64,000 nt of DNA, from NCBI GenBank assembly GCA_965198355.1, contig CBDAPI010000015.1, positions 922,608-986,607 of the forward strand, in the 5' to 3' direction. Position 1 is the stretch's first letter. The number at the start of each line of letters is the position of its first letter. The position numbers and the translations under genes are program-made. Shown in pieces: positions 1 through 64,000 of this stretch. A model generated the notes under the pieces. That model did no database searches and was not told where the DNA came from. It was given only the letters and a program-made list of their open reading frames with translations. The DNA comes from Acidobacteriota bacterium. GTDB taxonomy: Bacteria > Acidobacteriota > UBA6911 > RPQK01 > CBDAPI01.

Positions 1-760
1 CGAGTAGGGATTGTCGTCACAGACATGAGGCCGAGAGTGAGACTTGGTGACTCCCAGATCGGCCAGTAGCAAGGCCAGTGCTTTGGAACTCATCGACGAG
101 CCACGATCGGCATGCAGGGTGAGACCACCCGCTACGATCTCCTGCTTGGAGTAGCTCTGGGCGATCAAGACCTTGGCCAGGCGGGAGCTTTCCTGGGTGG
201 CCACCATCCAGCCCACCACATAGCGGCTGAAGATGTCCAGGATCACGTAGAGGTAGTAATAGCTCCATTTGACGGGCCCCTTCAGCTTGGTGATGTCCCA
301 CGACCAGCATTGGTTCGGGCCGGTGGCCAGAAGTTCCGGCTTGGAGTATTGGGGATGGCGGCGCTGGCGACGGCGTTCTCTAACTTCCAGACGTTTGGCC
401 AGAATGCGGTACATGGTTCGAATCGAGCACAAGTATCGCCCTTCGTCCAGCAGCTCCGCCCATACGGCGGCAGGAGCTTTGTCGATAAACTGTCGGCTGT
501 GCAGGACCTCCACAACGGCTTCCCTTTCGGGCGGGCTCAAGGCGCGTGGGGATGCGGCCCGAGGCCGAGGATCCAGCGCCGGCCGTTCGCGCCGAAGTTT
601 CTCCCGATACAGACTCGATGGCGGCAGATCCAGAGCCTGACAGCCGGCACGGACTCCGTGGGATTGTGAGAATCGCAAAGCTTCGTCCATCAGCTCTCGT
701 CTCCGTTCTCTTCGCTGCTCGCCAGAGAGATTCCCAACAGTTGCGAGACTTTTTTTGGAG
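1..760 (-). CDS. IS3-family transposase OrfB (DDE integrase core), truncated by the window edge
   Basis: minus-strand translation ...RLEVRERRRQRRHPQYSKPELLATGPNQCWSWDITKLKGPVKWSYYYLYVILDIFSRYVVGWMVATQESSRLA...LHADRGSSM...; not in the ORF track because it has no internal Met start and is partial. Confidence 0.75.
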
Positions 761-1189
761 ATCCAGCATGGCTTCAAACTTCTCGAGCTTGCGTTTCAGC
801 TTCCGATTCTCAGCCTCCACTTGCCTCAGTTGATGATCCAGAGGATTGACCGGCTTTGCCTTTCGTCCCCGCTTGCGAGGGGTCAATGCCTGCAGCGTTC
901 CGTGCTCGCGTTGGCGTCGCCAGGTCTGCAGATTCGACCAGTAAAGTCCTTCTCGGCGCAGTAATGCTCCCACTTCGCCCGACTCTTCGCAGCCATCGGC
1001 CTGCTCCAGGACCCGGAGCTTATAGCGGGCTGAAAACCGGCGACGGGTTGCCTTGGCAGGAACTTCCGGGTCGGGTCGCGGCAACGCCTTCTCGGGCTCG
1101 GTCCGTCCCGCAGCGATTTTGGAGACCTCTCCCCTCCGCTCCGAGGTTTCCAAAATCCTCAGTTTCTTGTCGCTTCTGTTTTCTATCAT
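380..1189 (-). CDS. IS3-family transposase OrfA (HTH + leucine zipper); genuine OrfA covers ~690-1189, the rest is read-through because the A-tract is A7
   Basis: RRRFSARYKLRVLEQA...GLYWSNLQTWRRQ...ENRKLKRKLEKFEAMLDLQKK is a typical IS3 OrfA; slippery site ccAAAAAAAGtctc on the minus strand at ~748-760. Confidence 0.8.
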   Translation of the reverse strand: MIENRSDKKLRILETSERRGEVSKIAAGRTEPEKALPRPDPEVPAKATRRRFSARYKLRVLEQADGCEESGEVGALLRREGLYWSNLQTWRRQREHGTLQALTPRKRGRKAKPVNPLDHQLRQVEAENRKLKRKLEKFEAMLDLQKKSRNCWESLWRAAKRTETRADGRSFAILTIPRSPCRLSGSGSAAIESVSGETSARTAGAGSSASGRIPTRLEPARKGSRCGGPAQPTVYRQSSCRRMGGAAGRRAILVLDSNHVPHSGQTSGS

Positions 1190-2058
1190 TCTGTAATCCA
1201 GCTTCTCGCCCTCTACTCTAATTTAGCCGGGAAGAAGTGTCTCACCATTATTGGCACAGAGGGGGGACTGGAACTGGAAAGCCCCAGTCCTCGTCAGTCA
1301 CTTAGCAACTGCGCTCGTTCTGCCAGTGCTATCAGTTGCTCCAGCTTTTTATCAGTGAGCTTATCCCGACTAGGATCATCCACGACCGCCACCGCAGCCT
1401 GTACCTGCACCTATTCAAGGTCTTTCTTTTCGTTCCGATTCAATCCGATTTTCTGACGGGGTGCGGATAGGGTGCGTTTTCGTCGTGTCCTGGCTTCAAC
1501 CCTCAAACAGCCGCAAGCGGTGTCAAGCGCGTCCCTGCAACCTGTTGAACCCGGCAGGGGTAGGGGCAATCTTCCACCGGCTGTCCAAGCACATTCGGGG
1601 CCAGGATCACCGGGCAATCTGTCTTGTTGGAATGACGGTCGTAGCCGTGCTTTCATTCCGCCACCTGCACTTTGCGCATTTCGGAGACGGAGCAGGTTGC
1701 GGGTAATAATGATCTCTTCGCTGCCTCCCTGAAGCTGACTCGCACCGGCTGGCGTAATGAGTGTGATCTCGTTAGTGAGACCTATGGGGAAGTCAATTAC
1801 GGGATTTACGAGTCCTTTTTGCAAGAAATCAAACTCCAGCGAACCAAGAGCCTGAGCCTCGAAGAAGGCCACTGTAATGGCAAGATCCTCGGGGGTTAGG
1901 AAGATTGAGGGTTCCTATGCGTCCTTTTGTCCATTGTTGTTCACATCCGCAGAGGCTCCCTCGTCCGAGCTGGCCAATATCGGACCTGTCGAACAGGTAT
2001 CGTCTGTGAAAACGAAAGTCACAAGTCCCGGCAGGATATCCCCGTCGCCCAAATTGCC

Positions 2059-2319
2059 CTACACATCAAACCCAAGTGTTAGGTTTGTGGGGTCTCCAAT
2101 GATCGTTGCTTGGTCAAGTGTCAGGTCTAAAGCCTTCGCAAGGATGTCAATGTCGTCAAAGAATCCATCTGAAACGGGATCGACAAAAATCTTGAACTTG
2201 CCCGTCGAGGCCAGTGGCGCATTAGAGAATGTCGATTCTTGCCCGAGGAGTCCACAGCAGATTAGGCTGGGAACCAGCAGGGCGAGAGGTAAGGAGACCC
2301 ATGGTTGTTGCTGAAGCAT
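2059..2319 (-). CDS. hypothetical secreted protein (N-terminal signal peptide), possibly frameshifted into 1411-1872
   Basis: MLQQQPWVSLPLALLVPSLICCG signal-like N-terminus; no recognisable domain. Confidence 0.25.
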   Translation of the reverse strand: MLQQQPWVSLPLALLVPSLICCGLLGQESTFSNAPLASTGKFKIFVDPVSDGFFDDIDILAKALDLTLDQATIIGDPTNLTLGFDV

Positions 2320-2702
2320 AACGGCTCCTTTACTTTTTGGTTGGGGTAAGCAACGGTTGCCGTCCTTATACTTCGTCGTCTTGAAGAAGTCAATCTGATT
2401 GGGCCTGTGCTTGCCATTTCGCCACTCGGGTGGGGAGAAGTATCGGCGCCGAGGGTACTAAGGGCATGACGGGTTCCGGATTAGATGAGCGAATCTTTAC
2501 TAACCCGCCTCACCAATTCACCGGCACATGTCTCTCATGCCCTTTGATGGTGACATCGACAGCCCCGTGAAGTGTCTCCCATTTGTCTCCCACTCTACTT
2601 CCCAAGCTTTCCTAATCTTTCGGATATTCGGTTGGCGGAAAACCCGATTAAGTTGTTGATTTTCCTAATGTTTCCTAATGATTCGGCTTTCTCTGCTCAG
2701 GT

Positions 2703-2747
2703 CTGCAAAACCTTCATTCACCGGTTCGAGTCCGGTCGCCGCCTCCA
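2703..2747 (+). repeat. 3' half of a tRNA-Cys(GCA) gene (anticodon loop through CCA), copy 1; att-site-like fragment
   Basis: cTGCAAA(loop)-ACCTT-CATTC(variable)-ACCGG-TTCGAGT-CCGGT(T-arm)-CGCCGCC(acceptor)-T(U73 discriminator)-CCA; no 5' half upstream. Confidence 0.6.
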
Positions 2748-2955
2748 ACCACCCTTCTAAGTTATTGAAAATCCAGGATGTTACGGGGTCGAAGTTTGGC
2801 CGGTTTTTCGGAGGGCGGGTATTCGGGTGGGGTGCCTCCTTTCTGCCGCCTCTCCGCCCGCCCGTTACGGCTGCGCTTCTCCAGTGCTTCGCGGGCCACG
2901 GCGCACTAAGGGACCCGATAATTGATCTGACTAGTCTGATCAATTATCGGTTACA

Positions 2956-3231
2956 ATGGATTGGATGAGTAAAGTCTATTCCACTTACGAGGCAAAGACT
3001 AGATTCAGTGAGATCCTGCGCAGGGTTCGTGCTGGAGGAACGGTCAGGATCTCCTACCACGGCGAGGAAGTTGCGGAGATCCGGCCCCTCTCTCATCCGC
3101 AGAACCTGGAAGGATCACTGCGCCGCATGGAGGAGGAAGGGGTGGTCAGTAGAGCCAGCGGTTCGACACTTCCGAAGCCCCTGGCCAAACGACCTGGAGC
3201 CCTTGCTCGATTTCTGGAGTCGCGGGATTGA
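2956..3231 (+). CDS. Phd/YefM-family antitoxin
   Basis: YSTYEAKTRFSEILRRVRAGGTVRISYHGEEVAEIRPL matches the Phd/YefM fold; its stop overlaps the start of the downstream PIN gene (aTTGA). Confidence 0.8.
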   Translation: MDWMSKVYSTYEAKTRFSEILRRVRAGGTVRISYHGEEVAEIRPLSHPQNLEGSLRRMEEEGVVSRASGSTLPKPLAKRPGALARFLESRD

Positions 3232-3611
3232 GAGTTGCCTACGTTGACTCGTCGGTGGTGGTGGCGATTGCTTTCAACGAGCCCGAAGCGGCCCGACTTG
3301 TCACCAATCTGGGTTCCTTTGCACGGCTGCTTTCCTCCAACCTCCTGGAAGCGGAATTTGAGTCGGTTTGCTTGCGAGAGGGCGTGACTAATCCTACACC
3401 CGATTATCTCTCCGCTATTTCGTGGGTGTTTCCGAGCAGACCCTTGACGGCCGAGGTGAAAAGAGTTGCTGGGGCCGGCTATCTCCGGGGAGGCGATCTC
3501 TGGCATGTGGCCTGCGCCCTTTTTGTGTCGGCGGATCCGAGTCAGATCAGCTTCCTGACGCTGGATGAGCGGCAGAAGAAGGTTTCCAGGGCCCTGGGCT
3601 TCGCGAGCTGA
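3228..3611 (+). CDS. vapC: VapC-like PIN-domain toxin
   Basis: N-terminal AYVDSSVVVAIAFNEPEA matches the PIN acidic motif; ~127 aa; translationally coupled to the antitoxin. Confidence 0.75.
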   Translation: MRVAYVDSSVVVAIAFNEPEAARLVTNLGSFARLLSSNLLEAEFESVCLREGVTNPTPDYLSAISWVFPSRPLTAEVKRVAGAGYLRGGDLWHVACALFVSADPSQISFLTLDERQKKVSRALGFAS

Positions 3612-3756
3612 TCCCTCGTGAGCCGAGCCCAGGCGTTTGCCGCCCTTTTCGATTGGTAGGAGCCGGTAACTGCTGGTAAGATGTGACTTGCAGTAACCGG
3701 GCTTAACTCATTGATTTTGTTAAGCTTTGCTAGTGTTTACTAAGGCCGCCCTTCGC

Positions 3757-3798
3757 GTGCAAAACCTTCATTCACCGGTTCGAGTCCGGTCGCCGCCT
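3757..3798 (+). repeat. 3' half of tRNA-Cys(GCA), copy 2 (no encoded CCA)
   Basis: 42/42 nt identical to 2705-2746 (tgcaaaaccttcattcaccggttcgagtccggtcgccgcctc); direct orientation. Confidence 0.6.
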
Positions 3799-3831
3799 CT
3801 CACTCTCCTCCCTGTCTTCTCCTTTGATAGA

Positions 3832-4101
3832 ATGGCAAGTATGAGCAACTCCGTTGACGAGGTAATAATTCACCTGGACTTTGAGCCCCTGGAAACAGGG
3901 GGCTTTGTCGCGACGAGTCCTGACGTGCCTGGCTTGGTGGCTCAAGGCCGAACCATAGCCGAAGTCATCGAGATCGCTCGAGATGTCGCACAGAAGATCG
4001 TAGAGTCCTCTGTGGAGCACGGAGACCCTTTACCTGAAGCTTTCCAACGACCAAAGGTACCAGGACCGATCAGCGTGGACATACCAGTAACGCTTCCTTG
4101 A
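3832..4101 (+). CDS. hicB: HicB-like (UPF0150) antitoxin, apparently orphan
   Basis: FEPLETGGFVATSPDVPGLVAQGRTIAEVIEIARDVAQ matches HicB/UPF0150; no HicA ORF adjacent. Confidence 0.6.
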   Translation: MASMSNSVDEVIIHLDFEPLETGGFVATSPDVPGLVAQGRTIAEVIEIARDVAQKIVESSVEHGDPLPEAFQRPKVPGPISVDIPVTLP

Positions 4102-4155
4102 CCGCATGGGAAAGCTGGCTGGCTTCACCTACCGCGAGAGCACAGTAGCGATATT

Positions 4156-4527
4156 TTGCGCCTTTTTTATGCCGATGATCTGTTAGGCCCGTGGAAACAG
4201 CACCCACAGAGTCCGATCGTCATAGAAAATGGAGATATCGCCAGACCAGCTGGTAGAGTTGTGGAACTTGATGATGGCCGAATATTTAGATACGCTCAAT
4301 ATAGCCAACCCATTAACAGTACTCTGGTTCGGGCAGCTAACATTACCGAATTGACGACGACAAGTTATAAAGAAGAAGTGCTGGAAAATCCAATCGTAAA
4401 CGAAAGTGGTTCAGGTTGGAATAGTGATGGGATGCACTATTTTGATCCGCATGAGATCACTGACAATAAGTGGATCGCTAGCGTTAATGGCTGGACACCG
4501 GTGTGGGAATTTGGGTTTGAATACTAA
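4156..4527 (+). CDS. hypothetical protein or gene fragment in the AT-richer block
   Basis: ORF only; composition shift. Confidence 0.25.
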   Translation: MRLFYADDLLGPWKQHPQSPIVIENGDIARPAGRVVELDDGRIFRYAQYSQPINSTLVRAANITELTTTSYKEEVLENPIVNESGSGWNSDGMHYFDPHEITDNKWIASVNGWTPVWEFGFEY

Positions 4528-4539
4528 CTCTATATTACC

Positions 4540-5252
4540 TGCTCGTATGGAGGGTCTTCGGTGATTACAACTTATAAACGCATTATCAACATTAGCATAA
4601 GCGCTCTACTAACAGCTGTATTCCTCTACTTGGCTTTTAATAAAGTAGATCTTAACGTTATGTTGAATAGTTTCAGCCAGGTGAAGTTTCCGTACCCGCT
4701 ACTTAGCATTATTGCTTTTTCATGAGCCTATCAACCCGCTCATTGCTGTGGAAAAACACTTTTGGGGCTAACAATAAGATTAGGTTTGGCTCTCTATTCA
4801 GAGCTGTTGTTATTGGTCAAATGGGCAACAATATTCTCCCATTCAGGGGCGGGGAGTTACTCAGAGTTTACTCATTAAGTAGTAGCGAGCAGTTAAGTAA
4901 GTCGCAATGTCTATCTACAATCGTTGTCGAGCGCGTATTTGATCTAGTATCTTTCATAATATTGACAGTTTTTGTTTCTATCTTCATCGAAATCCCTATT
5001 TATTTGAGAAGCGGACTGATTATTGTATGTAGTGTTACCGTGTTTGCTCTAGCATTTATGATTTATATAGCCAATGCACCTACAATTGCCAATAGGATGT
5101 TTGGCTGGGCCAAAATAATCCTACCGGATAACTTTAAAGATACATTACAGGAAAGTTTTAATCAATTGGTGTTGGGCTTAACGGCCTTAAATAAATTGAA
5201 GACGACCTTGTTTATATTCATTCTATCCTTTTACTATTTCCGGCGATGGTAG
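4540..5252 (+). pseudogene. UPF0104 flippase-like (LPG-synthase-TM family) membrane protein, frameshifted and C-terminally truncated
   Basis: GANNKIRFGSLFRAVVIGQMGNNILPFRGGELLRVYSLS is the hallmark of UPF0104 (compare intact paralogs 34365-35417 and 40872-41849); the N-terminal part is in another frame (4555-4720). Confidence 0.5.
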
Positions 5253-5283
5253 TCAATATCGCAATTTTATCTATGTAGAGGAT

Positions 5284-5565
5284 ATGGCAGAGGCTCACGT
5301 ACTGGCCCTTGACGATGCAGCAGAAAATCAAATACTCAATTTGGAAGGAATACGCCGGATCTCTATTAAACATATCGCCGAGACCATTCAACAACTGATG
5401 CCTAACGATGTTACTATCGAGTATGTACCGGCTCGTCCGGGAGACTTCGAGGGTAAAGAGGCTTCAAATGACAAGATAAAAAGGCTGCTCAGTTGGGAGC
5501 CTAAGGTTGATTTTGAGGAAGGGATGCAAAAAACAATCGAGTGGTTTGAGGCTACACAGGTATGA
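5284..5565 (+). pseudogene. C-terminal fragment of an NAD-dependent sugar epimerase/dehydratase
   Basis: YVPARPGDFEGKEASNDKIKRLLSWEPKVDFEEGMQKTIEWF is a typical GalE/ArnA-like C-terminus; no Rossmann N-terminus. Confidence 0.55.
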
Positions 5566-5933
5566 TGAAGGCAGAACTGAAGCAGCTTTTTGAAAAAGCA
5601 ATTGTCTTTACGGGATATTTTACCGGAAAGTCCGCCGTTTGAGTATAAATAGTTCTATCCTCCAATCAATGATAAAGTATGTAACGCGTCTTGACATCTT
5701 AAATGTCTGGGGGTTTCCTGTTGCTCTGTTGGTTACCAGTTTAGCTATTCATAGCCCTTTCCTAATAACGGACTACTTCGGTGAGCAAGATGCGGCCCGG
5801 ATTGCCAATGACAGCATCATAGCAGCTTATGATGGTTACTTTCATGATCAGGGAGCTTCGGTCAGAGGTGGACCCGGAAAACTGGACCATTTGTTAAGGT
5901 GGCTCCGACCTGAATCAGAAAGGATGAGGAGTC

Positions 5934-6215
5934 ATGGCAAAACGAAGGAATTTCTCAGCTCAGTTTAAAGCGAAGGTGGCGCTGGAAGCGCTTCGAGGCG
6001 AACGCACCCTGAGCGAGTTGGCGGCTCGCTACGAGATCCATCCGAGTGTGATCACGAATTGGAAAAAGCGGGCCAGGGAAGGTCTGGGCGATGTGTTCGC
6101 GGGCAAGGTTGAGAAGCGTCAGAGAGGAAGCGAGGCGGAGACCAAAGAGCTTTATGCCAAGATCGGCGAACTGACGGTGGAAAAGGATTTTTTGTCCAAA
6201 GCGCTCGATCGCTGA
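5934..6215 (+). CDS. IS3-family transposase OrfA
   Basis: MAKRRNFSAQFKAKVALEALRGERTLSELAARYEIHPSVITNWKK. Confidence 0.85.
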   Translation: MAKRRNFSAQFKAKVALEALRGERTLSELAARYEIHPSVITNWKKRAREGLGDVFAGKVEKRQRGSEAETKELYAKIGELTVEKDFLSKALDR

Positions 6216-6286
6216 GTGTAAAGGCCAGAAGGGCCACGATCGAGCCAAAGCACCCGAGGCTGAGCATTCGTAGACAATGCAGGCTG

Positions 6287-7135
6287 ATGAGTCTGAACCG
6301 TTCGACTTTGTACTATGAGCCCAAAGGCGAGAGCGAAGAAAACCTGCAACTGATGAGACGATTGGACGAGCAGTTCTTAAAGACCCCCTACTACGGATCC
6401 CGGCAGATGGTCTATCACTTGAAACGGCGGGGCTCTCGGGTAGGCCGCAAGAGGGTTCGTCGTCTGATGGCCAAAATGGGCCTGGCGGTCATCTATCAAA
6501 AGCCGCGGACTTCACAGCCTCACCCGGAGAATCGAGTGTATCCGTATCTTCTTCGAGGATTGGCGGTCACCCGGCCCGATCAGGTGTGGTGCACGGATGT
6601 CACCTACATCCCGATGCGTCGGGGCTTTTTGTACCTGGTGGCGATCATGGACTGGTACAGCCGCTGGGTTTTGTCCTGGAGGCTGTCGAACACGCTGGAG
6701 CCGTCCTTTTGTTGCGAAGCACTCGAGGAAGCGCTCAACAGGTACGATCCCCCGGAGATCTTCAATACAGACCAGGGGAGTCAGTTCACCAGCACGGAGT
6801 TCACGGGACTACTCAAAGGGGCCGGGGTGCGTATCTCGATGGACGGGAGAGGCCGCTGGATGGACAACGTCTTCATCGAGCGTCTGTGGCGTTCACTCAA
6901 ATACGAATGCGTCTATCTGAACGCTTTCGAAACCGGGTCGGAAGCCCGTCAAGGGATCGGCCATTGGATCGACCTATACAACAGCGAGAGACCTCACTCG
7001 GCGCACGCTGGGGCGACGCCGGAGGAGGTGTACACTGGCTTGAAAAAACATTCTGAGAGGGACCTTGCCCTCAGGCTCGCCCCCTCTCAGAATTTCCCTT
7101 ACTGGCGGCAACAAGAACTGCGGAGTCCACCTTAG
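6287..7135 (+). CDS. IS3-family transposase OrfB (DDE integrase); true start upstream via frameshift
   Basis: QVWCTDVTYIPMRRGFLYLVAIMDWYSRWVLSW...FNTDQGSQFTS...ERLWRSLKYE. Confidence 0.85.
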   Translation: MSLNRSTLYYEPKGESEENLQLMRRLDEQFLKTPYYGSRQMVYHLKRRGSRVGRKRVRRLMAKMGLAVIYQKPRTSQPHPENRVYPYLLRGLAVTRPDQVWCTDVTYIPMRRGFLYLVAIMDWYSRWVLSWRLSNTLEPSFCCEALEEALNRYDPPEIFNTDQGSQFTSTEFTGLLKGAGVRISMDGRGRWMDNVFIERLWRSLKYECVYLNAFETGSEARQGIGHWIDLYNSERPHSAHAGATPEEVYTGLKKHSERDLALRLAPSQNFPYWRQQELRSPP

Positions 7136-7603
7136 AAATGCCGCCAAGTGGTCCAACCGATGGGGTCCACCTCTGTCTACTCCACCCCACTGTATCTACA
7201 TATTCCACAGATTAGCCTTCAGTCTGGTCTAATCGTCGCTTCAGATATTCCTTTTTGGATGGCGTTGGCCAGCTTGATCGCCAGCGCCACTGTCACGGTG
7301 GCCTTGTATATCTTTTTATACCGTTTGACTAAGAGTCTTCCGGTGGCATTAGGAGCAGCCTTAGCTCTGCAGCTGAATCCAACCTTCTGGTTCAATAGTG
7401 TATATGGCTTTGCTACAATTGTGGCCCTGGCTTTATTGTTAGTTTCCTTAGTTTTGTTTCAGGAGGTCTTAGAAAGTTCAACCTAAAATATTTATTCTAT
7501 GGTGGCGCCTTTCTCATGTATATATTGGCAGTCACCACCAAGATAGATACTATATTAGCCACTGCTATATTCTGCTTGCCGGTCTGGTCCTCTGAACGTT
7601 CGG

Positions 7604-9248
7604 TTAATGCTAACCCGGATTATGCAAGAGATCTGAATCCGAGTGAGATTTGGGTCCAGAAAAAAAGCCGTAGCTCTCTGATATAAAAGGGTTTACATAA
7701 AAACAACCCTAAACAGGAGCTACGGCTATGTTGAAAACAGTCTGCCAGAATACCCTGCCATTTCACAGCCACAGAGACATCACAGCTCGTTTTGATGGGG
7801 GGAGCCTCACTTCCGACGCAGGATGGTTGTTGTTTGGATCGCTGGATCGGCAACATCGATTGTGCGAGGGCTTCAGTTCGTGTATTGCGGAAAGCCGGGA
7901 CCGACGCTACATTCGTCATGACCTGTTGAAGTTGATCCGACAACGAGTGTTGCAGATCGTGGCCGGCTACGAAGACTGTAATGACGCCGATACGCTGCGC
8001 TCGGATCCGATGCTCAAGACAGTCTGTGATCAGTTGCCCGAGAGCGATCCCGATTTGGCCACCCAGCCGACTTTCTCCCGCTTGGAGAACTCCGTCACCA
8101 AGAAGGATCTGATGCGTCTGAGCCGGTGGCTGCTACGCCGTTATGTGCGCTCCCTGAAGAAGAGACGTCCCGCCAAGATCATCCTGGATCTGGACAGTAC
8201 CGACGACCACACTCACGGCCAACAGGAGTTCGCCTTCTACCACGGGTATTACCGAAACCACATTCTGCATCCTTTGCTGATCTTCGATGCCGCCACGGGA
8301 GACCTGGTCTGTGCCGTGTTGAGACCTGGCAACAAGGGGGCTGCCTCTCACATCGTGCCCATTCTGAAGCGCGTCGTGGAGGCCATCCGACAAGCAGTGG
8401 GGACGGATGTCGAGATTGAGATTCGGGCCGACAGCGGCTTTGCCACGCCTCGGCTCTACGAGTTCTGTGAAGGTGAAGAGAATCAACTCCAATATGTCAT
8501 TGGGTTAAGTCGCAACCCTCGCCTGCAGCGAGTGGTCGAGCCCCTGCTGGATTCGACTCGGGAAAGGTTCGTTGAGCGGGAGGAAAAACAGCGTCAGTTT
8601 GACGAGTTTCTTTATCGAGCCAACAGCTGGGATCGATCCCGTCGCGTCATTGTCAAAGTGGAGGTCGATCAGCGCGGGATCAATCGTCGCTTTGTGGTCA
8701 CCAACCGGGACGATCTCTGCTCCCAATCACTTTATGACCACTACACCGACCGAGGGCAGACCGAGAACTTCATCAAGGCCTTTAAGAATCATCTGAGCAT
8801 GGACCGACTCAGCTGTCATCGATTCCTGGCCAACCAGTTTCGACTCCTCCTGCATGCACTGGCTTACCAGATGTTCGTGCGCCTGCGCGACTATCTGCAC
8901 GGAACCCCCTGGCACAAGCTCGAAATCGAAACCTTACGTCGTCGTGTCCTCAAGATCGGGGCCCGGATCCGACAAACCACTCGACGCATCTGGGTCCATC
9001 TTTCCTCAGCCTTTCCCGAACAACCCCTCTTTCACCTCGTCTTGAGTCGCCTGAACTCCAGCTAGCTTCTCCCAGTTCCCCGAAAAACCGCTTCCGACAC
9101 TCATCCAGGCCCAGATCTGTCTGAAATTCACTCCCCCAACCACTCAAACGCCTCGCCAACCGATATTCTTCGCAAATCCGCCTGTCACAACTGCCCGCTT
9201 CCGAGTTGGGCCACTTCTCGAGCCCTTTTTCAACAGCGGATTACGGTT
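7604..9248 (+). mobile_element. IS1380-like (IS4-superfamily DDE) insertion sequence, copy 1
   Basis: ends TA(A/G)CCCGGATTATGCAAG ... CTTGCATAATCCGGGCTA; ~1.65 kb; >99% identical to the inverted copy at 20286-21952. Confidence 0.8.
7728..9065 (+). CDS. IS1380-family DDE transposase (445 aa)
   Basis: N-terminal ...ARFDGGSLTSDAGWLLFGSLDRQHRL... signature and a D..D..E core; differs by 2 aa from the copy at 20493-21830. Confidence 0.8.
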   Translation: MLKTVCQNTLPFHSHRDITARFDGGSLTSDAGWLLFGSLDRQHRLCEGFSSCIAESRDRRYIRHDLLKLIRQRVLQIVAGYEDCNDADTLRSDPMLKTVCDQLPESDPDLATQPTFSRLENSVTKKDLMRLSRWLLRRYVRSLKKRRPAKIILDLDSTDDHTHGQQEFAFYHGYYRNHILHPLLIFDAATGDLVCAVLRPGNKGAASHIVPILKRVVEAIRQAVGTDVEIEIRADSGFATPRLYEFCEGEENQLQYVIGLSRNPRLQRVVEPLLDSTRERFVEREEKQRQFDEFLYRANSWDRSRRVIVKVEVDQRGINRRFVVTNRDDLCSQSLYDHYTDRGQTENFIKAFKNHLSMDRLSCHRFLANQFRLLLHALAYQMFVRLRDYLHGTPWHKLEIETLRRRVLKIGARIRQTTRRIWVHLSSAFPEQPLFHLVLSRLNSS

Positions 9249-10149
9249 CTTGCATAATCCGGGCTAAGGTGATTTGGGTTGCCGCGTTGGTCGCATGTAC
9301 CGGTACCGTTTTCGTAACTTTTAATCAATATGCTCACTTTTTATCGCCTGATAAGACATCAATTGGCCATTGGAGTGATTATGGATCTGCGTTTCTTGTT
9401 GGTATTGAAAACCTTACCTCAAGGAGTAATCTCAGGACGATAGCTAAATCGGTAGGTCTTTTGAGTATTCCGGCAGCGTTGATCGCCATCATAATTACAG
9501 GATGGCAGCGTAAATGGCAGCTAACAATGTTTTGGTTGATTATGGCCGCCCTTCCAACTGTATTATTTTGGAGCATGATATCGGGAAATAGTGCCCGGCA
9601 TAATCTGATCCCAGGCGTATTTGTGTACGTTTTATTAGCATTACCATTTGCAACCCGCTTACGGCGAGATTGGGTCTACATTCTTGCCATCATCTTTGTT
9701 GTTAATTATTTGTACTATCCGCCCTCAGACAATACTGTTTCTCCTTCTGGCGGATTATTAGGAAATGCGCGTTTACTCAGAGACAGGGCAGAAGAGTACC
9801 ACACTCTGGGAGAAACGATTGCCCACTCAGCTCATCAAAAGATGGCAGTTATAGGAATCGGTTATAGACAACCCTATTTCATATTTGAAACGCTTCGAAG
9901 CCCTCAACTTTCCTATAATAGCCACAAAACAAATTTAAAAAAGGTGCAAACCTTGGAAATGAAAAATGACAACCAGAACCAAACCTTCCTTTGGATATAT
10001 GACGAACCAGAAATATCGGAAATTGTAGAATTAGTCAACAATGGCTATTCCGTAATTGTTATTGATAATGATGAGATGGATGAGATGTTAAAAGAGTTGG
10101 GTAACCTGCCGGAACTTCAAGGCAAGTTGGTGTCAATTGATGTGGAATA

Positions 10150-10400
10150 GGGACGCCAGGAATAGTCCTGTCCGAAAGAGACCGCCCCACTACTGTCCGC
10201 ATCAAACCCGGGGTTCTTCTCCCAGACGACGCCGACTCCTCCGTTGATGTTGAACTTGACGGCGTCGGTGTTAACGAGTTTGACTCCCAGACCACCGGTT
10301 GGGGCGATCCACTAGTCGATCAACTTGAACTCGTCGCTAAGATAGTCAATTCCGCCAAACACGAAAACTCTTTCGCTGAGCAGATAATCGTCTCGAAAAG
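10150..10400 (-). pseudogene. possible fragment of a DUF481/MipA-like outer-membrane beta-barrel gene (in-frame stop)
   Basis: minus-strand translation ...WIAPTGGLGVKLVNTDAVKFNINGGVGVVWEKNPGFDADSSGAVSFGQDYSW. Confidence 0.25.
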
Positions 10401-10410
10401 ACAGGGATGC

Positions 10411-10647
10411 GTGAACAAGGCTGACCTCTTCCGCATCAAGGGAGTCGGCGAAGAGTATTCAGACCTGCTCGAGGCCTCGGGCGTGGATACGGTTCCGGAG
10501 CTGGGTCAGCGCAACGCTGCCAACCTGCACAAGAAAATGGCAGAGGTCAACGGCAAGAAAAAACTGGTTCGCCAGCTCCCAGCGGGCAGCCAGGTAGCCG
10601 GCTGGGTCAAGCAGGCCAAGAAGCAGCCTCGAGTCATCACGTACTGA
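10411..10647 (+). CDS. DUF4332 (helix-hairpin-helix-like) small protein
   Basis: ADLFRIKGVGEEYSDLLEASGVDTVPELGQRNAANLHKKMAEVNG. Confidence 0.5.
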   Translation: MNKADLFRIKGVGEEYSDLLEASGVDTVPELGQRNAANLHKKMAEVNGKKKLVRQLPAGSQVAGWVKQAKKQPRVITY

Positions 10648-10781
10648 GCTCGCGCGGCTCTTCGGTCAGATGGTTCAGGATTCCAGCGGTCAGCAGCAAT
10701 GAGACACATTGAGCCTCGCGCTGCCAGGCTTGTCCGAGGGTGTCATCACGAATCCCGCCAAGGAGAAGCTCGCCCTGGAAG

Positions 10782-11699
10782 CTAGTGACCCGGGCTGCTT
10801 TCCGCCTTTTCGATGACTACCCAGAGGGCCTTGTGGTCGGTGAAGTCCAAATCGACCAGTCCCCGCTCCAGAGCACGAAGTCCCTTCAAGAAGATCCAGT
10901 CGAGCTTCAGGGGGGGAAAGTCGAAGGTTGCGCCTGTGTCTCTGAAAGGTGTCGTGAATCCCATCTCCTTCATTGCGTTTCTCAGGGCGCGAGTGTCCCT
11001 CCCCCCAAACGGAATAGGCACTGAGCTTCGAATCCAGAGCATGTTGGCTGTGTTGAAGTCACCCGCGATCAGGCTGGGCCCCTCGGCCTTTCGACCGGCT
11101 TCCATGACAGGGCGGACCTGGCGAACGCGCCGAGAGGCATTGATCCTCGTGTCCAGGTGGACGTTGAAGAGCTTCAGGGTTCCTGAATCGCTGGTGGCTA
11201 TTGCTGCAAGTGCGATCCGGCATCGGCTCCGGTGACCGAGGTTGTTCTGGGGAAGGAGTTCGACGCGCTCAGAGGTCAAGGGAAAACGGCTGAGAATCGC
11301 CAGACCCCAGTCCTGCGCAGGAGCGAACAGGTAGTGGAAGCCGATGGCTTCGGAAGCCTCTTCGAGCAACCTGGGTCCATCCTCTTTCAACTCTTGCAGG
11401 AGGAAAACATCGGCTTCGGCAAGCTCAGGACTGGCTTCCAGTTCGCTGTGCACGACTTCCCAGTCGCTTGCGCCGTGCATGTTCAAGCTGACCACCCTAA
11501 GAGCCGTACCGGCCTGCTTGGCGGCCTGCTGCGACGGAGTCCCACGGGAAATGGGAGGTACCTCGCACTTCGGCAAAGAAGGAGCGGCGCTGAGAGGGCC
11601 GCTTGCCCACGCCAGGCTCGAGAGCAGGATCAGTGCGCATGGAACTAGCGAAAAGCCTGCGCCCTCCTTTGGCGGCGGCTGTGGCGTTTGGACTCTCAT
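10782..11699 (-). CDS. secreted endonuclease/exonuclease/phosphatase (EEP) family protein
   Basis: signal peptide; VVSLNMHGASDWE...FLLQE...FNVHLD...IAGDFNT are EEP motifs. Confidence 0.7.
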   Translation of the reverse strand: MRVQTPQPPPKEGAGFSLVPCALILLSSLAWASGPLSAAPSLPKCEVPPISRGTPSQQAAKQAGTALRVVSLNMHGASDWEVVHSELEASPELAEADVFLLQELKEDGPRLLEEASEAIGFHYLFAPAQDWGLAILSRFPLTSERVELLPQNNLGHRSRCRIALAAIATSDSGTLKLFNVHLDTRINASRRVRQVRPVMEAGRKAEGPSLIAGDFNTANMLWIRSSVPIPFGGRDTRALRNAMKEMGFTTPFRDTGATFDFPPLKLDWIFLKGLRALERGLVDLDFTDHKALWVVIEKAESSPGH

Positions 11700-11724
11700 T
11701 TCACCTCCAGCGAGCCTTTCAACC

Positions 11725-12666
11725 CTACCGGCTTTGACAGCGAGCCTTCAACTGCAAAGCTGCCTCCGAATCGTAGGAGATGGTTCCCTGATCGAAGACA
11801 AGTCCTGATTCGCTGATGGCCTCAAAATACAATTCCTGAGAATTCAGCTCTATGTACAGAAAGCTGCGCTCCTGATCGTTTCCACACCCGGTGAGTAGCG
11901 ATTTCTTAGAGATGTTGCCCTTGCGCAGCTTGGCCGCCGCTCCGTTGACGAAGTGCAGAATACCCTGCTGCGGTTCGAGACGTGCGTAAAAGTGATCGTG
12001 CCCGGCCAACACGATGTTCACCCGGCCCTCCACCAGGATCTCTTCCAGAGATCGCCTCACATTCTTGTTTCCGCCGTGCCGACGCCCGGAAGAATAAATG
12101 GGATGATGGAAAAAAGCGATTCTCCAGCGCGCACGTGAAGCCCTTAATTCGTCTTGAAGCCATGCCTCCTGTTGCGGGTCCGGAGAACCGCCCCGATGCT
12201 TCTTCGCAAGGGTCGTCGTATCGAGAGCGAAGAACTGGACCAGGTCATCCCCAAACTGGAACGCGTAGTAGCGCCGCCCACCCATGTTGAACAGGGGGTA
12301 TTCGATCGCCTGCCGCCAGTTACCCCGTCGAACATCGTGGTTACCCAGGGCGGCAAAGAACTTGACTCCACTGGAGTGCAGCGGCCCGTACGGCTGCTCG
12401 AATTTCTTCACGTAATCGCTGCGGTTCCCATGCTCGTAGATGTTGTCTCCCAGCATGAGGACAAAATCGAGCCCCCGCTCCCTGTAACGATCCAACATCT
12501 GGCGGGCAATTCGATACTGCGGTTTTTTCCCCGTGCCACTGTCTCCGATCACCGCGAAACGGAGCTTGTCGTCTTCGGCCTGTTGCAACGTGCCGACAGC
12601 GCCAGAAGCCGTTAACCACCCGGACAGGACGACTGTTAGAAGGAGGATCGAACTGGAGTGCTTCAT
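11725..12666 (-). CDS. secreted metallophosphoesterase (calcineurin-like/purple acid phosphatase type); likely start at MKHSSS (ORF-track start 12768)
   Basis: FAVIGDSGTGK...MLGDNIYEHG...GNHDVRRG...AGHDHFYAR. Confidence 0.75.
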   Translation of the reverse strand: MKHSSSILLLTVVLSGWLTASGAVGTLQQAEDDKLRFAVIGDSGTGKKPQYRIARQMLDRYRERGLDFVLMLGDNIYEHGNRSDYVKKFEQPYGPLHSSGVKFFAALGNHDVRRGNWRQAIEYPLFNMGGRRYYAFQFGDDLVQFFALDTTTLAKKHRGGSPDPQQEAWLQDELRASRARWRIAFFHHPIYSSGRRHGGNKNVRRSLEEILVEGRVNIVLAGHDHFYARLEPQQGILHFVNGAAAKLRKGNISKKSLLTGCGNDQERSFLYIELNSQELYFEAISESGLVFDQGTISYDSEAALQLKARCQSR

Positions 12667-12845
12667 GCTGGGCCCCCCCTGCTTCGGGTGATCCCCCGGG
12701 GTCCCCAGACAATTATTGGGAAGGACGATCTGAACCCCTTCCAGAGGATCGCCGTTTGCGTACCACAAGAGCAGATCGATGCGACGCGGCGCTTAAAGAT
12801 TCTTGATAATCGAATACCATACGTTCGATTTTCAAGAAACCCTCT

Positions 12846-13706
12846 TCAGCAGGGCCGTAGCTTCTTCTTGAACTCCGCTGGACAGACTCCGCAGTTCTTG
12901 CGGAAGGCACGTTCGAAGCTACGGAGACTGGGGAACCCGACCTCCAGCGAGATAAACGTGATGCTGTAATTGTTCTTGGACAAGAGCTCGATGGCCAGGG
13001 CCAGACGAATCTGTTCCAGCCAGTCTCGGAACCCGAGGCCAACTTTACGATGGAAAAAATCAGAGAAGTAGGTGGCCTCCATCCCGGCGATCCGGGCGCC
13101 GTCAGCCAGGCTGATGGGATCGGAGGAGTTCGCGAGAACGTGGTCCTTGACCCTGCGCAGACGAGAGTAGTAGCTAAAAGCTTCTTCGGTTACGCTCCGG
13201 CCTCGAAGCAGAGGAGGGGTGCCAAGATTCTCCCCTCTTCCGCCAGCGGCCTCCCCTTCTCCGCTGGGGTAGCGAACCAGCTCGGGAGCTCTTGAAAAGG
13301 AGACCACGGTGTGCCCAGGCCTCGGAGATGTCCCGTAACCAGATATCTTCAAAAAGGTCGGTCCATTGGTGGTGGACCAGCGCAAAGAAAGCTCAATTCT
13401 CTCCCTGCGCTTCAGAGGGTGCTCAGAAATGCAAACCACCTCAGAAGAGCTCAAACTGCTGGTTTGGACAGGGAGTTTCTTCCTACTGCCGTTCACCCGA
13501 CAGGTGCCAACTAGACTCGTCGGCGAGGGCAGCAGGTCATTCAGCATTTTGAGTGGAGCTGGCTGGCCGACTTCGCGGCTAAAATCAGAAATGGACAAGA
13601 CTACTGGACTGCCTCCCTGTGTCGTCTCTAAGTGATAAAATCTAAAAAAGGGACGGTTTACCAGAGCTCCGTCTCCGGACAAACATCGGATTCGGCTTAG
13701 CGTCAT
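12846..13706 (-). CDS. AraC-family transcriptional regulator (C-terminal HTH); N-terminus uncertain
   Basis: C-terminal ...NYSITFISLEVGFPSLRSFERAFRKNCGVCPAEFKKKL. Confidence 0.55.
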   Translation of the reverse strand: MTLSRIRCLSGDGALVNRPFFRFYHLETTQGGSPVVLSISDFSREVGQPAPLKMLNDLLPSPTSLVGTCRVNGSRKKLPVQTSSLSSSEVVCISEHPLKRRERIELSLRWSTTNGPTFLKISGYGTSPRPGHTVVSFSRAPELVRYPSGEGEAAGGRGENLGTPPLLRGRSVTEEAFSYYSRLRRVKDHVLANSSDPISLADGARIAGMEATYFSDFFHRKVGLGFRDWLEQIRLALAIELLSKNNYSITFISLEVGFPSLRSFERAFRKNCGVCPAEFKKKLRPC

Positions 13707-14523
13707 CCACTGCGGGAGATTGATCAGATGCTTCCCACAGCGGACTCTTGGGTCACCGTCCCTTATAAAAACTGCAGCTATGGCTGCTACTTAAGAATGT
13801 CTTCCTGAACCAACAGGGAATTCATCCCTGGCCCAGCCGCGACACTCTGCTTCAGGTTCTTGGTTCTTGGTTGAAGAACCCCCCATTTCTTCGAGATAGT
13901 TTTCACCTCAGAGCGATTGGGTTTGAAAATCGTCCATTTCACTCTATAAGTGTTTTGCGCCGCTCCCGCCTACTAGAATCCGCCCTCGTGATGGGTGACT
14001 CAAAGCGATTTCAATGAGGTCAACCCGCCGGAGATACTGAAAGACGCGCGAGGAGGCAGCTGATTGCTCCGGCCCCAACTGCACTCGCAACACAGCGTAA
14101 AGAAACCCTAACCACCGGAAGTGATACCAAAACTTTGTAGGTGGAGACAGAGGTTTTTCCGAGGGCAACATTCGCTGCTGACCTCATGAAGGTGTGGGGG
14201 CCTTGCAAGGTGTCAACAGCCTGAGCAGCCAGGGAACCCAGCGTATCTAGTTCATTCTGCAGGGGATAGAGCTTATTGCACACTCGGTTGGAGGGCCTTT
14301 TGAAGAGTTCATCATGATCCTCACGGCAGCAATTATTGACGATCTGAAAGAAGTGGACGCCGGCTCCGCTGAACATTTCTCCGCCCATATGTGCAAAAGG
14401 TCGATTTGGGCGAGTTTTGTGACGCCGGTCACCGATATCACCCGATCTGCTTTGCCGCACTTTAGCGTCGCCGTGCGTCCGATCACAGGCCTCTGACGGA
14501 AAAGCCAATAAGTTGAGCAGGCG

Positions 14524-14892
14524 ATGAGCCAGCTTTCCAAGTTCCTGAGAGAGAGGCTGTCCGACCGTGGGAGCCAGCTGAGGTTAGCAGAAGCACTGGG
14601 GACCAGCCCGGGAACCGTGACCAAATGGGTGAGTGGAGAGAACACTCCCAACTTTGAGAGCTGCTTGAGACTCGCCGATTACCTTGGGGTTGAACCCGCT
14701 CGCATCTTCCGCTTGACCGGCAAGATGGACTATTACCAGCTCTACTTGCGAGCGTTCAAAAGGGCTGAACTCCAGACCAGATTACATACTCGCCTTCAGA
14801 ACCTTCTCGATGGGGGCCATATTGCCGATGTCGAAGACGTTCTGGCCCGGTTGGAAAAGGCCTCTGTAACCAAAGCAAAGAAACGGTCGTAG
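14524..14892 (+). CDS. XRE-family HTH transcriptional regulator
   Basis: LRLAEALGTSPGTVTKWVSGENTPNFESCLRLADYLGVEPARIF. Confidence 0.65.
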   Translation: MSQLSKFLRERLSDRGSQLRLAEALGTSPGTVTKWVSGENTPNFESCLRLADYLGVEPARIFRLTGKMDYYQLYLRAFKRAELQTRLHTRLQNLLDGGHIADVEDVLARLEKASVTKAKKRS

Positions 14893-15232
14893 CGAGCAGT
14901 CGTCCAGACACCATCGACCTCTGAAGCGTGAGTCACTGGATCTGATTCACGGGAGCCCCTTTGCTCCCCTTTTGCTCTATCTCCAACCTCGACGTTCTTT
15001 CGTAAACCCACACAGCAAAGATTCATTTGTCAGTTCGTAAGGGGGATCACAGCTAACCTCCGGGCCCCCGGTCTAGAATCCCAGCAGAGATGGGGTTGAC
15101 AACAAGAGGTTACTCGCGCGGGAGGACGACAGGGCGGTCCTTTCCACATAGCGACGCTGCGGATTCTGGTTCTGTCAAGAGGCTTCCAGGGAGACTGCTC
15201 CGATTCCAGAAGTTTCGAGCGGAAGATCATCG

Positions 15233-18010
15233 GTGCCATCTGTTAGAGTCTCCAAGGATGTGTATTTGGTCGCACTTTTCCCGTCGCACTTTTCCCTTAG
15301 AATAATTCAGTTCACCAACTTGCGTATACCTCTGGTCTTTTCCTTTATCCTGTCCTTCGGCTCGGCAATGGCTCAGTCGGTTGAGCTGGAGTGGGATCCG
15401 AACTCGGAGCCGGATCTGGCTGGATACAACGTTTACCGTTCGCTTTCATCCGGCTCCGGCTACTCCATCGTCAATCCCAGCCTGGTCCCTTCGCCATCGT
15501 ACACGGATACTACGGTCACCCCGGGTAATACCTATTATTATGTTGTCACCGCTCAAAACACTGGTGGCTTGGAGAGCGGTTTTTCCAATGAAATCAATAC
15601 CTTTATAGAGGGGCTTCCCCCAACTGCGGCGCTGACGCTGGTGAAGTCGTCGGATGCAACGTCTGCGCCGGCAGTGGGGGAGACCATCACCTATTCCTAT
15701 GTGGTCACGAACAGCGGCGAGGTGACGCTAACCGGTATTACGGTCACGGACGTTCATGGCGGCATCGGAGGGTCTTTCTCGGGAGTGAGTTGCCCAGCCA
15801 CGAGCATAGCCGTGGGTGACTCCATGACGTGTACAGCAACCTATGTGCTGGTGCAGGCAGTAAATGCAGGTTCGATTTCCAATACAGCCACAGCTGACAG
15901 TAACGAGACCGGCCCGGTGCAGGCAGACGTAAATGCAGGTTCGATTTCCAATACAGCCACAGCTGACAGTAACGAGACCGGCCCGGTGAGCAGTTCTTTG
16001 ACGGTGTCACTTTCCCCGAATGCGGCGCTGACACTGGTGAAGTCGTCCGATGCAACGCCTGACCCGGCAGTGGGAGAGACTATCACCTATTCCTATGTGG
16101 CCACGAACGGCGGCGAGGTGACGCTAACCGGTGTCACTGTCACGGACGTTCATGGCGGCATCGGAGGGTCTTTCTCGGGAGTGAGTTGCCCAGCGACGAG
16201 CCTGGCCGTGGGTGACTCGATGACATGCACAGCAACCTATGTGCTGGTGCAGGCAGACGCAGATGCAGGTTCCGTGTCCAATACAGCCACAGCTGACAGC
16301 AACGAGACCGGCCCGGTGAGCAGTTCTTTGACGGTGTCACTTTCCCCGAATGCGGCGCTGGCACTGGTGAAGTCGTCGGATGCAACGCCTGACCCGGCAG
16401 TGGGAGAGACTATCACCTATTCCTATGTGGCCACGAACGGCGGCGAGGTGACGCTAACCGGTGTCACTGTCACGGACGTTCATGGCGGCATCGGAGGGTC
16501 TTTCTCGGGAGTGAGTTGCCCAGCCACGAGCCTAGCCGTGGGTGACTCCATGACGTGTACAGCAACCTATGTGCTGGTGCAGGCAGACGTAAATGCAGGT
16601 TCGATTTCCAATACAGCCACAGCCGACAGTAACGAGACCGGCCCGGTGAACAGTTCTTTGACGGTACTGATAACCACTACTTTTCTGGTCCTGCCGACGA
16701 CCTTCGACCTGGGAAGTCCGGAATTTGAAGATACTTTCGTGGGTGCCGCAATCGCCAACCTTTCGGACCAGCCCGCCCACGTCGTCGTCTCTGCTCTGAC
16801 GAGCTTCGGGACCGAGGTTGCGAGCCAGCAACTCGGTGACGAGCTATTGGCCATGGGACAAGACGCATTCCTGACCACAGACCACCCCGAACTGGTGGAA
16901 GGCTCGAGCTCCTGGCTCCTGAGGGGAACCTCAGCAAAGGTGCGGGGATTTTTCATGATCGGCGACCGGGATATGAACAAGCTCGACGGGATCGGCGGCG
17001 AACTTGATGAATCGAAGTCACTGTTCTTCCCGCTGGCCAGAGAAAGCGCGGCTGGGAGCACCCTCCTTCATCTCTTCAATGTCGAGAAACAAGCGGGAAC
17101 CGTTACCCTCACTCTCTTCGAGCCTCTGGGGATCCCAGTCGCAGAGGCGGAGATCACGGTCGCACCCTCGGGTGGCGTACAGGGAACGATGGAAGAGATC
17201 TTCGGGGCGGGCCTCGAGTTCTCCGACGGGTACCTGGAGGTTCAGAGCAGTGTTCGGCTCAAAGGATTCGAGTTCTATGCGCAGGAGGGCGCATTTGCAG
17301 CCGTTCCCGGCCAAGCACCGCAGCCGACCTGGAAGCTGTGGACTCCTCATTTCTTTGTGGAGGGCCAGTCTGGTGACACCGAAATCCGCTTGTTGAGTAC
17401 GGATTCCGAAAGAGCCCGCGTCAGCATCCAGGGGTTTGACAACGAGTCCACTTTGATTGGAACCTACGAGCTCGAGATCGAGCCGGGACAACTCTTCGTC
17501 GGAAGTGTCCGGGAGATGCTCAACCTGGACCCCGGAATGGGCGTGATCACAGGCCACCTCGAGATCAGCCTGGAGGCCGGAACTTTCTTTACCTATTCCC
17601 CACAAGTATTGGGACTGGTCACTTTCAGCGCTAACGGAGGCAAATGGCTCTCGACCCTGCCCCTGCTGACCGAAGGACATAAAGAGACCCTGTTTCTCCA
17701 GGTGGCCCAATCTGATCAAATCGGGATGTTCACCGGCCTCGCCGTTCTCAATCCGGGTGAGTCGGCGGCGCAGGTAGAAGTCGAGGTTTTCGATCAGAAC
17801 GGGATCCGAACCGGCCGCGCCGGATTCAGCCTGGCTCCGGGTCAACGTGTGTTGAACTTGCTGGACGGGGACACTTATTTCGGAGACGGCTTCGAACAGA
17901 TCAAGGGACTCTTTCGAGTCAGGAGCACGGTTCCGGTCCTCAGCTTTTCACTCTTTGGAGACTACGGACTCCGGTTTCTTTCAGCGGTGGAAGGGCAGTA
18001 CCCGGAGTAG
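15233..18010 (+). CDS. 925-aa secreted surface protein: N-terminal FN3 domain, 3 tandem DUF11/TIGR01451-type 'conserved repeat domain' copies, and C-terminal unnamed modules shared with 21958-26544 and 29278-31755
   Basis: FN3: VELEWDPNSEPDLAGYNVYRS...NTYYYVVTAQN; DUF11: GETITYSYVVTNSGEVTLTGITVTDV...SCPATS..GDSMTCTATYV x3; C-terminal ...FTGLAVLNPGESAAQVEVEVFDQNG... Confidence 0.8.
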   Translation: MPSVRVSKDVYLVALFPSHFSLRIIQFTNLRIPLVFSFILSFGSAMAQSVELEWDPNSEPDLAGYNVYRSLSSGSGYSIVNPSLVPSPSYTDTTVTPGNTYYYVVTAQNTGGLESGFSNEINTFIEGLPPTAALTLVKSSDATSAPAVGETITYSYVVTNSGEVTLTGITVTDVHGGIGGSFSGVSCPATSIAVGDSMTCTATYVLVQAVNAGSISNTATADSNETGPVQADVNAGSISNTATADSNETGPVSSSLTVSLSPNAALTLVKSSDATPDPAVGETITYSYVATNGGEVTLTGVTVTDVHGGIGGSFSGVSCPATSLAVGDSMTCTATYVLVQADADAGSVSNTATADSNETGPVSSSLTVSLSPNAALALVKSSDATPDPAVGETITYSYVATNGGEVTLTGVTVTDVHGGIGGSFSGVSCPATSLAVGDSMTCTATYVLVQADVNAGSISNTATADSNETGPVNSSLTVLITTTFLVLPTTFDLGSPEFEDTFVGAAIANLSDQPAHVVVSALTSFGTEVASQQLGDELLAMGQDAFLTTDHPELVEGSSSWLLRGTSAKVRGFFMIGDRDMNKLDGIGGELDESKSLFFPLARESAAGSTLLHLFNVEKQAGTVTLTLFEPLGIPVAEAEITVAPSGGVQGTMEEIFGAGLEFSDGYLEVQSSVRLKGFEFYAQEGAFAAVPGQAPQPTWKLWTPHFFVEGQSGDTEIRLLSTDSERARVSIQGFDNESTLIGTYELEIEPGQLFVGSVREMLNLDPGMGVITGHLEISLEAGTFFTYSPQVLGLVTFSANGGKWLSTLPLLTEGHKETLFLQVAQSDQIGMFTGLAVLNPGESAAQVEVEVFDQNGIRTGRAGFSLAPGQRVLNLLDGDTYFGDGFEQIKGLFRVRSTVPVLSFSLFGDYGLRFLSAVEGQYPE
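15620..16675 (+). repeat. three ~330-bp tandem coding repeats with near-identical nucleotide sequence (DUF11 units)
   Basis: 16017-16345 vs 16347-16675 almost base-identical; first unit 15620-15990 more diverged. Confidence 0.75.
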
Positions 18011-18014
18011 GTTT

Positions 18015-18040
18015 GGGAATTGCGGATTTCGGATTGATCC
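18015..18040 (+). repeat. heptad array (GGAATTG-CGGATTT-CGGATTG), 5 nt after the stop of 15233-18010
   Basis: gggaattgcggatttcggattgatcc. Confidence 0.7.
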
Positions 18041-18676
18041 GTGAGTTTAAGGGCGTATCTAACATTTCTGAACTGGGCGTCGCTACTGTCAGGAGATCTT
18101 ACAAATCGGCCGGATTCTGTTATCTGACCTGTTTTCAATCGTTTTGGACAATGTCGTTTCGGTGGTTGACGAGATAGTGTCGGAATGACTTACAAGAGTC
18201 CATTCACGGGTACGCTTGTGACCGATGCAGGTTCCGGAACATTCCCTTTGGAATCACGGTGCTAGCCATTCGGCACGGCGCCGGCACGAGAGTTGCTTCT
18301 GTGGATCTGGGAGCACATTCTAGCGAGATGTGGCGCCACCGCCCTTCCCCCAAGAAACGGGGCGCCTCAGGTGAAGCCCAGGATTAGAGGGGGCCTGGGC
18401 CCACCAACTCTTGACTGTCACTTGTGACGTTTCTTGTTATACACCTCGGTTGTCTGTGGAATGGTGTCGGCCATCACAACCTTCCCGAGAACCGAGTACC
18501 AATCACCACAACGGCACGACGAGCACATTGCTTGTCTCCGGCCTGGGATTTCCTATAATGCATTTCTAGAAAGCGTCAGCTGACAGGACACCCATCACTT
18601 CATTCAAAGCTGAAACGCTGAAGCCGGGGAGGGATTGTTCAAGCGCTCTGAGGAGCGTGATGCAGACGGACAAAGC

Positions 18677-20257
18677 ATGTTGATACTCGGAATTGGAGGC
18701 TGGCTACATGATGGTTCGGCGGCGCTAGTCCTTGACGGTGAGTGCATTGCCGCGATCGAAGAAGAGAAGTTGCTGCGCCAAAGGCACCCTGGTGGTTTTC
18801 CGGGCCGGGCGACGACGACCTGTCTAAAGATCGCCGGGGCCCGTCGAAAGGATGTCGACATAGTTGCCCTTTCAAAGCCTCTTGACGCCGGGAAAGAGGC
18901 CAGTGCGCTTCTGCATTTGAAGACACTCTTCCCCAATTCGAAAACGGTTATCGTTGATCACCACACAGCGCACGCTGCAGCTGCCTTTTTCCCTTCCCCA
19001 TATGAGAATTCCCGTGTCCTAACGTTGGATCACCATGGTGACGTTTGTTGTGGAACGATTTGGCAAGGTGCGGGGAATCAGTTGCAAACGATAGACGCAA
19101 TCTACTATCCAGACAGCCCGGCAGCTCTCTATACCAAAGTCACAGAGTTGGTAGGCTTTAAGCCCGACTCCGAAGAGCACAAGGTCCAGTGGCTGTCGGT
19201 CACTGGAGAGCCACGGTTCAAGGAGCTGTTTCTAGCGATCCTTGGTATGGGCCGAGATTCGCTCCCGAAGCTTGACCATAGCTATTTTGATACTGGACGC
19301 GCGACCCATGGCGGCTTTAGTGAGCGTTTCTATCGTGAGCTGGACATCAATCTCGATGAGCCCTTGGGCGAGGACATCAAAGCGGATCTGGCGGCGAGCA
19401 TCCAAACAGCCGTTACAGAGACCGTTCTGCGCATGGCTGGAGAAGGAAAAAACATCTGCCTTGGGGGCGGTCTGGCCTACAACGCCTTGCTGATCCAGAG
19501 CATTGAGGAGGCCGGTCGGTTTGAAAACGTATGGATCCAGCCGGTGACAGGGAACGCTGGGATATCGCTTGGCAGCGCCCTGTACGCACTCCATCAGAGC
19601 CAGTCCGACGCCAAAAGGCACGTCTTGCGCAACATCTTCCTGGGGGAAGAGTATGGTAGCGAAGAGATCAAGCGGGTGCTGGAGAATTGCAAACTGCGGT
19701 TCGGCTACCATCAGAGTAAGAGCGAGATGGGTAAAGCTGCAGTGCAGCAACTGACCGACAATAAGATTGTGGCATGGTTCCAGGGCCGAACTGAGTTTGG
19801 TCCTCGCGCACTAGGAAACCGCAGTATTCTGGCCTCTCCTCGCAATCCCTACGCGACACAAAACCTCAACGAGTACATCAAACATCGTGAACCTTTTCGC
19901 AAGTTTGCGGCCTCGATTCCAGAAGAGCTGGCCTCTCAGTACTTTGAGGTTAGTGACAATTCCCGGTTTCTGGCGACGGTAAGCCGCGTCAAGCCCAGTC
20001 ATCAAGAAACATTCAGTCCGGCTTTGCTGGAGGGTGACAGAATTCGGGTCCACGTGGTCTGCAAAGAGGAGAATCAGCTGTACTGGGAGCTCTTACAGGC
20101 GGTAGGGAAAGCGAGTGGACTGCCTGTTGTCTACAACACGTCATTCAACCTCTTCGGAGAGCCATTGGTCTCGGATCCTCGCTCAGCGGTTCGAAGCTTC
20201 TACTCTTCGGGAATCGATACCCTCTTCATCGGGAACTTTGTCGTAGAGAAGAAGTAG
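18677..20257 (+). CDS. NodU/CmcH-family carbamoyltransferase (likely start MLILGIGG; ORF-track start 18635)
   Basis: MLILGIGGWLHDGSAALVLDGECIAAIEEEKLLRQRH...CLGGGLAYNALL. Confidence 0.8.
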   Translation: MLILGIGGWLHDGSAALVLDGECIAAIEEEKLLRQRHPGGFPGRATTTCLKIAGARRKDVDIVALSKPLDAGKEASALLHLKTLFPNSKTVIVDHHTAHAAAAFFPSPYENSRVLTLDHHGDVCCGTIWQGAGNQLQTIDAIYYPDSPAALYTKVTELVGFKPDSEEHKVQWLSVTGEPRFKELFLAILGMGRDSLPKLDHSYFDTGRATHGGFSERFYRELDINLDEPLGEDIKADLAASIQTAVTETVLRMAGEGKNICLGGGLAYNALLIQSIEEAGRFENVWIQPVTGNAGISLGSALYALHQSQSDAKRHVLRNIFLGEEYGSEEIKRVLENCKLRFGYHQSKSEMGKAAVQQLTDNKIVAWFQGRTEFGPRALGNRSILASPRNPYATQNLNEYIKHREPFRKFAASIPEELASQYFEVSDNSRFLATVSRVKPSHQETFSPALLEGDRIRVHVVCKEENQLYWELLQAVGKASGLPVVYNTSFNLFGEPLVSDPRSAVRSFYSSGIDTLFIGNFVVEKK

Positions 20258-20263
20258 AGAAAA

Positions 20264-20287
20264 GGAAATCCGAAATCCGAAATTCCC
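20264..20287 (+). repeat. heptad array (GGAAATC-CGAAATC-CGAAATT), 7 nt after the carbamoyltransferase stop and abutting the IS end
   Basis: ggaaatccgaaatccgaaattccc. Confidence 0.7.
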
Positions 20288-21952
20288 GTGCTAGCCCGGA
20301 TTATGCAAAAACCGTAGTCCGGTGTTGAAAAACGAGTCGAGAAGTGGCCCAACTCGGAAGCGGGCAGTTGTGACAGGCGGATTTGCGAAGAATATCGGTT
20401 GGCGAGGCGTTTGAGTGGTTGGGGGAGTGAATTTCAGACAGATCTGGGCCTGGATGAGTGTCGGAAGCGGTTTTTCGGGGAACTGGGAGAAGCTAGCTGG
20501 AGTTCAGGCGACTCAAGACGAGGTGAAAGAGGGGTTGTTCGGGAAAGGCTGAGGAAAGATGGACCCAGATGCGTCGAGTGGTTTGTCGGATCCGGGCCCC
20601 GATCTTGAGGACACGACGACGTAAGGTTTCGATTTCGAGCTTGTGCCAGGGGGTTCCGTGCAGATAGTCGCGCAGGCGCACGAACATCTGGTAAGCCAGT
20701 GCATGCAGGAGGAGTCGAAACTGGTTGGCCAGGAATCGATGACAGCTGAGTCGGTCCATGCTCAGATGATTCTTAAAGGCCTTGATGAAGTTCTCGGTCT
20801 GCCCTCGGTCGGTGTAGTGGTCATAAAGTGATTGGGAGCAGAGATCGTCCCGGTTGGTGACCACAAAGCGACGATTGATCCCGCGCTGATCGACCTCCAC
20901 TTTGACAATGACGCGACGGGATCGATCCCAGCTCTTGGCTCGATAAAGAAACTCGTCAAACTGACGCTGTTTTTCCTCCCGCTCAACGAACCTTTCCCGA
21001 GTCGAATCCAGCAGGGGCTCGACCACTCGCTGCAGGCGAGGGTTGCGACTTAACCCAATGACATATTGGAGTTGATTCTCTTCACCTTCACAGAACTCGT
21101 AGAGCCGAGGCGTGGCAAAGCCGCTGTCGGCCCGAATCTCAATCTCGACATCCGTCCCCACTGCTTGTCGGATGGCCTCCACGACGCGCTTCAGAATGGG
21201 CACGATGTGAGAGGCAGCCCCCTTGTTGCCAGGTCTCAACACGGCACAGACCAGGTCTCCCGTGGCGGCATCGAAGATCAGCAAAGGATGCAGAATGTGG
21301 TTTCGGTAATACCCGTGGTAGAAGGCGAACTCCTGTTGGCCGTGAGTGTGGTCGTCGGTACTGTCCAGATCCAGGATGATCTTGGCGGGACGTCTCTTCT
21401 TCAGGGAGCGCACATAACGGCGTAGCAGCCACCGGCTCAGACGCATCAGATCCTTCTTGGTGACGGAGTTCTCCAAGCGGGAGAAAGTCGGCTGGGTGGC
21501 CAAATCGGGATCGCTCTCGGGCAACTGATCACAGACTGTCTTGAGCATCGGATCCGAGCGCAGCGTATCGGCGTCATTACAGTCTTCGTAGCCGGCCACG
21601 ATCTGCAACACTCGTTGTCGGATCAACTTCAACAGGTCATGACGAATGTAGCGTCGGTCCCGGCTTTCCGCAATACACGAACTGAAGCCCTCGCACAATC
21701 GATGTTGCCGATCCAGCGATCCAAACAACAACCATCCTGCGTCGGAAGTGAGGCTCCCCCCATCAAAACGAGCTGTGATGTCTCTGTGGCTGTGAAATGG
21801 CAGGGTATTCTGGCAGACTGTTTTCAACATAGCCGTAGCTCCTGTTTAGGGTTGTTTTTATGTAAACCCTTTTATATCAGAGAGCTACGGCTTTTTTTCT
21901 GGACCCAAATCTCACTCGGATTCAGATCTCTTGCATAATCCGGGCTAGAATC
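20286..21952 (-). mobile_element. IS1380-like insertion sequence, copy 2 (inverted relative to copy 1)
   Basis: ends gcTAGCCCGGATTATGCAA (20283-) and CTTGCATAATCCGGGCTAg (-21952); internal sequence is the reverse complement of 7604-9248. Confidence 0.8.
20493..21830 (-). CDS. IS1380-family DDE transposase (445 aa), copy 2
   Basis: identical to 7728-9065 except for 2 substitutions (N/K, T/R). Confidence 0.8.
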   Translation of the reverse strand: MLKTVCQNTLPFHSHRDITARFDGGSLTSDAGWLLFGSLDRQHRLCEGFSSCIAESRDRRYIRHDLLKLIRQRVLQIVAGYEDCNDADTLRSDPMLKTVCDQLPESDPDLATQPTFSRLENSVTKKDLMRLSRWLLRRYVRSLKKRRPAKIILDLDSTDDHTHGQQEFAFYHGYYRNHILHPLLIFDAATGDLVCAVLRPGNKGAASHIVPILKRVVEAIRQAVGTDVEIEIRADSGFATPRLYEFCEGEENQLQYVIGLSRNPRLQRVVEPLLDSTRERFVEREEKQRQFDEFLYRAKSWDRSRRVIVKVEVDQRGINRRFVVTNRDDLCSQSLYDHYTDRGQTENFIKAFKNHLSMDRLSCHRFLANQFRLLLHALAYQMFVRLRDYLHGTPWHKLEIETLRRRVLKIGARIRQTTRRIWVHLSSAFPEQPLFHLVLSRLNSS

Positions 21953-21957
21953 ATTGC

Positions 21958-24900
21958 GTGTTGTCGAGTCTGTGGAAATGGGCTCCCCGGGCCGGCTTTT
22001 ATTTGGGGGAGGCGCTTGGGTTCCTGGTATCGGTGGGGTTGCTGGCTGCCTGCACCGAGAGGGGCCCCAGACCTGTCTTGTCCGAGGTTCAGTTGGGACA
22101 AGCTGATGCTCCAGGTGGTTCCTACCAGGAGATCCGTCCCGGACCTTTCAGCTTTCATCCCAACCTCGGGCAGTTTGAAAGCGACGTGGAATTCGTAAGC
22201 CGCAGCAGGGATTCGATGCTGCTCTTCAAGACAGACGAATTCCAGTTGTTTTCCCGCTCGACGTCTCTCTCTCACCAGCCGCTGCACAAGGCGCTCACCA
22301 TGAGGCTCGTCGACGCCGATCCCCGCGCCACGGTCCGCGGCCAGAAGCAACTTCCCGGAATAGTCAACTACCTTCGGGGAAATGATCCTGCAAGATGGCA
22401 GACGGCTCTCAAGACCTACCAGAGAGTTCATTACCAGAGCGTCTACCCTGGGACAGACCTCCTTTTCTATGGAACGTCCAAAGATCTCGAGTACGATTTT
22501 GTCCTTGGCCCCGGGGCCGATCCGGAGCAGATTCGACTTCGCTTCGATCACCCGGTCGAAATCGACAGCTCTGGGGATCTTTCCGTAGCGACCCCAGCGG
22601 GGATCCTCAAGCTTCGCCGGCCTGTTACCTACCAGCATAGGCTGGGGACTCAGCAGGAGATTCCATCCCGGTACCGAAGACTCGAGGGCGGGGATGTCGG
22701 GTTTTGGATAGGCGACTACGACCGGCGCTACGCTCTGACGATTGATCCTGTGGTAGTGCTCTCCAGCTTCCTGGGAGGCGGAGAAGCGGACTCGGCTTCA
22801 GGTGTTCAGGTGGACGCGCGGGGCGATATCTACATTACGGGCCTAACTTCTTCCATCAACTTTCCCACCAGCGCCGGAGCCTCTCAACAAGCCCCTGCCG
22901 GGGGAGCGGACATCTTTGTCACCAAGCTCAACGCCCAGGGCGATTCAATGATTTACTCCACCTACGTGGGTGGTGAAGGGGACGATCTCCCTGCGACGCT
23001 TGGCATTGATTCCTCTGGAAATGTTTACGTGACCGGCCAGACGACGTCGCAGGATTTCCCGGTGGCCGGTGCTTTTCAGGAGGAATACGGAGGAGGAACC
23101 TCCGACGCTTTTCTCTTCAAGCTCAACCCCAACGGCACGGGTTTGGCTTATTCGACGTTTCTGGGAGGCCGAAGCAACGATACCGGCAACATCGTCCGGA
23201 TCGATTCTCAGGGAAATGCCTATGTGGCAGGGTTTACCCGCTCCGACGATTTCCCCGTTACTGAAGGCGTCCTGCAGCCAAATTACCGTGGAGGACTCGC
23301 CGACGCTTTCGCGCTCAAAATGAATCCCGCCGGTTCGAGTCTCCTCTATTCCACCTACCTGGGAGGGAATCGACAGGACGAGGCCCGGGACATCGGGTTT
23401 GATGCGGAAGGGAATGCTGTCGTGGTGGGTCTGACCGATTCGACCAACTTTCCCACTGCAGAGCCCTTCCAGGGGCAAAGAAACGGGCAATTCGACGTCT
23501 TCGTCAGCAAACTGGATGGGGAGGCTTCGACACTGGTTTTCTCCACCTACCTGGGAGGGAGCTCTTCGGATGTTCCTTTCGGAGCCATCGTGGACGAGGC
23601 TGGCGACATATACATCGTGGGTGAAACGGGCAGCTTTGATTTTCCCACCGAAAGCGCCCTGCAACCGGCCAAGTCCGGAAGTCTGGATGCCTTTGTCACC
23701 AAATTCCGGGGAGATGGTGCAGGGCCCATCTTCTCCACCTTCCTGGGCGGGTCCGGCTTCGACTCGGGTCGAGCCATTGACGTCACCGACAGCGGCGGTG
23801 CCGTCATTGCGGGCGTGACCACATCGGCCGATTTCCCCACCCTGGCCACTCTCATGGTCGACCCCCAGGGCACCGACGCCTTCCTGGCCGCCCTCAATCC
23901 TTCGGGCTCCGGCCTCCAGTACAGCACTTACGTGGGCGGACCGGGGACGGAGTTCGCTACTGGCCTGGCCTTGGACGCAGAGGAAAACGCTTACGTGGTC
24001 GGGTCAGTCGATCGGCCGGGTTTTTCCACGCTAGCGGCTTTGCAGGATTCTTTCGGGGGGAAAGGCGTTTTTGTGAGTGCGAACCGTGCTGGCAACTGGC
24101 AGGGTTCCGGTGAAGGCTTGAGCAACCCCAATATCGAATCCCTGGTAGTCCATCCTGACAACTCTGCCCTCCTCTATGCGGGAACCTCCGGCGGCGGAGT
24201 TTTCAAGAGCAGCGATACAGGGGAGACGTGGTCGTCCTCCGGTCTCGAATTCCAACAGGTTCTCGCCCTGGACATCGACGCCACCAATGACATCCTCTTT
24301 GCCGGGACGACTAACGGCCTCTTCAAGAGCGAGGACGGTGGAGAGAACTGGGATCAGATGAGGGAGTACCTGCCCTTTGCCGCCTTCCCGGTACTGGTGG
24401 TCGACTCCAAAGGGCCGGAAACCGTGTATGCCGGGAGCCAGGGCCGAGGCGTATTCAAGACGACCGACAGCGGAGCCAGGTGGAGAGCCATCAACAACGG
24501 CCTCAGAGGCAGCGCTCAGCAGATTCTCTCGCTGGTCATAGATCCTGGTAATAGCAGGCAGCTGTACATTGCGACTCCCCGGGCCGTCTACTCCAGCAGC
24601 AACGGCGGCGCCACCTGGCAAATGGCCGAGGCCAACCTGGAGGACTTCTCCACGATTTCGACTCTTATCGTCGACGCTGGGGGCCCGGCGACGCTCTACG
24701 CCAGCGGAATCTCAGATACGACCAGCATCCCGCCTGAATTCTGCGACTTTGCGCCCCCCTGTAACAACTTCGTTTTGAAGTCAACCGACCGCGGAACCAA
24801 CTGGGATCTGTTCGCCATGGGTGGTCCGGTGTCTTCGCTGGCCCTGGATCCGTCAAACCGATCCACCCTGTATGCCGGGACTTTCAGGGCTGGAGTCTTC

Positions 24901-26544
24901 AAGAGCACCGATGGGGGCGAGACCTGGGAAGAAGCCAACTCGGGCCTGCAGAGTCTGCAGGTGACAGCTCTTTCACTCGATCCTTCCAACTCCTCCCGAC
25001 TGTATGTGGGAACCCGGAGCTCCTCGGACGGTTTTTTTCTGAAAATAGCCCCTACCCAGGTTTTTTTCTTTGCTCAGATTGGAGAGGGCTCGCAGGGTCA
25101 AATCCGCCTTCAGACCACTTTGATTCTCATCAACACGGGAGGAGATACGGTGGCTCGGGTGGAGTTTCTTGACTCTTCCGGCCAGCCTCTCGAAGTGACG
25201 CTGGGGGACCTGGGAAGCGACAGCATGTTTGAGATTCCCCTGGCCAGGGGTGCTGCATTCTCAGCACAGACGGCCGGTGAGGGTCCTGTTCGTGTTGGGT
25301 ACGCTCGAGTCACCACCAGCTCGGGTGTTGGCGGTACTGCGGTGTTTACTCGTACCGACATTGCCACCGGGGTTGTTCTCTATGAGGCCGGTGTGCCCGC
25401 CTCACCTGCCCTGTCCGGACCTGTTTCTCTCTTTGTGGACTCTCTGAACAACAAAGACACCGGGCTGGCATTGGTGGTGGCCGGCCCGGAGAATCTGAAC
25501 CCGTCCGGAAACACCGAAGTTAACCTCGATCTTTTCGACCGGGATGGAAACCAGATCGGGCAACAAGAGTGGAATCTGGAGCAGGGCGAGCATCGGTCGA
25601 TTTTCGTTCCTCAGATCTTTGCAGAGATCGCTGAGCAGGTGGGTGAGATGCAGGGTGTCCTCCGGGTTCGTTTCGACCAGCCTGTGACGGGTCTGACCCT
25701 GCTCCAGGGCGACGATCCTGGTCTGGAATTCCCTGCAGAGATTCCGACCCTGACTTCCCTGCCTCTGGTCGAGCGAAGCGGAGTGGCCAACCTCGTCTAT
25801 CTGCCTCAGGTTGCGGATGGGACGGTGATCATCCCCCCCGGTGTTACGGCTGACGACAAGTTCCAGACCGGTTTCCTGTTCGTCAACAGCGGCGTGTTCC
25901 CCGCTCTCGTCACCCTGGACCTGTTTGGCCGCGATGGAGAACCCCTGGAACTGACGCTGGGAGACCAGGGAACCGACTCAACTTTTCAGGTTTTTGTATC
26001 TCCTGGTTTTTTCTTTTCACAAAGCTCGGGTGAGGGATCGCTCAGCATCGGTTATGCACGGGTCTCATCCAGCACTACAGCACTGGGGGTGGCTGCAGTT
26101 TTCACGCAGACTGACCTTCGCAACCAGACAGTCCTTTATGAGGCGGGAGTGCCGGCCGCCAGCCCGCTTCGCGAGTTCAGTTTGTTTGTAGATACTCTGG
26201 GAGTTGGTAACACGGGCCTGGCCCTGGTGAATCCAGACCTCGAAGAAGAGGCTGTCATCCAGCTTCGCCTCTACGACAAGAACTCCAATCTGATCAATCG
26301 GGAAGAGATAGTGCTTGGACCCGGCAGGCATCTGGCCCAGTTCGTCACTCAACTCTTCTCGCAGGGACAGGCCCAGCTCTTTGAGATGGAAGGCGTTTTG
26401 ACGGTGGAAAGCAGCCAGCCGCTGGCCGCCGTGACGTTGCGCGTACGGGATGATCCACAGCGAGACTTTCCCGCAGACGTTCCGACGCTGGCAACTTTTC
26501 CGGTCATCCCGGGTCGAGCCAGACTGGATGACCCGGAACCTTAA
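21958..26544 (+). CDS. 1528-aa lipoprotein-type giant surface protein: SBBP beta-propeller repeats, then six S-x-D-x-G-x-T/N-W (BNR/Asp-box, sortilin/Ycf48-like) repeats, then 3x unnamed C-terminal module
   Basis: lipobox LLAAC; repeats YSTYLGG..D.G..I..D..GN.YVTG.T.S.DFP (x ~9); SSDTGETWSS, SEDGGENWDQ, TTDSGARWRA, SSNGGATWQM, STDRGTNWDL, STDGGETWEE; C-terminal ...DTGLALVNPD..EAVIQLRLYDKN... Confidence 0.8.
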   Translation: MLSSLWKWAPRAGFYLGEALGFLVSVGLLAACTERGPRPVLSEVQLGQADAPGGSYQEIRPGPFSFHPNLGQFESDVEFVSRSRDSMLLFKTDEFQLFSRSTSLSHQPLHKALTMRLVDADPRATVRGQKQLPGIVNYLRGNDPARWQTALKTYQRVHYQSVYPGTDLLFYGTSKDLEYDFVLGPGADPEQIRLRFDHPVEIDSSGDLSVATPAGILKLRRPVTYQHRLGTQQEIPSRYRRLEGGDVGFWIGDYDRRYALTIDPVVVLSSFLGGGEADSASGVQVDARGDIYITGLTSSINFPTSAGASQQAPAGGADIFVTKLNAQGDSMIYSTYVGGEGDDLPATLGIDSSGNVYVTGQTTSQDFPVAGAFQEEYGGGTSDAFLFKLNPNGTGLAYSTFLGGRSNDTGNIVRIDSQGNAYVAGFTRSDDFPVTEGVLQPNYRGGLADAFALKMNPAGSSLLYSTYLGGNRQDEARDIGFDAEGNAVVVGLTDSTNFPTAEPFQGQRNGQFDVFVSKLDGEASTLVFSTYLGGSSSDVPFGAIVDEAGDIYIVGETGSFDFPTESALQPAKSGSLDAFVTKFRGDGAGPIFSTFLGGSGFDSGRAIDVTDSGGAVIAGVTTSADFPTLATLMVDPQGTDAFLAALNPSGSGLQYSTYVGGPGTEFATGLALDAEENAYVVGSVDRPGFSTLAALQDSFGGKGVFVSANRAGNWQGSGEGLSNPNIESLVVHPDNSALLYAGTSGGGVFKSSDTGETWSSSGLEFQQVLALDIDATNDILFAGTTNGLFKSEDGGENWDQMREYLPFAAFPVLVVDSKGPETVYAGSQGRGVFKTTDSGARWRAINNGLRGSAQQILSLVIDPGNSRQLYIATPRAVYSSSNGGATWQMAEANLEDFSTISTLIVDAGGPATLYASGISDTTSIPPEFCDFAPPCNNFVLKSTDRGTNWDLFAMGGPVSSLALDPSNRSTLYAGTFRAGVFKSTDGGETWEEANSGLQSLQVTALSLDPSNSSRLYVGTRSSSDGFFLKIAPTQVFFFAQIGEGSQGQIRLQTTLILINTGGDTVARVEFLDSSGQPLEVTLGDLGSDSMFEIPLARGAAFSAQTAGEGPVRVGYARVTTSSGVGGTAVFTRTDIATGVVLYEAGVPASPALSGPVSLFVDSLNNKDTGLALVVAGPENLNPSGNTEVNLDLFDRDGNQIGQQEWNLEQGEHRSIFVPQIFAEIAEQVGEMQGVLRVRFDQPVTGLTLLQGDDPGLEFPAEIPTLTSLPLVERSGVANLVYLPQVADGTVIIPPGVTADDKFQTGFLFVNSGVFPALVTLDLFGRDGEPLELTLGDQGTDSTFQVFVSPGFFFSQSSGEGSLSIGYARVSSSTTALGVAAVFTQTDLRNQTVLYEAGVPAASPLREFSLFVDTLGVGNTGLALVNPDLEEEAVIQLRLYDKNSNLINREEIVLGPGRHLAQFVTQLFSQGQAQLFEMEGVLTVESSQPLAAVTLRVRDDPQRDFPADVPTLATFPVIPGRARLDDPEP

Positions 26545-26851
26545 CCTCGCTCCTTCCAGCGTGCCGGCGCGGCCGCTCTGTTGAGTACACCGTCGGAATT
26601 ATTTACATTCTGTCCTGGCTCGCACGAATGGACGACAACCATTGTGCTTACATGTATTTATATGAACTTTGCAACTCTCCGATTCTTGGCAAGCTGAAAA
26701 GCTGTTTGAATTCTTTACACTTCTCCAACCAGTGGCAATTCATATGTCTGCGAAACAGGCAACTCAGGTCTATTGAGAAGGGTTATTAACTGCTTGTTTT
26801 TCAATATTTTAAGGTCTACTGAAACGACGTCATGAATCACGCAAGAAGAAG

Positions 26852-26867
26852 TGGCACCCGAATTGCT
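26852..26867 (+). promoter_or_regulatory. sigma-54 (-24/-12) promoter candidate TGGCAC-N5-TTGCT, ~65 bp upstream of the PEP-CTERM gene
   Basis: gTGGCACccgaaTTGCTttc; AT-rich leader; sigma-54 enhancer-binding protein gene at 63387-64000. Confidence 0.5.
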
Positions 26868-26930
26868 TTCAGCTTGAATTGGAATGAGCAGTAGAACTAT
26901 CGAGCTAGGAAAACAGAGGGGCTTCTGAAG

Positions 26931-27545
26931 ATGAACGTGAAAATGTCGGCATTGATCGTATCTATGGTCTTGATAGCGGCGGGATTCGTTGGCAACACAG
27001 AAGCAGCTACTATTACGTTGACGGGTTCTCAGATTGACTCTTTCGCTTTTAGCGCCGTAAGTAGTTCCTCGAACGTTTTTTCTGCCAGCAATAATTTTAA
27101 TGGTTTTTTCGATGTCGATTTCGACTCCACCAGCCCCGGCGCTGGATTGGGGGTCTTTGAACTGACAGGCCTCAGCATAACCTACACCGCAGGCGGATAC
27201 CTCTCGCTACTCTTCACGAATTTGAACTTTAGCACCTGGGGCTTCGAGTTGGTTGTTACTACGGATGGCGGAGTTTTCACAAGCGGCGTAACTGCCATCA
27301 CTGCAGGGTTTTCCAGTATTCTGTCCGCCACCCTGGCTTCGGGCTCTACGATCACAGATATTGAGATCTCGGTCTCGGGAACTATACCCAACACGAGCAA
27401 CCCCTTCGGTCTAGACGACGTGGCCGCTGATTGGCGGGTCCAAAGCGTATCCGAACCGGGCTACGTACCCGAACCGGGCACCTTGCTGTTGCTGGGCGCG
27501 GGCCTGCTTGGGTTACCCTTGGTGAGAAGACTTTCAGGAAGGTAG
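26931..27545 (+). CDS. PEP-CTERM sorting-domain protein (exosortase substrate), 204 aa
   Basis: signal peptide; C-terminus ...GYVPEPGTLLLLGAGLLGLPLVRRLSGR = PEP motif + TM + basic tail. Confidence 0.75.
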   Translation: MNVKMSALIVSMVLIAAGFVGNTEAATITLTGSQIDSFAFSAVSSSSNVFSASNNFNGFFDVDFDSTSPGAGLGVFELTGLSITYTAGGYLSLLFTNLNFSTWGFELVVTTDGGVFTSGVTAITAGFSSILSATLASGSTITDIEISVSGTIPNTSNPFGLDDVAADWRVQSVSEPGYVPEPGTLLLLGAGLLGLPLVRRLSGR

Positions 27546-27569
27546 AATAGACGGCTTACCAGGCTAACC

Positions 27570-27610
27570 AAAAAGGGCCGGTGGTTTTGGACCACCGGCC
27601 CTTTTTGGTT
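27570..27610. terminator. bidirectional rho-independent terminator between convergent genes
   Basis: perfect palindrome aaaaaGGGCCGGTGGttttggaCCACCGGCCCttttt followed by a T-run. Confidence 0.7.
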
Positions 27611-27735
27611 TGGCCCTTTTTTTGTTTCAGGAATCGAGCGAAATTGGGTTGCCCCCGTTGTGACGCCGGTTATGACCCGATGCCTGGCCACCGTGCATAC
27701 TTCATCTCTGACACCCCCCGCGGAGCTGGGTCGGT

Positions 27736-28626
27736 TCAGACTCGCGTATCCCTTTCTGATCTGCGAAGAAGCCACAGGACCGGCACCATAAAGATCAGCG
27801 CCAGGATAAAGAAGGGATAACCGCCGCGAGTATGAAGAGGCCCAGACAAAAAACCGTCATCCACATAAACAGTCAGAAGACACAGTGTGACGATGCGGAG
27901 ACCGTTTTTGAAGATCGCGATTGGGACGGCTGCCAGCGCCAGAACCACCTTCGCCCCGGGCGAACGCAGGAAGAAGTGGCCGGCCAGAACTGCCGTGATA
28001 AACAGCGCCAGGCCCGAGCGGATGCCGCTGCACTCGGGGGCCACGTCGATGGTCAGACCCGGAAGTGCAAACACCGTTCCCTCCCGAAAAACCGGGATCG
28101 GCAGCAGTTGGAAAACGGCACCGGTGACTTCGGCCGAAGCCAGCTGCAAAGCTGTTATGACCCTGTTCAGAACGGCGCTGGGAATGGGGATCGCAAAGAC
28201 CAGGAAAGCCAGTGGAAACAGCGCCGCCCGCGAGGCAGCGGGGCCAAAGCACGTCACAAATCCACCGATCCACACCAGAACCATTCCCAAAGCTGTCCAC
28301 GAGAAGAAGTCGTTTTGGTTGAGATTGGCTTGCTGACTTGAGCTCAGGGTAAAAGCGAGCAGACCGGTGCCCAGCAAAGAAAAGCCCAGCACAGGCGAGT
28401 AATCAACACGGAGAAAGATCTTGGTCCGGTGCAGATAAAGAAGATAAATGGAAACCAGTGGAATCAGTGCAAAGTGGGAGTAGTGATTATGCCGCTGAGA
28501 GTAATGGAAGAGGGCAATAATGTGAGTAGAGAATGCACCGAAGAAGCCAACGTTGAAGGTCAAGAAAAAGACGCCGCGTCCGAGTCGGCGGCCACCTGAC
28601 AACAATCTCTCCCCTCGAGTTCCCAC
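27736..28626 (-). CDS. exosortase (Xrt/EpsH family), short 296-aa form; GTG start 1 nt after the upstream gene's stop
   Basis: multi-TM; FAIPIPSAV (P-x-P), APECSGIRS (catalytic Cys), KNGLRIV (N-G-x-R) are exosortase signatures. Confidence 0.75.
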   Translation of the reverse strand: MGTRGERLLSGGRRLGRGVFFLTFNVGFFGAFSTHIIALFHYSQRHNHYSHFALIPLVSIYLLYLHRTKIFLRVDYSPVLGFSLLGTGLLAFTLSSSQQANLNQNDFFSWTALGMVLVWIGGFVTCFGPAASRAALFPLAFLVFAIPIPSAVLNRVITALQLASAEVTGAVFQLLPIPVFREGTVFALPGLTIDVAPECSGIRSGLALFITAVLAGHFFLRSPGAKVVLALAAVPIAIFKNGLRIVTLCLLTVYVDDGFLSGPLHTRGGYPFFILALIFMVPVLWLLRRSERDTRV

Positions 28627-28627
28627 T

Positions 28628-29209
28628 CTATTCGCCCGTCCTGGGAGGGAGGATTGTTACCATCACCATGTCCGTCGCTTCCCTTCCCACCCCGTCCACA
28701 GCCTTGACCTCGAACACAAGCTCGGTCTGTGAGGTGACTTCTGGCGCCAGAAAGACCAGTTCCTGCATATTCATCTCAGTGATCGAGATAATCGGTCCCG
28801 TAGCCTGCATCCAGAGAAAGGCGGCATGCATCACTGGGCAGTTGGCCGTGAGCAGAACCAGCTCACCACCGTACACTTCCAGGTCGGGCCCGGCACTTAC
28901 TGACATCAGCTCGAGTTCGACTTTGGCCTTGACTTCGCTTGAATAGGCGCTTTCAAGTCCCTCGATATCGACCGAAGTGACAACGTAATAAAAAGTTCCG
29001 CCCGGTTCAACTTCTAAGTCGGCATAGAACGGCGGGCCTATAAGTTCCTGGTTCAGCTTCTGATAAGGTCCCCCAGAGACATTGAAGCGGTAGACGTTGT
29101 AGCCCGCAACCCAGCAGCCGTCGGGGGGATCCCACGCCAGTTTGACGGACTGGGAGTAGCCAGCAAGCGTGCTGATGGCGAAGGTCACGGTCAGGATGAG
29201 ATATCGCAT
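28628..29209 (-). CDS. secreted FN3-domain protein (likely start MRYLIL at 29209; ORF-track TTG start 29236)
   Basis: VKLAWDPPDGCWVAGYNVYRF...GTFYYVVTSVD is homologous to the FN3 module of 15233-18010. Confidence 0.65.
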   Translation of the reverse strand: MRYLILTVTFAISTLAGYSQSVKLAWDPPDGCWVAGYNVYRFNVSGGPYQKLNQELIGPPFYADLEVEPGGTFYYVVTSVDIEGLESAYSSEVKAKVELELMSVSAGPDLEVYGGELVLLTANCPVMHAAFLWMQATGPIISITEMNMQELVFLAPEVTSQTELVFEVKAVDGVGREATDMVMVTILPPRTGE

Positions 29210-29223
29210 GGTTGATCTAAACT

Positions 29224-29277
29224 CCCCAATCCGCAATCCATGATTCCCGAAATCCCAAATCCGAAATCCGCAATTTC
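29224..29277 (+). repeat. heptad array (7 units of AATCCGC/AAATCCC/AAATCCG type) filling the spacer between the LRR stop and the FN3 start
   Basis: ccccaatccgcaatccatgattcccgaaatcccaaatccgaaatccgcaatttcc. Confidence 0.7.
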
Positions 29278-32200
29278 CTACCTTCGCCTAGAATTCGTCG
29301 GTGGTGCAGCCGAGAGCGCCGTCAGGTTGTTGGTGCCAAACAGTTGTTGCGCTACGATGTCAACCGTTGAAGAGACCACGATATAGCCTCCCCTCTGCCC
29401 CTCGGTTTCGGGTACTAGTTCCGCGACGGTTCTCGAGATTCTGTGGAACGGATCCAGTTGAAGTTCCCTCACCCCCGTTTGCACTCCTTGGGGAGAAAAG
29501 ACACCAATCTCGATCTCGGCCGGGTCGGGCCCCGGATTGAAAAAGGCCAACCCCGTAAAAAAGCCTTCCAGATTAGCCACCTGATTGAACACGGCTCCCG
29601 AGAACGGCTCCGCTTGGAGCTGAAGAGCTGCAGCAAACTGCAACTGGCCCGGGTCTCCAAACACCACGTCGCCAATGATTCCTGGTCCATTCGCGGTCAT
29701 CTCGAGAGACCCCGTGACCGAGGGGGGCAGATCCATCAACTCCGAGAGATCAGACTCGAGCGTCTCTCTGGGAAGAAGCAAATAGTCCACAGTTTCTCCG
29801 ACGTTATTTCCCACCTCGTCAAACACGGAGAGGCTCACCGTTCGCGCCTCGTCACTGACATTGAGAACTTTGAGGTTCGTGAAGAGTAGGGAAGGGATCT
29901 CACTGGCCTGGGCTGAATAAAGCCGGGAGGCGTCAAACTCGATCCAGGGATTCAAGGCGAAGATCGTCTGCTCATCGCCGAGACTCACGTAATGGAACCC
30001 GAGGATGCCTCTACCCTCTTCCACTTCTGCTTCCAGGAAACCCTCTGAAACCTCGGGTATATCGAACAACTCCTCCACATCCATCGACAACAGGCCATAC
30101 GGCATCAGCGCCACCCTTGTATCCAGAATCTGTGCTGGAAAGATCGAAGTCAGGTGAAGTGTGAGCCGAACGGTTACCGGATCGACATTGGGATTGACCA
30201 AATGAATCCGGGTCTCAGCAGGTTGGCCACGAAAGGCAAGAGGTCCCTGATAGATCCGATCAAAGACCAAACGCCGCGATGCTCGCTCGACAGATATGGA
30301 CCCATCCATCCGGCTGAGATTCCAGTTGAAGAATTGGAAGAACGTGCCTATCTCCGGGTGGCTTGTCGTAATCCGAAGCCAACCGACTTGAGCCGTAGGG
30401 AGAGCAGAAGGACAGAAGAGATCCCGGCCCAGTCTGAGCACTTGCTCTCCCTGATCCAGAGTCACGTTCAGGAGATCCGTCGGGCAGGTTGTCAAATCAC
30501 CGAAGCTCTCGATCTGCAAGTCAACGAATTCATCGGCCTGATTGGAGATCGAGAATCCAGAAAAAGAGCCGCCCTGGGGAGGGACGTCCTCCTCCAGGTA
30601 GAAAGGGAAAAAGACGTCCCGGATTCTCCAGTTTCCTCCCAGCTGCTTCTGACCGAGGAACTGTTCCAAACTCTCGTTTCCCGAAGAGAGCTGGTTCCAA
30701 CGAAGATCCAGCTGTTGATCACCGAGGCGACTAAGATCGAGCAGGTCGGCTGGAACCTCTCCGGACAAATAGTTGGAGCGAAGCGAGAGGACCTGGAGCT
30801 GGGAAAGCCTTCCGAGTGACGCGGGGAGCTCACCTTCGAGGGTGTTATTGGCCAGCGCGAGGACTCGAAGTTGTGCGAGATTTCCGAGCTCGGAAGGGAT
30901 CAGACCCAGCAGCTGGTTATTGTCCAGGGCCAGCACCTCCAGCCGTGAGAGCAGGCTGAGTTGTGTGGGGATCGGGCCGGTCAAGTAGTTGCCAGATAAA
31001 GAAAGAAGCTCCAGGTCCATAACTGCAGCCGGAAGCGCAGTTAGGGTGACCGGAATCTCTCCACTGAGGCGATTGTCTTCCAGCGAGAGACGCAGCAATT
31101 GGGGCATCCCCAAGAGAACGGGAGGAATCGCACCCTCGAGCCGGTTGTGCCCCAAATTCAACGATCTCAGCTTGCTGAGACGTCCCAATTCGGCCGGTAT
31201 GGGACCCCACAAGTGGTTGCCCGCGAGACTGAGATATTCCAGCCGCGCAAGATTGGCAAGACTTGCCGGAATCTCACCGGAGAGTTGATTGTTGCTCAGG
31301 TCCAGGTCTCTGAGTCCGGAAAGCATCCCAATAGAAGGGGGGATGAGACCGTCAAATCGGTTGGAGTACAAGCGCAGGCTATCGAGGCCCGTCAGGTCCC
31401 CGATCTCGGCCGGTATCGGCCCCTCAAACTGATTATCGTAAAGCAAGAGCTGTGTCAGCTGGTTGAGCTGTTCGATATCGCCCGGGACGGGGCCGGTCAG
31501 CCGGTTCTTCTCCACCGAAAGAAGGCGCAGATTCTGAAGTGAACAGATCGACTCTGGAAGTTGGCCATTCAACAGATTGCCACCCAGACCCAATTCCAAG
31601 AGTTCTAGGAGACTGCCTATGTCAATCGGGATGGGGCCGGTTAAAGCGTTGTTCTCGAGACGGAGGAATTGCAACTGCGTCAGCTGCGTGATTTCGGAAG
31701 GAATCGTCCCAGCGAGTTCGTTTCCCGCGAGATTCAACAAGGTGAGTCGATCCAAGTTCCCAATGTTCTGAGGAAGTCCGCCTGAGAAGCTATTGTTCGC
31801 CAGATCGATTCTGCGGAGAGAGCTCAGAGATCCGATTGAAGCCGGTATTGCGCCTTCGAATCGGTTATTGGCAAGTTCCAGCGACTGGAGACTCCCCGAC
31901 TTGTTGATCGTGGCGGGGATTCCTCCCTCGAGATCATTCTCTGAGAGCGAGAGAGACTGCAGAACAGGTAATTCGAAAAGCGCGGGGGGGTCTCCCCGCT
32001 CAACTGGTTATCGTTGAGCGCGAGAACTCGAAGCGACCGGAGATTCCCGATTTCTGGTGGAATGGTTCCAGAGATCTGATTGTGGCCCAGAGAAAGGTAG
32101 CGCAGATTTTCGAGCTGTCCCAACTCGGAAGGGAGTGGTCCACCGAAGCGGTTGCGGCTCAGTGAGAGGTTCTGCAGATTGAGCAGGCTCCCGATCTCAG

Positions 32201-33170
32201 CCGGGATAGTCAAGCTGAGCTGGTTGTCAGCGGCCAAAAGTGAATGAAGCTCGCTCATGCTTTGCCACCCGGCGGGGATCGCCCCAGTAAAGTTATTGAA
32301 GCTTACGTCGAGAAAGTGTAATCGACTAAGGTCTCCCAGTTGGGGGGGTAGCCGGCCGCGAAGGCGATTGTGGTCGAGGCGAAGACTGAACAGGCGTGAG
32401 AGGCCGCCCAGCTGAGCGGGGATTCTTCCGGAAAGCCCGTTCTCCCCGAGGTTGAGAACTTGGAGAGCCTCAAGGGCTCCCATTTCCCGTGGAATCGGTC
32501 CAGTCAGTTCATTCCGGGAGAGATTGAGAGATCTCAACTGTTGCAGTTGTCCCAGTTCCGCTGGGATTTGCCCTCTTAGTCGGTTGCCGGATAAGGAGAT
32601 ATTCCTGAGACTACTCGAATCGCCAAGAGACTGAGGAATCGCTCCCGTAAACAAGTTGTTATCCAGGAGAACCGATTCCAATTGCTGCATCCGGCCTAGA
32701 AAACCTGGAACGGAGCCACTGAGCTTGTTGCCGGCAAGGGAGAGGGTCTTTAGGTTGGGAAGATCCTCGAGACTGTCCGGCAGTTTGTCTGAAAGGGCGT
32801 TGTCATTGAGCCGCAACTCGACAAGCTCATAGAGCAGGCCGATCTCGGTCGAAAGGGAGCCGACGAGATTATTCGCAGACAGGTTGATCTTGAAGACTTG
32901 ACCCTCGCGAACCTCCACACCATGCCACTCCCCCTCAGTTCCCTCCGGTCCGAGCCATCCTTCAGCGTTGAACCACTCTTCGCCGCCCGCTTGCACGTAA
33001 AGATCAATCAGGGCCTCCCGTTCCTGCGGGGGAATGGGTTCGGACGTTCCCCCGTCCTGGCTACGCACGAAGCCGATTCCAAGACAAAGGGATAGTAGTA
33101 GAGCAAGGGAAACTCGCATGAAAGTCATGAAAGTCATGTTCAACAGACTCTTGAGCTTCACTGCCAACAC
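29278..33170 (-). pseudogene. ~1290-aa secreted plant-type (24-residue) LRR protein with the shared C-terminal module; split into 31824-33170 and 29278-31755 by a frameshift in a G7 (minus-strand C7) homopolymer at ~31987-31993. Either a pseudogene or phase-variable
   Basis: LxxLxxLxLxxNxLSGxIPxxLGxL repeats x>30; adding one C restores ...GETPPALFELPVLQSLSLSENDLEGGIPATINKSGSLQSLELANNRFEGAIPASIGSL... and joins the two ORFs. Confidence 0.7.
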
Positions 33171-33182
33171 TCGTTCTTACTC

Positions 33183-33429
33183 ATTTCAGCAATCCAAATC
33201 CGCAATCCGAAATCCGAGATTCCCTTGTTGTTTCTCTACAGAACCAGAAACCGATAGTACTGGAGCTTAAGAAACTGCAGCGTGACCTCCTGGATACCGT
33301 GCCAGCTTTCGGCCCAGTTCGCCGGAGTCCTAGTTCCTAACACGGGGACGCAGCGAACCTCAATGCTCAACTCACCCAAAGATTCTTGATAGATTCGAGT
33401 CGAGCGTCGGCTGCGGCAGGATCCGGGCG
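33183..33429 (+). repeat. 245-bp direct repeat, copy 1 (heptad array at its 5' end), flanking the IS3 remnant
   Basis: ~99% identical to 34078-34324 (1 indel). Confidence 0.8.
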
Positions 33430-34074
33430 TGGCGGCAGATCCAGAGCCTGACAGCCGGCACGGACTCCGTGGGATTGTGAGAATCGCAAAGCTTCGTCCA
33501 TCAGCTCTCGTCTCCGTTCTCTTCGCTGCTCGCCAGAGAGATTCCCAACAGTTGCGAGACTTTTTTTTGGAGATCCAGCATGGCTTCAAACTTCTCGAGC
33601 TTGCGTTTCAGCTTCCGATTCTCAGCCTCCACTTGCCTCAGTTGATGATCCAGAGGATTGACCGGCTTTGCCTTTCGTCCCCGCTTGCGAGGGGTCAATG
33701 CCTGCAGCGTTCCGTGCTCGCGTTGGCGTCGCCAGGTCTGCAGATTCGACCAGTAAAGTCCTTCTCGGCGCAGTAATGCTCCCACTTCGCCCGACTCTTC
33801 GCAGCCATCGGCCTGCTCCAGGACCCGGAGCTTATAGCGGGCTGAAAACCGGCGACGGGTTGCCTTGGCAGGAACTTCCGGGTCGGGTCGCGGCAACGCC
33901 TTCTCGGGCTCGGTCCGTCCCGCAGCGATTTTGGAGACCTCTCCCCTCCGCTCCGAGGTTTCCAAAATCCTCAGTTTCTTGTCGCTTCTGTTTTCTATCA
34001 TTCTGTAATCCAGCTTCTCGCCCTCTACTCTAATTTAGCCGGGAAGAAGTGTCTCACCATTATTGGCACAGAGG
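33430..34074 (-). mobile_element. IS3-family remnant (same IS as 1-1262): orfB deleted, orfA and right end retained
   Basis: identity to copy A from ~612 to 1262; A8 instead of A7 at the slippery site. Confidence 0.75.
33501..34001 (-). CDS. IS3-family transposase OrfA (166 aa, natural stop)
   Basis: identical to the N-terminus of the 380-1189 product up to ...AMLDLQKK. Confidence 0.8.
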   Translation of the reverse strand: MIENRSDKKLRILETSERRGEVSKIAAGRTEPEKALPRPDPEVPAKATRRRFSARYKLRVLEQADGCEESGEVGALLRREGLYWSNLQTWRRQREHGTLQALTPRKRGRKAKPVNPLDHQLRQVEAENRKLKRKLEKFEAMLDLQKKVSQLLGISLASSEENGDES

Positions 34075-34077
34075 GTT

Positions 34078-34324
34078 TCAGCAATCCAAATCCGCAATCC
34101 GAAATCCGAGATTCCCTTGTTGTTTCTCTACAGAACCAGAAACTCGATAGTACTGGAGCTTAAGAAACTGCAGCGTGACCTCCTGGATACCGTGCCAGCT
34201 TTCGGCCCAGTTCGCCGGAGTCCTAGTTCCTAACACGGGGACGCAGCGAACCTCAATGCTCAACTCACCCAAAGATTCTTGATAGATTCGAGTCGAGCGT
34301 CGGCTGCGGCAGGCGGGCGTCACC
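34078..34324 (+). repeat. 245-bp direct repeat, copy 2 (begins with heptad array 34081-34116)
   Basis: see 33183-33429. Confidence 0.8.
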
Positions 34325-34364
34325 AAGGTTACTGAGCTAACATCTTGACCGCTCAGAAACTCGC

Positions 34365-35417
34365 TTGCCTGCTGAGCCACAGGCAGGCGAGTTGACTTCT
34401 TCACAGCGCCCGTCTACAAGGGTGGCCGTGCTTAAGCCAGGGAACTCCAAGAAAAGAAGAAAGTGGGGCATCACCTTAGTCAAAATCTTCGGTACCGCTC
34501 TTCTGCTATTTCTAGTTCTGCGCCAGGTCGATTGGTCCCAATTGGCGGGGGTGGTATCGGGCACCCACTTCGTTTGGCTCCCCGCGACCTTCGCCTGCGT
34601 TCTGGGCCGGACAGCAATCTTGGCCTTGCGATGGCAGTTGTTGCTGGGTTATCAGGATGTCGTCGTGTCGTATCGGAGCTCGCTCGTCACCTACGCGATT
34701 GCGACTTTCTTCAACCTGGCCACACCTGCAAATCTGGGTGGTGATGCCTATCGAGTCAGTGCTGTGAGGTCCCAGAAAGGCATTGCTATTCCGAGCGCAA
34801 CCGTACTTCTGGAGAAGATCCTGGGCTTAGCAGCACTGCTGGGTTTGCTGGGTTCGGGAATCATCCTCTATCGGAATCTGCCCCCAGTTGAAGTCGTAGC
34901 GACGGTCTGGGTGACCACCTGCGCGATTGTACTAGTGGCTTTGCCCGCGGTGTCGATGGGCTCGAAGAGATTTCCCTTCATCCAAAACACTCTCAACCGG
35001 AAACTGGGTCTTAAGGCTTCCTTCCAGTCTCTGACGCTCGCCCAAGTGGTCCTCACCCTCCTCCTTTCGCTGGTCGCTCATCTTGCTGTGATCAGCGGCC
35101 ACTATTTTGTCATTCGAGCGTTGTCCTTGGGACAACAGATTCCCCTAACTTTTCTTCTGTTCGCCGTTCCGGCTACGTTATTTCTCGTCATGCTTCCGGT
35201 ATCTTTCCAGGGAATCGGTGTAAACGAAAACCTCTACGCACTCTTTTTCTCGGCCTTCTCGGTTCCAGTCGAAACCAGCTTGGCCTTTTCCTGGCTCTTC
35301 CTGTTGGCGGGGCAGGTTTCAATGGGCTTATTGGGCGCTCTCGTGTTCATCCGCCGGAACAAGGGTCTCGATCCGGAATCTGGAGAGAAGCATACGCACC
35401 GGCCGGCTCAACATTAG
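34365..35417 (+). CDS. UPF0104 flippase-like (LPG-synthase-TM family) integral membrane protein
   Basis: ...ATFFNLATPANLGGDAYRVSAVRSQKG...; ~8 TM segments. Confidence 0.7.
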   Translation: MPAEPQAGELTSSQRPSTRVAVLKPGNSKKRRKWGITLVKIFGTALLLFLVLRQVDWSQLAGVVSGTHFVWLPATFACVLGRTAILALRWQLLLGYQDVVVSYRSSLVTYAIATFFNLATPANLGGDAYRVSAVRSQKGIAIPSATVLLEKILGLAALLGLLGSGIILYRNLPPVEVVATVWVTTCAIVLVALPAVSMGSKRFPFIQNTLNRKLGLKASFQSLTLAQVVLTLLLSLVAHLAVISGHYFVIRALSLGQQIPLTFLLFAVPATLFLVMLPVSFQGIGVNENLYALFFSAFSVPVETSLAFSWLFLLAGQVSMGLLGALVFIRRNKGLDPESGEKHTHRPAQH

Positions 35418-35436
35418 TTGGGGCCTTCAGCAGTAA

Positions 35437-36072
35437 GTATCCCCCGGCAAAGCCGGGGGCTTTAATCTTGTGAGCCGCTCAAAGCGGACTTGACGTTGCC
35501 GCTACCGCGGCCACTTGTGCCACCTACAGGTGGCTTGGCTACAGCAGCCTGAGCTGATCCTGGCGACGATCTTCTGCTTCTTGCCGCCGGATATACTCAC
35601 GAATCACTTTCTCATCCCGACCCACCGTCGATACGAAGTATCCGCGAGCCCAGAAGTGCTGTCCAACAAAGTTACGCCGACTCTCTGAAAAGTTCCTCGC
35701 AATGTGGATGGCGCTTTTCCCTTTGATGTACCCGATCACCTGCGCCACAGAAAACTTTGGCGGAATCGAGATCATCACGTGCACGTGATCCGGCAGCAGG
35801 TGGCCCTCTTCAATCAAGCTTTCCTGCTGCCCAGCCAACCGTCGCAGCACCTGACCGAGATGTCTGCGCAGCTCCCCATAAATCAACTTCTTGCGGTACT
35901 TGGGGATGAACACCACATGGTACTTACACTCCCATTTTGTATGCTGTAAGCTCTGGTAGTTACTCATAAAACTCCTTTTCGTGATGCTTTGCTCGGCTCA
36001 CGGAAGGGAGTTTTTTCACCTATTCCCGGAACTGTCAAACTCTGGCTGCCTCCCCGGCAGAGCCGGGGGGAC
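35437..36072. mobile_element. IS200/IS605-family element (tnpA only) bounded by near-identical subterminal hairpins
   Basis: cccccggcaaagccggggg (35441-35459) and ctccccggcagagccgggggg (36050-36070). Confidence 0.6.
35539..35967 (-). CDS. tnpA: IS200-type Y1 (HUH) transposase TnpA
   Basis: WECKYHVVFIPKYRKK...HLLPDHVHVMISIPPKFSVAQVIGYIKGKSA. Confidence 0.85.
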   Translation of the reverse strand: MSNYQSLQHTKWECKYHVVFIPKYRKKLIYGELRRHLGQVLRRLAGQQESLIEEGHLLPDHVHVMISIPPKFSVAQVIGYIKGKSAIHIARNFSESRRNFVGQHFWARGYFVSTVGRDEKVIREYIRRQEAEDRRQDQLRLL

Positions 36073-37957
36073 TCCTTACGGGTCTAGGATTCGCGATGCT
36101 ATAAAGGTGCTCAAGACCGCGAATGAATATCTGTCCCTCGACCAGGGCTGGAGATGCAAGTGTGTCCTCATCGATTGAGTTCTTCGAAAGCAACCTGTAC
36201 TCAGATCCCGCGGCCACGACACTGGTTGTACCGTCCGAGGAGGGTATGTAGATCTTGCCGTCGCCGGCGGCCAACGCTCCGGTAAACCTCCCTCCTGTCA
36301 ACCGTTTCCGGTAGAGGATCTCGCCACTTTCCTTGTCGGCACAATAGAAGATCCCGTTCAGCGTGACCCAGTAGATTTGATCTCCCAAGACCACCGGCGA
36401 AGAGACGTCTGGGATCCCCTTGGTGACCTGCCATTTCTGGTGCGTCTCCGTGATATCCCCTTGGCCACCCAAACGCACAGCCGTCACGCTGGCTGGACCG
36501 TGTGTTCCACCGGCCAGATAGGCGGATTCCTGGTCTGAAACGGGGCTTGGTACTGGTTGCTCAAGGGGGGCCTGGAACAACCAGCGTCTTTCTCCCGTGT
36601 CAACATCGAATGCCAGCCCATGGTGGTAGGTCGTGATCAGGACCAGGGTCTCTTCTTGCCCTTTTAGAACCAGGGGAGTCCCGTAGGATTCGTGGGCACC
36701 TGGAATAGAATCAGCTCTCCACAACTCCTTGCCAGTGGCCAAGTCGAGGGCGGCCAGATAAGAATGTATTTGAAACGGGTAAGTGTGGTCGCCGGCGCCA
36801 GCATCGGGGTTCTCGGCGAAGAAGGGGAGGATGAGACGATCGCCTACAATCACCGGCGAACTACTAGCCCCATAGCGCAAATACTCACGGTATAGAGGCT
36901 CCATTCTGGTCCATTGGATATTTCCCTCAAAATCCAGACAGACCATCCCCGGACCGAAGTTGGCCACAAGGAATCTCCCGTCCGTCACAGGAGTGGGTGT
37001 CGCGTAGGAATTCGTCCTGTACTTCCTTCCGCTCGGAGCTCTGAAACCAGCGCGCTCCCAGAGTACTTCTCCAGTGGCTCGATCAAGCGCCACGACATTG
37101 CGAGAGCGCTGAGGTACCCAGACATTAAAAAAGGTAAAGTTGAGGGCCACCAGCAAGAAGAGGCTGAGGGCACATGCCGCCCGACTGACCCAGCGGTTCG
37201 GAGCAAGGCTGTCATCAGCGAATCGAGACAAGAGATAAGCGAAAAGATACCATACACCAGCAACAGTCATCGGACCCACGACTTTTAGCAGGCGTCTTAT
37301 CCCGAACGGCAGAGTCGCTTCGCGTAGAGGCAGCCAGAGATAGAAAGCGAGACTCAGGCCGCCAAGCAGAGGTAAACCCAGGAGGCGCCATTTCGAGCGT
37401 ACAGGAAGGAAGCCGACAGCCGCGATCAAACCCAGCATTAGAGTTCTTGACGAGGCCATCCAGGTTCCGCCGGGATCGCCTTCTCTGAAGGGCTCCGTTT
37501 GAAAGAGGAGCTCAAGAAGCATGTACACAAAAAGTAGGGTCGCCCCCGTGACCAGGAGCCGATCCATCCAAAGAGCCACCGCAAACCACCACTGAGGTCC
37601 GCTTCTGTCTCGCTTAGCCATTCCGGAGACGATCAGGTAGCCCGTCGACAATAAGAACAGGATCAAGATTCCGGAGCTAAACCAGATGAGTTGCTTTTTG
37701 CTGAGAATCCTGTCTGGACTCTCGATTGCCGTGGAAACAAAGACGCGATCATCCCAGACAATAGGAGATGAGATGCCGTCTCCGCCAATGCGAGTCTTCC
37801 AGAGAATATTGTGGTCGGGGCTCCACTCGACTGGTAGGTTGCGGGCTTCGGAAAGCCCGTTGCCATCCCCCCGCCAACCTGGCCATCGATTTCCCTCAGC
37901 CAGAACATTGGATAGGCTCAGGAGCAGCCAGATGATAATAAACGGTGTTTTTCGCAT
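36035..37957 (-). CDS. PQQ-like beta-propeller repeat protein with signal peptide and an internal ~250-aa polytopic membrane segment; C-terminal ~15 aa encoded by the IS200 terminal hairpin
   Basis: NILWKTRIGGDGISSPIVWDDRVFVST and further PQQ-type repeats; central stretch of ~7 hydrophobic helices. Confidence 0.6.
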   Translation of the reverse strand: MRKTPFIIIWLLLSLSNVLAEGNRWPGWRGDGNGLSEARNLPVEWSPDHNILWKTRIGGDGISSPIVWDDRVFVSTAIESPDRILSKKQLIWFSSGILILFLLSTGYLIVSGMAKRDRSGPQWWFAVALWMDRLLVTGATLLFVYMLLELLFQTEPFREGDPGGTWMASSRTLMLGLIAAVGFLPVRSKWRLLGLPLLGGLSLAFYLWLPLREATLPFGIRRLLKVVGPMTVAGVWYLFAYLLSRFADDSLAPNRWVSRAACALSLFLLVALNFTFFNVWVPQRSRNVVALDRATGEVLWERAGFRAPSGRKYRTNSYATPTPVTDGRFLVANFGPGMVCLDFEGNIQWTRMEPLYREYLRYGASSSPVIVGDRLILPFFAENPDAGAGDHTYPFQIHSYLAALDLATGKELWRADSIPGAHESYGTPLVLKGQEETLVLITTYHHGLAFDVDTGERRWLFQAPLEQPVPSPVSDQESAYLAGGTHGPASVTAVRLGGQGDITETHQKWQVTKGIPDVSSPVVLGDQIYWVTLNGIFYCADKESGEILYRKRLTGGRFTGALAAGDGKIYIPSSDGTTSVVAAGSEYRLLSKNSIDEDTLASPALVEGQIFIRGLEHLYSIANPRPVRSPPGSAGEAARV

Positions 37958-38458
37958 GTCGGCTCTATTCCTCTTTTGAAGGCCGCTCCTTTAGTAAGGA
38001 AAGCGACCGAAATTCAGGTCAACTCGGGTGACTTCTTCGCTGCCAGCAACCGAGGCTTGCCTGCTTTTTCTTGGGGGTGGGTGTTTTTCAAATCATTGGC
38101 GCCGTTTTTCGGGCAAGCGCGCCGTTGATTGGCCGCAGACTCAACGACTACCGGATGCTTCCCAGGAAAACGATATACAAGGCGTGCAGCCGGACGAACG
38201 GTGGCCCGTGGAAAACGTAGATCGCGCTATTCCATCATTCGCACATTCGCAAGATATTAGAAGAGGGGATTCCCGTTGAACCATTCCAGCTTTCCGTTTT
38301 GGAGCTTGGAACCTCCAGCCGAGAATACATCAAAGCGATAAACCACTGCATCAGACGTACAGGCCAAAGAGCTAACCAGTAATCGACCCACAGCACATCT
38401 GTGGGGCCAAACTCAGAACATCTAGTGCAATGATCTATAGGGCTTCGGATCGAAGAAA

Positions 38459-39632
38459 AACTGGCCTAGTGTGCTGTCCGATAAATTCCCGACGTTAACA
38501 TTGAGTGATTGATTCTCTCGCTTTTTTGACCTTTGCCAGGATGGAATCGGCGGTGGCGCGCCACTTGAAGGGCTTGGCCAAGTGTTGATTGTGGACTCGT
38601 ATGTATCGTCGGATCTCCTGTCGCAGATCTCGAACGCTGGTGAAGGAGTTGCGGTAGATGGAGCGACGCTCCAGCTGAGAGAACCAGGTCTCCACGGCAT
38701 TGAGCCAGGAGGCGCTGGTAGGAGTAAAGTGCAGGTGGAAGCGTTCTCGGCGCGCCAGCCAACTTCGAACCTTCTGGGTTTTGTGAGTACTGGAGTTGTC
38801 CAGGATGAGGTGAACGTCCAGATTGGGATCGAGCGCTTGATCGATCTGGCGTAAAAAGGCCAAGAATTCCTGGGCTCGATGCCGTTTCGTGATGCGCCCC
38901 ATCACCTCTCCCGTGGCCACATCGAAAGCGGCGTAAAGGCTAGCCGTGCCGTGCCGCTTGTAGTCGTGTGTTCGTCGCTCGATCTGTCCGGGTTTGAGCT
39001 GGAGCATGGGCTGGGTTCTATCCAGGGCTTGGATCTGGGTCTTCTCGTCCACGGATAAGACCAGAGCATTGTCAGGAGGGTCCATGTAAAGCCCGACGAC
39101 ATCGATCACCTTGTCGGCGAAATGAGGGTCGTGACTGATTTTGAAGTTGCGGATTCGATGAGGTTTCAGGTCGGCCGCCTTCCAGATCTGAGTGACCTGA
39201 TGGCGGCTCACTCCGGCGTACTCGGCCATCAGGCGCACACTCCAGAAGGTCGACTCACAGGGAACCCGTTGTACCGTGGCCTTGAGGATGGCTCGCACTT
39301 TGGCCGGCGCTAACTTTCGGGGGCGGCCTGAGCGAGGTTGATCCTCCAGTCCTGACAGTCCCTGCTGCAGGTAGCGTCGTCGCCACTTCTGAACAGTGAG
39401 CAAGCGCTTGGACAGTCTTTCAGACACCTGTGTTGCCGTTAACCCTTGGCCGCAAAGCAGGATCAACTCGGCCCTTTCGGCCAGACTGCGCCGGGTCTTG
39501 GAGGCTCGCAACCAGGAACGCAAAATCTCTCGATCGTCTTCGGGGAGTTGTAGTTGGATATGTGGTCTTGCCATACGGAATGATAGCGAAAAGCCCTGAC
39601 TATTAACATCGTGAACTTTCCGGACAGTACAC
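38459..39632 (-). mobile_element. IS630/Tc1-mariner-family insertion sequence with TA target duplication
   Basis: inverted repeats GTGTGCTGTCCGATAAATTCCCGACGTTAACA / reverse complement GTGTACTGTCCGGAAAGTTCACGATGTTAATA; TA on both flanks. Confidence 0.75.
38495..39574 (-). CDS. IS630-family DDE transposase (359 aa)
   Basis: HTH ...GLTATQVSERLSKRLLTVQKWRRRY...; DDE core ...LVLSVDEKTQIQA...LILDNSSTHK...WLNAVETWFS. Confidence 0.85.
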   Translation of the reverse strand: MARPHIQLQLPEDDREILRSWLRASKTRRSLAERAELILLCGQGLTATQVSERLSKRLLTVQKWRRRYLQQGLSGLEDQPRSGRPRKLAPAKVRAILKATVQRVPCESTFWSVRLMAEYAGVSRHQVTQIWKAADLKPHRIRNFKISHDPHFADKVIDVVGLYMDPPDNALVLSVDEKTQIQALDRTQPMLQLKPGQIERRTHDYKRHGTASLYAAFDVATGEVMGRITKRHRAQEFLAFLRQIDQALDPNLDVHLILDNSSTHKTQKVRSWLARRERFHLHFTPTSASWLNAVETWFSQLERRSIYRNSFTSVRDLRQEIRRYIRVHNQHLAKPFKWRATADSILAKVKKARESITQC

Positions 39633-40373
39633 TAAGGCTTTCGAGGAACGTACTTGAAATACCTGACCATAACTGCCGTATGCGAAGAGGGGCTCAGAAA
39701 GCCATTCGGGGTGTGCGGCCAAGAATTCACGAAATGCTCGCCTTTCCCCCCTGTCATCATCTGAGTCGAAGGCATTCCAATCATCGAAGATTATGATTGA
39801 TCCATCCAATAGCATATCAGCAATAAAACGTAATGCCTCCGACGAGGATGCGTAAAGATCACAGTCAATTAGGGTAAGGACTGCTTTGGATAAACCATAC
39901 TTTTCCTTGAGACTCGGGGTAAGTGTGTCTTCGTAGAATCCCGCGACTAAGATCGTGCGATTCCAATCAACGCCATGACGATCTAGCATTTTGCGAACGT
40001 AGTCTAGTTCCGCGCAGAACTGACCGCCGTAGAAGTCCCCCTTGTACGCATCGCTCCCATCGACATGCGGCAACCCGGCGAATGAATCCAGTCCAACAAA
40101 CTTCATGGAATGATTCCCCAACTGCCTCATATAACTCTGCGCATACCAAAAGGTAAAGCCACGGTAAACTCCAAATTCGAAGTAGTCTCCCTGGTCGTCG
40201 AGTCCCTGCTCGACAATCATTCTCATCGCTCGTGCGACCGCACCCGGTGTGCTTGCGTTGGCAGGTCGAAATCGCTTCGGAGAGATCTTGGCTTCCAGCC
40301 TTCTTGCCAAATCGCGTAAATGGAAGGCAGTGAGCGTTCGGCCGACCAAGGTTCGGATGCTATTTCGTGCCAT
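39603..40373 (-). CDS. TylF/MycF-family (macrocin-O-MT-like) sugar O-methyltransferase
   Basis: FEFGVYRGFTFWY...GLDSFAGLP...VLTLIDCDLYASSSEALRFIADMLLDGSIIIFDDW. Confidence 0.7.
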   Translation of the reverse strand: MARNSIRTLVGRTLTAFHLRDLARRLEAKISPKRFRPANASTPGAVARAMRMIVEQGLDDQGDYFEFGVYRGFTFWYAQSYMRQLGNHSMKFVGLDSFAGLPHVDGSDAYKGDFYGGQFCAELDYVRKMLDRHGVDWNRTILVAGFYEDTLTPSLKEKYGLSKAVLTLIDCDLYASSSEALRFIADMLLDGSIIIFDDWNAFDSDDDRGERRAFREFLAAHPEWLSEPLFAYGSYGQVFQVRSSKALVYCPESSRC

Positions 40374-40455
40374 CTCTACTCAGTCCGAAATCCCATGCTT
40401 GGACTCCCGAATCGGAGGGTGCGAACATTCCTAAGGAGAGCGTCTCTGGATGGCA

Positions 40456-40875
40456 TCAGAATTGGCCAAGTCGGAGCCTACTGTCCAACTGCTCTGCCAA
40501 ACGATGTGCCAAAGCGACGATCGTCAGCACAGGCCCCACCGCACCCCCCGTAACAAACGTTTCGCTCCCGCCGATATAGAGGTTGGGACATTCATGGACC
40601 CTCAGATTGCGATCGACCACACTCGTCGTTGGATTGTCTCCCATCCGGCAAGTTCCGATGTGGTGCCTGGAATAGGCTGGCGCAGCCTCCCGAATAACAT
40701 GAACTCCCAGTCGTCTAAATATCTCCAGCGTCAGCTCTCGGCAGCCAACCAACATTTTGCGATCTTCTTCGGTCAGATTGTAAGTCAGGTGCGCAAGAGG
40801 GTTCCCGAAGCAGTCCTTTGCGTTCTTGGATAGAGTGACACGGTTTTCGTCATCGGGTTTCATGCAGGAGGTCAT
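40456..40875 (-). CDS. GMC-oxidoreductase C-terminal domain protein (no FAD-binding N-domain); start overlaps the UPF0104 stop by 4 nt
   Basis: HHIGTCRMGDNPTTSVVDRNLRVHECPNLYIGGSETFVTGGAVGPVLTIVALAHRLAEQL. Confidence 0.5.
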   Translation of the reverse strand: MTSCMKPDDENRVTLSKNAKDCFGNPLAHLTYNLTEEDRKMLVGCRELTLEIFRRLGVHVIREAAPAYSRHHIGTCRMGDNPTTSVVDRNLRVHECPNLYIGGSETFVTGGAVGPVLTIVALAHRLAEQLDSRLRLGQF

Positions 40876-41849
40876 CCTGTGAGTCCAGACTCCTTGCTTC
40901 GACTGCCGCTCTGGACAAGAAACAAGAGACCCCCGATCAGGCCTAGGATGAGTACCGCGATTCGGGCTATCACTGCAACCAGCAAGGCCGCTGAGTCCTC
41001 CAGGCCGAGCCTCTCCAGATATAGGATGTACGAGCCTTCCTGAATGCCGATTCCGTTTAGCGAGATGGGAATCATGACCAGAAGCCCCAGTAAGGGCGCA
41101 AAGAACAGGAAGACAGCAAAGGAGGCGGTGGCGTTGACGGAAAGAACGAAGAAATAAATGGTCAAGCTCTTGAGGATATAGAAAACCAGTGAGAGGAGGA
41201 GAGCAATCGCGACGATCTTACCATGTCTTCGATAGAGAAGAAGGCTGGCCGAGAATTCCTCGAGGGCCCGCGCGACCTTTGGCAATCTCTTTTGCAGTAG
41301 CGCTTGGGTGTTCTTGACCAAAACCATCACGGCGAGAAATGAGCAGGAGCCGACTACGACTGCCAGTAGAATGAGCACTGCGAGGCTTTGAATGGAAACC
41401 AGTGAATCGGCGGCCAGCAGAAGAGCGAGACCGGAAACCAGTGCCAGGACAATGGCCATGAAGAAGCCGGTAGCTCGCTCAAAGACCACCGATGATACGA
41501 CCCCACCGGTCGAGGATTGACCGCGCACTTTGTAGACCCGAAAGACATCACCGCCCAAGGTTCCGGGCGTGAAGTTATTGAAGAACATCGACATCCACAT
41601 GAGGTTCAGGATTCTTAGTAGGGGAACACGTACGTCTTGTACTTCTAACAGCAGCTGCCATTTGTAGGCTCGAGAAAGCATGTTGACAAGCATGATCAGC
41701 AGGGCACAGCCAAACATGGAGACTCTGACCTGGCTCATTGCAGCCAGGGCGCCGCTGAGGTCTGTGCTCCAGATGATCAATGCGATGAGACCGATACTGA
41801 TGACAACTTTCAGCATCATTGGGATCTGGTGTCGCAAATTCTTCCTCAA
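40872..41849 (-). CDS. UPF0104 flippase-like membrane protein
   Basis: ...FFNNFTPGTLGGDVFRVYKVRGQSSTGG... Confidence 0.7.
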   Translation of the reverse strand: MRKNLRHQIPMMLKVVISIGLIALIIWSTDLSGALAAMSQVRVSMFGCALLIMLVNMLSRAYKWQLLLEVQDVRVPLLRILNLMWMSMFFNNFTPGTLGGDVFRVYKVRGQSSTGGVVSSVVFERATGFFMAIVLALVSGLALLLAADSLVSIQSLAVLILLAVVVGSCSFLAVMVLVKNTQALLQKRLPKVARALEEFSASLLLYRRHGKIVAIALLLSLVFYILKSLTIYFFVLSVNATASFAVFLFFAPLLGLLVMIPISLNGIGIQEGSYILYLERLGLEDSAALLVAVIARIAVLILGLIGGLLFLVQSGSRSKESGLTG

Positions 41850-41899
41850 TGTGGTGACTTGTTCTCTGCAATTCGAGGCTGACCTGCCCGGTAGGGTCG

Positions 41900-43860
41900 A
41901 GAGCTGGCGCGGTAGCCATCTCAGGCCCCGTTTCCAGCTCCCGCCTCGTCAAACACAGCATGCGGATTTCCCGCACTGCGCTTTCCTCTCGGCTTCACGA
42001 AAGGGCTTATGAGACCTATCGAGCTGGTTTGGCTATCGGCGGGGCTGAAAGCGCTGAACCCTGTACTGATCGTACAAGCCCAACTCCTGATACAGCCAGC
42101 GCCGACTCCACCTCTTCCAACCGAAGCCCCGGAGTTTCCGGGCACGCATCAGATGCCGTCGCACCTTCTTTTCCACCCAGTCACGAATGAAAGAGAAACA
42201 TCGACTCGAATGCCCTACCGCAAAGTAGTTGACCCAACCTCGAAGAATCGGGTTGATCAGTTCGATTACCCGCCCTATAGGTTGGGATTGAAAGCGCCGG
42301 AAGATCTCCTTGAGCTTCCGCACCAGTGCCGTTCGCTTTTTCAGCTTGGGCACATAATGCGGCCGCCACCGTCCCCGCAAGCTGCGCACACGGCGGAACT
42401 CAAAGCCCAGGAATCCAAAGCTTTCCCCTTTGCTCAGGTCTACGATTCGACTCTTCTCTTCATTGATCTCGACTCGGAGTTTGGCAAACTCCTCCCGGAG
42501 CCTCTGGCGTACCGCCCGTAGAAGCCAAGCATGCCGCCGATAGCCATCGATGAGAATGACCAGATCATCGGCGAACCGGGCATACTCCACATACGTGTAG
42601 CGGCCACTTCGCGTGACCCGTTTGGCCCGTTCCAGCATCCGATCCACTTCATTCAGGTAGAGATTAGCGATCAACGGTGAAATCACTCCACCCTGAGGAA
42701 CACCCCGTTTGCCACTCGCTTTCACGATCAGTTTTAGCAGGTGCAGGATCTCTCGATCCTGGACGCGTGCTGCCACTTTCTCAAACAAGATGTCGTGCCG
42801 GACGTTGTCGAAGTAGCACTTCAAATCCACGTCCACCACCCGGGTTTTGTTCTCCACAATGGCTTGAGCTACTCTGTGAACCGCCTGATGAGCGGTCCGC
42901 TTCGGGCGATAGCCATAGGACCCCTTTTGGAAGTCCGCCTCGAAGATGGGTTCCAGGATTAGCTTGAGCGCTCCCTGGACCACACGGTCCCGGATGGTCG
43001 GGATCGATAGAACGCGAGCTTTGCCCCCGTCCTTCGGAATCTCCTGCTTCCGGACCCGCTGCGGCTGATACTTGCGTGAGGTCAACTCGTCCCGGATCTG
43101 CTCGAGAAACTCCTCTACTCCACTCTCTTCGATGGCCTCGAAGCGAACCCCATCGATTCCGGGGGCTCCTTTGTTCTTCTTGGCCAATCGATAGGCTTCA
43201 CGAAGGGTTTCCATTTTGCAGACATGGACGTACAACCCCCAGAAACGCCAGGACGGTTCAGCCTTCGCCTTGACGTATATCCTCCGTCTCAGGTCTTGCA
43301 GATTGTCGGACGCCTTTATCATCTCGCCCCTGCCTCCCTTTGTCGACTGAGGAACTACCGACAGTTGGGTCCCTTCGCTCCACAGGCATTACCCGCGCTT
43401 CACAGCTAATACAGACCCATCCGCCACCCCTCTCGTCTTCGGCCGACTTCCCGGTGTCGCCGGTTATACGGCCTACCTTTCTCCGCGTCGATTTCTCGAC
43501 GGGACGAGGAGGGCTTCTCCAGTTGCTTGGCATGTCCTTGTCACCGTGCCGCCGCTTCCACCCCGCCGGAGTGGACCACCGCTTCAGTCAGTCTGCGGAA
43601 GTCCATGCTGCCTTCACCCTACGGTTGCAGGCTCGGCCTCCGAGGCTTCGCACTTTCGAGGCCACTTCTGCGTTCATTTGCATTACGGCCCAGTGACTCG
43701 CTCACCACCCTATAGATGGTTTTGTCGATGGGCTTCAAGGCTTTAGTTTCCCTCCACCCTGCCATCCAAGCTACAGAGCTTCTGACTTTTACCCTGGCAG
43801 GACTGACTCCTGCCGAACACACCAGCCTTAGCTGGACACACAGCCGCAATTGCTGCTTAC
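41900..43860 (-). mobile_element. bacterial group II intron (boundaries approximate) in the spacer between the epimerase and UPF0104 genes
   Basis: intron-encoded RT/maturase; domain-V-like GAAA hairpin on the minus strand (gcagtgcGGGAAATCCgcatgctg, ~41965-41990); candidate 5' GUGUG at ~43850. Confidence 0.6.
42033..43322 (-). CDS. group II intron reverse transcriptase/maturase (RT + domain X, no endonuclease domain)
   Basis: RT motifs ...RGVPQGGVISPLIANLYLNEVD...YVEYARFADDLVIL...; maturase ...ILRGWVNYFAVGHSS... Confidence 0.85.
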   Translation of the reverse strand: MIKASDNLQDLRRRIYVKAKAEPSWRFWGLYVHVCKMETLREAYRLAKKNKGAPGIDGVRFEAIEESGVEEFLEQIRDELTSRKYQPQRVRKQEIPKDGGKARVLSIPTIRDRVVQGALKLILEPIFEADFQKGSYGYRPKRTAHQAVHRVAQAIVENKTRVVDVDLKCYFDNVRHDILFEKVAARVQDREILHLLKLIVKASGKRGVPQGGVISPLIANLYLNEVDRMLERAKRVTRSGRYTYVEYARFADDLVILIDGYRRHAWLLRAVRQRLREEFAKLRVEINEEKSRIVDLSKGESFGFLGFEFRRVRSLRGRWRPHYVPKLKKRTALVRKLKEIFRRFQSQPIGRVIELINPILRGWVNYFAVGHSSRCFSFIRDWVEKKVRRHLMRARKLRGFGWKRWSRRWLYQELGLYDQYRVQRFQPRR

Positions 43861-43879
43861 GGCGGCCCCGAACATCGCT

Positions 43880-44854
43880 CTATAGATGGCCACTCTTCTT
43901 ATACCAAGCCGCCGTGAGACCGACTCCGGTAGGAACATCGATCACACTCTCGAAGCCGAGGAGCTCCGCGGCCTTGGTCACGTCAAATGAGACGGATCGG
44001 GTGAAAAAGTCCATGCTCCGCCGAAACAAGGGCGGCTTGATTCTCAGCAAGTTGCTCAGGTTTTCCGTGGCGCCACAGATGAATGTAATCGGCAGGGCAG
44101 GAAGCCGGATTCGGGGTGGCTTCACTCCGAGTTCACGGGCTACGATGTTGATGAGTTCCTTGAGACTAATGGCTTCACGACCCCCAATGATGACCACCTT
44201 TCCCAAGGCCTGATCGGCGCTGAGGCACAACTCGAACGCCCGACACAGATCGTCGATGTACACCAGGTGCTTCATGGTCTTCCCCGGATTGACGATAACC
44301 CCCCTCTTGACCATCCTGTAGAATTTCGCCTTGGCGTCGCCCGGACCGTACACTTGAGCGGGACGGACAACGATCAACGGCAGTCCATTTCGCCGATGGA
44401 ATTCCAAGGCAAGTTGCTCGGCTGCGCATTTGGTCTGCTCGTACTTGTCGTCAGGAGGCGCATAGGGTGTTTTCTCATCGTAAGGCGGATTGGATCCACT
44501 TGCGGCAACGCCAACTGTGCTGCAGTGAATGACCCGTCCGACGCCGCAGTGAAGAGCCGCCTCGAGGACGTGGCCGGTTCCCTCCACGTTGACCCTGTGA
44601 AATTCCTTCTTGGATGCCTCGGGGTTGTTGAAGAGTGCTGCCAAATGAATCACTGCATCGGCGCCGTCAAACGCGATCTCCAAAGAACCACGGTCAGTGA
44701 CGTCGCCGAGTCGGACGTCAAGATCAGCTGCTGGAAGTTCTTTCGCTCGCTGCAGCGTACGGTCAACCGGGATCACGGAGTACCCCCGCTGAATGAGGTG
44801 GTGACACAGGTTTCCGCCGACAAACCCGGAGGCTCCCGTAACAGCGACCTTCAT
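43880..44854 (-). CDS. NAD-dependent epimerase/dehydratase (SDR superfamily)
   Basis: MKVAVTGASGFVGGNLCHHLIQRGYSV...; YxxxK region. Confidence 0.8.
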   Translation of the reverse strand: MKVAVTGASGFVGGNLCHHLIQRGYSVIPVDRTLQRAKELPAADLDVRLGDVTDRGSLEIAFDGADAVIHLAALFNNPEASKKEFHRVNVEGTGHVLEAALHCGVGRVIHCSTVGVAASGSNPPYDEKTPYAPPDDKYEQTKCAAEQLALEFHRRNGLPLIVVRPAQVYGPGDAKAKFYRMVKRGVIVNPGKTMKHLVYIDDLCRAFELCLSADQALGKVVIIGGREAISLKELINIVARELGVKPPRIRLPALPITFICGATENLSNLLRIKPPLFRRSMDFFTRSVSFDVTKAAELLGFESVIDVPTGVGLTAAWYKKSGHL

Positions 44855-44954
44855 AACCTACTCCTTATCAGAAAACCGAACTGTTTGAACTGCATGAGAT
44901 GAAACTCCCTCCGGCTCAGCCGCAGGGTGACCTACTGAGCCCTCAGTATCTCAT

Positions 44955-45554
44955 TCAGCTTCCAAGGGTCGTCTCAGCTTGGGCGGGTCGGCTCCTCCGG
45001 CGGGTTAGGAACTGGACCAGCAGCACGACTGGAGCGATCACTGCAATCTCCGTCAAGATGGCCACCACATTCCTGAATTGAAGAATGCCAGCCAGCCAGC
45101 CGGAAGTTCCCGTCAGGGTCGACTTTGCATGGCTTGCGCCCAGCAATAGCTGAAAGCTGGATAAATAGTGTTCGTCCAGCACTGGCCAAAAGAGTGGAAT
45201 ACCGAAGGGTGGGCGTCGGTCCGGTCCCAGAAGGTCAATCAACAAATGGGACGTGTACGCCGCGAACAATGTCATCCAATTGCCAAGAAAATGACCCTGT
45301 AGCCAGCTACGGCAGAGCATGGTAACGATACAGCTGACTGCCAGAGCAAAGGCCAGGCTGTGGGAGATCCCCTGGTGGTAAAGGACTGGTAGACCGACGA
45401 GAAGACCCGGTAAGAAGTCCAGATCCGGAGCCATGGCCAGTAGAATACAAAGAAGAAACCAGCCGCCCGTGTGGTCATTCCGGCGACCCCTGACACGATA
45501 GACGGCATAACCTGCCAGCGCGTGGCCAATCGGGGTCGCCATCAATCTCTCCAA
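44955..45554 (-). CDS. DUF457 membrane-bound metal-dependent hydrolase-like protein
   Basis: MATPIGHALAGYAVY...multi-TM with His-rich loops. Confidence 0.5.
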   Translation of the reverse strand: MERLMATPIGHALAGYAVYRVRGRRNDHTGGWFLLCILLAMAPDLDFLPGLLVGLPVLYHQGISHSLAFALAVSCIVTMLCRSWLQGHFLGNWMTLFAAYTSHLLIDLLGPDRRPPFGIPLFWPVLDEHYLSSFQLLLGASHAKSTLTGTSGWLAGILQFRNVVAILTEIAVIAPVVLLVQFLTRRRSRPAQAETTLGS

Positions 45555-45624
45555 TTCTGCATGAGTTCAGCCAACGGGGTTTTTCGCACGCACCCGCGAT
45601 AGAGCTGGGAGAAGCCGGATCGTT

Positions 45625-47398
45625 TCACCTCTGAGCTGCCGTCGCCCGCACCCTAATGTTCTCTTCTGCCTTGGGGTTCTTGGCCAGGAAAGGGCCAATT
45701 GCAAGGAAGTCGAGGTGCCCAATTGTAAAAGCGCGGATGGCATCATCCGGTGTACAGACGATTGGCTCTTCGTGGAGATTGAAGCTCGTGTTCACGATTG
45801 AGGAAAGACCCGTGCGCTGCTTGAACTGTTGAATGATGCGATAGTAAGCCGGATTGTCCGATTTGTTGACAAGCTGTGGCCGGGCAGTGTTGTCGAGATG
45901 CACGACCCCGGGACAGAGCCGCTGCATAGCGGGAGTGCACTTAAATGTAATCGTCATGAAACGTGCCGTGTCTTCGGCTCCGCTCAGGCCTTCGTAGCAT
46001 TCGGCAGCGTTCTCCGCCAGAGTCGCCGGTGCGAAAGGCATGAACTCTGTTCTTCCCAGACGTTCGTTGAGCCAGTCATTAACGGCAGGATCGTCTGGCC
46101 GGTACAGGATCGAGCGGTTGCCCAACGCTCGCGGCCCGTACTCCATACGGCCTGCAAAGCGTGCGACGACCTTGTTGTGGGCTAATTGTTCCGCGATCTC
46201 GGTCTCCAGATTCTTGGAGCGTCCGTACTCGACTCCAGCATCGTCGAGTGCCTTGGCGATATCTCTTTCCGAGAATTCCGGCCCCAGGAAGACATGATCA
46301 AGACAGCGCTGCGGTATAGGCTTGTTTGGAACATCAGCTTCGTGATAGCTCAACAGGGCAGATCCCGATGCGATTCCCTCGTCGGACATTGCCGGAAAAA
46401 CAAATACAGAATCAACACCGTCGATTTCGTGTATGCGTTGGTTCACCTTCACGTTGGCAACCACACCTCCGGCAAGCGCGACGTTGCGGTGGTCTGTTTT
46501 CGAAAGCCAGTGGGACACGTATTGAACAATGATATCTTCCGTCAAGTCCTGGATGCTCGCGGCAAGGTCTTCTCTGCTAAAGTCGGGGGGCAAGGCCGCC
46601 CGGACTTTGCTGAAGGCCGACTGTCGATAGGCTCCAGAGATGTTGGTCATGGTCCCTTTCTGATAACGAATAAAGCGCTTCAAAGTCTCCAAGTACGTGG
46701 GCTTGCCGTGAGCTGCCAAGCCCGTAATCTTGCCCTCATGTTTTCCGCCTTTGAACCCACAGATTTCAGTCGCGTAGGCGTAGTAATTCCCAATTGAATC
46801 AAAAGCAGGCACCGAGTGGGAGAAGGTTCCAGTTCCCTCTCCTCACATCATAAATATGCGAACAATGTCCATCCCCGGCTGCGTCCAGTGTCACGACCAG
46901 GGCGTTCTCATAGCCACTTGCATAATAAGCCGTAGCTGCGTGGGCGTGGTGGTGTGAGAAAAACTCGATCGGACAGTTCGCCCCGAATTCCTTCCGCATT
47001 ACCTCACGAACCATCTTTCGGCGGCGTTGGAAGATTGGCTGTTTTAGTCCGTAGTAGACCTGCTCGATCACTGGGAAACGATTTCGCATGAATCCAGCAT
47101 AGGCACCGGCAGAGAAAAACAGGTCCTTGATGATCCCCTCGTCGAGGGAGAAGATCCCGTTTGAAACATCAACATAGTCATTCAGGAAATGGCCTGTTTG
47201 CGAGGCAACCGCTATGCTGTCCAATTGATCGCAACGAACCCCGCGGATTTCGAGTACGGCTTCAATGGCCCGCCGGGGAAATCCCATCACCATCTTTTTT
47301 CGCGCAAGTCGTTCTTCGTTGACGGCTGCAACGATGCGGCCGTCTTCGATCAATGCCGCGCCTGAAGTAATGTGGTCGCTTATTCCAAGTATTCTCAT
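45625..47398 (-). pseudogene. NodU/CmcH-family carbamoyltransferase split by a 1-nt frameshift near 46800-46815 (ORFs 46799-47398 and 45625-46812)
   Basis: N-terminal MRILGISDHITSGAALIEDGRIVAAVNEERLARKK; C-terminal part continues ...DSIGNYYAYATEICGFKGGKHEGKITGLAAHG; paralog of 18677-20257. Confidence 0.7.
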
Positions 47399-47475
47399 TA
47401 AATGCTCCTTGAAATCAGTATTGACGAGACGGTCAGGAGATGGTTGAACCGAGGAGAAGATTTCACACCATTCCC

Positions 47476-48690
47476 CTACTTCGAGCCTTGTAGTGAGGCC
47501 TTTTTACCAAGTTTCACAGTGACTGTATCTGTCGTTCTCGCAAGCACCTTCTCATAAAGGTCCACGTACTTGCTGGCACAGTTTTCAATGTAATAATGCT
47601 TAATCACGTCTCGATTGAAACGGCCAATCTCGCTTAACAGCTCAGGGTTTTGAGCCAGCTGCCTCAATCGTCGTTCAAAAGCCGTCCCATCATTCAGTTT
47701 GACGACGTGGCCAGTACAGCTGTCGGACAAGAAATCGGTTTGACCGCCGTTGTCGTAGCACACAATGGGCAGGCCCACCGCCATTGCCTCCAGAAATACA
47801 AGACCGAAGCCTTCATGTTCTGCCGTCGAAACAAAGACATCTCCGAGATCCAGGAGTTGGAACTTCTCCTCATCACCGACGTTACCCAGAAAGTCAACCT
47901 TGGAGTCGATTCCGAGTGTCGAGGCAAGATCCTCCAACTCTGCTCTCTTAGGACCGTCACCAATCACCAGCAACCTGGCCCTTGGGCTGTTTCTGGTTAA
48001 CAGCTTATGGAAGATCTGAAGCAGTGCATCCACCTGTTTCCGCCTGATCAAACGACCGATGGTGACGAGTAGGAATTCGTCCCGAGAATAACCAAAGGAC
48101 TGCCGCGACTTTTTCTCGAAGACAGGCTGCCTGATGGCATGGGGAATCAAAACGAGTTCTGAGTCGAAGGAAAAGAATTTTCTCGTCTTACTGATTATGT
48201 CATTCGACATTCCAGTGATCCGGCTGGCCCCTTGCAGGACCTTTTTCACCGTGAAATGCAGGATAGGCATACGGTGAGGCGAAAGTCTTCTGGAAGGATC
48301 GTAGATATCCCCGCCAAGCACGGAGACGACATGAGGCAGCCCGAAGAAACGGGCAAGCAGCGTTCCCGGCACCCCGGAAGGGACGGCAAACATCGAATGG
48401 ATGAGGTCGAATCTTCTCTTTCTCAGCAATTGAGTGCCCGCCCAAAGACTACTTGGGGGAAAAGACAGCATGGAGACCAGGCTGGCCGCATTCAGCCCCT
48501 TACGGAACAAAACGGGTACCCTGACGACCTCTACTTCGTTGATAATCTCCCGAGCTGCTTGGCCACGAAGCCTCGAAGTAATGACCGTCACCCGGTGTTC
48601 CTTGGCAAGCTCTTCCGCTAGAAGTTTGTGGATGACGCCTCCCCCTCCGCCAATCGGAGGGTATTCATAGTTCAGCATCAAAAGGTTCAT
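47476..48690 (-). CDS. GT4-family glycosyltransferase
   Basis: MNLLMLNYEYPPIGGGGGV...EGFGLVFLEAMAVGLPIV. Confidence 0.75.
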   Translation of the reverse strand: MNLLMLNYEYPPIGGGGGVIHKLLAEELAKEHRVTVITSRLRGQAAREIINEVEVVRVPVLFRKGLNAASLVSMLSFPPSSLWAGTQLLRKRRFDLIHSMFAVPSGVPGTLLARFFGLPHVVSVLGGDIYDPSRRLSPHRMPILHFTVKKVLQGASRITGMSNDIISKTRKFFSFDSELVLIPHAIRQPVFEKKSRQSFGYSRDEFLLVTIGRLIRRKQVDALLQIFHKLLTRNSPRARLLVIGDGPKRAELEDLASTLGIDSKVDFLGNVGDEEKFQLLDLGDVFVSTAEHEGFGLVFLEAMAVGLPIVCYDNGGQTDFLSDSCTGHVVKLNDGTAFERRLRQLAQNPELLSEIGRFNRDVIKHYYIENCASKYVDLYEKVLARTTDTVTVKLGKKASLQGSK

Positions 48691-48843
48691 TACGAGAATC
48701 CTGTTACAACGAAAGTCGCTGAATTATTGATGGCTGGATGTAAATGGTAACCGTCTCGAAAGTGAGATTGGTAACAGCGAGAGCCGAGGGGAATGGCTTG
48801 CCGCGGCAGGAGTTCGCTTACAACGGCTACTTTCTTTCCAAGT

Positions 48844-49605
48844 TCATTTCGTAGCTACTGCACCTAGCTTTTTCGTGAAAATCTTATTCTTCTTCCCATA
48901 GAGAACAAACTGAAAACGGAAAAAAAGTGTATTCAATATATGAATCAACCATGCAATATAATTTAGAGGGTTCCCAAAAAACACGTAGAGATTAAGAGGG
49001 AACGTCCTCACATTCCGGAATCCGTGATATTCCAGAACCTGGCGAAGGCTGTATTCGGTCAGAGTATGATAATGGTTGAAATTTTGGGCAAGAGCTTCCG
49101 CACCGGTAATTGGGTTGGCGCCATTGAGCGAATGAACAACCAGAACGCCGTCCTTCTCTAGACGTGCGTGGCAGATTTCGAGAAACTCGGCGAGTTCGGT
49201 CCTCGTCAGATGGTTTACTTCTTGTTCCGCGATAATGACATCAAGGTGACCTGCCTCCTGGCTCAGGTAAGAAAAGGCGTGATCTGTTCGACAATTTAGT
49301 CCTTTCTGCAGAGCGAGATCTACCTTGGCTTTGTCGGAATCGATTCCCAGGACATTCTGGTAGCCTTCTTTCACCAACAGGTTTACGAAATAACCCGCGC
49401 CGCAGCTAATTACAAGGATACGTGCTTTCCGATCGGTCGGCAGATATTTGAGATAATTGTGTTTATAGAACTTCAGGAAACTGGAGTAGCCTTTTTCGAC
49501 ATTCTCTGGAGCTTCCCAGAAAGTGTCGAAGGGCTCAATCTGCCCGGTCAGTCGAAACTCCGGCGTTCCCGGTTTCCTTGCCTCTTTCGTCAAAGTATTG
49601 TTCAT
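48844..49605 (-). CDS. class I SAM-dependent methyltransferase
   Basis: motif I ARILVISCGAGYFVNLL; DSDK; typical spacing. Confidence 0.65.
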   Translation of the reverse strand: MNNTLTKEARKPGTPEFRLTGQIEPFDTFWEAPENVEKGYSSFLKFYKHNYLKYLPTDRKARILVISCGAGYFVNLLVKEGYQNVLGIDSDKAKVDLALQKGLNCRTDHAFSYLSQEAGHLDVIIAEQEVNHLTRTELAEFLEICHARLEKDGVLVVHSLNGANPITGAEALAQNFNHYHTLTEYSLRQVLEYHGFRNVRTFPLNLYVFFGNPLNYIAWLIHILNTLFFRFQFVLYGKKNKIFTKKLGAVATK

Positions 49606-49630
49606 TCCCTTCCCGTCCTACGGCGGCCGA

Positions 49631-51364
49631 TCAGACCTGTGCCCCAGCTGGATCAAGGCCAGGAGTGTGAGCTCGCGAGCGAAAATCCTTCAGTCGACCC
49701 TGCTGAGCAAAGAACTCTCTCAACTTGTCCAACTCCTGCGTCCTCTTTTCGCAGGACCAGGAAAGTTCGCTGGAGACGAGATCGGCACACAGCTCGAGCG
49801 CACTTTCTCCTGGATGTCCCGCACTACCCAAATCCGTTCTGCGCAAGACGACGTCGGACAGTTCAACCACCATTTCTTCTCGAACAGCGTGGACGACTTC
49901 GGCCTTGAGAACCGGAGAGTCACCGACAGTTTCAAGCATGGCAGGATCCTCTGCACCGATTGCAAGAATCCGCAAGTACTCCGAGCCATAGTTATGAATC
50001 AATGCCCGCATGACATGGGCTTGAACTCCGGCAGGACTGTTCCCGATCGCATTCTGCAGGAATTCTTCAAAATCCCCAATATCCCCACCGAAGATCGGAG
50101 TTTCACAGGTTGTTGACCGAGTCTCGGGGCGACCCAGCTTGGCATCCAGCAGATCAACGGCTCTTTCTGCCAGGCCACGAGCCATCGTAGCGCGCACACC
50201 CACCAGGGTTATTAGTCCTTCTATGCCTTCCTCAGATTGGTGGTCGATCAGGACAGAACGCTTCCCAAATCGATATTCCGATTCGTCAGCTTCACCGCCG
50301 AAAAGGATGAGGCCGGAATTTACCATCACCACATGCTCCTCCTGGAGGCCAAAGCCAGGGCTAGCCTGATTGGCCTCCTCCACGAACCGTACAAGATCGT
50401 CACGGGTTACCTTGAACTCGTCGGGGGCACCACGATGCACGACATGCCAGACTCCGATCAGCGTAAACCCCCTCCAGGGAGCAAAGAAAAGGTGGCGGCC
50501 TCCCCGATCCAGGATGGCGTCCTTGTCCTTGCTCGCGATTCGGCATGCGATGGCTTGGGCCTTCGGCAGTGGCCGAGCAACAACCAGTGCCACATCCCGT
50601 GAGAAGGTCAAGTTCCCCCCCCATCTCAGACTCAGACTTCTACGGAGTAAGTCACTGGCCCAAGGTCCGGTGGCATTCAGAACGACCTTGGCACGTGTCT
50701 CGAAAACAGATCCCCCCACTCTGTCCTGAGCACGAACCCCCACAATCCGATCGCCTTCCCGAACAAAGCCGGTCACCTCGGTATAGTTGGCAACTACGGC
50801 CCCTGCCTGAACAGCCGATCTCAGGAATGATATCGCCAAGCGAGGAGGGCTATAGATCTGACCATCCCAGAAGACAGCCCCGCCGGTTAATTTGGAGTCA
50901 TCTGCCTGCCGGACCAAGCCACAGACCTGGTCTCGGTTGAGCGAGTAGCAAGCTGGAATTCGTCTGCCAGGATCATGGATCCCTCGGTTTCGGTCGAAAG
51001 TGAGTAGGTCGTAGAGAAAAAAGCCCGCACGCAAGAGCGTTTTACCCTGCAACCCACTGCCAACAGTAGGAATGAGGATGGGCAGAGGGTAGACCAGATG
51101 CGGCGCAATTCTCAATAGAGCCGATCGCTCACGGCAGGATTCTCGAAGCCGTCTGAAGTCCGCATGCTGGAGGTAGCGAATCCCACCATGGACCACCTTG
51201 AAGTGATTTGAGGAGGTGGCTTGAGAAAAGTCTCCCTTTTCCAGCAGAACGACCGAGAGCCCCCGACTGGCTGCTTCCCAGGCAGCACAGACTCCAAAAA
51301 TCCCCCCTCCGATGATCAGGACATCGAACTGGCCCTGCGTAAATGAACTGATCCCTCGGTTCAT
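49631..51364 (-). CDS. FAD-dependent oxidoreductase (glycerol-3-phosphate dehydrogenase/oxidase-like)
   Basis: FDVLIIGGGIFGVCAAWEAASRGLSVVLLEKGDFSQATSSNHFKVVHGGIRY. Confidence 0.7.
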   Translation of the reverse strand: MNRGISSFTQGQFDVLIIGGGIFGVCAAWEAASRGLSVVLLEKGDFSQATSSNHFKVVHGGIRYLQHADFRRLRESCRERSALLRIAPHLVYPLPILIPTVGSGLQGKTLLRAGFFLYDLLTFDRNRGIHDPGRRIPACYSLNRDQVCGLVRQADDSKLTGGAVFWDGQIYSPPRLAISFLRSAVQAGAVVANYTEVTGFVREGDRIVGVRAQDRVGGSVFETRAKVVLNATGPWASDLLRRSLSLRWGGNLTFSRDVALVVARPLPKAQAIACRIASKDKDAILDRGGRHLFFAPWRGFTLIGVWHVVHRGAPDEFKVTRDDLVRFVEEANQASPGFGLQEEHVVMVNSGLILFGGEADESEYRFGKRSVLIDHQSEEGIEGLITLVGVRATMARGLAERAVDLLDAKLGRPETRSTTCETPIFGGDIGDFEEFLQNAIGNSPAGVQAHVMRALIHNYGSEYLRILAIGAEDPAMLETVGDSPVLKAEVVHAVREEMVVELSDVVLRRTDLGSAGHPGESALELCADLVSSELSWSCEKRTQELDKLREFFAQQGRLKDFRSRAHTPGLDPAGAQV

Positions 51365-51403
51365 AATGGCTCTGACAGTGACTGTCGGTGCATTTGCGCT
51401 CAG

Positions 51404-52477
51404 TTAGAGATGTTTCTCGCGAATGTGGTAAATGGGCTTGTTCTGAGACTCGTAATAGGTGCGCACCACGAGTTCTCCGAGCAACCCCATGACGATCAAC
51501 TGGACTCCCAGAAGAACAAGAAGCACCGACATCAAAAGCAGGGGACGATCCGCAATAGCCTCATTGAAGAAGAGTCTGATCACCACCAGATAGGAAAGCA
51601 GGGTCGTCCCAAAACCCGACAAAAGGACCCCAATCCCTCCAAAAATCCGCAGCGGTTGCGTGGAGTATTGCTGCAGGAATTTCAACAAAATCAGATCCAG
51701 CAATACCCGAAACGCTCGGGACAACCCATAGTGAGTAGATCCAAACCGACGTTGCCGAAAATTGACTTTCACTTCTGCCATGCGAGCCCCCGCCACGCCT
51801 GCCAATACTGGGATGAAGCGGTGCATCTCACCGTAGAGTTTTACGGGTTTGATCATTTCGGACCGGTAGGCTTTCAAAGTAGAAGAATTATCGCGAAGTG
51901 TTACACCCGTTAGTAGACGAATCAGAAAGTTGGCCACTTCAGTGGGGATACGCCTCATCATAAGAGACCTCAAACCGTTCTTCCATTTGTTGTGCCGCCA
52001 GCCGGAAACGAGGTCGTAGCCTTCTTCGAGCTTTGCGATCAGGACTGGGATATCATGGGGATCCTGCTCTAAGTCGCCGTCGATTCCCACGATAATCTTA
52101 CCCCTGGCCGCGTCGATTCCGGCACTCATGGCGGGGGTCAGGCCAAAATTCTTTGTAAAGCTTACGATCTTCAGCCTCTTGTCCGTCTTTCGCAGGTCTT
52201 TCAAGATGGCCAAAGAGTTGTCGGTAGACCCATCGTCCACAAAGATGATCTCGTATTCCCGGCCCATCGAAGTTAGTACCTCCGACAACTCTTGATAGAG
52301 AATCGGGATACTCTCTTCCTCGTTGTTGACAGGTACGAAGATCGAAATCTCTGGTCTTTGCAGATTCGTCATTGCTAGATTGGTAGACTCGCTCATGGTC
52401 GTCAGCTTCTGCCAATGGGGCTCTTCGAATGATCGCTCAAGATAGTTGCACGCTCTAGCAACGGACCAAGACTGCAC
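51404..52477 (-). CDS. GT2 polyprenyl-phosphate sugar synthase (ArnC/GtrB/Dpm1-like) with C-terminal TM helices; likely start MSEST (~52397)
   Basis: ISIFVPVNNEEESI...EIIFVDDGSTDNS...GIDGDLEQDP. Confidence 0.75.
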   Translation of the reverse strand: MQSWSVARACNYLERSFEEPHWQKLTTMSESTNLAMTNLQRPEISIFVPVNNEEESIPILYQELSEVLTSMGREYEIIFVDDGSTDNSLAILKDLRKTDKRLKIVSFTKNFGLTPAMSAGIDAARGKIIVGIDGDLEQDPHDIPVLIAKLEEGYDLVSGWRHNKWKNGLRSLMMRRIPTEVANFLIRLLTGVTLRDNSSTLKAYRSEMIKPVKLYGEMHRFIPVLAGVAGARMAEVKVNFRQRRFGSTHYGLSRAFRVLLDLILLKFLQQYSTQPLRIFGGIGVLLSGFGTTLLSYLVVIRLFFNEAIADRPLLLMSVLLVLLGVQLIVMGLLGELVVRTYYESQNKPIYHIREKHL

Positions 52478-52595
52478 TCAATGACCGAGCACTTCGAGCA
52501 TCGATTCCCTGAAATTCTGCCACAGCCCTCGTGTGATCTGAGAATGTAAATACTCTTTGATATGCATCTTCGTGGCTCTTGACAGATCCAATCAA

Positions 52596-54695
52596 TCAGT
52601 TCCTTTGTTTGTCGGCCTCTCTCAGGATTACCTTCACGACCTCGATTCTCTTGTCCTGGCTCGTGTAGACGACCTCCTCGGACTCCAGATCTCTACCCAA
52701 GAACTCGCCGATCCGAAACAGACGCTTCCTTGGATCGACCCGCTGAGTGAACCAGACGATCCGGCTGTCTTCAATGTAATCGCGAAGCTCGGTATGTGAA
52801 CTCAAGAGCGGAGCACCCGACCAGTTTTCCCGGGTCCCCCGTTCACGGGCAACGATCGAATAAACCGGGCCCTCCTTGGAAAAGTAGAGTGCAAAAGGCC
52901 TATTCAGATAGAAAGGCATGGCCCGTTCGGCCTCGGAGACGATTAGGGACTGCAACGGGTCCGTCCGAGAGTTCAAGTATGCGGCTGGGCTCTGTAAATC
53001 GTCTCTTGGATACCAATGGTCCTTGAACCGCTCGAAGGCACCAAGACGATAAGAGACCGCTTCTGTTGCCACGCCAAGAGCCTGTCTAGGCTGCATGTCC
53101 TGGCTCAACGCGAACAGCAGCAGGAACCCAAAGGACGGGACGAGTCCATTCCGCACGTGAAAGTATTTCCGGCTCACACCTCTTAGGGTGATCATGATCA
53201 GGCACAACACCGCTGGGTACAAAAAGAAGGAATACCGCGTGGTGTCATAGCCAGCTCTGAAAACACTGATAAACAGCACGAATGAGATCAAGGGCAAAGC
53301 TGGATTGGACCACAGCCTTTCCAACGGCTGGTCTCGAGAACCAAGTGCCTGCCAAAACAAAGATGTTCCTAGAAGCAGCGTGAGCAATGGCATGACGCTG
53401 AACCAGGGCTCGATGAAGTGCGTGTAAAAATCAGGCCAGCCTAGGAATGCCAGTTTGACGGCTTTGGGCCAATCTCCGGGCGATATCTCCAGAACCTGCT
53501 CAGGATTGAGCGCCGCAAGGAAAAGCCAGATCACAATACCAAGGCCGGAAGCCGAAACCAGCGCCATGGCCAGCCTCCCTCTCAGGAAGGACCATCGGAA
53601 CGCCTTCAATTTCATCAGGGCTAGGACAATCAAGGCGACCATGGCGAACTGGTGAATCGCAGCTGCCAGCAACAGCAACCCCAACAAAGCGATTCGGGCG
53701 GTCCCCGCTGGTAGCAGTGATCCATTAGCATCCGTGAAGAGGACCAGAGAGACCAGGGCTAGAAGACTGGGAACAAGTATCCAAAGAACCAGCATGTTCG
53801 GATCGACCTGCAGGAAAGGAAGAACCGGCTGGATAAAGATCGTTTCGGGGATCTTTACGAAGCTCTGCGGCAATGGATCGCTGACCCCAAGCAGGTAGAG
53901 CCTCCCCTCGGCAAAAGCATAGGCAACACCTGAACAAGATACCAGCACGACGAGAATCGAGGCTTTCAGCAGTTTTCTTGTCGCCCTCTTCCCCTGCTTT
54001 AGATACTGCTGAAGCAGAGGTAGCAAAAGTAAGGGCAAGAATACAATCGCAATGCGATGGACGATAATGGCAAGAAGGGTAAGCCCGTTCAAAAGATAGA
54101 ACAAGCCCTGGAGGCGCCGCTCACCTTTCATACTTCGATGGAACATGATCAGGCAGCCCAGTGTGACGCACTGAAGAGGGATGTACATGCGCGCAAATCG
54201 GGCAAACTCAATTTCCCAAGCTGAGACCATCAAAGCGGCCGTGACAGCCAGAGATTCAACTCTTCCCAGGTGGCATCTGCAATAGTAATAAGTCAGGAAA
54301 AGACAAAGCAGGCTAAGCAGAGCAATCGGCAATCGGTAGGCAAAGGCGTTATCCCCAAATAGAAGAATTGATGCCCCAGTCAGATACTGCGTTGGCAAAG
54401 ACCGCGCATAGTATCCACCCAGATCCAATTCAGGAACGCCTTTCTCCAAAATCAGATGCACACTCGCGATAAAATAATACTCGTCGACGGCGAGCGGCCT
54501 CGAACCCAGATCAGAGAATCGTCCAAAAGCCCCAGCCGCGAGAGCTGCTACCAGCAAGAACACCCAGGCCGCATTCAATATGGCCTGGAACTTCCCAGGA
54601 ACCCATGGCCCTCGATGGGAATTGAATGGCAGCAACAACTGCAGGCGAGAGCTCCGGCTTCCCAGGTGCGCCTGGTTCACTTGGAATCCAGCCAT
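52596..54695 (-). CDS. GT-C-fold polytopic glycosyltransferase (ArnT/PMT GT39/GT83-like), 699 aa
   Basis: first-loop acidic motif ...PLAVDEYYFIASVHL...; >12 TM helices; adjacent to the GT2 lipid-sugar synthase. Confidence 0.6.
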   Translation of the reverse strand: MAGFQVNQAHLGSRSSRLQLLLPFNSHRGPWVPGKFQAILNAAWVFLLVAALAAGAFGRFSDLGSRPLAVDEYYFIASVHLILEKGVPELDLGGYYARSLPTQYLTGASILLFGDNAFAYRLPIALLSLLCLFLTYYYCRCHLGRVESLAVTAALMVSAWEIEFARFARMYIPLQCVTLGCLIMFHRSMKGERRLQGLFYLLNGLTLLAIIVHRIAIVFLPLLLLPLLQQYLKQGKRATRKLLKASILVVLVSCSGVAYAFAEGRLYLLGVSDPLPQSFVKIPETIFIQPVLPFLQVDPNMLVLWILVPSLLALVSLVLFTDANGSLLPAGTARIALLGLLLLAAAIHQFAMVALIVLALMKLKAFRWSFLRGRLAMALVSASGLGIVIWLFLAALNPEQVLEISPGDWPKAVKLAFLGWPDFYTHFIEPWFSVMPLLTLLLGTSLFWQALGSRDQPLERLWSNPALPLISFVLFISVFRAGYDTTRYSFFLYPAVLCLIMITLRGVSRKYFHVRNGLVPSFGFLLLFALSQDMQPRQALGVATEAVSYRLGAFERFKDHWYPRDDLQSPAAYLNSRTDPLQSLIVSEAERAMPFYLNRPFALYFSKEGPVYSIVARERGTRENWSGAPLLSSHTELRDYIEDSRIVWFTQRVDPRKRLFRIGEFLGRDLESEEVVYTSQDKRIEVVKVILREADKQRN

Positions 54696-54784
54696 TGATC
54701 TGTTCGCAACTCTTCACGAAGGGGCATCTTTTTTTGACCTCGTTCGTCGAGAGAATCCTGCTTTGCGGGACAGCTCATCTCATT

Positions 54785-56326
54785 TCACTGTCCACGAGCA
54801 CTTAGTCCGGCCAACCCCGACCGCACAATTATCTTGAACACGAAAAGAAAAAAGTGGCTCACGAATTGACGAAAGCGTCGTTCAAGTAAACAACCAATAC
54901 CTAGGACGGCAAGTGCGCTGATCGAGGCAGTGAGCAAAGAGAGTACACCTGCACTCTGAAACAACGTTCCCGCCAAGATCGCAATAGTAACTCCTGCCCC
55001 CAACTTGGCGCTCGCCAGCGTCACGGGTCGACGCAGCTCACCACTGCCAGCAAGGAACAGAAGGCGCATTGAGAACGCCAACCCGTAACTAATCACACCT
55101 GCATAAGCAGCACCTAATACACCAAAAGAGGGAACGAGCAAGAACAAGCAAGCCACAAAAACGACTGCCTCAACAGTCTTCGGCTTGGCGTCAATATCAG
55201 GCCGGTCTAAAGCGAGAAGCATCGGGGTACAGAGATGAGTTAACGAGCGTAAGAAGGCGACGAACAACAGGACTCCAAAAACAGGTATGGTGGCTTGCCA
55301 TTGTTCGCCGTAGAGAAAGGATATAATGAAAGGGCGCCCTATGAAGAGCAGTGAAATGCAAGAAAGCAGCAGCCAAGAAACATTGACGAAGACCTCGAAC
55401 CATTTCTCGAGGGCTTTCCGCCGACCTTGCTCTTGAAAGACTTCAGAGTAAGCCGGCAGAGCAACGCGTGACGTGATCTGAGCGACCATAGTCAATGGAA
55501 ACATGGCTAAATGGTATGCGATGTAATAAAATCCCAATGCTTCCATACCAAGTATCTTGCCAACAACTAAATTATCTAGTTGAGTAGTAGCATAGGTAAG
55601 CATTGCGACCAATAGTAAGTATTTTCCGAAATGGAAGCTTTTTTGAGCAATTTTTCTGTCAATTCTAAATTTAGGTCGATAGTTAGTTAACAAGAATGAC
55701 AGGAAGACCCTCCCGAAAGATGCCAGAAGCAAGCCGACCCCAAGGGTGATAGCGCTTGGAAAGATTGCTACCAAACCGATAACGATGACTAACTCGACGG
55801 CCGAGCTTGAGACTTCCCAGACAGCGATACGAAACTGTCGAATCTGTTTCTGCAGTTGGAAGATTCCCGGGCTTGCAAAACTATTGATCCAGATTGAAGC
55901 CGCGACCGACGCCACGAGAAGACCCAGATCTTCTTGATCTAGCCAGCTCGCGGCTGGCCAGCCGCATAGAGCCATCAGAACAAAGACCGTCAGCCCACGC
56001 AGGATTTCCAGGCACCAGGTTGTGTCCAACCAATGAATCTCTTCCTCTGCTGTCAATCCCTTCCGTGAAAGAAAGCACAACTTGAACCCGAAATTCGTTA
56101 GTGTTTGGCCAGCGTCAACCAGAGTGAGAGCGAATCCGAAGATTCCAATGGTTTTGGGAACCAGCATTCGGGCCAGGAATACCGACCGAAGAACACGAAA
56201 AGCGCTGTTGATGGCGAGGCTTGCTCCGTTGGCGCCCACAGACCGAATTAAACGGTCCCGGAGACTCCTCTTCATGTTATGTGGGGAGTTGACTTCGTTC
56301 ATTCCCCGGCTTCCCTCCAGGCACAA
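54785..56326 (-). CDS. Wzx-type (MOP superfamily) polysaccharide flippase; likely start MKRSLRD (~56272)
   Basis: 12-14 TM helices; ...ASLAINSAFRVLRSVFLARMLVPKTIGIFGFALTLV. Confidence 0.65.
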   Translation of the reverse strand: MCLEGSRGMNEVNSPHNMKRSLRDRLIRSVGANGASLAINSAFRVLRSVFLARMLVPKTIGIFGFALTLVDAGQTLTNFGFKLCFLSRKGLTAEEEIHWLDTTWCLEILRGLTVFVLMALCGWPAASWLDQEDLGLLVASVAASIWINSFASPGIFQLQKQIRQFRIAVWEVSSSAVELVIVIGLVAIFPSAITLGVGLLLASFGRVFLSFLLTNYRPKFRIDRKIAQKSFHFGKYLLLVAMLTYATTQLDNLVVGKILGMEALGFYYIAYHLAMFPLTMVAQITSRVALPAYSEVFQEQGRRKALEKWFEVFVNVSWLLLSCISLLFIGRPFIISFLYGEQWQATIPVFGVLLFVAFLRSLTHLCTPMLLALDRPDIDAKPKTVEAVVFVACLFLLVPSFGVLGAAYAGVISYGLAFSMRLLFLAGSGELRRPVTLASAKLGAGVTIAILAGTLFQSAGVLSLLTASISALAVLGIGCLLERRFRQFVSHFFLFVFKIIVRSGLAGLSARGQ

Positions 56327-56385
56327 GTATTAATCGAAATGAGGCCGCTGACCGCGATCGGCGGCGCTGGTGTGAAGTATTTTCT

Positions 56386-57675
56386 CTAGAAGCTTGGGCC
56401 ACCTTTGTCGCCTGCCGTCCCAAGACGCACCGTCTCAGAGGCCTGATCAGAACACCCGTCTTCGCCGATCTGGCCATTGAGCCCCAGCTCCCGGTAGACC
56501 TTCAGCGTCCGTGCAGCCACCTGCTCCCAGGAATGAGTTTGCTGAACCCAGTCACGAATTGGTTGACGGCGGCTCTCCAGGTTCGCAAAGAGATCACTCT
56601 CAAAATAGGTGCGCAACTTACGGGCAAGATCTCTCGAATCCCGTGAGCGGCACACGAAGCCCGTCTCGCCGTCTACCACACTCTCTCGTAAGGCCCCCAC
56701 ATCTGAGGCAATCACTGGGAGCCCCTGGTTGTAGGCGAGAAAGAGGACGCCACTCTGGTAGACTCGTGTGTAGGGGAGCACCAGAACATCCGCAGCCTGA
56801 AAATAGACACCCACTTCTTCCTCGGGCACGTGCTCAGGACGAATCGTGACCCAGTCTGAGAGCGGTTTCGTATTCATCAAGGTCTGCAGTCGGTCCCAAT
56901 ACCCGGGATCGTCTTTCACCCGTCCAACCACCAGCAACCTCACCGGCAGGGGACTCGACGTTCGCAACCTGCGAATCGCCTCCAGCGCATATTCGACACC
57001 CTTGTAGGGCGCCAGATTCCCAAAAAAGAGAACGATCCTCTCGTTCCCGTTCAAGCCAAACCGAGCCCGCGCATCCTCTTGCGACAGGGAGCTTATAGGG
57101 GTCACGTCATTAATAGGGAAAGGGATGACGGACACCTTCTCGGGCGCTGCGCCATACTCCTCCAGGAGTTCTGTTCTCATCGCTTCGGTATGTACGAAGA
57201 TGTGTTGAACCTGGCGGTAAAGAAAGCGCAGAGACCACGCATTCAGGGGGCTGATTTGGCCGTCGCGTACCCGCGTGTTCACATTGTGGACGGTGTACAC
57301 CAGTCGCTTTCCCAACGCTCGGTAGTAGAGAACCAGCAGCGTATTGTCAAAGCATTCGAACTTGTTGAACCATAAAATGTGGAGGATCGGCGTCTTCGAA
57401 AAGGCCGCGTACTGGATCAATCGCAGGTAGTAGCGGATCAAGCGCCATCCCTTTGCTCCCCACCAGACATTGGGTTTCTGGCAACCCCTCAGATTCAAGT
57501 AATTGACGAGAGGATCTGCGGCCACTGCGGCCGTCTTCATCTCATCGTTGGCTACGAAATCCACTTCTTGACTACAACGCACGAGGGCTTTGAGCAACCC
57601 CAATTCATAGTGGGGATCCTTGCCCGCTGTGAGAACCGCGACGGAGCTACTCACGGGCTTGAACTCGACTCGCAA
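56386..57675 (-). CDS. GT4-family glycosyltransferase
   Basis: ...FFGNLAPYKG...LVLPYTRVYQSGVLFLAYNQGLPVIASDVGALRESVVDGETGFV. Confidence 0.75.
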   Translation of the reverse strand: MRVEFKPVSSSVAVLTAGKDPHYELGLLKALVRCSQEVDFVANDEMKTAAVAADPLVNYLNLRGCQKPNVWWGAKGWRLIRYYLRLIQYAAFSKTPILHILWFNKFECFDNTLLVLYYRALGKRLVYTVHNVNTRVRDGQISPLNAWSLRFLYRQVQHIFVHTEAMRTELLEEYGAAPEKVSVIPFPINDVTPISSLSQEDARARFGLNGNERIVLFFGNLAPYKGVEYALEAIRRLRTSSPLPVRLLVVGRVKDDPGYWDRLQTLMNTKPLSDWVTIRPEHVPEEEVGVYFQAADVLVLPYTRVYQSGVLFLAYNQGLPVIASDVGALRESVVDGETGFVCRSRDSRDLARKLRTYFESDLFANLESRRQPIRDWVQQTHSWEQVAARTLKVYRELGLNGQIGEDGCSDQASETVRLGTAGDKGGPSF

Positions 57676-57962
57676 AAAGGGGACTCAGTTACGCCGAGGG
57701 TTGTGCATAAGGAAAGCTGGCGACTTACCGCACCCAAGACTTGTTCGACCGAAATCGAGTCCATGCAATTGGGTTTGAAATCGCACTCGGTCTTGTAGCA
57801 GACGAGACAGCTCAGCTCTGGAATGACTTTCTCTCCCTGCCCAAACAGTTCGATTTCATGGTGGCTGGTGGGACCGAAAAGAACGACCACCCGGACGCTA
57901 CGAGCCAATCCCACATGCATGGCTAGTGAGTCCCCTGAGATGAAACTACAGTAATTTATTCA
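57651..57962 (-). pseudogene. C-terminal ~100 aa of a GT9 (LPS heptosyltransferase-like) gene; N-terminal two-thirds replaced by the IS1 fragment
   Basis: ...FISGDSLAMHVGLARSVRVVVLFGPTS...CLVCYKTECDFKPNCMDSISVEQV. Confidence 0.5.
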
Positions 57963-57972
57963 CCAAAGTGTC

Positions 57973-58392
57973 TCAAAGTTGTTGACACGTTCCGTAAGAT
58001 GGAGAGAAGCCCCGAAAACGAGGAGTTCTCTCGTTCTTTTGTTTGCAGTGGACGAAGGACCAGATCTCGTCCGCCTGGACCTGATCTGCCGTGATGTTGC
58101 GGATCTTCTCGTCAAGAATGCGCTCACAGCGTTCTCCGGCCAGCGCAAGAACTCGGAGTACGGTTTCCTTGTGAACGAAAGTCAGACGCGAAGCAGCGTT
58201 GACCCCAACGCCTTCCACTAGCAGGTGGAGAATCTGAACGGCCTTTTCTTCGGAGATCCGCATGTCACCGAGCGGTCCTTCGGCCTTGAACGTCTTACCG
58301 CAGGACAGGCAGCGGTAACGCTGGACGGGTCCGTTGGCGGTTTTGAACTTGCCGGATTTCTTCGCGTGGGCTTTGCAGTAGCAGCATGTCAT
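57973..58392 (-). pseudogene. IS1-family transposase InsA-InsB' N-terminal fragment (139 aa)
   Basis: zinc ribbon CKAHAKKSGKFKTANGPVQRYRCLSCGKTF; HTH ...VGVNAASRLTFVHKETVLRVL; then ADEIWSFV (InsB start). Confidence 0.65.
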
Positions 58393-58762
58393 CGTGGGCC
58401 TTGCCTTTCGATGGCGACTGGCTCACAATGAATTTGTCTCGGCTATCCTGTGAGCAATCGCGGGTTAGTAAGATGGCCCCATCCGGTGTTATCAGCACTG
58501 GGTGGGGCTTTCGTTTCATGGACTCTATTAAACAACAAGCCTTGTTGTTTGTCAAGAGGAAAAACGCGGGTGGGATTCGAACCCAACGAAGTCGTGCTTA
58601 GGTCGACAAGTCCTTGCAAGGAACTTTCCTTGTCAAGTCAAAAGATAAGAATTGACACGGCGGTGGTGCCCTGATAGGGTTTGACACAGATACAGTGCTC
58701 CTTATTCATGCTTAGGTGAGGAGTGTTCTTGGAGGCCCGATGCTTGTAACATCGGGCCTTCC

Positions 58763-59227
58763 TCAGCTCATTCCAGATTGTCTCTCCCGTAGGCTGACAG
58801 TAATCTTGCCGTGTCGCTTTCTCATCTGAAAAAGCCCCTTTGAATTCCGGCGCACCGCAGCATCCAAGCTAGCCCTGTGGATCTTCTTTCCGTGAGCCAC
58901 GATTGCCTCATACAGCTGAGTCATGGTCTTTGGGCCAAACTCGCTGAGAATCTCGACGGCCACTTCAGGAATGCTGCCTTGATACACTCCCTTATCTTCC
59001 AGTTGTTGTCCCGCCGACATGCCTTCAGCGGATTTCATGTCAGCGCCAGTATCGTTCTTGGAGAAACCGTAAGCCTTAAGCCACGCTTGATTGGCCTGTA
59101 CGCACTCTTGAAGACTGACGACTCGCGATTCAAGTTGTCGTAGTTCGTTTTCATCGCGACCCAATTCAATCTTAATACTTTTCGCAATCTCAGATTTAGT
59201 CATCATGTGCAAGTCCTCCGACCGCAC
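58763..59227 (-). CDS. hypothetical protein (AT-richer, possibly remnant of a foreign element)
   Basis: ORF only. Confidence 0.3.
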   Translation of the reverse strand: MRSEDLHMMTKSEIAKSIKIELGRDENELRQLESRVVSLQECVQANQAWLKAYGFSKNDTGADMKSAEGMSAGQQLEDKGVYQGSIPEVAVEILSEFGPKTMTQLYEAIVAHGKKIHRASLDAAVRRNSKGLFQMRKRHGKITVSLRERQSGMS

Positions 59228-59329
59228 TTAGTCTACTACTCATCTCACGGCTTAGTCAAGCCAGTGCTACGCTGTGGTTTAGATGGCTGATGGCTTAAAT
59301 GGATTGACCTGCCTTGTCACAGCCATATG

Positions 59330-59497
59330 CTACGAGGCGATCCTCGGCGGACGCCCACCAGCTTTAGTCTTACGCTTTGCTTGCAGTCGGCGATAATATT
59401 CAGGTCCGCGTTTGGCGGTTTTCTTACCGCCGATCCTGCCGGACTCGGCTACGATGAGTTTTTTAGGGATGGTTTTTCCGCAGTGTGGACATTTCAT
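59330..59497 (-). CDS. 55-aa basic CxxC zinc-ribbon-like small protein (below the ORF-track size cutoff)
   Basis: MKCPHCGKTIPKKLIVAESGRIGGKKTAKRGPEYYRRLQAKRKTKAGGRPPRIAS. Confidence 0.3.
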   Translation of the reverse strand: MKCPHCGKTIPKKLIVAESGRIGGKKTAKRGPEYYRRLQAKRKTKAGGRPPRIAS

Positions 59498-59530
59498 GCA
59501 CGGAAGAATACTACAAGGGTTGTTGATAGT

Positions 59531-60325
59531 CTAGTGGTGGGCACAATCTAACAGACCACTACCCTCCTCTGGATGGAGCATGCTGGGATCAAAGGAGCTC
59601 TCTGTGAACTCACAAAGTAAAGAAACCTCCCGCTCGGGATTCAAAAGGAGGGTTTCAAAGCGAAAGACGGCGTAGTTGGGCAGAGCCACATAACGACGGT
59701 GGATACGGGAAGCCCAGATGTACTGCGCAACACTCATAGCCATTGTCAGTTTTCTGATTAACGTTGCCATCCTTGGATGCTGCCTGACTCTGACTTGTGT
59801 TCCGCCGGGATCATTCTGACGCGACGCTGCAATTGCACGCGGATCCCGGATAACGTGCACGATCTTTGCGTCGGGATACCAATCCAACAACTCAGGGAGC
59901 CAATTCAAATGGACTGGAAATTTCGCACAAAACCGCATATAACCCATGCGCCTTGTGATCTCTTCGAGCGTCACTCGGAAAATCCCAGACAACGATCTGT
60001 CCGACTGCCACATCGCGTCCTTCAGACGCCGAAGAAACTGCGAGTCGTCGGAGAGAGGCTTGATGTCGAGCTTCCAAAACGATCCGGCGAGGCCCGGCAC
60101 CGATTTCATAGCGAACATTAAGTCGACAATTCTATCCACATCGCTCTTTTCTGTCAGGCCGCCGCCGTATCTTCTGAGAAAATATCGAAAGTCTCGCCGG
60201 AATGGCATCGTCAGATAGAGCATCTCACCCGAGAACCGGAAGATCTCCGGATGTTTCTTGAAGAGATTTAGCCACAATGTACTGCCGGAACGCGGTAGTC
60301 CGAGTATAAAAATGGGCTTATTCAT
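59531..60325 (-). CDS. sulfotransferase (PAPS-dependent; 5'-PSB motif)
   Basis: MNKPIFILGLPRSGSTLWLNLF... Confidence 0.7.
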   Translation of the reverse strand: MNKPIFILGLPRSGSTLWLNLFKKHPEIFRFSGEMLYLTMPFRRDFRYFLRRYGGGLTEKSDVDRIVDLMFAMKSVPGLAGSFWKLDIKPLSDDSQFLRRLKDAMWQSDRSLSGIFRVTLEEITRRMGYMRFCAKFPVHLNWLPELLDWYPDAKIVHVIRDPRAIAASRQNDPGGTQVRVRQHPRMATLIRKLTMAMSVAQYIWASRIHRRYVALPNYAVFRFETLLLNPEREVSLLCEFTESSFDPSMLHPEEGSGLLDCAHH

Positions 60326-60661
60326 TCAAGCGTCCATTGTCATACCATTGCGGGCAGAGAGAGGAGATTGCCGTGATCGAAGTCAGCAACGGGGCGTGTG
60401 AGAAGAAGGTCCTAGAAGTGACGCGCCCCCGAACTCCCGAACCAGATTGTATGAGAGTCTGTAGTTCGTGTTTCCCATCCGGGTTCAGACCGACTGAACC
60501 TTCTCGCAGTACCTTAGAGCTGGCAAAAAGGCCGGTCACCTACCCACTCCCGCGACATGAAGGCTCGGCTCAACTGGATTGGTGTGACTCTGACACGAAA
60601 AAAACTACTGCTTATGGGTCGTTACGCCGAAGATTGGTCGGAGGAGCCGGAGCCTCGCCCT

Positions 60662-60986
60662 GTGTCAATGGATGAGGGTATGGATACGGACTGTAACCGG
60701 GCCTTGGCACGTCGTCGAAGTAGTCCTCGCCCGCCTTTATCTGATCCGAAGGTGCGGGGTCATAACAGATATCCGCGACAAAGACAAGCGCAGGCTGAGG
60801 GCTGCCAGCCCACCATCGCCGAAGATCTGTGTCAATGGATGAGGGTATGGATACGGACTGTAACCGGGCCTTGGCACGTCGTCGAAGTAGTCCTCGCCCG
60901 CCTTTATCTGATCCGAAGGTGCGGGGTCATGACAGATATCCGCGACAAAGACAAGCGCAGGCTGAGGGCTGCCAGCCCACCATCGC
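60662..60986 (+). repeat. ~160-bp perfect tandem duplication (2 copies, 1 mismatch) covering the 3' end of the FkbH-like gene
   Basis: 60662-60820 = 60828-60986 (tgtgtcaatggatgagggtatggatacggactgtaacc...cccaccatcgcc). Confidence 0.85.
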
Positions 60987-62537
60987 CTCTTCGATACGCC
61001 GGCCCATGACGCGGCAGCTCAGGATAAAGTCCACAATTCTGGCCCTGCCGCCCTCCAGGCTCAGGCTGGCGATGCCCGACAGACCCGAGTCCCCGAACTT
61101 ATCCGCAACTCGGAAGGTCCAGACCTGGTTGTCATCAACCGTGGCCCAGGCCAGGTACCCCGCCCGAGTCATCCGCCGGGTACTCAGGTTCATCTGGTTG
61201 GTTTTGTTGAGCAGTTGCACTGCTCTTTCCAGATTCGACTCACTCAGTGGCTCAGCTATGACCCGAATGTCCAGCGTCTTCAACCAGTCGTCCAGGGACC
61301 GGACCCCTCGTCTCTGCTCCACTCGCTTTCGCTCGGCTACATACATCCCGGTTCGACTGCGATCCTCTGCCCCGAGAGAAGCGGTGTCGAAACAATCCAG
61401 ACTGAGAAGGGCGCTGCTGTAGAGCAGCGGGTTCTGAGGCCACTCCGGTACTAGAACCTCGGGCAGCGCTTCGCCAACACGAGAGCGCTCAACCGGGTTG
61501 TCGTCGAGAAAGACCGTGGAGTCCAGGCCCAGGTTCAAATCTGCTACCAGATCGACAATGTTTTGAGCCTTATCGTTCCAGTTGATTCGCCAGCCCGCAA
61601 AGTCGTCCACGCCAAGGATCATTTCGGGATGCCGGGCAATTGCCTCCAAGGCGTTTGATTCTTCGTTCTTGCTCGCGATTCCCAGCAGGACACCACGGTT
61701 GGTCAGATCTTTTAAGGCTTTCTGAAAGTCGAGGTAGGCTTCTCCCACTGGATCATGGCCGCCAAGTCGAAGGTTGCGCCACCCCACCTCTCCGACGATC
61801 CCTCCCCACAGGGTTTCATCCAGATCGACTACGATCAGCTTTCGGGTGAGACCCTGCAGCGCCCTGAGAGCCGCCTTGATTTCCTCTGCCGCCACCTTGA
61901 ATGTCTCTGTGTCGAAGGGTGTCTTCGACATGTACCACAGTCTGGGGCTGTAGCAATCCGCACCGACCCGGCTGAGCCAGCCCTGGGCATTGAGTACGAA
62001 AATGGAACCACTTTCTTGGAAGTTCTCGATCAATGTCGAGTTCATGCGCAGCAGAGTCCCGAAAAGACCGCTGGGGTGAGAGAGGTCGATCAAGCCAAGC
62101 CCTCTGAGTAGAGGTGGTAGCGTCCAGCACGGGACAAAGACAGCCTTGAGGCCGTCCGCGGCCTTCGACACCAGCCCGCAGAACTCGTCCACTTCCTCAC
62201 GGATCTTAGCAGCGGAGACACTCTTGAAAGTCAGGGTCTGATTGAAAGTCTCAACGGCGGCCTCCGGTCGGGTCCAGACGACAAGCACGTCGGGATCTTG
62301 CTCCCAGAATTCCGCGTTGGCGCCCATCAGGGTCGGCACGGTCTGGCCAAAAGGCGCCACAACCGGTTGGACAGAGGGAAGCTCCGAAGAATTCCGCAGG
62401 AGCGAGGCTAGATTGTCGAGGTTGAAGTCGGACACTAGTCCAACTGTCCACGAATGCTCATTTGCCACCAGAGTAGGCTCGTTGTTCCGAAGCGTCGAAG
62501 ATGAATGTGGCTGAGGAGTAGTGCTCAAACTCTTCAT
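60927..62537 (-). CDS. FkbH-like HAD-IIIC phosphatase-domain protein; C-terminus modified by the tandem duplication
   Basis: LIVVDLDETLWGGIVGEVG...LLGIASKNEESNALEAI...VFLDDNPVER. Confidence 0.7.
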   Translation of the reverse strand: MKSLSTTPQPHSSSTLRNNEPTLVANEHSWTVGLVSDFNLDNLASLLRNSSELPSVQPVVAPFGQTVPTLMGANAEFWEQDPDVLVVWTRPEAAVETFNQTLTFKSVSAAKIREEVDEFCGLVSKAADGLKAVFVPCWTLPPLLRGLGLIDLSHPSGLFGTLLRMNSTLIENFQESGSIFVLNAQGWLSRVGADCYSPRLWYMSKTPFDTETFKVAAEEIKAALRALQGLTRKLIVVDLDETLWGGIVGEVGWRNLRLGGHDPVGEAYLDFQKALKDLTNRGVLLGIASKNEESNALEAIARHPEMILGVDDFAGWRINWNDKAQNIVDLVADLNLGLDSTVFLDDNPVERSRVGEALPEVLVPEWPQNPLLYSSALLSLDCFDTASLGAEDRSRTGMYVAERKRVEQRRGVRSLDDWLKTLDIRVIAEPLSESNLERAVQLLNKTNQMNLSTRRMTRAGYLAWATVDDNQVWTFRVADKFGDSGLSGIASLSLEGGRARIVDFILSCRVMGRRIEEAMVGWQPSACACLCRGYLS

Positions 62538-63223
62538 GCCTTAGCATCTCCGTCAACACACTTAAACGCTACGAACGCGAAAGTCCTATCCGCGCAGACA
62601 GGGCTAAACTCTAGTCCGCTTTCCTCCATAAACTCTTGGAATGCTCGAGGCTCGTGGTCAATATGGTTCATTTCGTCGAAGTAAATAAACGTACCTGGGC
62701 GAATGAACGGCCGGAGGTGCCGGAGGACGAAGATTGTCGACGAATATAGATCGGCGTCCATATTAAGGACCAGCGTCTCGTGCTTTGGCATACTGTGATT
62801 TGGCAGGACTTGATCAAACCAGCCTTTGAAGAATTTTACTCGTGGATCAGAGATCAAGGGGATCTGTTCTCCGAGGTCGAACCTGCCCTTCTCCCAAGGC
62901 CCACCAGCTTCAGGCAGCCCTTCAAAGCTGTCAAAGCCATGAAGGATCGAATCAGGGTTTTTCAATTCACGGGACCAAAATTCGGTAGCCGCTCCCTTGA
63001 AGACCCCGAATTCGAGATATAGAACCTGATCGCAACGAACTGATTTAAGGATCTCCGTCCATACCTGGCGGCGATTGCCCACTTGTTTGGGAAACCTGAA
63101 TCCACGATCGGACATCCATCTCCCGATGGCCAGATAGTTCCATCCCGCTCTTAGTTGATATACAGCCCAGGTGGGAAGATATCCGCCGATTAGTGCGAGG
63201 ATTTGTTTGGTGAGATACAGCAT
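62534..63223 (-). CDS. TylF-family O-methyltransferase (second copy)
   Basis: ...GFDSFEGLP...KGWFDQVLP...LVLNMDADLYSSTIFVLRHL...GTFIYFDEM. Confidence 0.7.
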   Translation of the reverse strand: MLYLTKQILALIGGYLPTWAVYQLRAGWNYLAIGRWMSDRGFRFPKQVGNRRQVWTEILKSVRCDQVLYLEFGVFKGAATEFWSRELKNPDSILHGFDSFEGLPEAGGPWEKGRFDLGEQIPLISDPRVKFFKGWFDQVLPNHSMPKHETLVLNMDADLYSSTIFVLRHLRPFIRPGTFIYFDEMNHIDHEPRAFQEFMEESGLEFSPVCADRTFAFVAFKCVDGDAKA

Positions 63224-63323
63224 ATCGGTTGCGCTCCCTTTGGGGAGCTAACATCCCGCAAACTATAAACGAGCTTTTTCGTAGCTCGAAGCTCATTCGG
63301 GAACGCAAGGTGGGTCAGGTTCT

Positions 63324-63426
63324 GGGTTTCGGATTTCGGATTGGGGTCACTAAAAATTGCGGATTTGGGCGCGCGGATTGTGGACACTAAGGACTTCGGA
63401 TTTCGGATTTGGAATTGGAGATTTCC
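63324..63426 (+). repeat. largest heptad cluster (GGATTTC/GGATTGG/GGATTTG units in two blocks), overlapping the last codons of the sigma-54 activator gene
   Basis: gggtttcggatttcggattgggg...gcggatttgggcgcgcggattgtgg...ggacttcggatttcggatttggaattggagatttcc. Confidence 0.7.
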
Positions 63427-64000
63427 AGTTTATCCATCAACTGGTACAGAGTTGGGCGACTGATCTGGAGCTCCTCCGCCGAGCGACTGACGTTTCCCTT
63501 GTTTCTGGCTAGAGCCCTTACGATCAGGTCCCGCTCGAGCGCTCCTCGGGCTTCTTTCAGGCCCAACCCTTTGTGGGAAGAGTAGCTTTCCAAACCAAGG
63601 TCACCGGCATCCAACCTTGTCCTCTCCGTCATGATCACGGCTCTACGCACCCGGTTCTCGAGTTCTCGGATGTTCCCAGGCCAGGCATACTCTTGCAGCG
63701 CGGGGAGCGCCTCTTTGCTGAATCCTCTGATTCTTTTTCGGTTCTCATCAGCGTAAAGCTTCAGAAAATACTTTGCCAGCAGCAGGACGTCGCCGTTTCG
63801 CTCTCGCAGCGAGGGCATCGGAATCGTGACCACGGCCAGCCGGTAATAGAGGTCCTCCCGAAAGCGACCCTTGCCCATGGCCTCTTGCAGGTCGGTGTTG
63901 GTGGCGGACAGCACCCGACAGTCAACACTGATCGATTTCCGGCCACCTACCCGCTCGATTGTCCAGTCCTGCAGAAACCGAAGCAGTTTGACTTGCAGCG
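63387..64000 (-). CDS. sigma-54-dependent Fis/NtrC-family transcriptional activator, C-terminal part (N-terminus beyond the window end)
   Basis: ...DLYYRLAVVTIPMPSLRERNGDVLLLAKYF...AWPGNIRELENRV...; Fis-type HTH ...NVSRSAEELQISRPTLYQLMDKLEI. Confidence 0.75.
   Translation of the reverse strand, partial: LQVKLLRFLQDWTIERVGGRKSISVDCRVLSATNTDLQEAMGKGRFREDLYYRLAVVTIPMPSLRERNGDVLLLAKYFLKLYADENRKRIRGFSKEALPALQEYAWPGNIRELENRVRRAVIMTERTRLDAGDLGLESYSSHKGLGLKEARGALERDLIVRALARNKGNVSRSAEELQISRPTLYQLMDKLEISNSKSEIRSP

What the first reader, a model, noticed from the sequence alone, without database searches (positions are those of the whole stretch)
2703..3798. Two direct copies of the 3' half of a tRNA-Cys(GCA) bracket a 1-kb Phd/YefM-VapC cassette (mini integrative islet)
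Positions 2705-2746 and 3757-3798 are 42/42 identical. They fold as anticodon loop (cTGCAAA) - variable loop - T-arm (ACCGG/TTCGAGT/CCGGT) - acceptor 3' strand CGCCGCC - U73 discriminator; U73 is the identity base of tRNA-Cys. Copy 1 even encodes CCA. Neither copy has a D-arm or 5' acceptor strand. That pattern is what tyrosine-integrase elements leave behind (attL/attR duplications of a tRNA 3' end), but here the intact tRNA itself is missing, implying successive integrations or deletions. The only cargo between the half-sites is the toxin-antitoxin pair. Directly downstream is an orphan HicB. Directly upstream (2596-2690) lie three TTTCCTAAT(n2)TTCGG direct repeats that could be an operator.
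Basis: partly seen in the sequence, partly recalled or inferred. Interest (0 to 1): 0.55.

Follow-up and report, generated by a model that had tools for sequence, protein, structure and literature searches.

The report
Decayed tRNA-Cys island keeping only toxin-antitoxin
Two identical copies of the back half of a cysteine tRNA gene mark the ends of a worn-down mobile element in an Acidobacteriota genome. The element has lost its integrase and kept only a toxin-antitoxin pair, which is an ordinary kind of genomic scar, though a clearly readable one.

Summary
A 42/42 exact direct repeat lies at 2704-2745 and 3758-3799, with no other copy in the window. It equals tRNA positions 33-74 (the 3' part, from the anticodon loop through the first C of the CCA end) of intact tRNA-Cys(GCA) genes in 14 Acidobacteriota-type contigs.

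Next to copy 1 lies a pseudogene remnant of a tyrosine integrase (2717-2896, minus strand, in-frame stop). Full-length relatives of this integrase abut intact tRNA-Cys genes in five other loci. One contig (L006) has an intact tRNA-Cys joined directly to the hicB flank that follows copy 2 here.

A second contig (L022) carries the same islet scaffold, 93% and 90% identical at the two ends, next to an intact tRNA-Cys. Its cargo is HigB/HigA instead of Phd/VapC. The roughly 715-bp phd-vapC unit, with its own palindromic operator, recurs at 86-87% identity in two unrelated contexts.

The flank left of copy 1 resembles the islet's right arm in register and holds a 29-nt piece of a second integrase tail. 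This points to a tandem array of decayed elements. The intact tRNA is not in the window.

This is a new member of a known kind: an integrase-less, cis-mobilizable-type islet. Interest is low to moderate.

The parts
2571..2599 (-). 29-nt fragment of a second integrase C-terminal tail (encodes SGRQMGDT). It is the remnant of an older or neighbouring element A.
   Evidence: Matches the same spot of the integrase genes of L003, L024, L025 and L026 (26/29 to 21/22 identical, blastn E 7e-4, 0/200 shuffles), in the orientation expected for an element integrated in the same sense. P0123 has SRGRQMGDT at this position.
2634..2698 (+). Arm-like flank left of copy 1 (element A right arm), with TTTCCTAAT repeats at 2661 and 2671. 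A third copy lies at 2608.
   Evidence: In-register similarity to the islet's own right arm: 21/28 at the same distance from the core, 0/5000 shuffles, 0/3434 window 70-mers. Its function as arm-type binding sites is inferred, not shown.
2699..2748 (+). Copy 1: tRNA-Cys(GCA) positions 28-76 including CCA. The 42-nt repeat core is 2704-2745. It is the attL of islet B and the attR of element A.
   Evidence: 100% identical to intact tRNA-Cys genes over 47-50 nt. No 5' half is present.
2717..2896 (-). Tyrosine integrase pseudogene: the last ~60 codons only, with an in-frame TAA at 2762-2764. Its final 10 codons and stop are the reverse complement of the tRNA 3' end.
   Evidence: tblastn with the L003 integrase gives 48% over 60 aa, E 2e-11, and E 0.002 without the tRNA-encoded residues. 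It is 88% identical to P0121, a 98-aa remnant that keeps the catalytic motif HSSIKTTEKYYAH. The closest full-length relative is P0139. The L003 ORF hits PF00589 at 6.6e-24.
2908..3625 (+). Self-contained phd/yefM-vapC module of about 715 bp.
   Evidence: The same unit, with the same boundaries, occurs at 86-87% DNA identity in two unrelated contexts, L010-L014 and L015-L018, with no tRNA fragments there. It fills almost exactly the interval that is non-homologous to L022 (2904-3638).
2915..2950 (.). Palindrome with 18-nt arms and no spacer, directly upstream of phd. Likely the autoregulatory operator.
   Evidence: 17/18 complementary. It is conserved in all three contexts of the module. The operator role is inferred from general type II TA biology.
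2965..3231 (+). Phd/YefM-family antitoxin, 88 aa. An upstream ATG at 2956 is not conserved in relatives.
   Evidence: Pfam PF02604, 3.7e-08. Relatives are called as 88-aa genes, and the first ATG is absent in L010, L015 and L016.
3228..3611 (+). VapC PIN-domain toxin, 127 aa. Its TTG start overlaps the phd stop.
   Evidence: Pfam PF01850, 4.8e-07. There are 304 homologues. The acidic residues D7, E41/E43, D90 and D113 that are invariant in the family are retained.
3639..3757 (+). Right arm of islet B, with phased TTTGTTAAG / TTTGCTAGT / TTTACTAAG repeats next to the core.
   Evidence: 90% identical to the arm preceding the second tRNA fragment in L022. The repeats were read directly from the sequence.
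3758..3799 (+). Copy 2: tRNA-Cys positions 33-74, the displaced fragment (attR of islet B).
3800..4139 (+). Flank that abuts an intact tRNA-Cys in L006: hicB (3835-4101) plus the first ~11 codons of hicA (4106-4139).
   Evidence: L006 1955-2336 is 95.8% identical to window 3758-4139. L006 continues into a full hicA.

Best explanation
The interval 2699-3799 is the decayed remnant of an integrative element that a tyrosine integrase inserted into the tRNA-Cys(GCA) gene of an Acidobacteriota bacterium. The crossover lay at or near the anticodon loop.

Such elements carry a copy of the tRNA's 3' part. Integration therefore regenerates the gene at the integrase end and displaces the original 3' fragment to the far end (copy 2).

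The element then lost nearly everything. The integrase is reduced to its last ~60 codons and carries a stop codon. What remains is the two att repeats, a ~120-nt right arm, and a self-contained phd-vapC module with its own palindromic operator.

Copy 1 lacks the 5' half of the tRNA. The likely reason is that a second, related element later integrated into the regenerated tRNA (tandem accretion). That would have moved the intact gene further left and left its own right arm against copy 1. This second element is itself eroded to a 29-nt integrase fragment plus the arm. The intact tRNA with its conserved upstream neighbours is no longer adjacent, probably after IS-associated rearrangement.

The islet cannot move by itself. 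It now behaves as a chromosomal type II TA locus: Phd neutralises the VapC RNase and represses the operon at the palindrome. The addictive nature of TA pairs is the likely reason this is the last cargo left. A homologous islet in L022 likewise retains only a TA pair, of a different family.

Shown: the repeat's identity with the tRNA, the integrase remnant, the join seen in L006, the homologous islet with different cargo, and the modularity of the TA unit. Inferred: the order of events, arm-site function, operator function and TA-driven retention.
For: - Exact repeat identical to intact tRNA-Cys genes.
- Integrase remnant beside copy 1.
- Full-length family members overlap intact tRNA-Cys in L003, L023, L024, L025 and L026.
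- L006 joins an intact tRNA-Cys directly to the hicB flank at 95.8% identity.
- L022 reads: intact tRNA-Cys, 98-aa integrase remnant, HigB/HTH antitoxin, arm, second 42-mer. Its two scaffold ends are 93% and 90% identical to the window and its interior is unrelated.
- The TA module recurs as a discrete unit elsewhere.
- VapC keeps its active-site residues.
- Copy 1's identity with the tRNA stops only 5 nt left of copy 2's limit, and its left flank matches the islet's arm in register.
- A second integrase-tail fragment lies at 2571-2599.
- Published framework: a tDNA plus a displaced fragment mark island ends, anticodon-centred attP sites are common, and tandem arrays are known (PMC4383910). 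Decay to integrase-less elements that keep attL and attR, followed by accretion, is also described (PMC5704250).
Against: - The intact tRNA-Cys that the tandem model requires is not in the window. The source contig could not be retrieved.
- No complete relative with both att sites was captured, so the attP arm structure of the family is unknown.
- The arm similarity (21/28) and the 29-nt integrase fragment are short.
- The region left of 2571 has no recognisable homology.
- The arm-plus-core pattern was not found in JGI metagenomes.
- TA-driven retention rests on two islets only.
Confidence: 0.82

Rival explanations
1. There was a single element and no tandem. Copy 1 was the regenerated, functional tRNA-Cys, and a later deletion or IS-mediated rearrangement removed its 5' half. 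The left flank would then be unrelated DNA.
For: - The neighbourhood is full of IS copies and gene fragments.
- The conserved upstream neighbours of tRNA-Cys seen in L022-L025 are absent from the whole window.
- No tRNA copy lies further left within the window.
Against: - The breakpoint falls only 5 nt from the left limit of the att identity block seen at copy 2, and 1 nt from that seen in L022 (46 nt). A random deletion end is unlikely to land there.
- The flank left of copy 1 resembles the islet's arm in register, 0/5000 shuffles.
- That flank also holds a fragment of a different integrase tail in the right orientation.
Confidence: 0.13
2. The islet is not a dead scar. It is a non-autonomous mini-element, still excised and integrated in trans by integrases of resident full-length relatives, with TA modules exchanged as cargo.
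For: - Both att repeats are perfect (42/42), and the right arm is conserved at 90% between two genomes whose chromosomal genes differ by about 12%.
- The same scaffold is followed by different sequences on its right in the window and in L022.
- L006 has the joined tRNA-hicB state.
- Cis-mobilisation of integrase-less elements is documented in other phyla (PMC5704250).
Against: - No excised or circular form was seen, and there is no second identical copy.
- No integrase of the family lies in the window beyond the remnants.
- The left arm is mostly decayed integrase coding sequence with a stop codon.
- The observations fit vertical descent plus local rearrangement equally well.
Confidence: 0.04
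3. The tRNA-Cys half copies are functional partners of the toxin, for example decoy substrates or regulators of a VapC that cleaves tRNA-Cys in the anticodon loop.
For: - The repeats begin at U33, just before the anticodon.
- From my own recollection, not checked in the held library: some VapC toxins cleave specific tRNAs in the anticodon loop, and one mycobacterial VapC is reported to target tRNA-Cys.
Against: - The same phd-vapC module occurs in two other contexts without any tRNA fragment.
- The homologous islet in L022 has the same fragments around an unrelated HigBA pair.
- An anticodon-loop boundary is the commonest attP type in tDNA islands (PMC4383910).
- No promoter-like site was found in 2500-4200.
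Confidence: 0.01

Closest known systems
CIME (cis-mobilizable element) and tandem accretion of integrative elements, first described for ICESt1/ICESt3-related islands of Streptococcus thermophilus (Pavlovic et al. 2004, as reviewed in PMC5704250)
   Same: [quoted passage not shown] It sits in tandem with another, related element at the same target gene. The array was formed by integration of a newcomer into the att site that holds the complete target.
   Different: The phylum is Acidobacteriota and the target is tRNA-Cys. The parents appear to be small replicative elements (Prim-Pol/PriCT or DNA polymerase A modules) rather than conjugative elements. The neighbouring element is also decayed. 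Mobilisation has not been shown.
tDNA genomic islands as defined by Islander (tRNA gene plus displaced 3' fragment, tyrosine integrase, anticodon-centred attP; PMC4383910)
   Same: There are direct repeats of a tRNA 3' fragment in the same orientation. The identity block runs from the anticodon loop to the 3' end. The integrase gene lies at the tRNA-proximal end and extends across the att site.
   Different: Islander's own filters would reject it. It is 1.05 kb, below the 2-kb minimum. It has no intact integrase. The full-length tRNA partner is missing from the locus.
TA modules that stabilise mobile or dispensable DNA (stabilisation model for TA loci in super-integrons and islands; PMC2654758)
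   Same: A type II TA pair is the only surviving cargo of a degraded mobile element, in two independent islets with different TA families. The TA unit behaves as a portable cassette.
   Different: No attC-like or other recombination site flanks the module. The stabilising effect is inferred from what survives and has not been measured.
VapBC-type type II TA systems with a Phd/YefM-family antitoxin
   Same: There is a PIN-domain toxin with a conserved acidic quartet. The antitoxin lies upstream and its stop overlaps the toxin start. A palindrome sits in front of the operon.
   Different: The RNA target, the toxicity and the operator binding are all untested.

Membership tests
tDNA-integrated genomic island (Islander definition) | A displaced fragment of a tRNA gene, in direct orientation, reaching the gene's 3' end | tested here: met
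   Both copies are identical to positions 33-74 (copy 1: 28-76) of intact tRNA-Cys genes and share one orientation.
tDNA-integrated genomic island (Islander definition) | A full-length cognate tRNA gene at the other end of the island | tested here: not met
   There is no tRNA in the window and no 5' half. The feature is met in the homologous islet of L022.
tDNA-integrated genomic island (Islander definition) | An intact tyrosine integrase gene inside the island | tested here: not met
   Only the last ~60 codons remain, with an in-frame stop and without the catalytic region.
CIME (integrase-less element retaining attL and attR) | Derived from an integrative element | tested here: met
   An integrase pseudogene sits beside copy 1. 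Full-length relatives occupy the same position in five loci.
CIME (integrase-less element retaining attL and attR) | Both att sites retained | tested here: met
   The 42/42 identical cores are present. The right arm is conserved at 90% against L022, and the left side at 93%.
CIME (integrase-less element retaining attL and attR) | Can be excised or mobilised by the integrase of a related element | not testable with these tools
   This needs junction PCR, long reads or recombination assays.
Tandem accretion array | A second related element abutting the shared att site | tested here: inconclusive
   The left flank shows an arm-like in-register match and a 29-nt integrase-tail fragment. There is no further recognisable element DNA and no leftmost tRNA.
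Type II VapBC-like TA system | Adjacent small antitoxin and PIN toxin genes in one operon | tested here: met
   PF02604 and PF01850 both hit. The stop and start codons overlap at 3228-3231.
Type II VapBC-like TA system | PIN catalytic acidic residues intact | tested here: met
   D7, E41/E43, D90 and D113 fall in invariant columns of 15 homologues.
Type II VapBC-like TA system | Toxicity neutralised by the antitoxin, and autoregulation at the operator | not testable with these tools
   This needs expression and binding assays.

The most novel reading that the evidence does not exclude
The 1-kb unit is one of a family of integrase-less mini-elements at tRNA-Cys in Acidobacteriota. They are still moved in trans by resident integrases of the same family. 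Each has a fixed att scaffold of about 330 nt into which different TA modules (Phd-VapC here, HigBA in L022) are swapped as cassettes. In effect it would be a TA shuttle that parasitises larger integrative elements.
Probability: 0.05. Interest if true: 0.5.

Novelty: new member of a known kind. Interest (0 to 1): 0.27.

Why it matters
The locus is a compact, fully readable example of how integrative elements die. Integrase and replication genes disappear, att repeats and a short arm persist, and the last cargo standing is a toxin-antitoxin pair.

Two homologous islets keep different TA families within the same scaffold. The phd-vapC unit also recurs with identical boundaries in three contexts. 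Both facts fit the idea that TA modules resist deletion and move as discrete units, although how they move is not explained here.

There is a practical point too. Island finders that demand an integrase, a full tRNA partner and at least 2 kb would miss such islets. tRNA fragments of this kind can also be mis-annotated as tRNA pseudogenes. None of this changes current understanding.

Tried and rejected
- **Source contig.** Exact-product look-ups for phd (two starts), vapC, hicB and the 100%-identical database entry P0001 all failed. I therefore could not read upstream of the window to find the intact tRNA. The cluster look-up gave no accession or name.
- **Viral contigs.** A scan with the 42-mer found nothing.
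- **JGI metagenomes.** A scan for the arm-plus-core pattern found nothing. The 42-mer scan gave only three more intact tRNA-Cys genes.
- **Complete relative with both att sites.** None was captured within 10 kb in L003, L023, L024, L025 or L026. P0122 was not on record.
- **Rfam.** The hit was only sub-threshold. I did not treat this as refutation, because the comparison with real tRNA genes is direct.
- **Region 1265-2570.** There were no Pfam or PHROG hits and no similarity to any fetched locus.
- **Promoter scan of 2500-4200.** It found no sigma-70-like site.
- **TTTCCTAAT repeats as the TA operator.** Rejected. They lie outside the islet, and the module carries its own conserved palindrome.
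- **Split or permuted tRNA.** Rejected. No 5' half exists anywhere in the window.
- **Functional tRNA-half decoy for VapC.** Rejected on context grounds.

Full report
**Observation**

The window holds an exact 42-nt direct repeat at 2704-2745 and 3758-3799, with a start-to-start spacing of 1054 nt. No further copy exists at up to 3 mismatches, and shuffles give none. ARAGORN finds no tRNA gene anywhere in the 64 kb. The Rfam tRNA model gives only a sub-threshold match on copy 1 (15.9 bits, gathering score 29) and none on copy 2.

**Identity of the repeat**

A scan of one genome per species found the 42-mer in nine contigs. All are Acidobacteriota MAGs or MAGs with the same tRNA. In every case it lies inside an intact tRNA-Cys(GCA) gene. 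Five further intact genes with the same 42-mer came from JGI metagenomes and from loci fetched later.

The repeat covers tRNA positions 33-74: U33, the GCA anticodon, the variable loop, the T arm, the acceptor 3' strand, U73 and the first C of CCA. Copy 1 matches the tRNA over 50 nt (2699-2748), which adds AGGTC on the left and completes CCA. Copy 2 matches over 42 nt and is followed by TCAC. The 5' half of the tRNA is absent from the whole window, and no degenerate tRNA remains in 1265-2698.

**What lies between the copies**

Reading left to right, there are three parts.

1. *Integrase remnant.* On the minus strand, 2717-2896 encodes the last ~60 residues of a tyrosine integrase, interrupted by a TAA at 2762-2764. 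Its final residues (GGGDRTRTGE, then the stop) are the reverse complement of the tRNA's T arm and acceptor strand. The match to the integrase next to tRNA-Cys in L003 is 48% over 60 aa (E 2e-11), or E 0.002 when the tRNA-encoded residues are removed. The L003 ORF hits PF00589 at 6.6e-24. A database search with the remnant returned one protein, P0121. It is 88% identical and 98 aa long, and still carries the catalytic motif HSSIKTTEKYYAH.
2. *The TA module.* 2908-3625 is a phd/yefM-vapC module. An 18-nt-arm palindrome lies at 2915-2950. The Phd/YefM antitoxin has PF02604; its conserved start is at 2965, giving 88 aa. The PIN toxin has PF01850 and spans 3228-3611, with its start overlapping the phd stop. 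The toxin keeps D7, E41/E43, D90 and D113, which are invariant in 15 homologues.
3. *The right arm.* 3639-3757 is a non-coding arm ending at copy 2. It carries three phased repeats: TTTGTTAAG, TTTGCTAGT and TTTACTAAG.

**Comparative evidence for integration**

L006 has an intact tRNA-Cys followed directly by the sequence that follows copy 2 in the window. The match is 95.8% over 382 nt and covers hicB and the start of hicA. Relative to L006, one repeat plus the islet is an insertion.

Full-length integrases of the same family, about 390 aa, end inside intact tRNA-Cys genes in L003, L023, L024, L025 and L026. Their elements carry the following:
- a DNA polymerase A in L023;
- an HTH_17 excisionase-like gene with Prim-Pol and PriCT_1 in L024 and L025;
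- an AAA_25/DnaB-like protein in L026.

tRNA-Cys is therefore a recurrent target of one integrase family carried by small replicative integrative elements in these bacteria.

**A homologous islet with different cargo**

L022 is a 4.3-Mb ENA contig. In tRNA orientation it reads as follows:
- an intact tRNA-Cys;
- a 98-aa integrase remnant;
- a HigB-like toxin with an HTH antitoxin;
- the arm;
- a second 42-mer, with 46 nt of tRNA identity;
- a 29-nt copy of the element's integrase-side end;
- pantothenate biosynthesis genes.

Window 2699-2903 is 93% identical to L022, and window 3639-3799 is 90% identical. The interiors, 735 nt here and 972 nt there, are unrelated. A chromosomal gene pair further downstream is collinear at 87.6%. 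The att scaffold is thus shared, and the TA cargo differs.

**The TA module is a discrete unit**

The closest VapC homologues, at 83-84% identity, lie in two other contexts. One (L010-L014) is between a peptidase gene and unknown genes. The other (L015-L018) is at the edge of IS-rich mobile DNA with Prim-Pol, capsid or resolvase genes. In both, DNA homology to the window runs from 2908/2910 to 3619/3625 at 86-87% and stops there. No tRNA or tRNA fragment is present. The palindrome is part of the conserved unit. How the unit moves is not evident, because no flanking repeats were seen.

**Why copy 1 lacks the 5' half**

Three observations favour a tandem array over a random deletion.

1. The tRNA identity of copy 1 ends 5 nt left of copy 2's limit and 1 nt from that of L022's fragment. 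An att identity block would behave this way.
2. The 70 nt left of copy 1 resemble the islet's own arm at the same distance from the core. The match is 21/28, with 0 of 5000 shuffles and 0 of 3434 window 70-mers reaching it. This stretch includes TTGATTTT and the two adjacent TTTCCTAAT repeats.
3. 2571-2599 matches a conserved spot in the C-terminal tail of the L003-, L024-, L025- and L026-type integrases, in the right orientation. It encodes SGRQMGDT, against SRGRQMGDT in P0123.

Together these suggest that a second, related element integrated into the regenerated tRNA and then decayed even further. This is the decay-and-accretion pathway described for integrase-less elements that retain attL and attR (PMC5704250). 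tDNA tandem arrays are also recorded in Islander (PMC4383910).

The leftmost intact tRNA is not in the window. Neither are its conserved upstream neighbours, CarboxypepD_reg and the FAD oxidase seen in L022-L025. The surroundings are dense with IS copies and gene fragments, so a rearrangement probably separated them. This step is inferred.

The TTTCCTAAT repeats lie outside the islet, and the TA module carries its own operator-like palindrome. They are therefore better read as arm-type or accessory sites of the neighbouring element, which remains untested.

HicB is an orphan because hicA is cut after about 11 codons at 4139. At that point homology to L006 ends and GC content falls to about 43%.

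**Mechanism and status**

The islet arose by tyrosine-integrase recombination at an anticodon-centred att site. It lost its integrase and is now immobile on its own. It most likely acts only as a chromosomal Phd-VapC locus. Two homologous islets retain only a TA pair, which fits the stabilisation view of TA modules (PMC2654758), but two cases prove nothing.

Two further readings were considered. Trans-mobilisation by resident relatives is not excluded. A functional role for the tRNA halves toward VapC is contradicted by the module's other contexts and by the HigBA islet.

**Verdict**

This is a new member of a known kind: a decayed, CIME-like tDNA islet in a tandem array. Interest is low to moderate.

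Noticed in passing
window 4099-4140; L006 2296-2520: The 'orphan' hicB is followed by only the first ~11 codons of hicA (MGKLAGFTYRE). Homology to L006, which has a full hicB-hicA pair, stops at 4139. So the toxin gene was truncated and the antitoxin survives alone.
   Followed up: yes
window 4140-5600: This is a low-GC (~43%) stretch made of gene fragments: the C-terminal third of a GINT1_N-like protein, a partial LPG_synthase_TM and the C-terminal end of a GDP-mannose-dehydratase-like epimerase. It looks like scrambled foreign cell-envelope genes.
   Followed up: partly
window 2908-3625; L010 9683-10392; L015 9685-10398: The phd-vapC unit, including its palindrome, has the same boundaries in three unrelated genomic contexts at 86-87% identity, with no flanking repeats. 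The way such TA units relocate is not apparent.
   Followed up: partly
L022 8945-10340: This is a homologous tRNA-Cys islet with an intact tRNA, a longer integrase remnant and a HigB/HTH-antitoxin pair instead of Phd-VapC. Its second tRNA fragment is followed by a 29-nt copy of the element's integrase-side end, a trace of yet another element.
   Followed up: yes
window 1-1264, 33430-34075, 5864-7175, 7607-9266, 20292-21951: There are several IS copies. An rve-type IS runs off the window start, and its 619-1263 segment is repeated at 33430-34075 (99.8%). An IS3-type element lies at 5864-7175. A DDE_Tnp_1_4 element occurs twice in inverted orientation (99.5%).
   Followed up: partly
window 33184-33430 and 34076-34320: A 247-nt direct repeat (98.4%) flanks the 646-nt IS fragment at 33430-34075. 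This is much longer than a target-site duplication and is unexplained.
   Followed up: no
window 15614-16665 and 60660-60987: There are internal tandem repeats. Units of about 330 nt (90-97% identical) lie inside the 925-aa ORF at 15233-18010. A 161-nt unit is repeated once (start-to-start 167 nt) at 60660-60987 (99.4%).
   Followed up: no
window 1411-2319, minus strand: Two ORFs could be one frameshifted gene for a secreted protein (signal-peptide-like N-terminus MLQQQPWVSLPLALLVPSLICCG). They have no Pfam or PHROG match and no similarity to any fetched locus.
   Followed up: partly

Follow-up and report, generated by a model that had tools for sequence, protein, structure and literature searches.

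The IS1380 family of insertion sequences (ISs) includes IS1380, IS1247, IS942/IS1186, and ISEcp1. Its members are about 1.55-2.0 kb long in ISfinder and have a single transposase ORF; they also have short terminal inverted repeats starting with CC and target duplications of 4-5 bp. ISEcp1 makes 5-bp target duplications, mobilizes adjacent DNA by one-ended transposition, and has an outward promoter. Pairs of inverted ISs are also known to form composite transposons, as in Tn5 and Tn10. Here we describe a pair of IS1380-family copies on a contig from an acidobacterium; the whole stretch of 64 kb that was analysed is called the window. The pair very probably arose when one multicopy element made two simple insertions, independent of each other, into resident DNA of an acidobacterial chromosome.

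Structure and relationship of the two copies

The window has a single long inverted repeat (1660 nt, 99% complementarity, 11025 nt apart). It corresponds to two elements of 1650 bp in inverted orientation, which are 99.58% identical and have 11,031 bp between them as delimited by alignment and terminal inverted repeats. Copy 1 is at 7614..9263 on the + strand, where Pfam and NCBIfam matches also identify it, and copy 2 is at 20295..21944 on the - strand. The original prediction of an inverted IS1380-like pair, more than 99% identical, around 11 kb was thus correct (99.6%, 11.0 kb), while the IS ends it gave (7604, 9248, 20286, and 21952) were displaced by 8-15 nt. The 16-bp terminal inverted repeats (CCCGGATTATGCAAGA) begin with CCCGG; they match at 16/16 positions in copy 1 and at 14 contiguous positions in copy 2. 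Each copy has an intact gene for a transposase of 445 aa (7728..9065, + strand, in copy 1; 20493..21830, - strand, in copy 2), and the two proteins are separated by a single residue, N299 in copy 1 and K299 in copy 2 (N299K), not by the two residues predicted. The transposase matched Pfam PF13701 with 488 bits (cutoff 34.7; 1.8e-146 for copy 1) and NCBIfam NF033539, the IS1380 family model, with 384 bits (cutoff 180). Judged by these matches, the element is an IS1380 family member with one DDE transposase ORF of 445 aa in 1650 bp.

Copies 1 and 2 differ at seven positions of the element (1011, 1609, 1610, 1612, 1623, 1628, and 1636). At six of the seven, copy 2 has the state of a 96%-identical relative in another locus (L089). 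The copy in locus L088 is intermediate, since it combines the K299 transposase variant with a copy-1-type end, and the sequence of copy 1 was found identical at two other loci (L001 and L002). The shared states and the intermediate indicate that neither copy in the window is a direct daughter of the other, and copy 2 belongs to a sublineage of the IS that is slightly older than that of copy 1. A lineage series from an L089-like form through copy 2 and L088 to copy 1 fits the data better than gene conversion, which we considered and rejected as an explanation for the cluster of six subterminal differences. There are 181 members in the 90% protein cluster and 1723 in a 96% sister cluster.

Target-site duplications

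A 4-bp duplication can be read directly in the sequence on each side of both copies. Copy 1 lies between CTAA (7610..7613) and CTAA (9264..9267), and copy 2 lies between CTAG on its inner side (20291..20294) and CTAG on its outer side (21945..21948). If the two ISs and the 11 kb had entered as one unit that can move again, that is, as a composite transposon, the outer duplications should be equal. They are CTAA (7610-7613) and CTAG (21945-21948), and each IS lies within a matched pair of its own. The original prediction had raised insertion as one unit and had suggested comparing the duplications at the four junctions, a matching pair at each copy being taken as a sign of independent insertions; such pairs are what we found, and the one-unit insertion did not hold up.

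The same duplication length was found at all distinct sites examined (7/7; CTAG five times, CTAA twice). In a related assembly, ERZ25071889, there are at least five further copies of the element at unrelated loci, four with CTAG and one with CTAA. Because the IS strongly prefers CTAG, the CTAG/CTAG pair of copy 2 alone is weak evidence, and the argument for separate insertions leans mainly on copy 1, with its CTAA pair and the collinearity of the gene around it. A literature search on the target specificity of IS1380 returned nothing directly useful.

The gene broken by copy 1

Copy 1 interrupts a pseudogene on the + strand that is in several pieces. The N-terminal fragment (about aa 1-65; 5669..5863; GC 0.45) was identified by tblastn with four homologues, P0002-P0005 (aa 1/18-65). 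It is followed by an IS3-family element of 1311 bp (5864..7174, + strand; NCBIfam IS3, 261 bits) with orfA at 5934-6215 and orfB at 6287-7135, flanked by a 3-bp duplication GTC (5861-5863 and 7175-7177). Of the middle fragments (7175..7613, +), one matches aa 65-167 and the other, in a different frame, matches aa 171-213; the frame shifts near 7470-7486. The C-terminal fragment (aa ~210-497) is on the other side of copy 1 (9264..10150, +; GC 0.41). By tblastn, the four full-length homologues (499-525 aa) are collinear with the fragments on both sides of the IS3 element, of the frameshift, and of copy 1, and when copy 1 and one duplication were excised in silico, an open frame of 365 codons ran across the junction. 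On this evidence both flanks of copy 1 are consecutive parts of one gene of about 500 aa for an ArnT-like GT-C membrane glycosyltransferase. The IS3 element entered this pseudogene separately from copy 1, as a first insertion. Two ISs (IS3 and IS1380) and a frameshift have thus piled up in one low-GC gene, which we read as acquired.

The original prediction called this gene GT83-like. The disruption and a likeness at the level of the fold were supported, and membership of GT83 specifically was not. The disrupted gene and its closest homologues had no direct sequence match in Pfam, NCBIfam, or PDB. PMT_2 was matched by 19 of the 66 family members (best E 1.5e-6), which are distant ones and do not include the window sequence. 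A structure model of homologue P0002 reached a pLDDT of 95 when built from an alignment of 66 sequences (48 from four sequences only). Its best structural match was ArnT (5f15/5ezm, E 5e-7, TM 0.55), followed by PglB, STT3, ALG, and PMT proteins, so that all top matches were GT-C enzymes. GT-C membership of the disrupted gene is therefore well supported by the predicted fold of its homologue. The family is small (272 representatives) and has an invariant acidic motif, GExD, in the first loop.

The interval between the copies

The interval (10151..20290) encodes an EEP phosphatase (Exo_endo_phos; 10782-11699, -), a metallophosphoesterase (Metallophos; 11725-12768, -), an AraC regulator (12846-13706, -), an XRE regulator (HTH_3; 14524-14892, +), a DUF7507/DUF11/fn3 protein of 925 aa (15233-18010, +), and a carbamoyltransferase (18635-20257, +). 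Pfam matches agreed with the gene content originally described. The GC content of the interval is 0.559 and that of the outer flank is 0.564, against 0.41-0.45 in the pieces of the GT-C pseudogene; the earlier remark that an AT-richer fragment lies at the inner side of copy 1 was accurate (0.41 vs 0.56).

An independent metagenome contig (L006), 99.9% identical to the window, spans copy 1, whose CTAA junctions are as in the window, and covers the whole interval to 20257 with the gene order and orientation of the window, stopping 37 bp before copy 2. It contains the identical frameshifted GT-C sequence and a 100% identical IS3 element, and the point at which it departs from the window is precisely 5863|5864.

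Other comparisons were less informative. Exact junction patterns for alleles with an empty site at copy 1 or copy 2 had no match in JGI metagenome contigs. Eighty loci around carbamoyltransferase homologues were kept, and the four closest were compared. The closest species-level genomes have the carbamoyltransferase alone in common with the window; at the two nearest loci (86% and 83% aa identity) none of the neighbouring genes is shared, and thus synteny was uninformative. Exact-protein look-ups aimed at further contigs that span copy 2 had no record of the PEP-CTERM protein, of the lipoprotein (also as P0126), or of the carbamoyltransferase from its ATG, and the sole return for the AraC regulator was a contig of 987 bp.

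These data bear further on the composite transposon. Two functional-looking IS copies, with intact transposases and terminal repeats, do surround a set of genes. Against this, the flanks of copy 1 are one collinear gene, so that the inner flank predates the IS and the 11 kb was not brought in as one block; the GC content of the interval is that of the chromosome; the copies belong to different sublineages of the IS; and a second IS-interval-IS unit was not present in any locus retrieved. The composite transposon is thus extremely unlikely, and past joint transposition of the unit is already contradicted. The interval is ordinary resident chromosome that was bracketed by accident, not imported cargo.

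Metagenomes assembled from long reads can be misjoined at repeats, and an assembler could have misplaced or duplicated one IS copy. The genome is rich in ISs, and L006 ends just short of copy 2. Yet the seven differences between the two copies make phylogenetic sense, the 4-bp duplications around each copy are clean, and an independent assembly reproduced copy 1 with identical junctions. The pair is almost certainly not an assembly artefact.

Orientation of the interval

With repeats of this length, identity, and spacing there is sufficient homology for recombination. RecA-driven inversion between the copies could therefore flip the interval at an appreciable frequency, giving two isomers and possibly regulating the lipoprotein gene beside copy 2. 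Structural variation at the strain level, precise to the end of an IS, does exist nearby, at the IS3 element where L006 departs from the window. However, an odd number of inversions would give CTAA/CTAG at copy 1 and TTAG/CTAG at copy 2 (+ strand), neither of which was seen, and would break the collinearity of the GT-C gene, which is intact. L006 is in the same orientation as the window, and all seven copy-specific differences are kept, with no sign of homogenizing exchange. Moreover, no recombinase or invertase domain was found among the proteins scanned in the interval and its flanks. An invertase-driven site-specific switch was rejected for the same reason and because the IS pair is the only inverted repeat. 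We consider inversion at an appreciable frequency improbable. The inner CTAA and CTAG are matched and unswapped, and thus the interval now lies in its original orientation, uninverted. The functional reading of the original prediction, as an invertible segment or composite transposon, was not supported; inversion and joint mobilization are physically possible only in the general way that holds for any such IS pair.

The lipoprotein gene beside copy 2

Copy 2 is in a spacer of about 50 nt between the carbamoyltransferase gene and a gene for a putative lipoprotein of 1528 aa (21958..26544, +), which has a signal peptide with the lipobox LLAAC, a DUF7948 domain, and SBBP and Sortilin/BNR repeats. 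The adjacency had been predicted correctly with a gap of 6 nt; the IRL end of copy 2 is in fact separated from the GTG start (21958) by 13 nt, and the duplication by 9 nt. An insertion 9 nt upstream probably alters expression of the lipoprotein gene, and copy 2 would uncouple it from upstream transcription. A promoter scan found no outward promoter at 9/12 in copy 2 toward the lipoprotein gene; a second scan found a weak 8/12 match, CTCACT-17-CATAAT (21911-21939). At the IRR end of the element there is a promoter-like site, TCAACA-17-CATAAT, reading outward.

Inversion would not change what lies in front of the lipoprotein gene, namely the same IRL end and 1.65 kb of IS. Any effect on regulation would then need to reach across the entire IS, which also argues against inversion as a means of regulation. 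If the 11-kb block were recurrently flipped or moved as a genetic switch, it would link and unlink the SBBP/BNR lipoprotein gene and read-through from the carbamoyltransferase side, and this uncultured acidobacterium would have a phase-variable giant surface protein. Such a switch, with phase-variable expression of the 1528-aa lipoprotein, is very unlikely.

In the favoured explanation of two separate insertions, the host chromosome is that of a Bryobacterales-related member of the Acidobacteriota. Copy 1 entered a CTAA in the low-GC ArnT-like GT-C gene that the IS3 element and a frameshift also broke, and copy 2, from the older sublineage, entered a CTAG in the spacer between the carbamoyltransferase and lipoprotein genes.

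Comparison with known systems

The element is a new, unnamed acidobacterial member of the known IS1380 family. The main value of the locus is in annotation, as it reveals that uncultured Acidobacteriota have an IS1380-family element that is active, present in high copy number, and specific for CTAG/CTAA targets. It also calls for caution: an inverted, near-identical IS pair around genes mimics a composite transposon, and duplications together with flank collinearity reveal coincident insertions.

Like other members of the IS1380 family, the element has a single DDE transposase, a length of 1650 bp, repeats of about 15 bp starting with CC, and a 4-bp duplication; it differs from them in its strict use of CTAG/CTAA (7/7 sites). 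Its outward promoter-like site at the IRR end resembles that of ISEcp1, but neither one-ended mobilization nor resistance cargo is in evidence here. In having near-identical inverted IS copies around several genes the locus is similar to Tn5 and Tn10; unlike them, it has no shared outer duplication, a single gene makes up both flanks of copy 1, and the structure was built in place by two insertions with no evidence of movement. For the broken gene the closest known enzymes are ArnT and GT83, which are lipid-to-lipid glycosyltransferases of the GT-C fold: the homologue model shares this fold, with ArnT as the nearest solved structure, whereas its family carries an extra C-terminal alpha/beta domain and the gene in the window is a pseudogene. 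Finally, the inverted repeats of 1.65 kb and 99.6% identity are like those of IS-mediated inversions, but only one orientation, the ancestral one, was observed, in the window and L006 alike.

The inverted IS1380 pair

The arms at 7607-9266 and 20292-21951 form the sole long inverted repeat in the window; they are 99% complementary and 11,025 nt apart. We set the element ends by aligning both copies with their flanks and locating the terminal motif CCCGGATTATGCAA. This placed the IS1380-family copy 1 at 7614-9263 (+) and copy 2 at 20295-21944 (-), each of 1650 bp. Copy 1 has terminal inverted repeats (CCCGGATTATGCAAGA) that agree at all 16 positions; in copy 2 the agreement covers 14 contiguous positions. 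The transposase, 445 aa in each copy, scored 488 bits against Pfam PF13701 and 384 bits (cutoff 180) against NCBIfam NF033539, "IS1380 family transposase". The near-identical inverted IS1380-like pair of the original prediction was thus borne out by the inverted-repeat search, the alignment and the family profiles. Its boundaries were 8-15 nt off from the aligned ends, and only one transposase residue change (N299K) was found in place of the predicted two. Seven nucleotide positions distinguish the copies (1011, 1609, 1610, 1612, 1623, 1628, and 1636).

Independent insertion of the two copies

It had been proposed that the pair could act as a composite transposon, for which a shared duplication at the outer ends would be the sign. 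Each copy has its own matched target duplication instead, CTAA for copy 1 (7610-7613 and 9264-9267) and CTAG for copy 2 (20291-20294 and 21945-21948), and the outer duplications of the pair are therefore unlike. A matched CTAG pair at copy 2 says little by itself, given the preference of the IS for this target, and the case for independent insertion is built on copy 1, with its unusual CTAA pair and its gene collinearity.

When copy 1 and one CTAA were removed in silico, a 365-codon open frame ran across the junction, and a search with the restored-frame protein returned four homologues, all full-length (499-525 aa) and aligning over 90-96% of the query. We mapped these homologues against the window by tblastn. 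Residues ~1-65 lie at 5669-5863, residues 65-167 at 7175-7483 (frame 2), residues 171-213 at 7486-7613 (frame 1, after a frameshift near 7484) and residues 210-497 at 9257-10141, while no homologue residues map to copy 1 or to an IS3-family element at 5864-7174. Both sides of copy 1 map collinearly to the same homologues, and therefore its flanks are one gene. Because the outer and inner DNA of copy 1 form a single gene, the left flank and the 11-kb interval were contiguous before copy 1 inserted, and the interval cannot have arrived as a unit. The present orientation of the interval is also the original one: after a single inversion through the IS copies, copy 1 would have CTAA on one side and CTAG on the other, and the two gene halves would lie apart. 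Exact-pattern scans of JGI metagenome contigs found no empty-site allele of either copy; the sequences expected of uninserted sites are GTTAATGCTAAGGTGATT and CCCGTGCTAGAATCATTG. The pair arose from two coincident insertions of one common IS and did not move here as a composite transposon; the segment is currently uninverted.

The disrupted glycosyltransferase gene

Pfam, NCBIfam, and PDB sequence searches with the window gene and its close homologues gave no direct match. A profile search showed that the gene family is small (272 representatives), and sub-threshold to modest PMT_2 matches were present in 19 of 66 members (best E-value 1.5e-6). An AlphaFold model of the homologue P0002, built on a 66-sequence alignment, reached a pLDDT of 94.9. 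Its top solved structures are ArnT (5f15/5ezm; E 5e-7, TM 0.55), and the next ones are all other GT-C enzymes (PglB, STT3, ALG, DPY19, and PMT). The model supports a GT-C fold with ArnT as the nearest solved structure, so the earlier "GT83-like" label holds at the level of the fold, short of strict GT83 membership.

The IS3-family element (1311 bp, 3-bp duplication GTC) also splits this pseudogene. On the independent metagenome contig L006, the element is 100% identical (13352-14662), and the sequences part precisely at its left boundary, window 5863|5864. In L006, ~4 kb of other DNA stands in place of window 1264-5863, and the two sequences rejoin at the IS at 166-1263. Either the strains differ by a structural polymorphism precise to the IS end, or the contig, of 2x coverage, is chimeric. 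The pseudogene pieces have a GC content of 0.41-0.45 and lie within a low-GC patch (~4000-10150). To their left, at 4722-5565, further genes are present in truncated form, namely an LPG_synthase_TM fragment (profile 52-216 of 302) and a C-terminal fragment of a GDP-mannose dehydratase. The gene content suggests that the patch is a decayed, horizontally acquired cell-envelope gene cluster.

The bracketed interval

Pfam confirmed the predicted gene list of the interval: Exo_endo_phos (10782-11699, -), Metallophos (11725-12768, -), AraC (12846-13706, -), HTH_3 (14524-14892, +), a 925-aa DUF7507/DUF11/fn3 protein (15233-18010, +) and a carbamoyltransferase (18635-20257, +). No recombinase is present in it by Pfam. 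In GC content, the interval (0.559) matches the chromosome on the far side of copy 2 (0.564). L006 (ENA ERZ25072670) is 99.9% identical to window 5864-20257 and carries copy 1 with identical CTAA junctions and the entire interval, oriented as in the window; it stops 37 bp before copy 2. The nearest species-level genomes are Acidobacteriota/Bryobacterales MAGs with carbamoyltransferases 86% and 83% identical. These two MAGs and the window have no neighbouring genes in common, and thus synteny was unusable.

The gene for the 925-aa protein contains near-identical 330-nt tandem repeats (window 15520-16665, L006 3594-4908), and the two sequences differ there by roughly one unit, which suggests repeat-number variation in a putative surface protein.

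Other copies of the element

Many contigs of public assemblies carry a gene for exactly the copy-1 transposase. In ENA ERZ25071889, four more copies, 0-1 nt from copy 1, have their own CTAG duplications at unrelated loci, and the K299 variant is found at a further locus (L088), in a CTAA duplication. Over seven distinct sites, the targets are CTAG (5/7) and CTAA (2/7), with no obvious extended consensus. The transposase falls in a 90% cluster of 181 members; the sister cluster, at 96%, is larger, with 1723. L089, from the sister cluster, differs from copy 1 at 64 positions and has a CTAG duplication. It has the state of copy 2 at six of the seven positions separating the window copies, while L088 is intermediate, with G at 1011 yet a right end of the copy-1 type. 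On sequence comparison, the simplest reading is a series from an L089-like form through copy 2 and L088 to copy 1. Copy 2 would then be the older form, and neither window copy would descend directly from the other.

A 28-bp stretch near the right terminal repeat, IRR (within IS 1590-1650; window 9203-9263 and 20295-20355), holds six of these seven differences. They remodel a hairpin that lies 3' of the transposase gene and is followed by a T-run. The hairpin stem is 9 bp long (CGAGTTGGG/CTCGACTCG) in copy 2 and in the 96% relative, and is GGGC/GCCC in copy 1 and the remaining copies. The pattern appears to reflect one remodelling event, on the branch from which the sublineage now expanding arose.

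Copy 2 and the lipoprotein gene

Copy 2 sits in what would be a ~50-nt spacer between the carbamoyltransferase stop (20257) and the GTG (21958) of the putative lipoprotein gene (1528 aa, 21958-26544, +), whose product begins with a signal peptide ending in the lipobox LLAAC. The gap from the IS to the GTG is 13 nt, not 6 nt as first given. The end facing this gene is the left terminal repeat, IRL. No promoter-like site reading toward it scored above the tool threshold, and a separate scan found only a weak 8/12 match inside the terminal repeat. At the IRR end, an outward promoter-like site (9/12, TCAACA-17-CATAAT) reads antisense into the carbamoyltransferase gene from copy 2 and into the dead GT-C fragment from copy 1. 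We infer that, with copy 2 inserted, the lipoprotein gene is probably cut off from transcription coming from upstream. Inversion had been expected to change the neighbour of this gene, but what directly abuts it would stay unchanged because each flank keeps the same IS end.

Other mobile and repeated sequences

A 646-bp 5' fragment of the IS3-like element seen at 166-1263 lies at 33430-34075 between two direct repeats of 237 bp (33184-33420 and 34076-34313; one 1-nt indel). Their length is well beyond that of a target duplication. An exact 42-nt direct repeat (2704-2745 and 3758-3799, 1054 bp apart) resembles a tRNA 3' half, with a T-arm (CCGGTTCGAGTCCGG) and acceptor strand; neither ARAGORN nor Rfam found a tRNA there, and the repeats are possibly what remains of the att sites of an integrated element. 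A group II intron D1-D4 match (RF02003, 118.8 bits; 43678-43815, -) adjoins a 429-aa ORF (42033-43322, -) and together they are another mobile element in the window. A short motif, CCGAAATCC / GGATTTCGG, often in tandem heptads, is intergenic and just past stop codons (18024, 20270, 29247-29261, 33207, 34099, 40385, 63331, and 63398). The left flank of copy 2 is among these sites. The motif is possibly a terminator, or a REP-like element, specific to this genome.

Comparison with known IS pairs

Homologous inversion or joint mobilisation, generic to inverted IS pairs, is possible in principle, and nothing supports either here. The case is an ordinary one, with a new IS1380-family member, as yet unnamed, in an acidobacterial genome rich in IS elements.

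Follow-up and report, generated by a model that had tools for sequence, protein, structure and literature searches.

The region contains a single substrate gene of a PEP-CTERM/exosortase sorting system together with its processing enzyme, and it is very probably wired to the PrsK/PrsR regulators in the standard way. The locus is an ordinary example of a known surface-protein sorting system, and the oddities flagged in a preliminary description of this DNA do not hold up. In the window, i.e., the whole 64-kb stretch of Acidobacteriota DNA that was analysed, the substrate gene with its upstream elements lies on the plus strand, the exosortase gene faces it from the minus strand, and the end of prsR is situated at the far end.

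The PEP-CTERM substrate gene (26931–27545, plus strand) encodes a protein of 204 residues that ends in ...YVPEPGTLLLLGAGLLGLPLVRRLSGR. The tail, VPEP-GTLLLLGAGLLGLPLV-RRLSGR, contains the Pro-Glu-Pro motif (VPEP, residues 179–182, nt 27465–27476), a hydrophobic helix, and a basic, RR-containing end. The protein scores 23.8 against Pfam PF07589 (cutoff 20.7) and 18.1 against TIGR02595 (cutoff 16); hence, motif, helix, basic cluster, and HMM score all assign it to the PEP-CTERM sorting domain class, as originally described. The signal peptide, read by eye, spans approximately residues 1–25 with the N-terminus MNVKMSALIVSMVLIAAGFVGNTEA-ATI, and a candidate ribosome-binding site, GAGGGG, is located at 26916–26921. 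Orthologues share 64–75% identity with the protein, and one of them is named an Acidobacteriota PEP-CTERM protein by NCBI. The best matches of three genes of the locus bear Acidobacteriota names, and positions 1–15 kb yielded no housekeeping gene suitable for taxonomy. A search for other PEP-CTERM genes revealed no additional tail or gene in the rest of the 64-kb window or on the overlapping contig L082.

A predicted sigma-54 promoter, TGGCACccgaaTTGCTT, is located at 26852–26868 on the plus strand, with 62 nt between its last base and the ATG of the PEP-CTERM gene. It is an exact TGGCAC-N5-TTGC, with GG at 26853–26854 and GC at 26865–26866, ten bases apart, and the perfect -24/-12 match of the preliminary description is present at this site. 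The element is the only exact occurrence in the window when both strands are scanned. Shuffled windows are expected to contain 0.13 such matches each, and 13 of 100 shuffles contain one; the match by itself is therefore weak evidence, and its significance derives from the position 5' of the sole PEP-CTERM gene of the window and from its conservation in orthologues. In four orthologous PEP-CTERM genes of Acidobacteriota MAGs from three assemblies (L083–L086), the same element is situated at -78 to -80 from the ATG, compared with -79 in the window, and the conservation on which the earlier proposal depended is thus found in four of four orthologues at the same offset. Furthermore, six PEP-CTERM genes adjoining homologous exosortases in other phyla possess the element (L002, L006, L007, L023, L032, and L041), at L002 further upstream, at -347, and at a seventh locus (L020) it lies 44 nt inside the called ORF. 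Transcription would start near 26878.

Upstream of the promoter, two predicted PrsR enhancer boxes of the TGT-N11-ACA type, each with a TTTACA end, are located on the plus strand. The distal box, CGTCGGAATTATTTACA (26591–26607), has one mismatch to TGTCGGAATNNTTTACA, and the 17-nt proximal box is TGTTTGAATTCTTTACA (26703–26719). The two boxes start 112 nt apart, and 132 nt separate the proximal box from TGGCAC. Matches to TGTCGGAATNNTTTACA with at most three mismatches number 5 in the window against 1.22 expected, and no shuffle reached 5. The same box exists 5' of the sigma-54 PEP-CTERM genes at L002, L007, L020, L023, L032, and L041, as well as upstream of the orthologues L083–L086; at six independent loci the position of the 17-nt, TTTACA-ending box relative to the promoter is -134 to -166. 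The distance from box to promoter is 132 nt in the window, 109–111 nt in the orthologues, and 128–160 nt at other loci of the exosortase clade, and L023 repeats the 112-nt box-to-box spacing of the window with a spacer to the promoter of 128 nt.

The TGT-N11-ACA dyad is typical of NtrC/NifA-family sites. Compared with the upstream activator sequences of the NifA/NtrC type (TGT-N10-ACA), the window boxes are alike in the TGT...ACA dyad and in lying more than 100 nt 5' of a -24/-12 promoter, and unlike in N11 instead of N10 and in the flanking consensus (TGTCGGAAT..TTTACA). Between the boxes and the promoter, a possible IHF-type bending site, CAA-N4-TTA, is located at 26802–26811 on the plus strand, a reading derived from the general IHF consensus, which is WATCAANNNNTTR. 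Its C243, A244, A245, T250, T251, and A252 are invariant in a four-sequence alignment of the orthologous upstream regions, and such a site would presumably be a further likeness to the NifA/NtrC-type activator sequences.

A corresponding cis-pair was originally reported in Proteobacteria only, as motif 1 (17 nt ending TTTACA, sometimes repeated), a spacer, the sigma-54 motif, and a start codon about 71 nt further on; its phylogenetic profile matches PrsK/PrsR/PrsT (Haft 2006, PMC1569441). The window contains two copies that agree with motif 1 as described in that text, i.e., in the 17-nt length, the 3' TTTACA, and the repetition. The spacer in Proteobacteria is 62.8 ± 10.6 nt, with a range of 32–92 nt (PMC1569441); the 132 nt of the window fall outside this range, and the 109–132 nt of the window lineage are approximately twice the published spacer, which counts against standard wiring. 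PrsR is predicted to bind both boxes.

The gene at 63387–64000 (minus strand) runs off the window, which retains the C-terminal 203 residues of a PEP-CTERM-box response regulator. The fragment, the C-terminal half of a sigma-54 activator, has an AAA lid domain and a Fis HTH domain and scores 248.5 bits against TIGR02915 (profile positions 249–444), with the next family at 184.7; the activator described earlier is thus of the sigma-54 type and corresponds to PrsR. Contig L082, which is 100% identical to window positions 60827–64000 (3174 nt), contains the full-length PrsR with 580.2 bits (cutoff 502.6) and the Response_reg, Sigma54_activat, and HTH_8 domains. The prsK-like kinase suspected beyond the window end is found there directly upstream of prsR (L082 6277–8406), with 400 bits against TIGR02916 (cutoff 300). 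Both proteins exceed their equivalog cutoffs, and the predicted PrsR boxes are located 5' of the putative promoter, in agreement with the proposed fit to established PrsK/PrsR sigma-54 control. PrsT (TIGR02917, cutoff 312.2), a single TPR lipoprotein of about 900 residues, is represented on L082 by adjacent TPR ORFs scoring 183, 73.6, and 43 bits, fragmented or divergent and all below the cutoff, and an IS1380 element is situated between prsK and these PrsT-like genes. The prsKR pair lies approximately 35 kb from the exosortase, in the same cluster and not adjacent to it. The sequence covered does not include rpoN.

The exosortase gene (27736–28626, minus strand) is an ORF of 296 residues from GTG 28626, or of 289 residues from TTG 28605; the public gene call has 289 residues and agrees with TTG 28605, the likelier start. 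Against the family HMMs, the product passes the generic exosortase models, with 160.7 for PF09721 (cutoff 25.7), 127 for TIGR02602 (cutoff 105.55), and 58.1 for the TIGR04178 signature (cutoff 23). In a 25-sequence alignment, Cys199, Arg244, and His265 are invariant, and the intact ORF keeps all 28 residues that are invariant in its clade. Three such residues, Cys, Arg, and His, have been proposed as the exosortase catalytic triad (Haft 2006, PMC1569441). The HMM scores, these three residues, and the nearby PEP-CTERM gene place the protein in the exosortase family (EpsH; TIGR02602/PF09721). The earlier view of the enzyme as unusually short does not survive comparison, as 296 residues are typical of the best 120 of 840 homologues (211–345 residues, mostly 280–330) and of the model lengths of XrtA (261), XrtB (268), and XrtC (306).

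Classification succeeds at the generic level and reaches no named subtype: the scores are 168.7 for XrtC (cutoff 300), 142.4 for XrtW (425), 138.2 for XrtD (400), and 132.6 for XrtA (TIGR03109; 208), against which seven clade members score 132–149. Since the protein is below every named-subtype cutoff, including that of XrtA, equating it with XrtA is a functional analogy only. XrtC, the VPDSG-CTERM-specific enzyme (TIGR04151), is the best-scoring named subtype, with a nearly full-length alignment, and is similar in length and in having no fused EpsI domain; however, its cutoff of 300 is missed by a wide margin, the adjacent substrate has a canonical VPEP rather than VPDSG, and the whole clade scores likewise. 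EpsI (TIGR02914) has no match at E ≤ 0.01 in the exosortase or in the adjacent FN3 protein, and no extra domain is found in the 296 residues.

By its sequence, the exosortase falls within a large clade without a fused EpsI domain that has not yet been named, and its length is normal for this clade. The clade comprises 840 matches at E ≤ 1e-5 and, among species-representative genomes, no fewer than 484 loci. A PrsK homologue follows the exosortase in 28 of 81 loci and a PrsR homologue in 19, the 81 consisting of 80 homologue loci and the window itself (L001), where neither follows. The usual setting of the clade is an Xrt-PrsK-PrsR operon or a classic XrtA-like EPS locus. Homologues of FemAB, the chain-length determinant, and the tyrosine kinase, which flank relatives of this exosortase, were not found in the window. 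A literature search yielded no publication on this clade of exosortases or on acidobacterial exosortases.

The PEP-CTERM and exosortase genes are convergent and 190 nt apart, and the bidirectional intrinsic terminator described between them is located at 27570–27606, consisting of A5, GGGCCGGTGG...CCACCGGCCC, and T5. A simple terminator scan did not list this hairpin, which was revealed by direct folding: the energies are -46.3 kcal/mol on the plus strand and -43.6 on the minus strand (z-scores -7.2 and -6.8), and none of 200 shuffles folds as well. On the minus strand, the LRR, FN3-PKD, and exosortase genes follow one another in the same orientation; the exosortase gene is the last, the run ends at the hairpin, and the three are probably co-transcribed. 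The LRR–FN3 gap measures 41 nt, or 68 nt when the likelier FN3 start is used, and the FN3–exosortase gap 1 nt, or 22 nt with the likelier start of the exosortase. The TAGaGTG junction exists as described, with the FN3 stop TAG at 28630–28628 followed, after one base, by GTG 28626; when TTG 28605, preceded by GAGGGGAG in our own reading, is taken as the start, the two genes are close (22 nt) and not strictly stop-start coupled.

The FN3 gene (28628–29236, minus strand; likely start ATG 29209, 193 residues) encodes a secreted FN3 and PKD-like protein without a C-terminal anchor, which matches PDB 3mpc, 'Fn3-like protein' (E 2e-5), and scores 26.5 against PF22352, K319L-like PKD, just below the cutoff of 27. 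The LRR region (29278–33170, minus strand) is one gene of approximately 1297 residues, with a signal peptide, many LRRs, and a 440-residue C-terminal module. The giant LRR gene of the preliminary description has LRR Pfam matches in both halves; its reading frame is split into two ORFs (33170–31824 and 31755–29278) by a -1 frameshift at the C7 run 31984–31990, where the frames switch. A two-sequence HMM of the C-terminal module does not detect it in the 1528-residue protein at 21958–26544, so the 'shared module' is common to the LRR protein and a 925-residue protein only.

The preliminary description raised the possibility that the exosortase has alternative clients or partners in the LRR, FN3, and shared-module proteins. 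The one-strand arrangement with gaps of 41 (68) and 1 (22) nt and one terminator would suit this idea, as would the signal peptides in all three proteins. FN3-domain genes are, moreover, mildly over-represented at the +1 position of homologous exosortases (6 of 80, compared with 25 of 1092 flank genes overall), an excess that is weak and not phylogenetically independent; the +1 FN3 gene of L002 has a CFI-box-CTERM domain, and the product of that in L006 has a terminal hydrophobic stretch and then RRRR. However, these FN3 neighbours elsewhere are convergent and have only the domain in common, so they are not orthologues, and a search for an FN3 orthologue beside other exosortases gave only domain-level matches to unrelated, convergent genes. 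The C-terminal ends of the LRR and FN3 proteins contain neither a hydrophobic helix nor a basic tail, and a PEP-like motif is missing as well. Among the eight LRR-module homologues retrieved, none has a PEP-CTERM tail or anchor; seven end at the module, one extends past it, and most end at ...SAVPPT.... The module itself models as four beta-sandwiches in the predicted structure, which suggests a fold like that of adhesins or stalks rather than a sorting signal. In none of 83 other loci is an LRR or FN3 gene directly and closely upstream of the exosortase (the only one found upstream, at L061, lies at a distance of 516 nt), the LRR-FN3-exosortase order is repeated in none of about 85 related loci, among them 80 genome loci and three closer metagenome contigs, and the LRR frame is broken. 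The client role is unsupported and highly improbable, a looser role as partner, though conceivable, has no support here, and the LRR and FN3 genes are probably mere neighbours of the exosortase, not substrates. Just as improbable is a lineage-specific unit of the three genes, in which FN3-PKD would be a periplasmic accessory to an EpsI-less exosortase, or the adhesin-like proteins would share an exopolysaccharide matrix with PEP-CTERM proteins, and the C7/C8 tract would act as a slipped-strand switch tuning the exosortase by polarity.

The accidental adjacency of these genes would also be expected if the locus were a decaying, IS-ridden remnant with an exosortase cut off from its usual partners (prsKR, a FemAB-family protein, the chain-length determinant, and the tyrosine kinase) and poorly expressed or non-functional. 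At least seven IS or intron elements exist in the 64 kb (IS1380 twice, IS3, IS200, IS630, an IS fragment just 5' of the LRR gene, as well as a group II intron), two genes in the locus are frameshifted, two assemblies of one strain disagree in the IS3 insertion, and the partner genes conserved around homologous exosortases are absent from the flanks of this one. Parts of the locus may be decaying. As an account of the whole, decay is nonetheless unlikely: the exosortase ORF is intact with every clade-invariant residue, the PEP-CTERM gene, promoter, and boxes are intact, with the promoter elements also 5' of all four orthologues, and prsK and prsR are complete and exceed their cutoffs. The frameshifts could, in addition, be assembly errors. 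A split carbamoyltransferase has no long homopolymer at its junction, which speaks neither for nor against such errors. If the -24/-12 match is real, it could still be served by a sigma-54 activator other than PrsR, with the TTTACA boxes binding something else. The departure from the published PrsR-box spacing leans this way, and a literature search found no biochemical PrsR binding for any species. However, the boxes fit the published description, their dyad is of the NtrC/NifA-family kind, they co-occur with PrsK/PrsR-linked exosortases in several phyla, and PrsR is the sole activator seen in the locus; a different activator is accordingly considered very unlikely.

In the preferred reading, that of a standard PrsK/PrsR-controlled substrate and its exosortase, the membrane histidine kinase PrsK, encoded just past the window end, would phosphorylate PrsR. 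PrsR would then bind the boxes at 26591–26607 and 26703–26719 and activate sigma-54 RNA polymerase at TGGCAC-N5-TTGC (26852) via DNA looping, possibly aided by a bend at CAA-N4-TTA. The resulting monocistronic mRNA would extend from near 26878 to the hairpin at 27570–27606. The 204-residue protein would be exported by Sec and retained in the inner membrane by its C-terminal helix, and the exosortase, through Cys199, Arg244, and His265, would probably cleave it at VPEP and hand it over to an acceptor in the envelope or exopolysaccharide.

The closest known system is the PEP-CTERM/exosortase system with PrsK-PrsR-PrsT (Haft 2006, PMC1569441; NCBIfam 'XrtA/PEP-CTERM system'). The window resembles it in the single-gene PEP-CTERM operon behind a long intergenic region, the 17-nt TTTACA enhancer (doubled in the window), the sigma-54 motif, the roughly 62 nt to the start codon, PrsK and PrsR above the equivalog cutoffs, the exopolysaccharide gene cluster, and the invariant Cys/Arg/His. 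It differs in an exosortase below the XrtA cutoff (132.6 against 208), with no EpsI domain or gene seen, a lineage spacer of 109–132 nt compared with about 63, an Acidobacteriota host instead of Proteobacteria, prsKR about 35 kb from the exosortase, and PrsT-like genes that are fragmented and below cutoff. In Aquincola, experiments have shown that a PEP-CTERM gene whose -24 box is TGGCAC depends on RpoN (PMC9850573). The pepA of Aquincola tertiaricarbonis/Zoogloea is likewise a small PEP-CTERM protein (approximately 200–260 residues) with a TGGCAC -24 box and prsK-prsR in the genome (PMC9850573). However, it belongs to another phylum, and its mature domain is unrelated to that of the window protein, of which floc_PepA NF033554 matches the tail only (21.1, cutoff 80).

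PEP-CTERM genes as single-gene sigma-54 operons under PrsK/PrsR are already known, and the locus mostly confirms this arrangement. It goes further in that the pair of enhancer box and -24/-12 element, previously reported from Proteobacteria only, is now found in Acidobacteriota, and in that the box has a clear TGT-N11-ACA dyad with a spacer about twice as long. The same cis-pair accompanies this exosortase clade in MAGs that carry the labels Deltaproteobacteria (L002 and L032), Syntrophaceae, Syntrophorhabdaceae, and Smithella, as well as in an unclassified one (L041). A tempting false lead, the LRR/FN3 proteins as non-canonical exosortase clients, is removed. Meanwhile, a very large exosortase clade travels with prsK-prsR and XrtA-type EPS genes, and because it passes the generic exosortase model only, current annotation leaves it unnamed.

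Between 26,500 and 33,200, the locus is composed of a convergent gene pair and two more co-oriented genes. The PEP-CTERM gene (26931–27545, + strand) encodes a protein of 204 aa that begins with a signal-like sequence and ends in the tail YVPEPGTLLLLGAGLLGLPLVRRLSGR. The ORF scores above the cutoffs of both PF07589 (23.8, cutoff 20.7) and TIGR02595 (18.1, cutoff 16), bearing out the PEP-CTERM substrate claimed in the preliminary description, and is the sole bearer of such a tail, since a whole-window scan of the ORFs revealed no second one. Three successive genes on the − strand encode an LRR protein (33170–29278), a protein with FN3 and PKD-like domains (29236–28628), and the exosortase (28626–27736). 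Transcription from the two sides converges on a hairpin (27570–27606, both strands) between A5 and T5 runs. Its folding is strong in either orientation (+ strand −46.3 kcal/mol, − strand −43.6 kcal/mol, z approximately −7 for both), in agreement with the bidirectional terminator proposed between the convergent genes. Directly upstream of the regulatory region of the PEP-CTERM gene, a 1528-aa secreted protein (21958–26544, + strand) contains DUF7948, SBBP beta-propeller repeats, BNR/sortilin-like repeats, and, at the C-terminus, two further repeats of approximately 210 aa without a Pfam match.

Upstream of the PEP-CTERM gene, TGGCACccgaaTTGCTT (26852–26868, + strand) is the only exact TGGCAC-N5-TTGC in the window on either strand. 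The exact match alone is not decisive, because shuffled sequences give 0.13 expected matches, and allowing one mismatch yields about as many sites as chance (5 observed vs 4.2 expected). The decisive evidence for the predicted sigma-54 promoter is comparative. A search of 5.8 billion sequences yields five clear relatives of the PEP-CTERM protein (64–98% identity), one of which is named an Acidobacteriota PEP-CTERM protein, and the upstream regions were compared on four contigs, drawn from three assemblies, that encode such relatives. The element TGGCACagttcTTGC is retained in all four orthologues at positions −78 to −80 relative to the ATG (−79 in the window); the preliminary description had made its promoter dependent on such conservation. 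Furthermore, a −24/−12 element lies upstream of six PEP-CTERM genes adjoining homologous exosortases in other MAGs (labelled Nitrospirota, Syntrophaceae, Smithella, Deltaproteobacteria, and one unclassified), 51–83 nt before the start codon in five of them. For a PEP-CTERM gene of Aquincola that has a TGGCAC −24 box, experiments have demonstrated dependence on RpoN (PMC9850573).

In Proteobacteria, PEP-CTERM genes are preceded by motif 1, a spacer, and the sigma-54 motif 2 approximately 71 nt before the start codon; motif 1 is a 17-nt element with the 3' end TTTACA, repeated in some cases, and the motif 1/2 site shares its phylogenetic profile with PrsK, PrsR, and PrsT (Haft et al. 2006, PMC1569441). 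Two predicted PrsR boxes of the motif 1 type occur in the window on the + strand, a distal box CGTCGGAATTATTTACA (26591–26607), 47 nt beyond the end of the ORF for the 1528-aa protein, and a proximal box TGTTTGAATTCTTTACA (26703–26719). The consensus TGTCGGAATNNTTTACA with at most three mismatches matches five window sites vs 1.2 expected, and no shuffle reached five. The four orthologues carry a box TGTCGGGATT(C/T)CTGACA, with a second box CGTTGGGCTTCTTGACA in three of them; a TGT-N11-ACA dyad is thereby exposed. At six exosortase homologue loci, a matching box precedes the sigma-54 element by 134–166 nt: in L002, L007, L020, L023, and L032, and, in inverted orientation, in L041. It is doubled in L023, with a 112-nt spacing identical to that of the window. 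The box-to-promoter spacer is 109–132 nt in this lineage and 128–160 nt in other exosortase-linked loci; the value published for Proteobacteria, 62.8 ± 10.6 nt, is about half of this (PMC1569441). Within the spacer, CAA-N4-TTA (26802–26811) does not vary in an alignment of four upstream regions; an IHF-type bend site is one possible reading. Elsewhere in the window, a PrsR-like box with one mismatch, TGTCGGAATGACTTACA (18178–18194, + strand), is followed 87 nt on by CGGCACgagagTTGC (18282–18296). Both are intergenic, approximately 340–380 nt upstream of a NodU/carbamoyltransferase-like ORF (18635–20257), and could represent a second PrsR/sigma-54 target.

The ORF at 63387–64000 (− strand), cut at the window end, has TIGR02915 (PrsR) as its best match: the alignment covers the C-terminal half of the profile and scores 248.5 bits, as against 184.7 bits for the next-best family. 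An ENA contig, L082, is identical to window 60827–64000 (100% over 3174 nt) and extends beyond the window end. On it, the full-length activator reaches 580.2 bits with TIGR02915 (cutoff 502.6), and directly upstream lies a 709-aa kinase scoring 400 bits with TIGR02916 (PrsK, cutoff 300), so the prsK gene sought beyond the window end is indeed present. Farther along L082 are an IS1380 copy and several TPR ORFs, which match PrsT below its cutoff (183 vs 312). An orphan exact sigma-54 match, TGGCACgattcTTGCTT, adjoins the IS1380 copy (L082 4303, − strand) with no PEP-CTERM ORF downstream and may be the remnant of a disrupted target.

Three general models recognize the exosortase ORF above cutoff: PF09721 (160.7), TIGR02602 (127; cutoff 105.55), and the signature TIGR04178. 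Alignment with 24 homologues shows Cys199, Arg244, and His265 to be invariant. Scored against the Xrt subtype HMMs, the protein reaches no named-subtype cutoff (XrtC 168.7 bits, cutoff 300; XrtW 142.4, cutoff 425; XrtD 138.2, cutoff 400; XrtA 132.6, cutoff 208). The same generic-model-only pattern is repeated in seven clade members. The length of 296 aa, previously regarded as unusually short, is normal: among the best 120 of 840 homologues (E ≤ 1e-5), lengths are 211–345 aa, mostly 280–330. The public gene call is 289 aa and corresponds to TTG 28605; on our reading, GAGGGGAG precedes this TTG and is a stronger candidate ribosome-binding site than any sequence ahead of GTG 28626. With this start, 22 nt separate the FN3 stop from the exosortase start; the two genes are therefore close, but not overlapping-coupled as had been suggested.

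Relatives of the exosortase are encoded at at least 484 loci in species-representative genomes. In the best 80 of these, labelled Deltaproteobacteria/Syntrophales, Nitrospirota, Rokubacteria, Binatia, and many Acidobacteriota, four genes per side of the exosortase were clustered and the clusters named by NCBIfam. PrsK follows the exosortase in 28 and PrsR in 19 of the 81 relative loci analysed. Many Acidobacteriota encode a FemAB-family XrtA-associated protein and an unnamed 413-aa protein just upstream, and genes for the XrtA-associated tyrosine kinase and chain-length determinant are common around the exosortases. The three closest long contigs (L001, L087, and L088; exosortase identity 51–54%) are classic EPS loci with FemAB, ATPase, Poly_export, Wzz, and kinase genes, and in L088 a 76-aa PEP-CTERM gene lies directly upstream of the exosortase. 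None of the PrsK, PrsR, FemAB-family, 413-aa, tyrosine kinase, and chain-length determinant genes flanks the window exosortase, and no LRR gene flanks the exosortase in the relatives' loci examined; the window arrangement is therefore lineage-specific. Orthologues of the window PEP-CTERM gene adjoin a Vut_1 gene elsewhere, not an exosortase. The clade as a whole (Acidobacteriota, Nitrospirota, Syntrophales, Rokubacteria, and Binatia) comprises proteins of approximately 280–330 aa recognized only by the generic exosortase HMM, without EpsI and commonly in the order Xrt-PrsK-PrsR.

The LRR and FN3 proteins had been put forward as possible alternative clients or partners of the exosortase. The two LRR ORFs are one gene: LRRs in frame 1 run to ...NDNQLSGE and frame 0 resumes with ...PPALFELPVLQSLSLSENDLEGGIP. 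A −1 frameshift in a C7 run (31984–31990), where C8 would restore the frame, splits the gene of approximately 1297 aa (29278–33170, − strand) into ORFs of 448 and 825 aa. Possible explanations for this frameshift, which lies in the first gene of the run leading to the exosortase, are a mistake in the assembly, decay to a pseudogene, and slipped-strand phase switching. The 440-aa C-terminal module of the LRR protein (29278–30600, − strand) recurs with 27% identity at the C-terminus (16715–18010, + strand) of a 925-aa FN3 + DUF11 protein (15233–18010, + strand). Only 14 homologues of the module were found among 5.8 billion proteins; in the eight retrieved, the N-terminal regions joined to it are RHS-like, BNR/sortilin-like, or FN3-like, and seven carry it at the C-terminus, the usual ending being ...SAVPPT.... 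Its AlphaFold model (mean pLDDT 87, pTM 0.86) reads as a tandem array of four beta-sandwiches. Taken singly, domains are similar to TM1070 and to the Anabaena sensory rhodopsin transducer; taken as a whole, the array is only weakly similar to macroglobulin/adhesin-type arrays (TM-score 0.1–0.2). The FN3 protein (193/202 aa) consists of a signal peptide, an FN3 domain (PDB 3mpc, E 2e-5), and a PKD-like domain (PF22352, 26.5 vs cutoff 27). FN3-domain genes at +1 downstream of related exosortases (6 of 80, all convergent) are somewhat more frequent than the 2.3% among all flank genes, and share the domain alone with the window protein. The C-termini lend the client proposal no support: the FN3 protein ends ...TILPPRTGE without an anchor, and none of the eight module homologues has a PEP-CTERM tail after the module. 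We conclude that both are secreted adhesin-like neighbours, not exosortase substrates; a looser functional link to the exosortase is possible but finds no support in these data.

The window arrangement sits in a region dense in mobile elements (two IS1380, IS3, IS200, IS630, an IS fragment, and a group II intron). The IS fragment (33430–33861, transposase ORF-A type) lies between two perfect direct copies of a 169-nt repeat (33252–33420 and 34145–34313) and is identical to a copy at 619–1049. Fragment and repeats are immediately upstream of the LRR start, so that the promoter region originally serving the LRR-FN3-exosortase run may have been disrupted. The otherwise 100% identical L082 carries a copy of the IS3 of window 5864–7174 between the FkbH-like and sulfotransferase genes (L082 12613–13923), and the window lacks this copy at 60447/60448. 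A 161-nt tandem duplication whose copies (60660–60820 and 60827–60987) are 99% identical overlaps the FkbH-like gene at its 3' end. The group II intron (42033–43815, − strand) is inside the glycan gene cluster and comprises a reverse transcriptase/maturase ORF (42033–43322) and Rfam RF02003 (43678–43815, 118.8 bits). A carbamoyltransferase gene (45625–47398, − strand) is divided between an N-terminal ORF of 199 aa and a C-terminal ORF of 395 aa, which overlap; their junction contains no long homopolymer.

Overall, the original sequence observation is confirmed, as is the regulatory interpretation of the PEP-CTERM gene, now extended by the PrsR boxes, the full-length PrsR, PrsK, and the conservation of the promoter. 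Two aspects are mildly new: a large unnamed exosortase clade accompanying prsKR, and a predicted promoter architecture of PrsR box and sigma-54 element that, with a longer spacer, also occurs outside Proteobacteria.

Follow-up and report, generated by a model that had tools for sequence, protein, structure and literature searches.

Dispersed arrays of heptamers have been known since 1990 (STRR) and were surveyed in 2007 and again in 2015. The STRR heptamers of heterocystous cyanobacteria, the subject of a study by Mazel et al. in 1990, are said to form genome-specific families of short intergenic arrays, with CCCCAGT as one example of a unit. STRR have chiefly served as targets for fingerprinting, and positional rules are not known to have been defined for them. 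Short repeats of another kind, the Rickettsia palindromic elements (RPE) of Ogata et al. (2000), are reportedly inserted in frame at permissive sites of conserved protein genes.

In a later study, Rehm et al. (2015) characterised the GGGAATC repeats of Xanthomonas and the GGGGA(C/T)T repeats of Nostoc, which are dispersed, non-coding and usually composed of four units (PMC4692102). These repeats are located at most 50 nt from an ORF on the 5' side of their G-rich strand, some of them overlap stop codons, inverted pairs occur and transcripts were found from both strands; the neighbouring genes show no functional bias, and a function of the repeats has not been described (PMC4692102). TAACTGA direct repeats were described by MacGregor (2015) in marine Beggiatoaceae as well as in some Cyanobacteria and Bacteroidetes, with 2-6 copies per set and about 170 loci, mostly situated a few nucleotides upstream of start codons without a Shine-Dalgarno site; their phylogenetic distribution is patchy and their origin unexplained (PMC4679880). 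As represented in these two papers (PMC4679880, PMC4692102), the LSSR survey of Mrazek, Guo and Shah (2007) found heptanucleotides to be the most abundant long units, in large and GC-rich genomes of non-pathogens, and proposed replication (polymerase) slippage in a 7-nt register; to the extent that it is represented there, it is silent on the dominance of one unit in a genome and on array polarity. In Haemophilus influenzae, 7-bp repeats are found between the promoter and the start codon of the surface-protein genes hmw1A and hmw2A (PMC8262952, PMC12721329).

Here, we analysed a stretch of 64,000 nt (hereafter called the window), in which arrays of seven-base units occur at six loci and whose nearest named homologues are found in the Acidobacteriota/Bryobacterales with approximately 60% identity. 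The six loci are genuine copies of a short GGATTKS seven-base simple repeat at gene boundaries. We consider it very likely that the arrays form a family that is specific to this lineage and belongs to the dispersed heptanucleotide simple-sequence repeats of the LSSR/STRR-type class: their 7-nt units are arranged head to tail, they occupy many loci beyond chance expectation and they are over-represented in non-coding DNA. The class itself is already known, and the GGATTKS arrays are an added case with a non-G4 unit in a soil lineage; STRR, the Xanthomonas and Nostoc repeats of Rehm et al. and the TAACTGA repeats are the nearest described families of this kind. They resemble the repeats of Rehm et al. 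in their dispersed tandem units of 7 nt, their non-coding bias, their size of about four units, their 5'-side polarity relative to ORFs and the occurrence of inverted pairs. In contrast to those G4-forming repeats, GGATTKS units mostly carry GG, which falls short of G-tracts of at least three, and no quadruplex is predicted; the host also belongs to another phylum, probably the Acidobacteriota. Translated arrays, in-frame inserts in conserved genes and replacement of the unit between close relatives go beyond that earlier description. With STRR the arrays share the organisation in short heptamer arrays at multiple loci, but the units differ. Stop codons are part of the TAACTGA unit, and its repeats upstream of genes strongly keep to one orientation, whereas all six frames of GGATTKS are open and its arrays run in either direction. 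A search with the literal array sequences found no paper in the library consulted.

The arrays of the window and the neighbouring insertion sequence are the following:

Array 1, 18011-18040, plus strand: GTTTGGGAATTGCGGATTTCGGATTGATCC, sense strand G-rich, starting 1-5 nt past the stop codon of the DUF7507/DUF11/fn3 gene.
Array 2, 20264-20287, minus strand: GGGAATTTCGGATTTCGGATTTCC on the minus strand, G-rich on that strand.
IS element, 20291-21949, minus strand: DDE_Tnp_1_4 transposase, inverted repeat CCCGGATTATGCAA, 4-bp YTAG target duplication.
Array 3, 29221-29277, minus strand: about 7-8 units, sense strand G-rich.
Array 4, 33188-33223, minus strand: about 5 units, sense strand G-rich.
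Array 5, 34081-34116, minus strand: exact copy of array 4.
Array 6, 63324-63426, plus strand: G-rich on the plus strand, two good sub-arrays with degenerate units between them.
Array 6a, 63324-63345, plus strand: GGGTTTCGGATTTCGGATTGGG; for the minus-strand genes that flank it, the sense strand is C-rich.
Degenerate units joining 6a to 6b, 63361-63384, plus strand: ATTGCGGATTTGGGCGCGCGGATTGTGG.
Array 6b, 63391-63426, plus strand: its complement provides the final codons of the PEP-CTERM-box sigma-54 response regulator.

Reading of all six loci yielded a unit of GGATT followed by two variable bases, mostly TC, GC, TG or GG, with AATCC in the complement (SMAATCC for GGATTKS). An earlier note on this DNA had reported 3-8 imperfect heptamers per array at the six loci, which agrees with our reading: GGATT[G/T][G/C] is present at all of them. 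TRF assigned a period of 7 to every locus, six of the eight period-7 arrays detected at the first threshold had the GGATTKS unit, and the histogram of spacings between GGATT/AATCC cores peaked at 7 and 14 nt. GGATTTCGGATT matched the window 24 times when up to two mismatches were allowed, which is well above chance (6.99 +/- 2.58, maximum 12, in 100 dinucleotide-preserving shuffles). Both strand orientations occur, as had been stated before and as we could confirm for the arrays at gene ends.

Pfam annotation placed the TAG stop codon of the DUF7507/DUF11/fn3 gene at 18008-18010, directly followed by array 1. Array 2 lies 7 nt past the stop of the carbamoyltransferase gene (20257), with 3 nt between it and the CTAG target at which the IS is inserted; for both arrays, the earlier placement behind the respective stop codon was thus accurate. 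Array 3 occupies the entire spacer from the stop codon of an LRR gene (29278-29280) to the ATG (29211) of the next gene, and its last unit continues into a Shine-Dalgarno-like GGGGAG site. This extent had been recognised before, but the next gene, then taken for an FN3 gene, scores weakly as PKD-like. Array 4 is found 18 nt upstream of a second LRR gene (31824-33170), and array 5 arose from it via an 892-nt tandem duplication (33184-34075 repeated as 34076-34313). The previous assignment of both arrays to a duplicated segment holds true, but its length, the overlap of this tandem duplication, was measured as 237 nt (68 + 169 nt with a 1-nt indel) and not 245 bp. Array 6a is preceded by a GGTTCTG unit, a type that is present in relatives. 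Array 6b overlaps the end of the sigma-54 activator gene, again in line with the earlier observation; translation of its complement gives the last 10 codons and the stop (SNSKSEIRSP*; ISNSKSEIRSP* including the preceding I; ...LYQLMDKLEISNSKSEIRSP*). GGTTCTT and GGTTCTG arrays also exist in the genome of the window, one of them directly past a stop codon.

Contig L393, from ENA sample ERZ25071889, matches the final 3.2 kb of the window with 100% identity and continues for another 9.2 kb past the right end of the window. Four additional arrays were found in these 9.2 kb, all with the C-rich strand as gene sense: a lipoprotein gene takes codons 2-8 of its signal peptide (MKIRNPKSAF...) from one of them, a second falls within the first codons of a gene for a hexapeptide transferase, a third is degenerate, approximately 115 nt long and positioned beside an IS, and the fourth occupies the spacer from a histidine-kinase stop to the start of a sigma-54 regulator. 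With the duplicate counted once, this genome has 10 arrays in 73 kb (about one per 7 kb), in which the sense strand is G-rich at three and C-rich at six. No array of the window or of the contig extends further into a gene than about 13 terminal codons, the others being intergenic, and gene starts are adjoined as often as gene ends. No GGATT array was detected in a 21-kb housekeeping stretch of the same sample (L001). The suggestion that the arrays associate with surface-protein and glycan genes rather than with housekeeping DNA is not supported by these counts, as the difference between 0 in 21 kb and 10 in 73 kb is not significant.

A scan for three consecutive GGATTKS units with one genome per species returned at least 120 loci, several genomes being represented twice. 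Planctomycetota, Verrucomicrobiota, Acidobacteriota (with many Pyrinomonadaceae), Chloroflexota, Gemmatimonadota, Bacteroidota, Cyanobacteria, Xanthomonadales, Nitrospirota and others are among the matches listed, which also include the (GGGGATT)n arrays of Xanthomonas and Nostoc. Within the matches listed, 7 nt was the commonest tandem period (276 of 912 arrays), and other heptads co-occur in these loci, e.g. the classical STRR unit CCCCAGT beside GGATTGG arrays in Nostoc. For 211 arrays from the matches listed and the window, the array size peaked at 4-5 units (three units in 26 arrays, four in 71, five in 75 and six in 19).

The positional statistics across phyla rest on crude greedy longest-ORF calls. 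On this basis, 44% of the arrays among the matches listed are located outside ORFs, compared to 13.6% of random positions, and a further 23% at ORF termini. In the same matches, the nearer ORF is found on the 5' side of the G-rich strand in 82 cases and on the other side in 33 (median distances of 11 and 95 nt), and this polarity is independent of whether the crudely called ORF ends there with its stop or with its start. For half of the arrays listed, the stop or the CAT (reverse start) of an ORF of at least 80 codons lies within 45 nt on the 5' side. The 5' boundary of the listed arrays is fuzzy, with a preceding unit that retains ATT and has lost GG, whereas the 3' boundary is sharp. Among the inverted pairs in these matches whose arrays are at most 150 nt apart, the G-array comes first in 31 and the C-array in three. 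In the window, arrays 1 and 3 conform to the polarity, as does array 2 once the IS is removed, whereas arrays 4 and 6 deviate from it. Permuted-core controls with three units gave 76 and 49 loci, compared to at least 120 for GGATT (viral collection), and a control with five units gave 15 loci, compared to 28. The idea of GGATT as a uniquely conserved cross-phylum motif is weakened by these controls, permuted heptads being only about two-fold rarer as arrays. Since permuted heptads form arrays too, heptad arrays are generic and GGATT is a common, not a unique unit. A protein-database search with the translated repeat returned mostly spurious ORFs of 45-98 aa.

Are the arrays parts of mobile elements? 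The DDE_Tnp_1_4 IS is present in three copies (window 7610-9276, window 20291-21949 and one in L393), all of which have the inverted repeat CCCGGATTATGCAA and the YTAG duplication. An alignment of the three copies rules out that the arrays are terminal pieces of the IS, as they lie outside both CCCGGATTATGCAA and the YTAG duplication; the third copy has no array. The same boundaries answer a concern raised in the earlier note, namely that all copies could be the ends of one IS or MITE family. When the IS is removed in silico, array 2 is seen to have been the original spacer of approximately 45 nt between the carbamoyltransferase gene and a 1528-aa ORF at 21958. An identity as REP or MITE, also proposed earlier, was rejected, since palindromes, terminal inverted repeats and conserved flanks are all absent from the copies in the window. 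In an alignment of the six window copies, identity was confined to the heptads, with no shared boundaries and no target-site duplication, and a repeat search found no inverted repeats around arrays 4 and 5.

Beyond the window, however, one third of the arrays from other phyla belong to inverted pairs, which are separated by 8-143 nt and have the fixed order G-array then C-array. Such pairs sit in frame in SucD, as RPE do, and the window itself contains a Y1_Tnp gene for an IS200-like transposase (35539-35967). The arrays could accordingly be read as REP/REPIN-, RPE- or MITE-like non-autonomous elements, of which the inverted pair would be the active form mobilised in trans, while the single arrays of the window would be decayed halves. 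We regard this as improbable. The fixed order is already expected from the ORF-proximal polarity alone, the Y1 element also occurs (97.6% identical) in relatives without the arrays, and unit number and sequence differ from copy to copy, unlike in transposed copies. The arrays of the window moreover lack a partner arm, a hairpin, terminal repeats and a target duplication. RPE share the in-frame insertion with the GGATTKS arrays, but are palindromes of 100-150 nt with a conserved sequence and not heptad arrays.

Relatives that share the carbamoyltransferase at 82-92% protein identity contained no GGATT arrays in approximately 110 kb, and one of them carries the same IS at 96% DNA identity. Synteny was not found, as the neighbourhood of the carbamoyltransferase gene differs in each relative. 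These genomes bear other arrays of 7-8 nt units at similar density (GGGTTCT, GGGTTCC, GTTCCAAG and TTCCAGAG); hence, the habit is common to the clade, but the unit is not. At closer range, arrays 1 and 2 were unchanged in near-identical contigs from two other samples, and array 6 was unchanged in a haplotype set apart by an inserted IS3 and by a duplication of 167 nt. The few contigs from three near-identical samples or haplotypes revealed no difference in copy number at the window arrays, and slippage is therefore unobserved at the window loci themselves. Among the near-identical contigs, an indel of the long-read-error type exists in the carbamoyltransferase gene, and contig L128 terminates exactly at the stop codon beside array 2.

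Of the cross-phylum matches, 20 arrays located deep within long ORFs were checked against Pfam. Domains in the same frame were found on both sides of the array in nine cases, and in three others all domains came after the array, which points to a falsely extended 5' end of the ORF; six ORFs had no Pfam match and two cases were ambiguous. Alignment to solved structures revealed a clean in-frame insert of 33 aa in HrpA, between residues 614 and 615 of the E. coli protein, which is made up of some 14 heptads, with three unit types succeeding one another. In the same way, we found an in-frame insert of 30 aa in SucD, formed by an inverted pair of arrays, one of 15 aa in ArgD and one in the middle domain of MurD. 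In metagenomes, the SucD loop has 19-20 aa in most homologues, but 28, 32, 44 or 46 aa in one marine clade, in which the extra 24, 36, 72 or 78 nt are GGATT/AATCC heptads with a total that is always a multiple of three; another lineage has a different 8-nt repeat at the same loop. This range of 0-78 extra nucleotides across lineages indicates that, at a given site, arrays arise in one lineage and change their length later. In essential genes, only in-frame array states were seen. As such states are hard to reach by single 7-nt slippage steps, they suggest an entry of the array as a block. The earlier contrast between the arrays and coding sequence has to be given up in this light: several arrays supply first or last codons, and in other phyla they form in-frame inserts in enzymes.

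G-runs recur every 7 nt, three arrays are located just past stop codons and G4 formation in vitro is described for the related GGGNATC repeats (PMC4692102). One could thus envisage G-quadruplex or transcript-end structures that affect termination or mRNA stability, and the earlier note had considered the latter. The fold z-scores of the window arrays (-1.0, -0.3, -0.4, +0.6 and -0.4) were no better than those of shuffles, however, and the sole significant hairpin of this test was the IS end. Terminator-like and promoter-like sites occurred at chance level in our scan and none of them coincided with an array, while the only match of the window in Rfam 15 was a group II intron at 43678-43815, away from the arrays. 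Folds, terminator scan and Rfam together rule out an identity as structured RNA or terminator, and the proximity to starts as often as to ends likewise disagrees with a transcript-end structure. No G-quadruplex was predicted for any window array by ViennaRNA with G4 energies, whereas the control (GGGGAUU)5 reached -30.6 kcal/mol; the lack of a predicted quadruplex follows from units that mostly have GG and not GGG. As half of the copies in addition put the C-rich strand into the mRNA, we consider this explanation highly improbable.

Unstructured arrays would be accessible, and a binding protein could make use of them. A sequence-specific DNA- or RNA-binding protein that marks gene boundaries, be it a nucleoid or regulatory protein or one of the S1-, CsrA- or Csp-type (RNA binders recognising GGA or unstructured leaders), would fit the use of one unit at 10 or more loci within 73 kb. 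It would also fit the length peak of 4-5 units in the matches listed and the window, as well as the strong positional polarity and the strong G-array-then-C-array pairing in the matches listed; the TAACTGA repeats have prompted comparable proposals (PMC4679880). Against such a role stands the mixed orientation of the sense strand (G-rich at three loci, C-rich at six), which argues against a single RNA ligand. The use of different units in close relatives, the translated inserts in enzyme loops and the only two-fold lower frequency of permuted heptads likewise speak against it. The regulator binding array suggested in the earlier note is disfavoured for the first two of these reasons, mixed orientation to transcription and the differing units of relatives, and we regard a binding function in general as quite unlikely. 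Sigma-54 -24/-12 sites were rejected as a specific candidate: a scan for TGGCAC-N5-TTGC gave 53 matches overall, compared to 56 expected, and a single match with two mismatches touches an array. The sequence (GGATTGC)2 has a GG-N10-GC spacing.

The sigma-54 regulator beside array 6, the start of which is situated just past position 64,000 of the window, is a PEP-CTERM-box response regulator (PrsR), homologues of which begin with M-x(2-4)-KLLIVDDD. No canonical in-frame start codon was found here ahead of KLLLVDDDD; an ATG within the array before PrsR is one base out of frame, and one more heptad would restore the frame. Either an indel error of long-read sequencing or an OFF state determined by the heptad number would account for the out-of-frame ATG. 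In the latter case, the arrays would be contingency (phase- or rheostat-variable) loci, in which changes in heptad number shift the frame or the leader length and thereby switch genes for surface proteins, lipoproteins and regulators. Such switching by 7-bp repeats has a precedent (PMC8262952, PMC12721329), the neighbours of the arrays include LRR, DUF11 and PKD surface-protein genes, and arrays overlap the first codons of the lipoprotein and of the hexapeptide transferase. A phase-relevant position in the leader or 5' coding region is found at positions 1390 and 3694 of L393 and at the PrsR start, but not at the arrays past stop codons, where copy number can switch nothing. The arrays are interrupted, contain only 2-3 perfect units and are therefore poorly mutable. 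They are also identical in the three samples and in the two haplotypes set apart by the IS insertion and the 167-nt duplication, and an indel like that in the carbamoyltransferase gene could account for the PrsR start as a sequencing error. While the hmw1A/hmw2A tracts are long, perfect and hypervariable, restricted to two loci and of proven effect on expression, the GGATTKS arrays are numerous, short and imperfect, and showed no variation among the samples available. Together with the absence of functional bias among the neighbours of the Rehm repeats (PMC4692102), these points make a switching function, in our view, unlikely.

Then, how could one genome acquire so many copies of one unit? 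With moderate confidence, we favour tolerated, self-propagating simple repeats that result from block entry, slippage and tolerance. An array would arrive at its site as a short block, the likely route being the copying of another array by template switching or illegitimate recombination. Copying between arrays would explain both the single unit per genome and the in-frame inserts in essential genes, and it is from these two observations that we infer block insertion or template switching as a probable step. Subsequently, the array may lengthen or shorten by slipped-strand mispairing in steps of 7 nt, and it would persist only where the added sequence does no harm, namely in spacers, in the tails of proteins and in surface loops. 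Around start and stop codons, selection that depends on orientation would then give rise to the polarity. The arrays are thus probably tolerated selfish or neutral DNA with incidental effects on genes via spacer length, leader composition or reading frame. The peaked array length and the strong polarity could alternatively reflect a function, for instance the footprint of a protein or a role in translation. We give a small chance to a further interpretation, according to which heptad arrays are not passive microsatellites but block-inserting, orientation-polar mini-elements that span phyla. A genome-specific template or machinery would then write one 7-nt unit beside the boundaries of ORFs and, now and then, place it in frame in essential genes, where a loop permits it. 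Such a process would explain the single unit per genome, its rapid replacement between relatives, the fuzzy 5' and sharp 3' edges and the 31:3 excess among inverted pairs.

For practical purposes, the arrays matter as they mislead gene callers, resulting in false starts, fused ORFs and small 'proteins' that consist of translated repeat only, and the end of contig L128 beside array 2 suggests that they may also break assemblies. The comparative data extend the published positional rule to many phyla. They add the turnover of the unit between close relatives and arrays that are translatable, some of them in frame in SucD, HrpA, ArgD and MurD. Both additions constrain the mechanism: pure slippage in situ would hardly create in-frame inserts in essential genes, and a conserved binding protein would hardly explain the turnover of the unit.

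A 1.66-kb DDE_Tnp_1_4 insertion sequence, bounded by the inverted repeat CCCGGATTATGCAA and accompanied by a YTAG target duplication, was found in copies that are 96-98% identical:

window 7610-9276, DDE_Tnp_1_4 insertion sequence
window 20291-21949, DDE_Tnp_1_4 insertion sequence
L393 ~4619-6277, DDE_Tnp_1_4 insertion sequence on a contig of the same genome that runs past the window end
L126 4825-6485, DDE_Tnp_1_4 insertion sequence on a contig of a relative without GGATT arrays

In two of the three copies in the window's genome, a heptad array, i.e. a short tandem GGATTKS repeat, immediately adjoins the insertion site. Another array (33188-33223) was itself duplicated through a tandem duplication that encloses an IS3-type reading frame:

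window 33184-34313, tandem duplication, 892 nt, 1.27 copies
window 33501-34001, IS3-type ORF, orfA only, with HTH_Tnp_1

An IS3-family element also marks one of two haplotypes, which differ at window 60448 and 60660-60987 compared to L393 12237-13923. The window haplotype carries a 167-nt tandem duplication, while in contig_44 of ENA sample ERZ25071889 the position corresponding to window 60447/60448 is instead interrupted by the IS3-family element; a copy of this element lies at window 5864-7174. The window holds two further features:

window 43678-43815, minus strand, domain of a group II intron (Rfam RF02003; score 118.8 bits)
window 35431-36087, IS200-like unit whose Y1 transposase gene spans 35539-35967

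The intron domain adjoins a 429-aa ORF at 42033-43322, and the IS200-like unit is 97.6% identical to copies in L126 and L127, both from relatives without GGATT arrays.

Near-identical contigs from two other samples reveal differences from the window in two genes, in one case for L128 and in the other for both L128 and L129. The first, a DUF7507/DUF11 surface-protein gene, contains a coding repeat:

window 15860-16665, coding tandem repeat, 330-nt unit, 2.3 copies, 95% matches

At this repeat L128 is ~257 nt longer than the window, and the 330-nt repeat therefore varies in copy number. In the carbamoyltransferase gene, intact with 526 aa in the window and called as 391 aa in L128 and L129, both contigs differ from the window by a 1-nt indel at ~18835, which represents either a frameshift or a long-read error.

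Repeats were also observed in other genomes. The SucD loop between TEGxP and GPNCPG, which has in-frame heptad inserts in one marine clade, carries in metagenome locus L409 an insert of another type, an 8-nt repeat (GACAAGGA)n with a short inverted repeat on its flanks; simple repeats seem to insert preferentially in this loop, or to be tolerated there. An Opitutaceae MAG (L075) harbours a composite element in two copies 1.1 kb apart (354-506 and 1470-1622), ordered as GGATTGC array, GC-rich hairpin and ATTCCGG array, which looks closer to a true repeated element than to a simple array. Among public gene calls matching the translated repeat (P0242-P0361), many 45-98-aa 'proteins' are translated heptad arrays and nothing else. 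JGI labels a number of these 'major type 1 subunit fimbrin (pilin)', apparently a mis-annotation that has been propagated.

An array also lies at the start of a regulator gene of the same genome, for which a candidate target was found within the window:

L393 8404-8520, start region of the PEP-CTERM-box sigma-54 response regulator, ~0.7 kb past window position 64000
window 26852-26866, plus strand, perfect match to a sigma-54 -24/-12 promoter, TGGCACCCGAATTGC

Upstream of the receiver motif KLLLVDDDD, this start region contains no canonical in-frame start, and the ATG within the heptad array is out of frame by one base, reflecting either a long-read indel or an OFF state set by the repeat. The ORF at 26931-27545 lies ~65 nt downstream of the predicted promoter, which is likely a target of the PEP-CTERM-box regulator.
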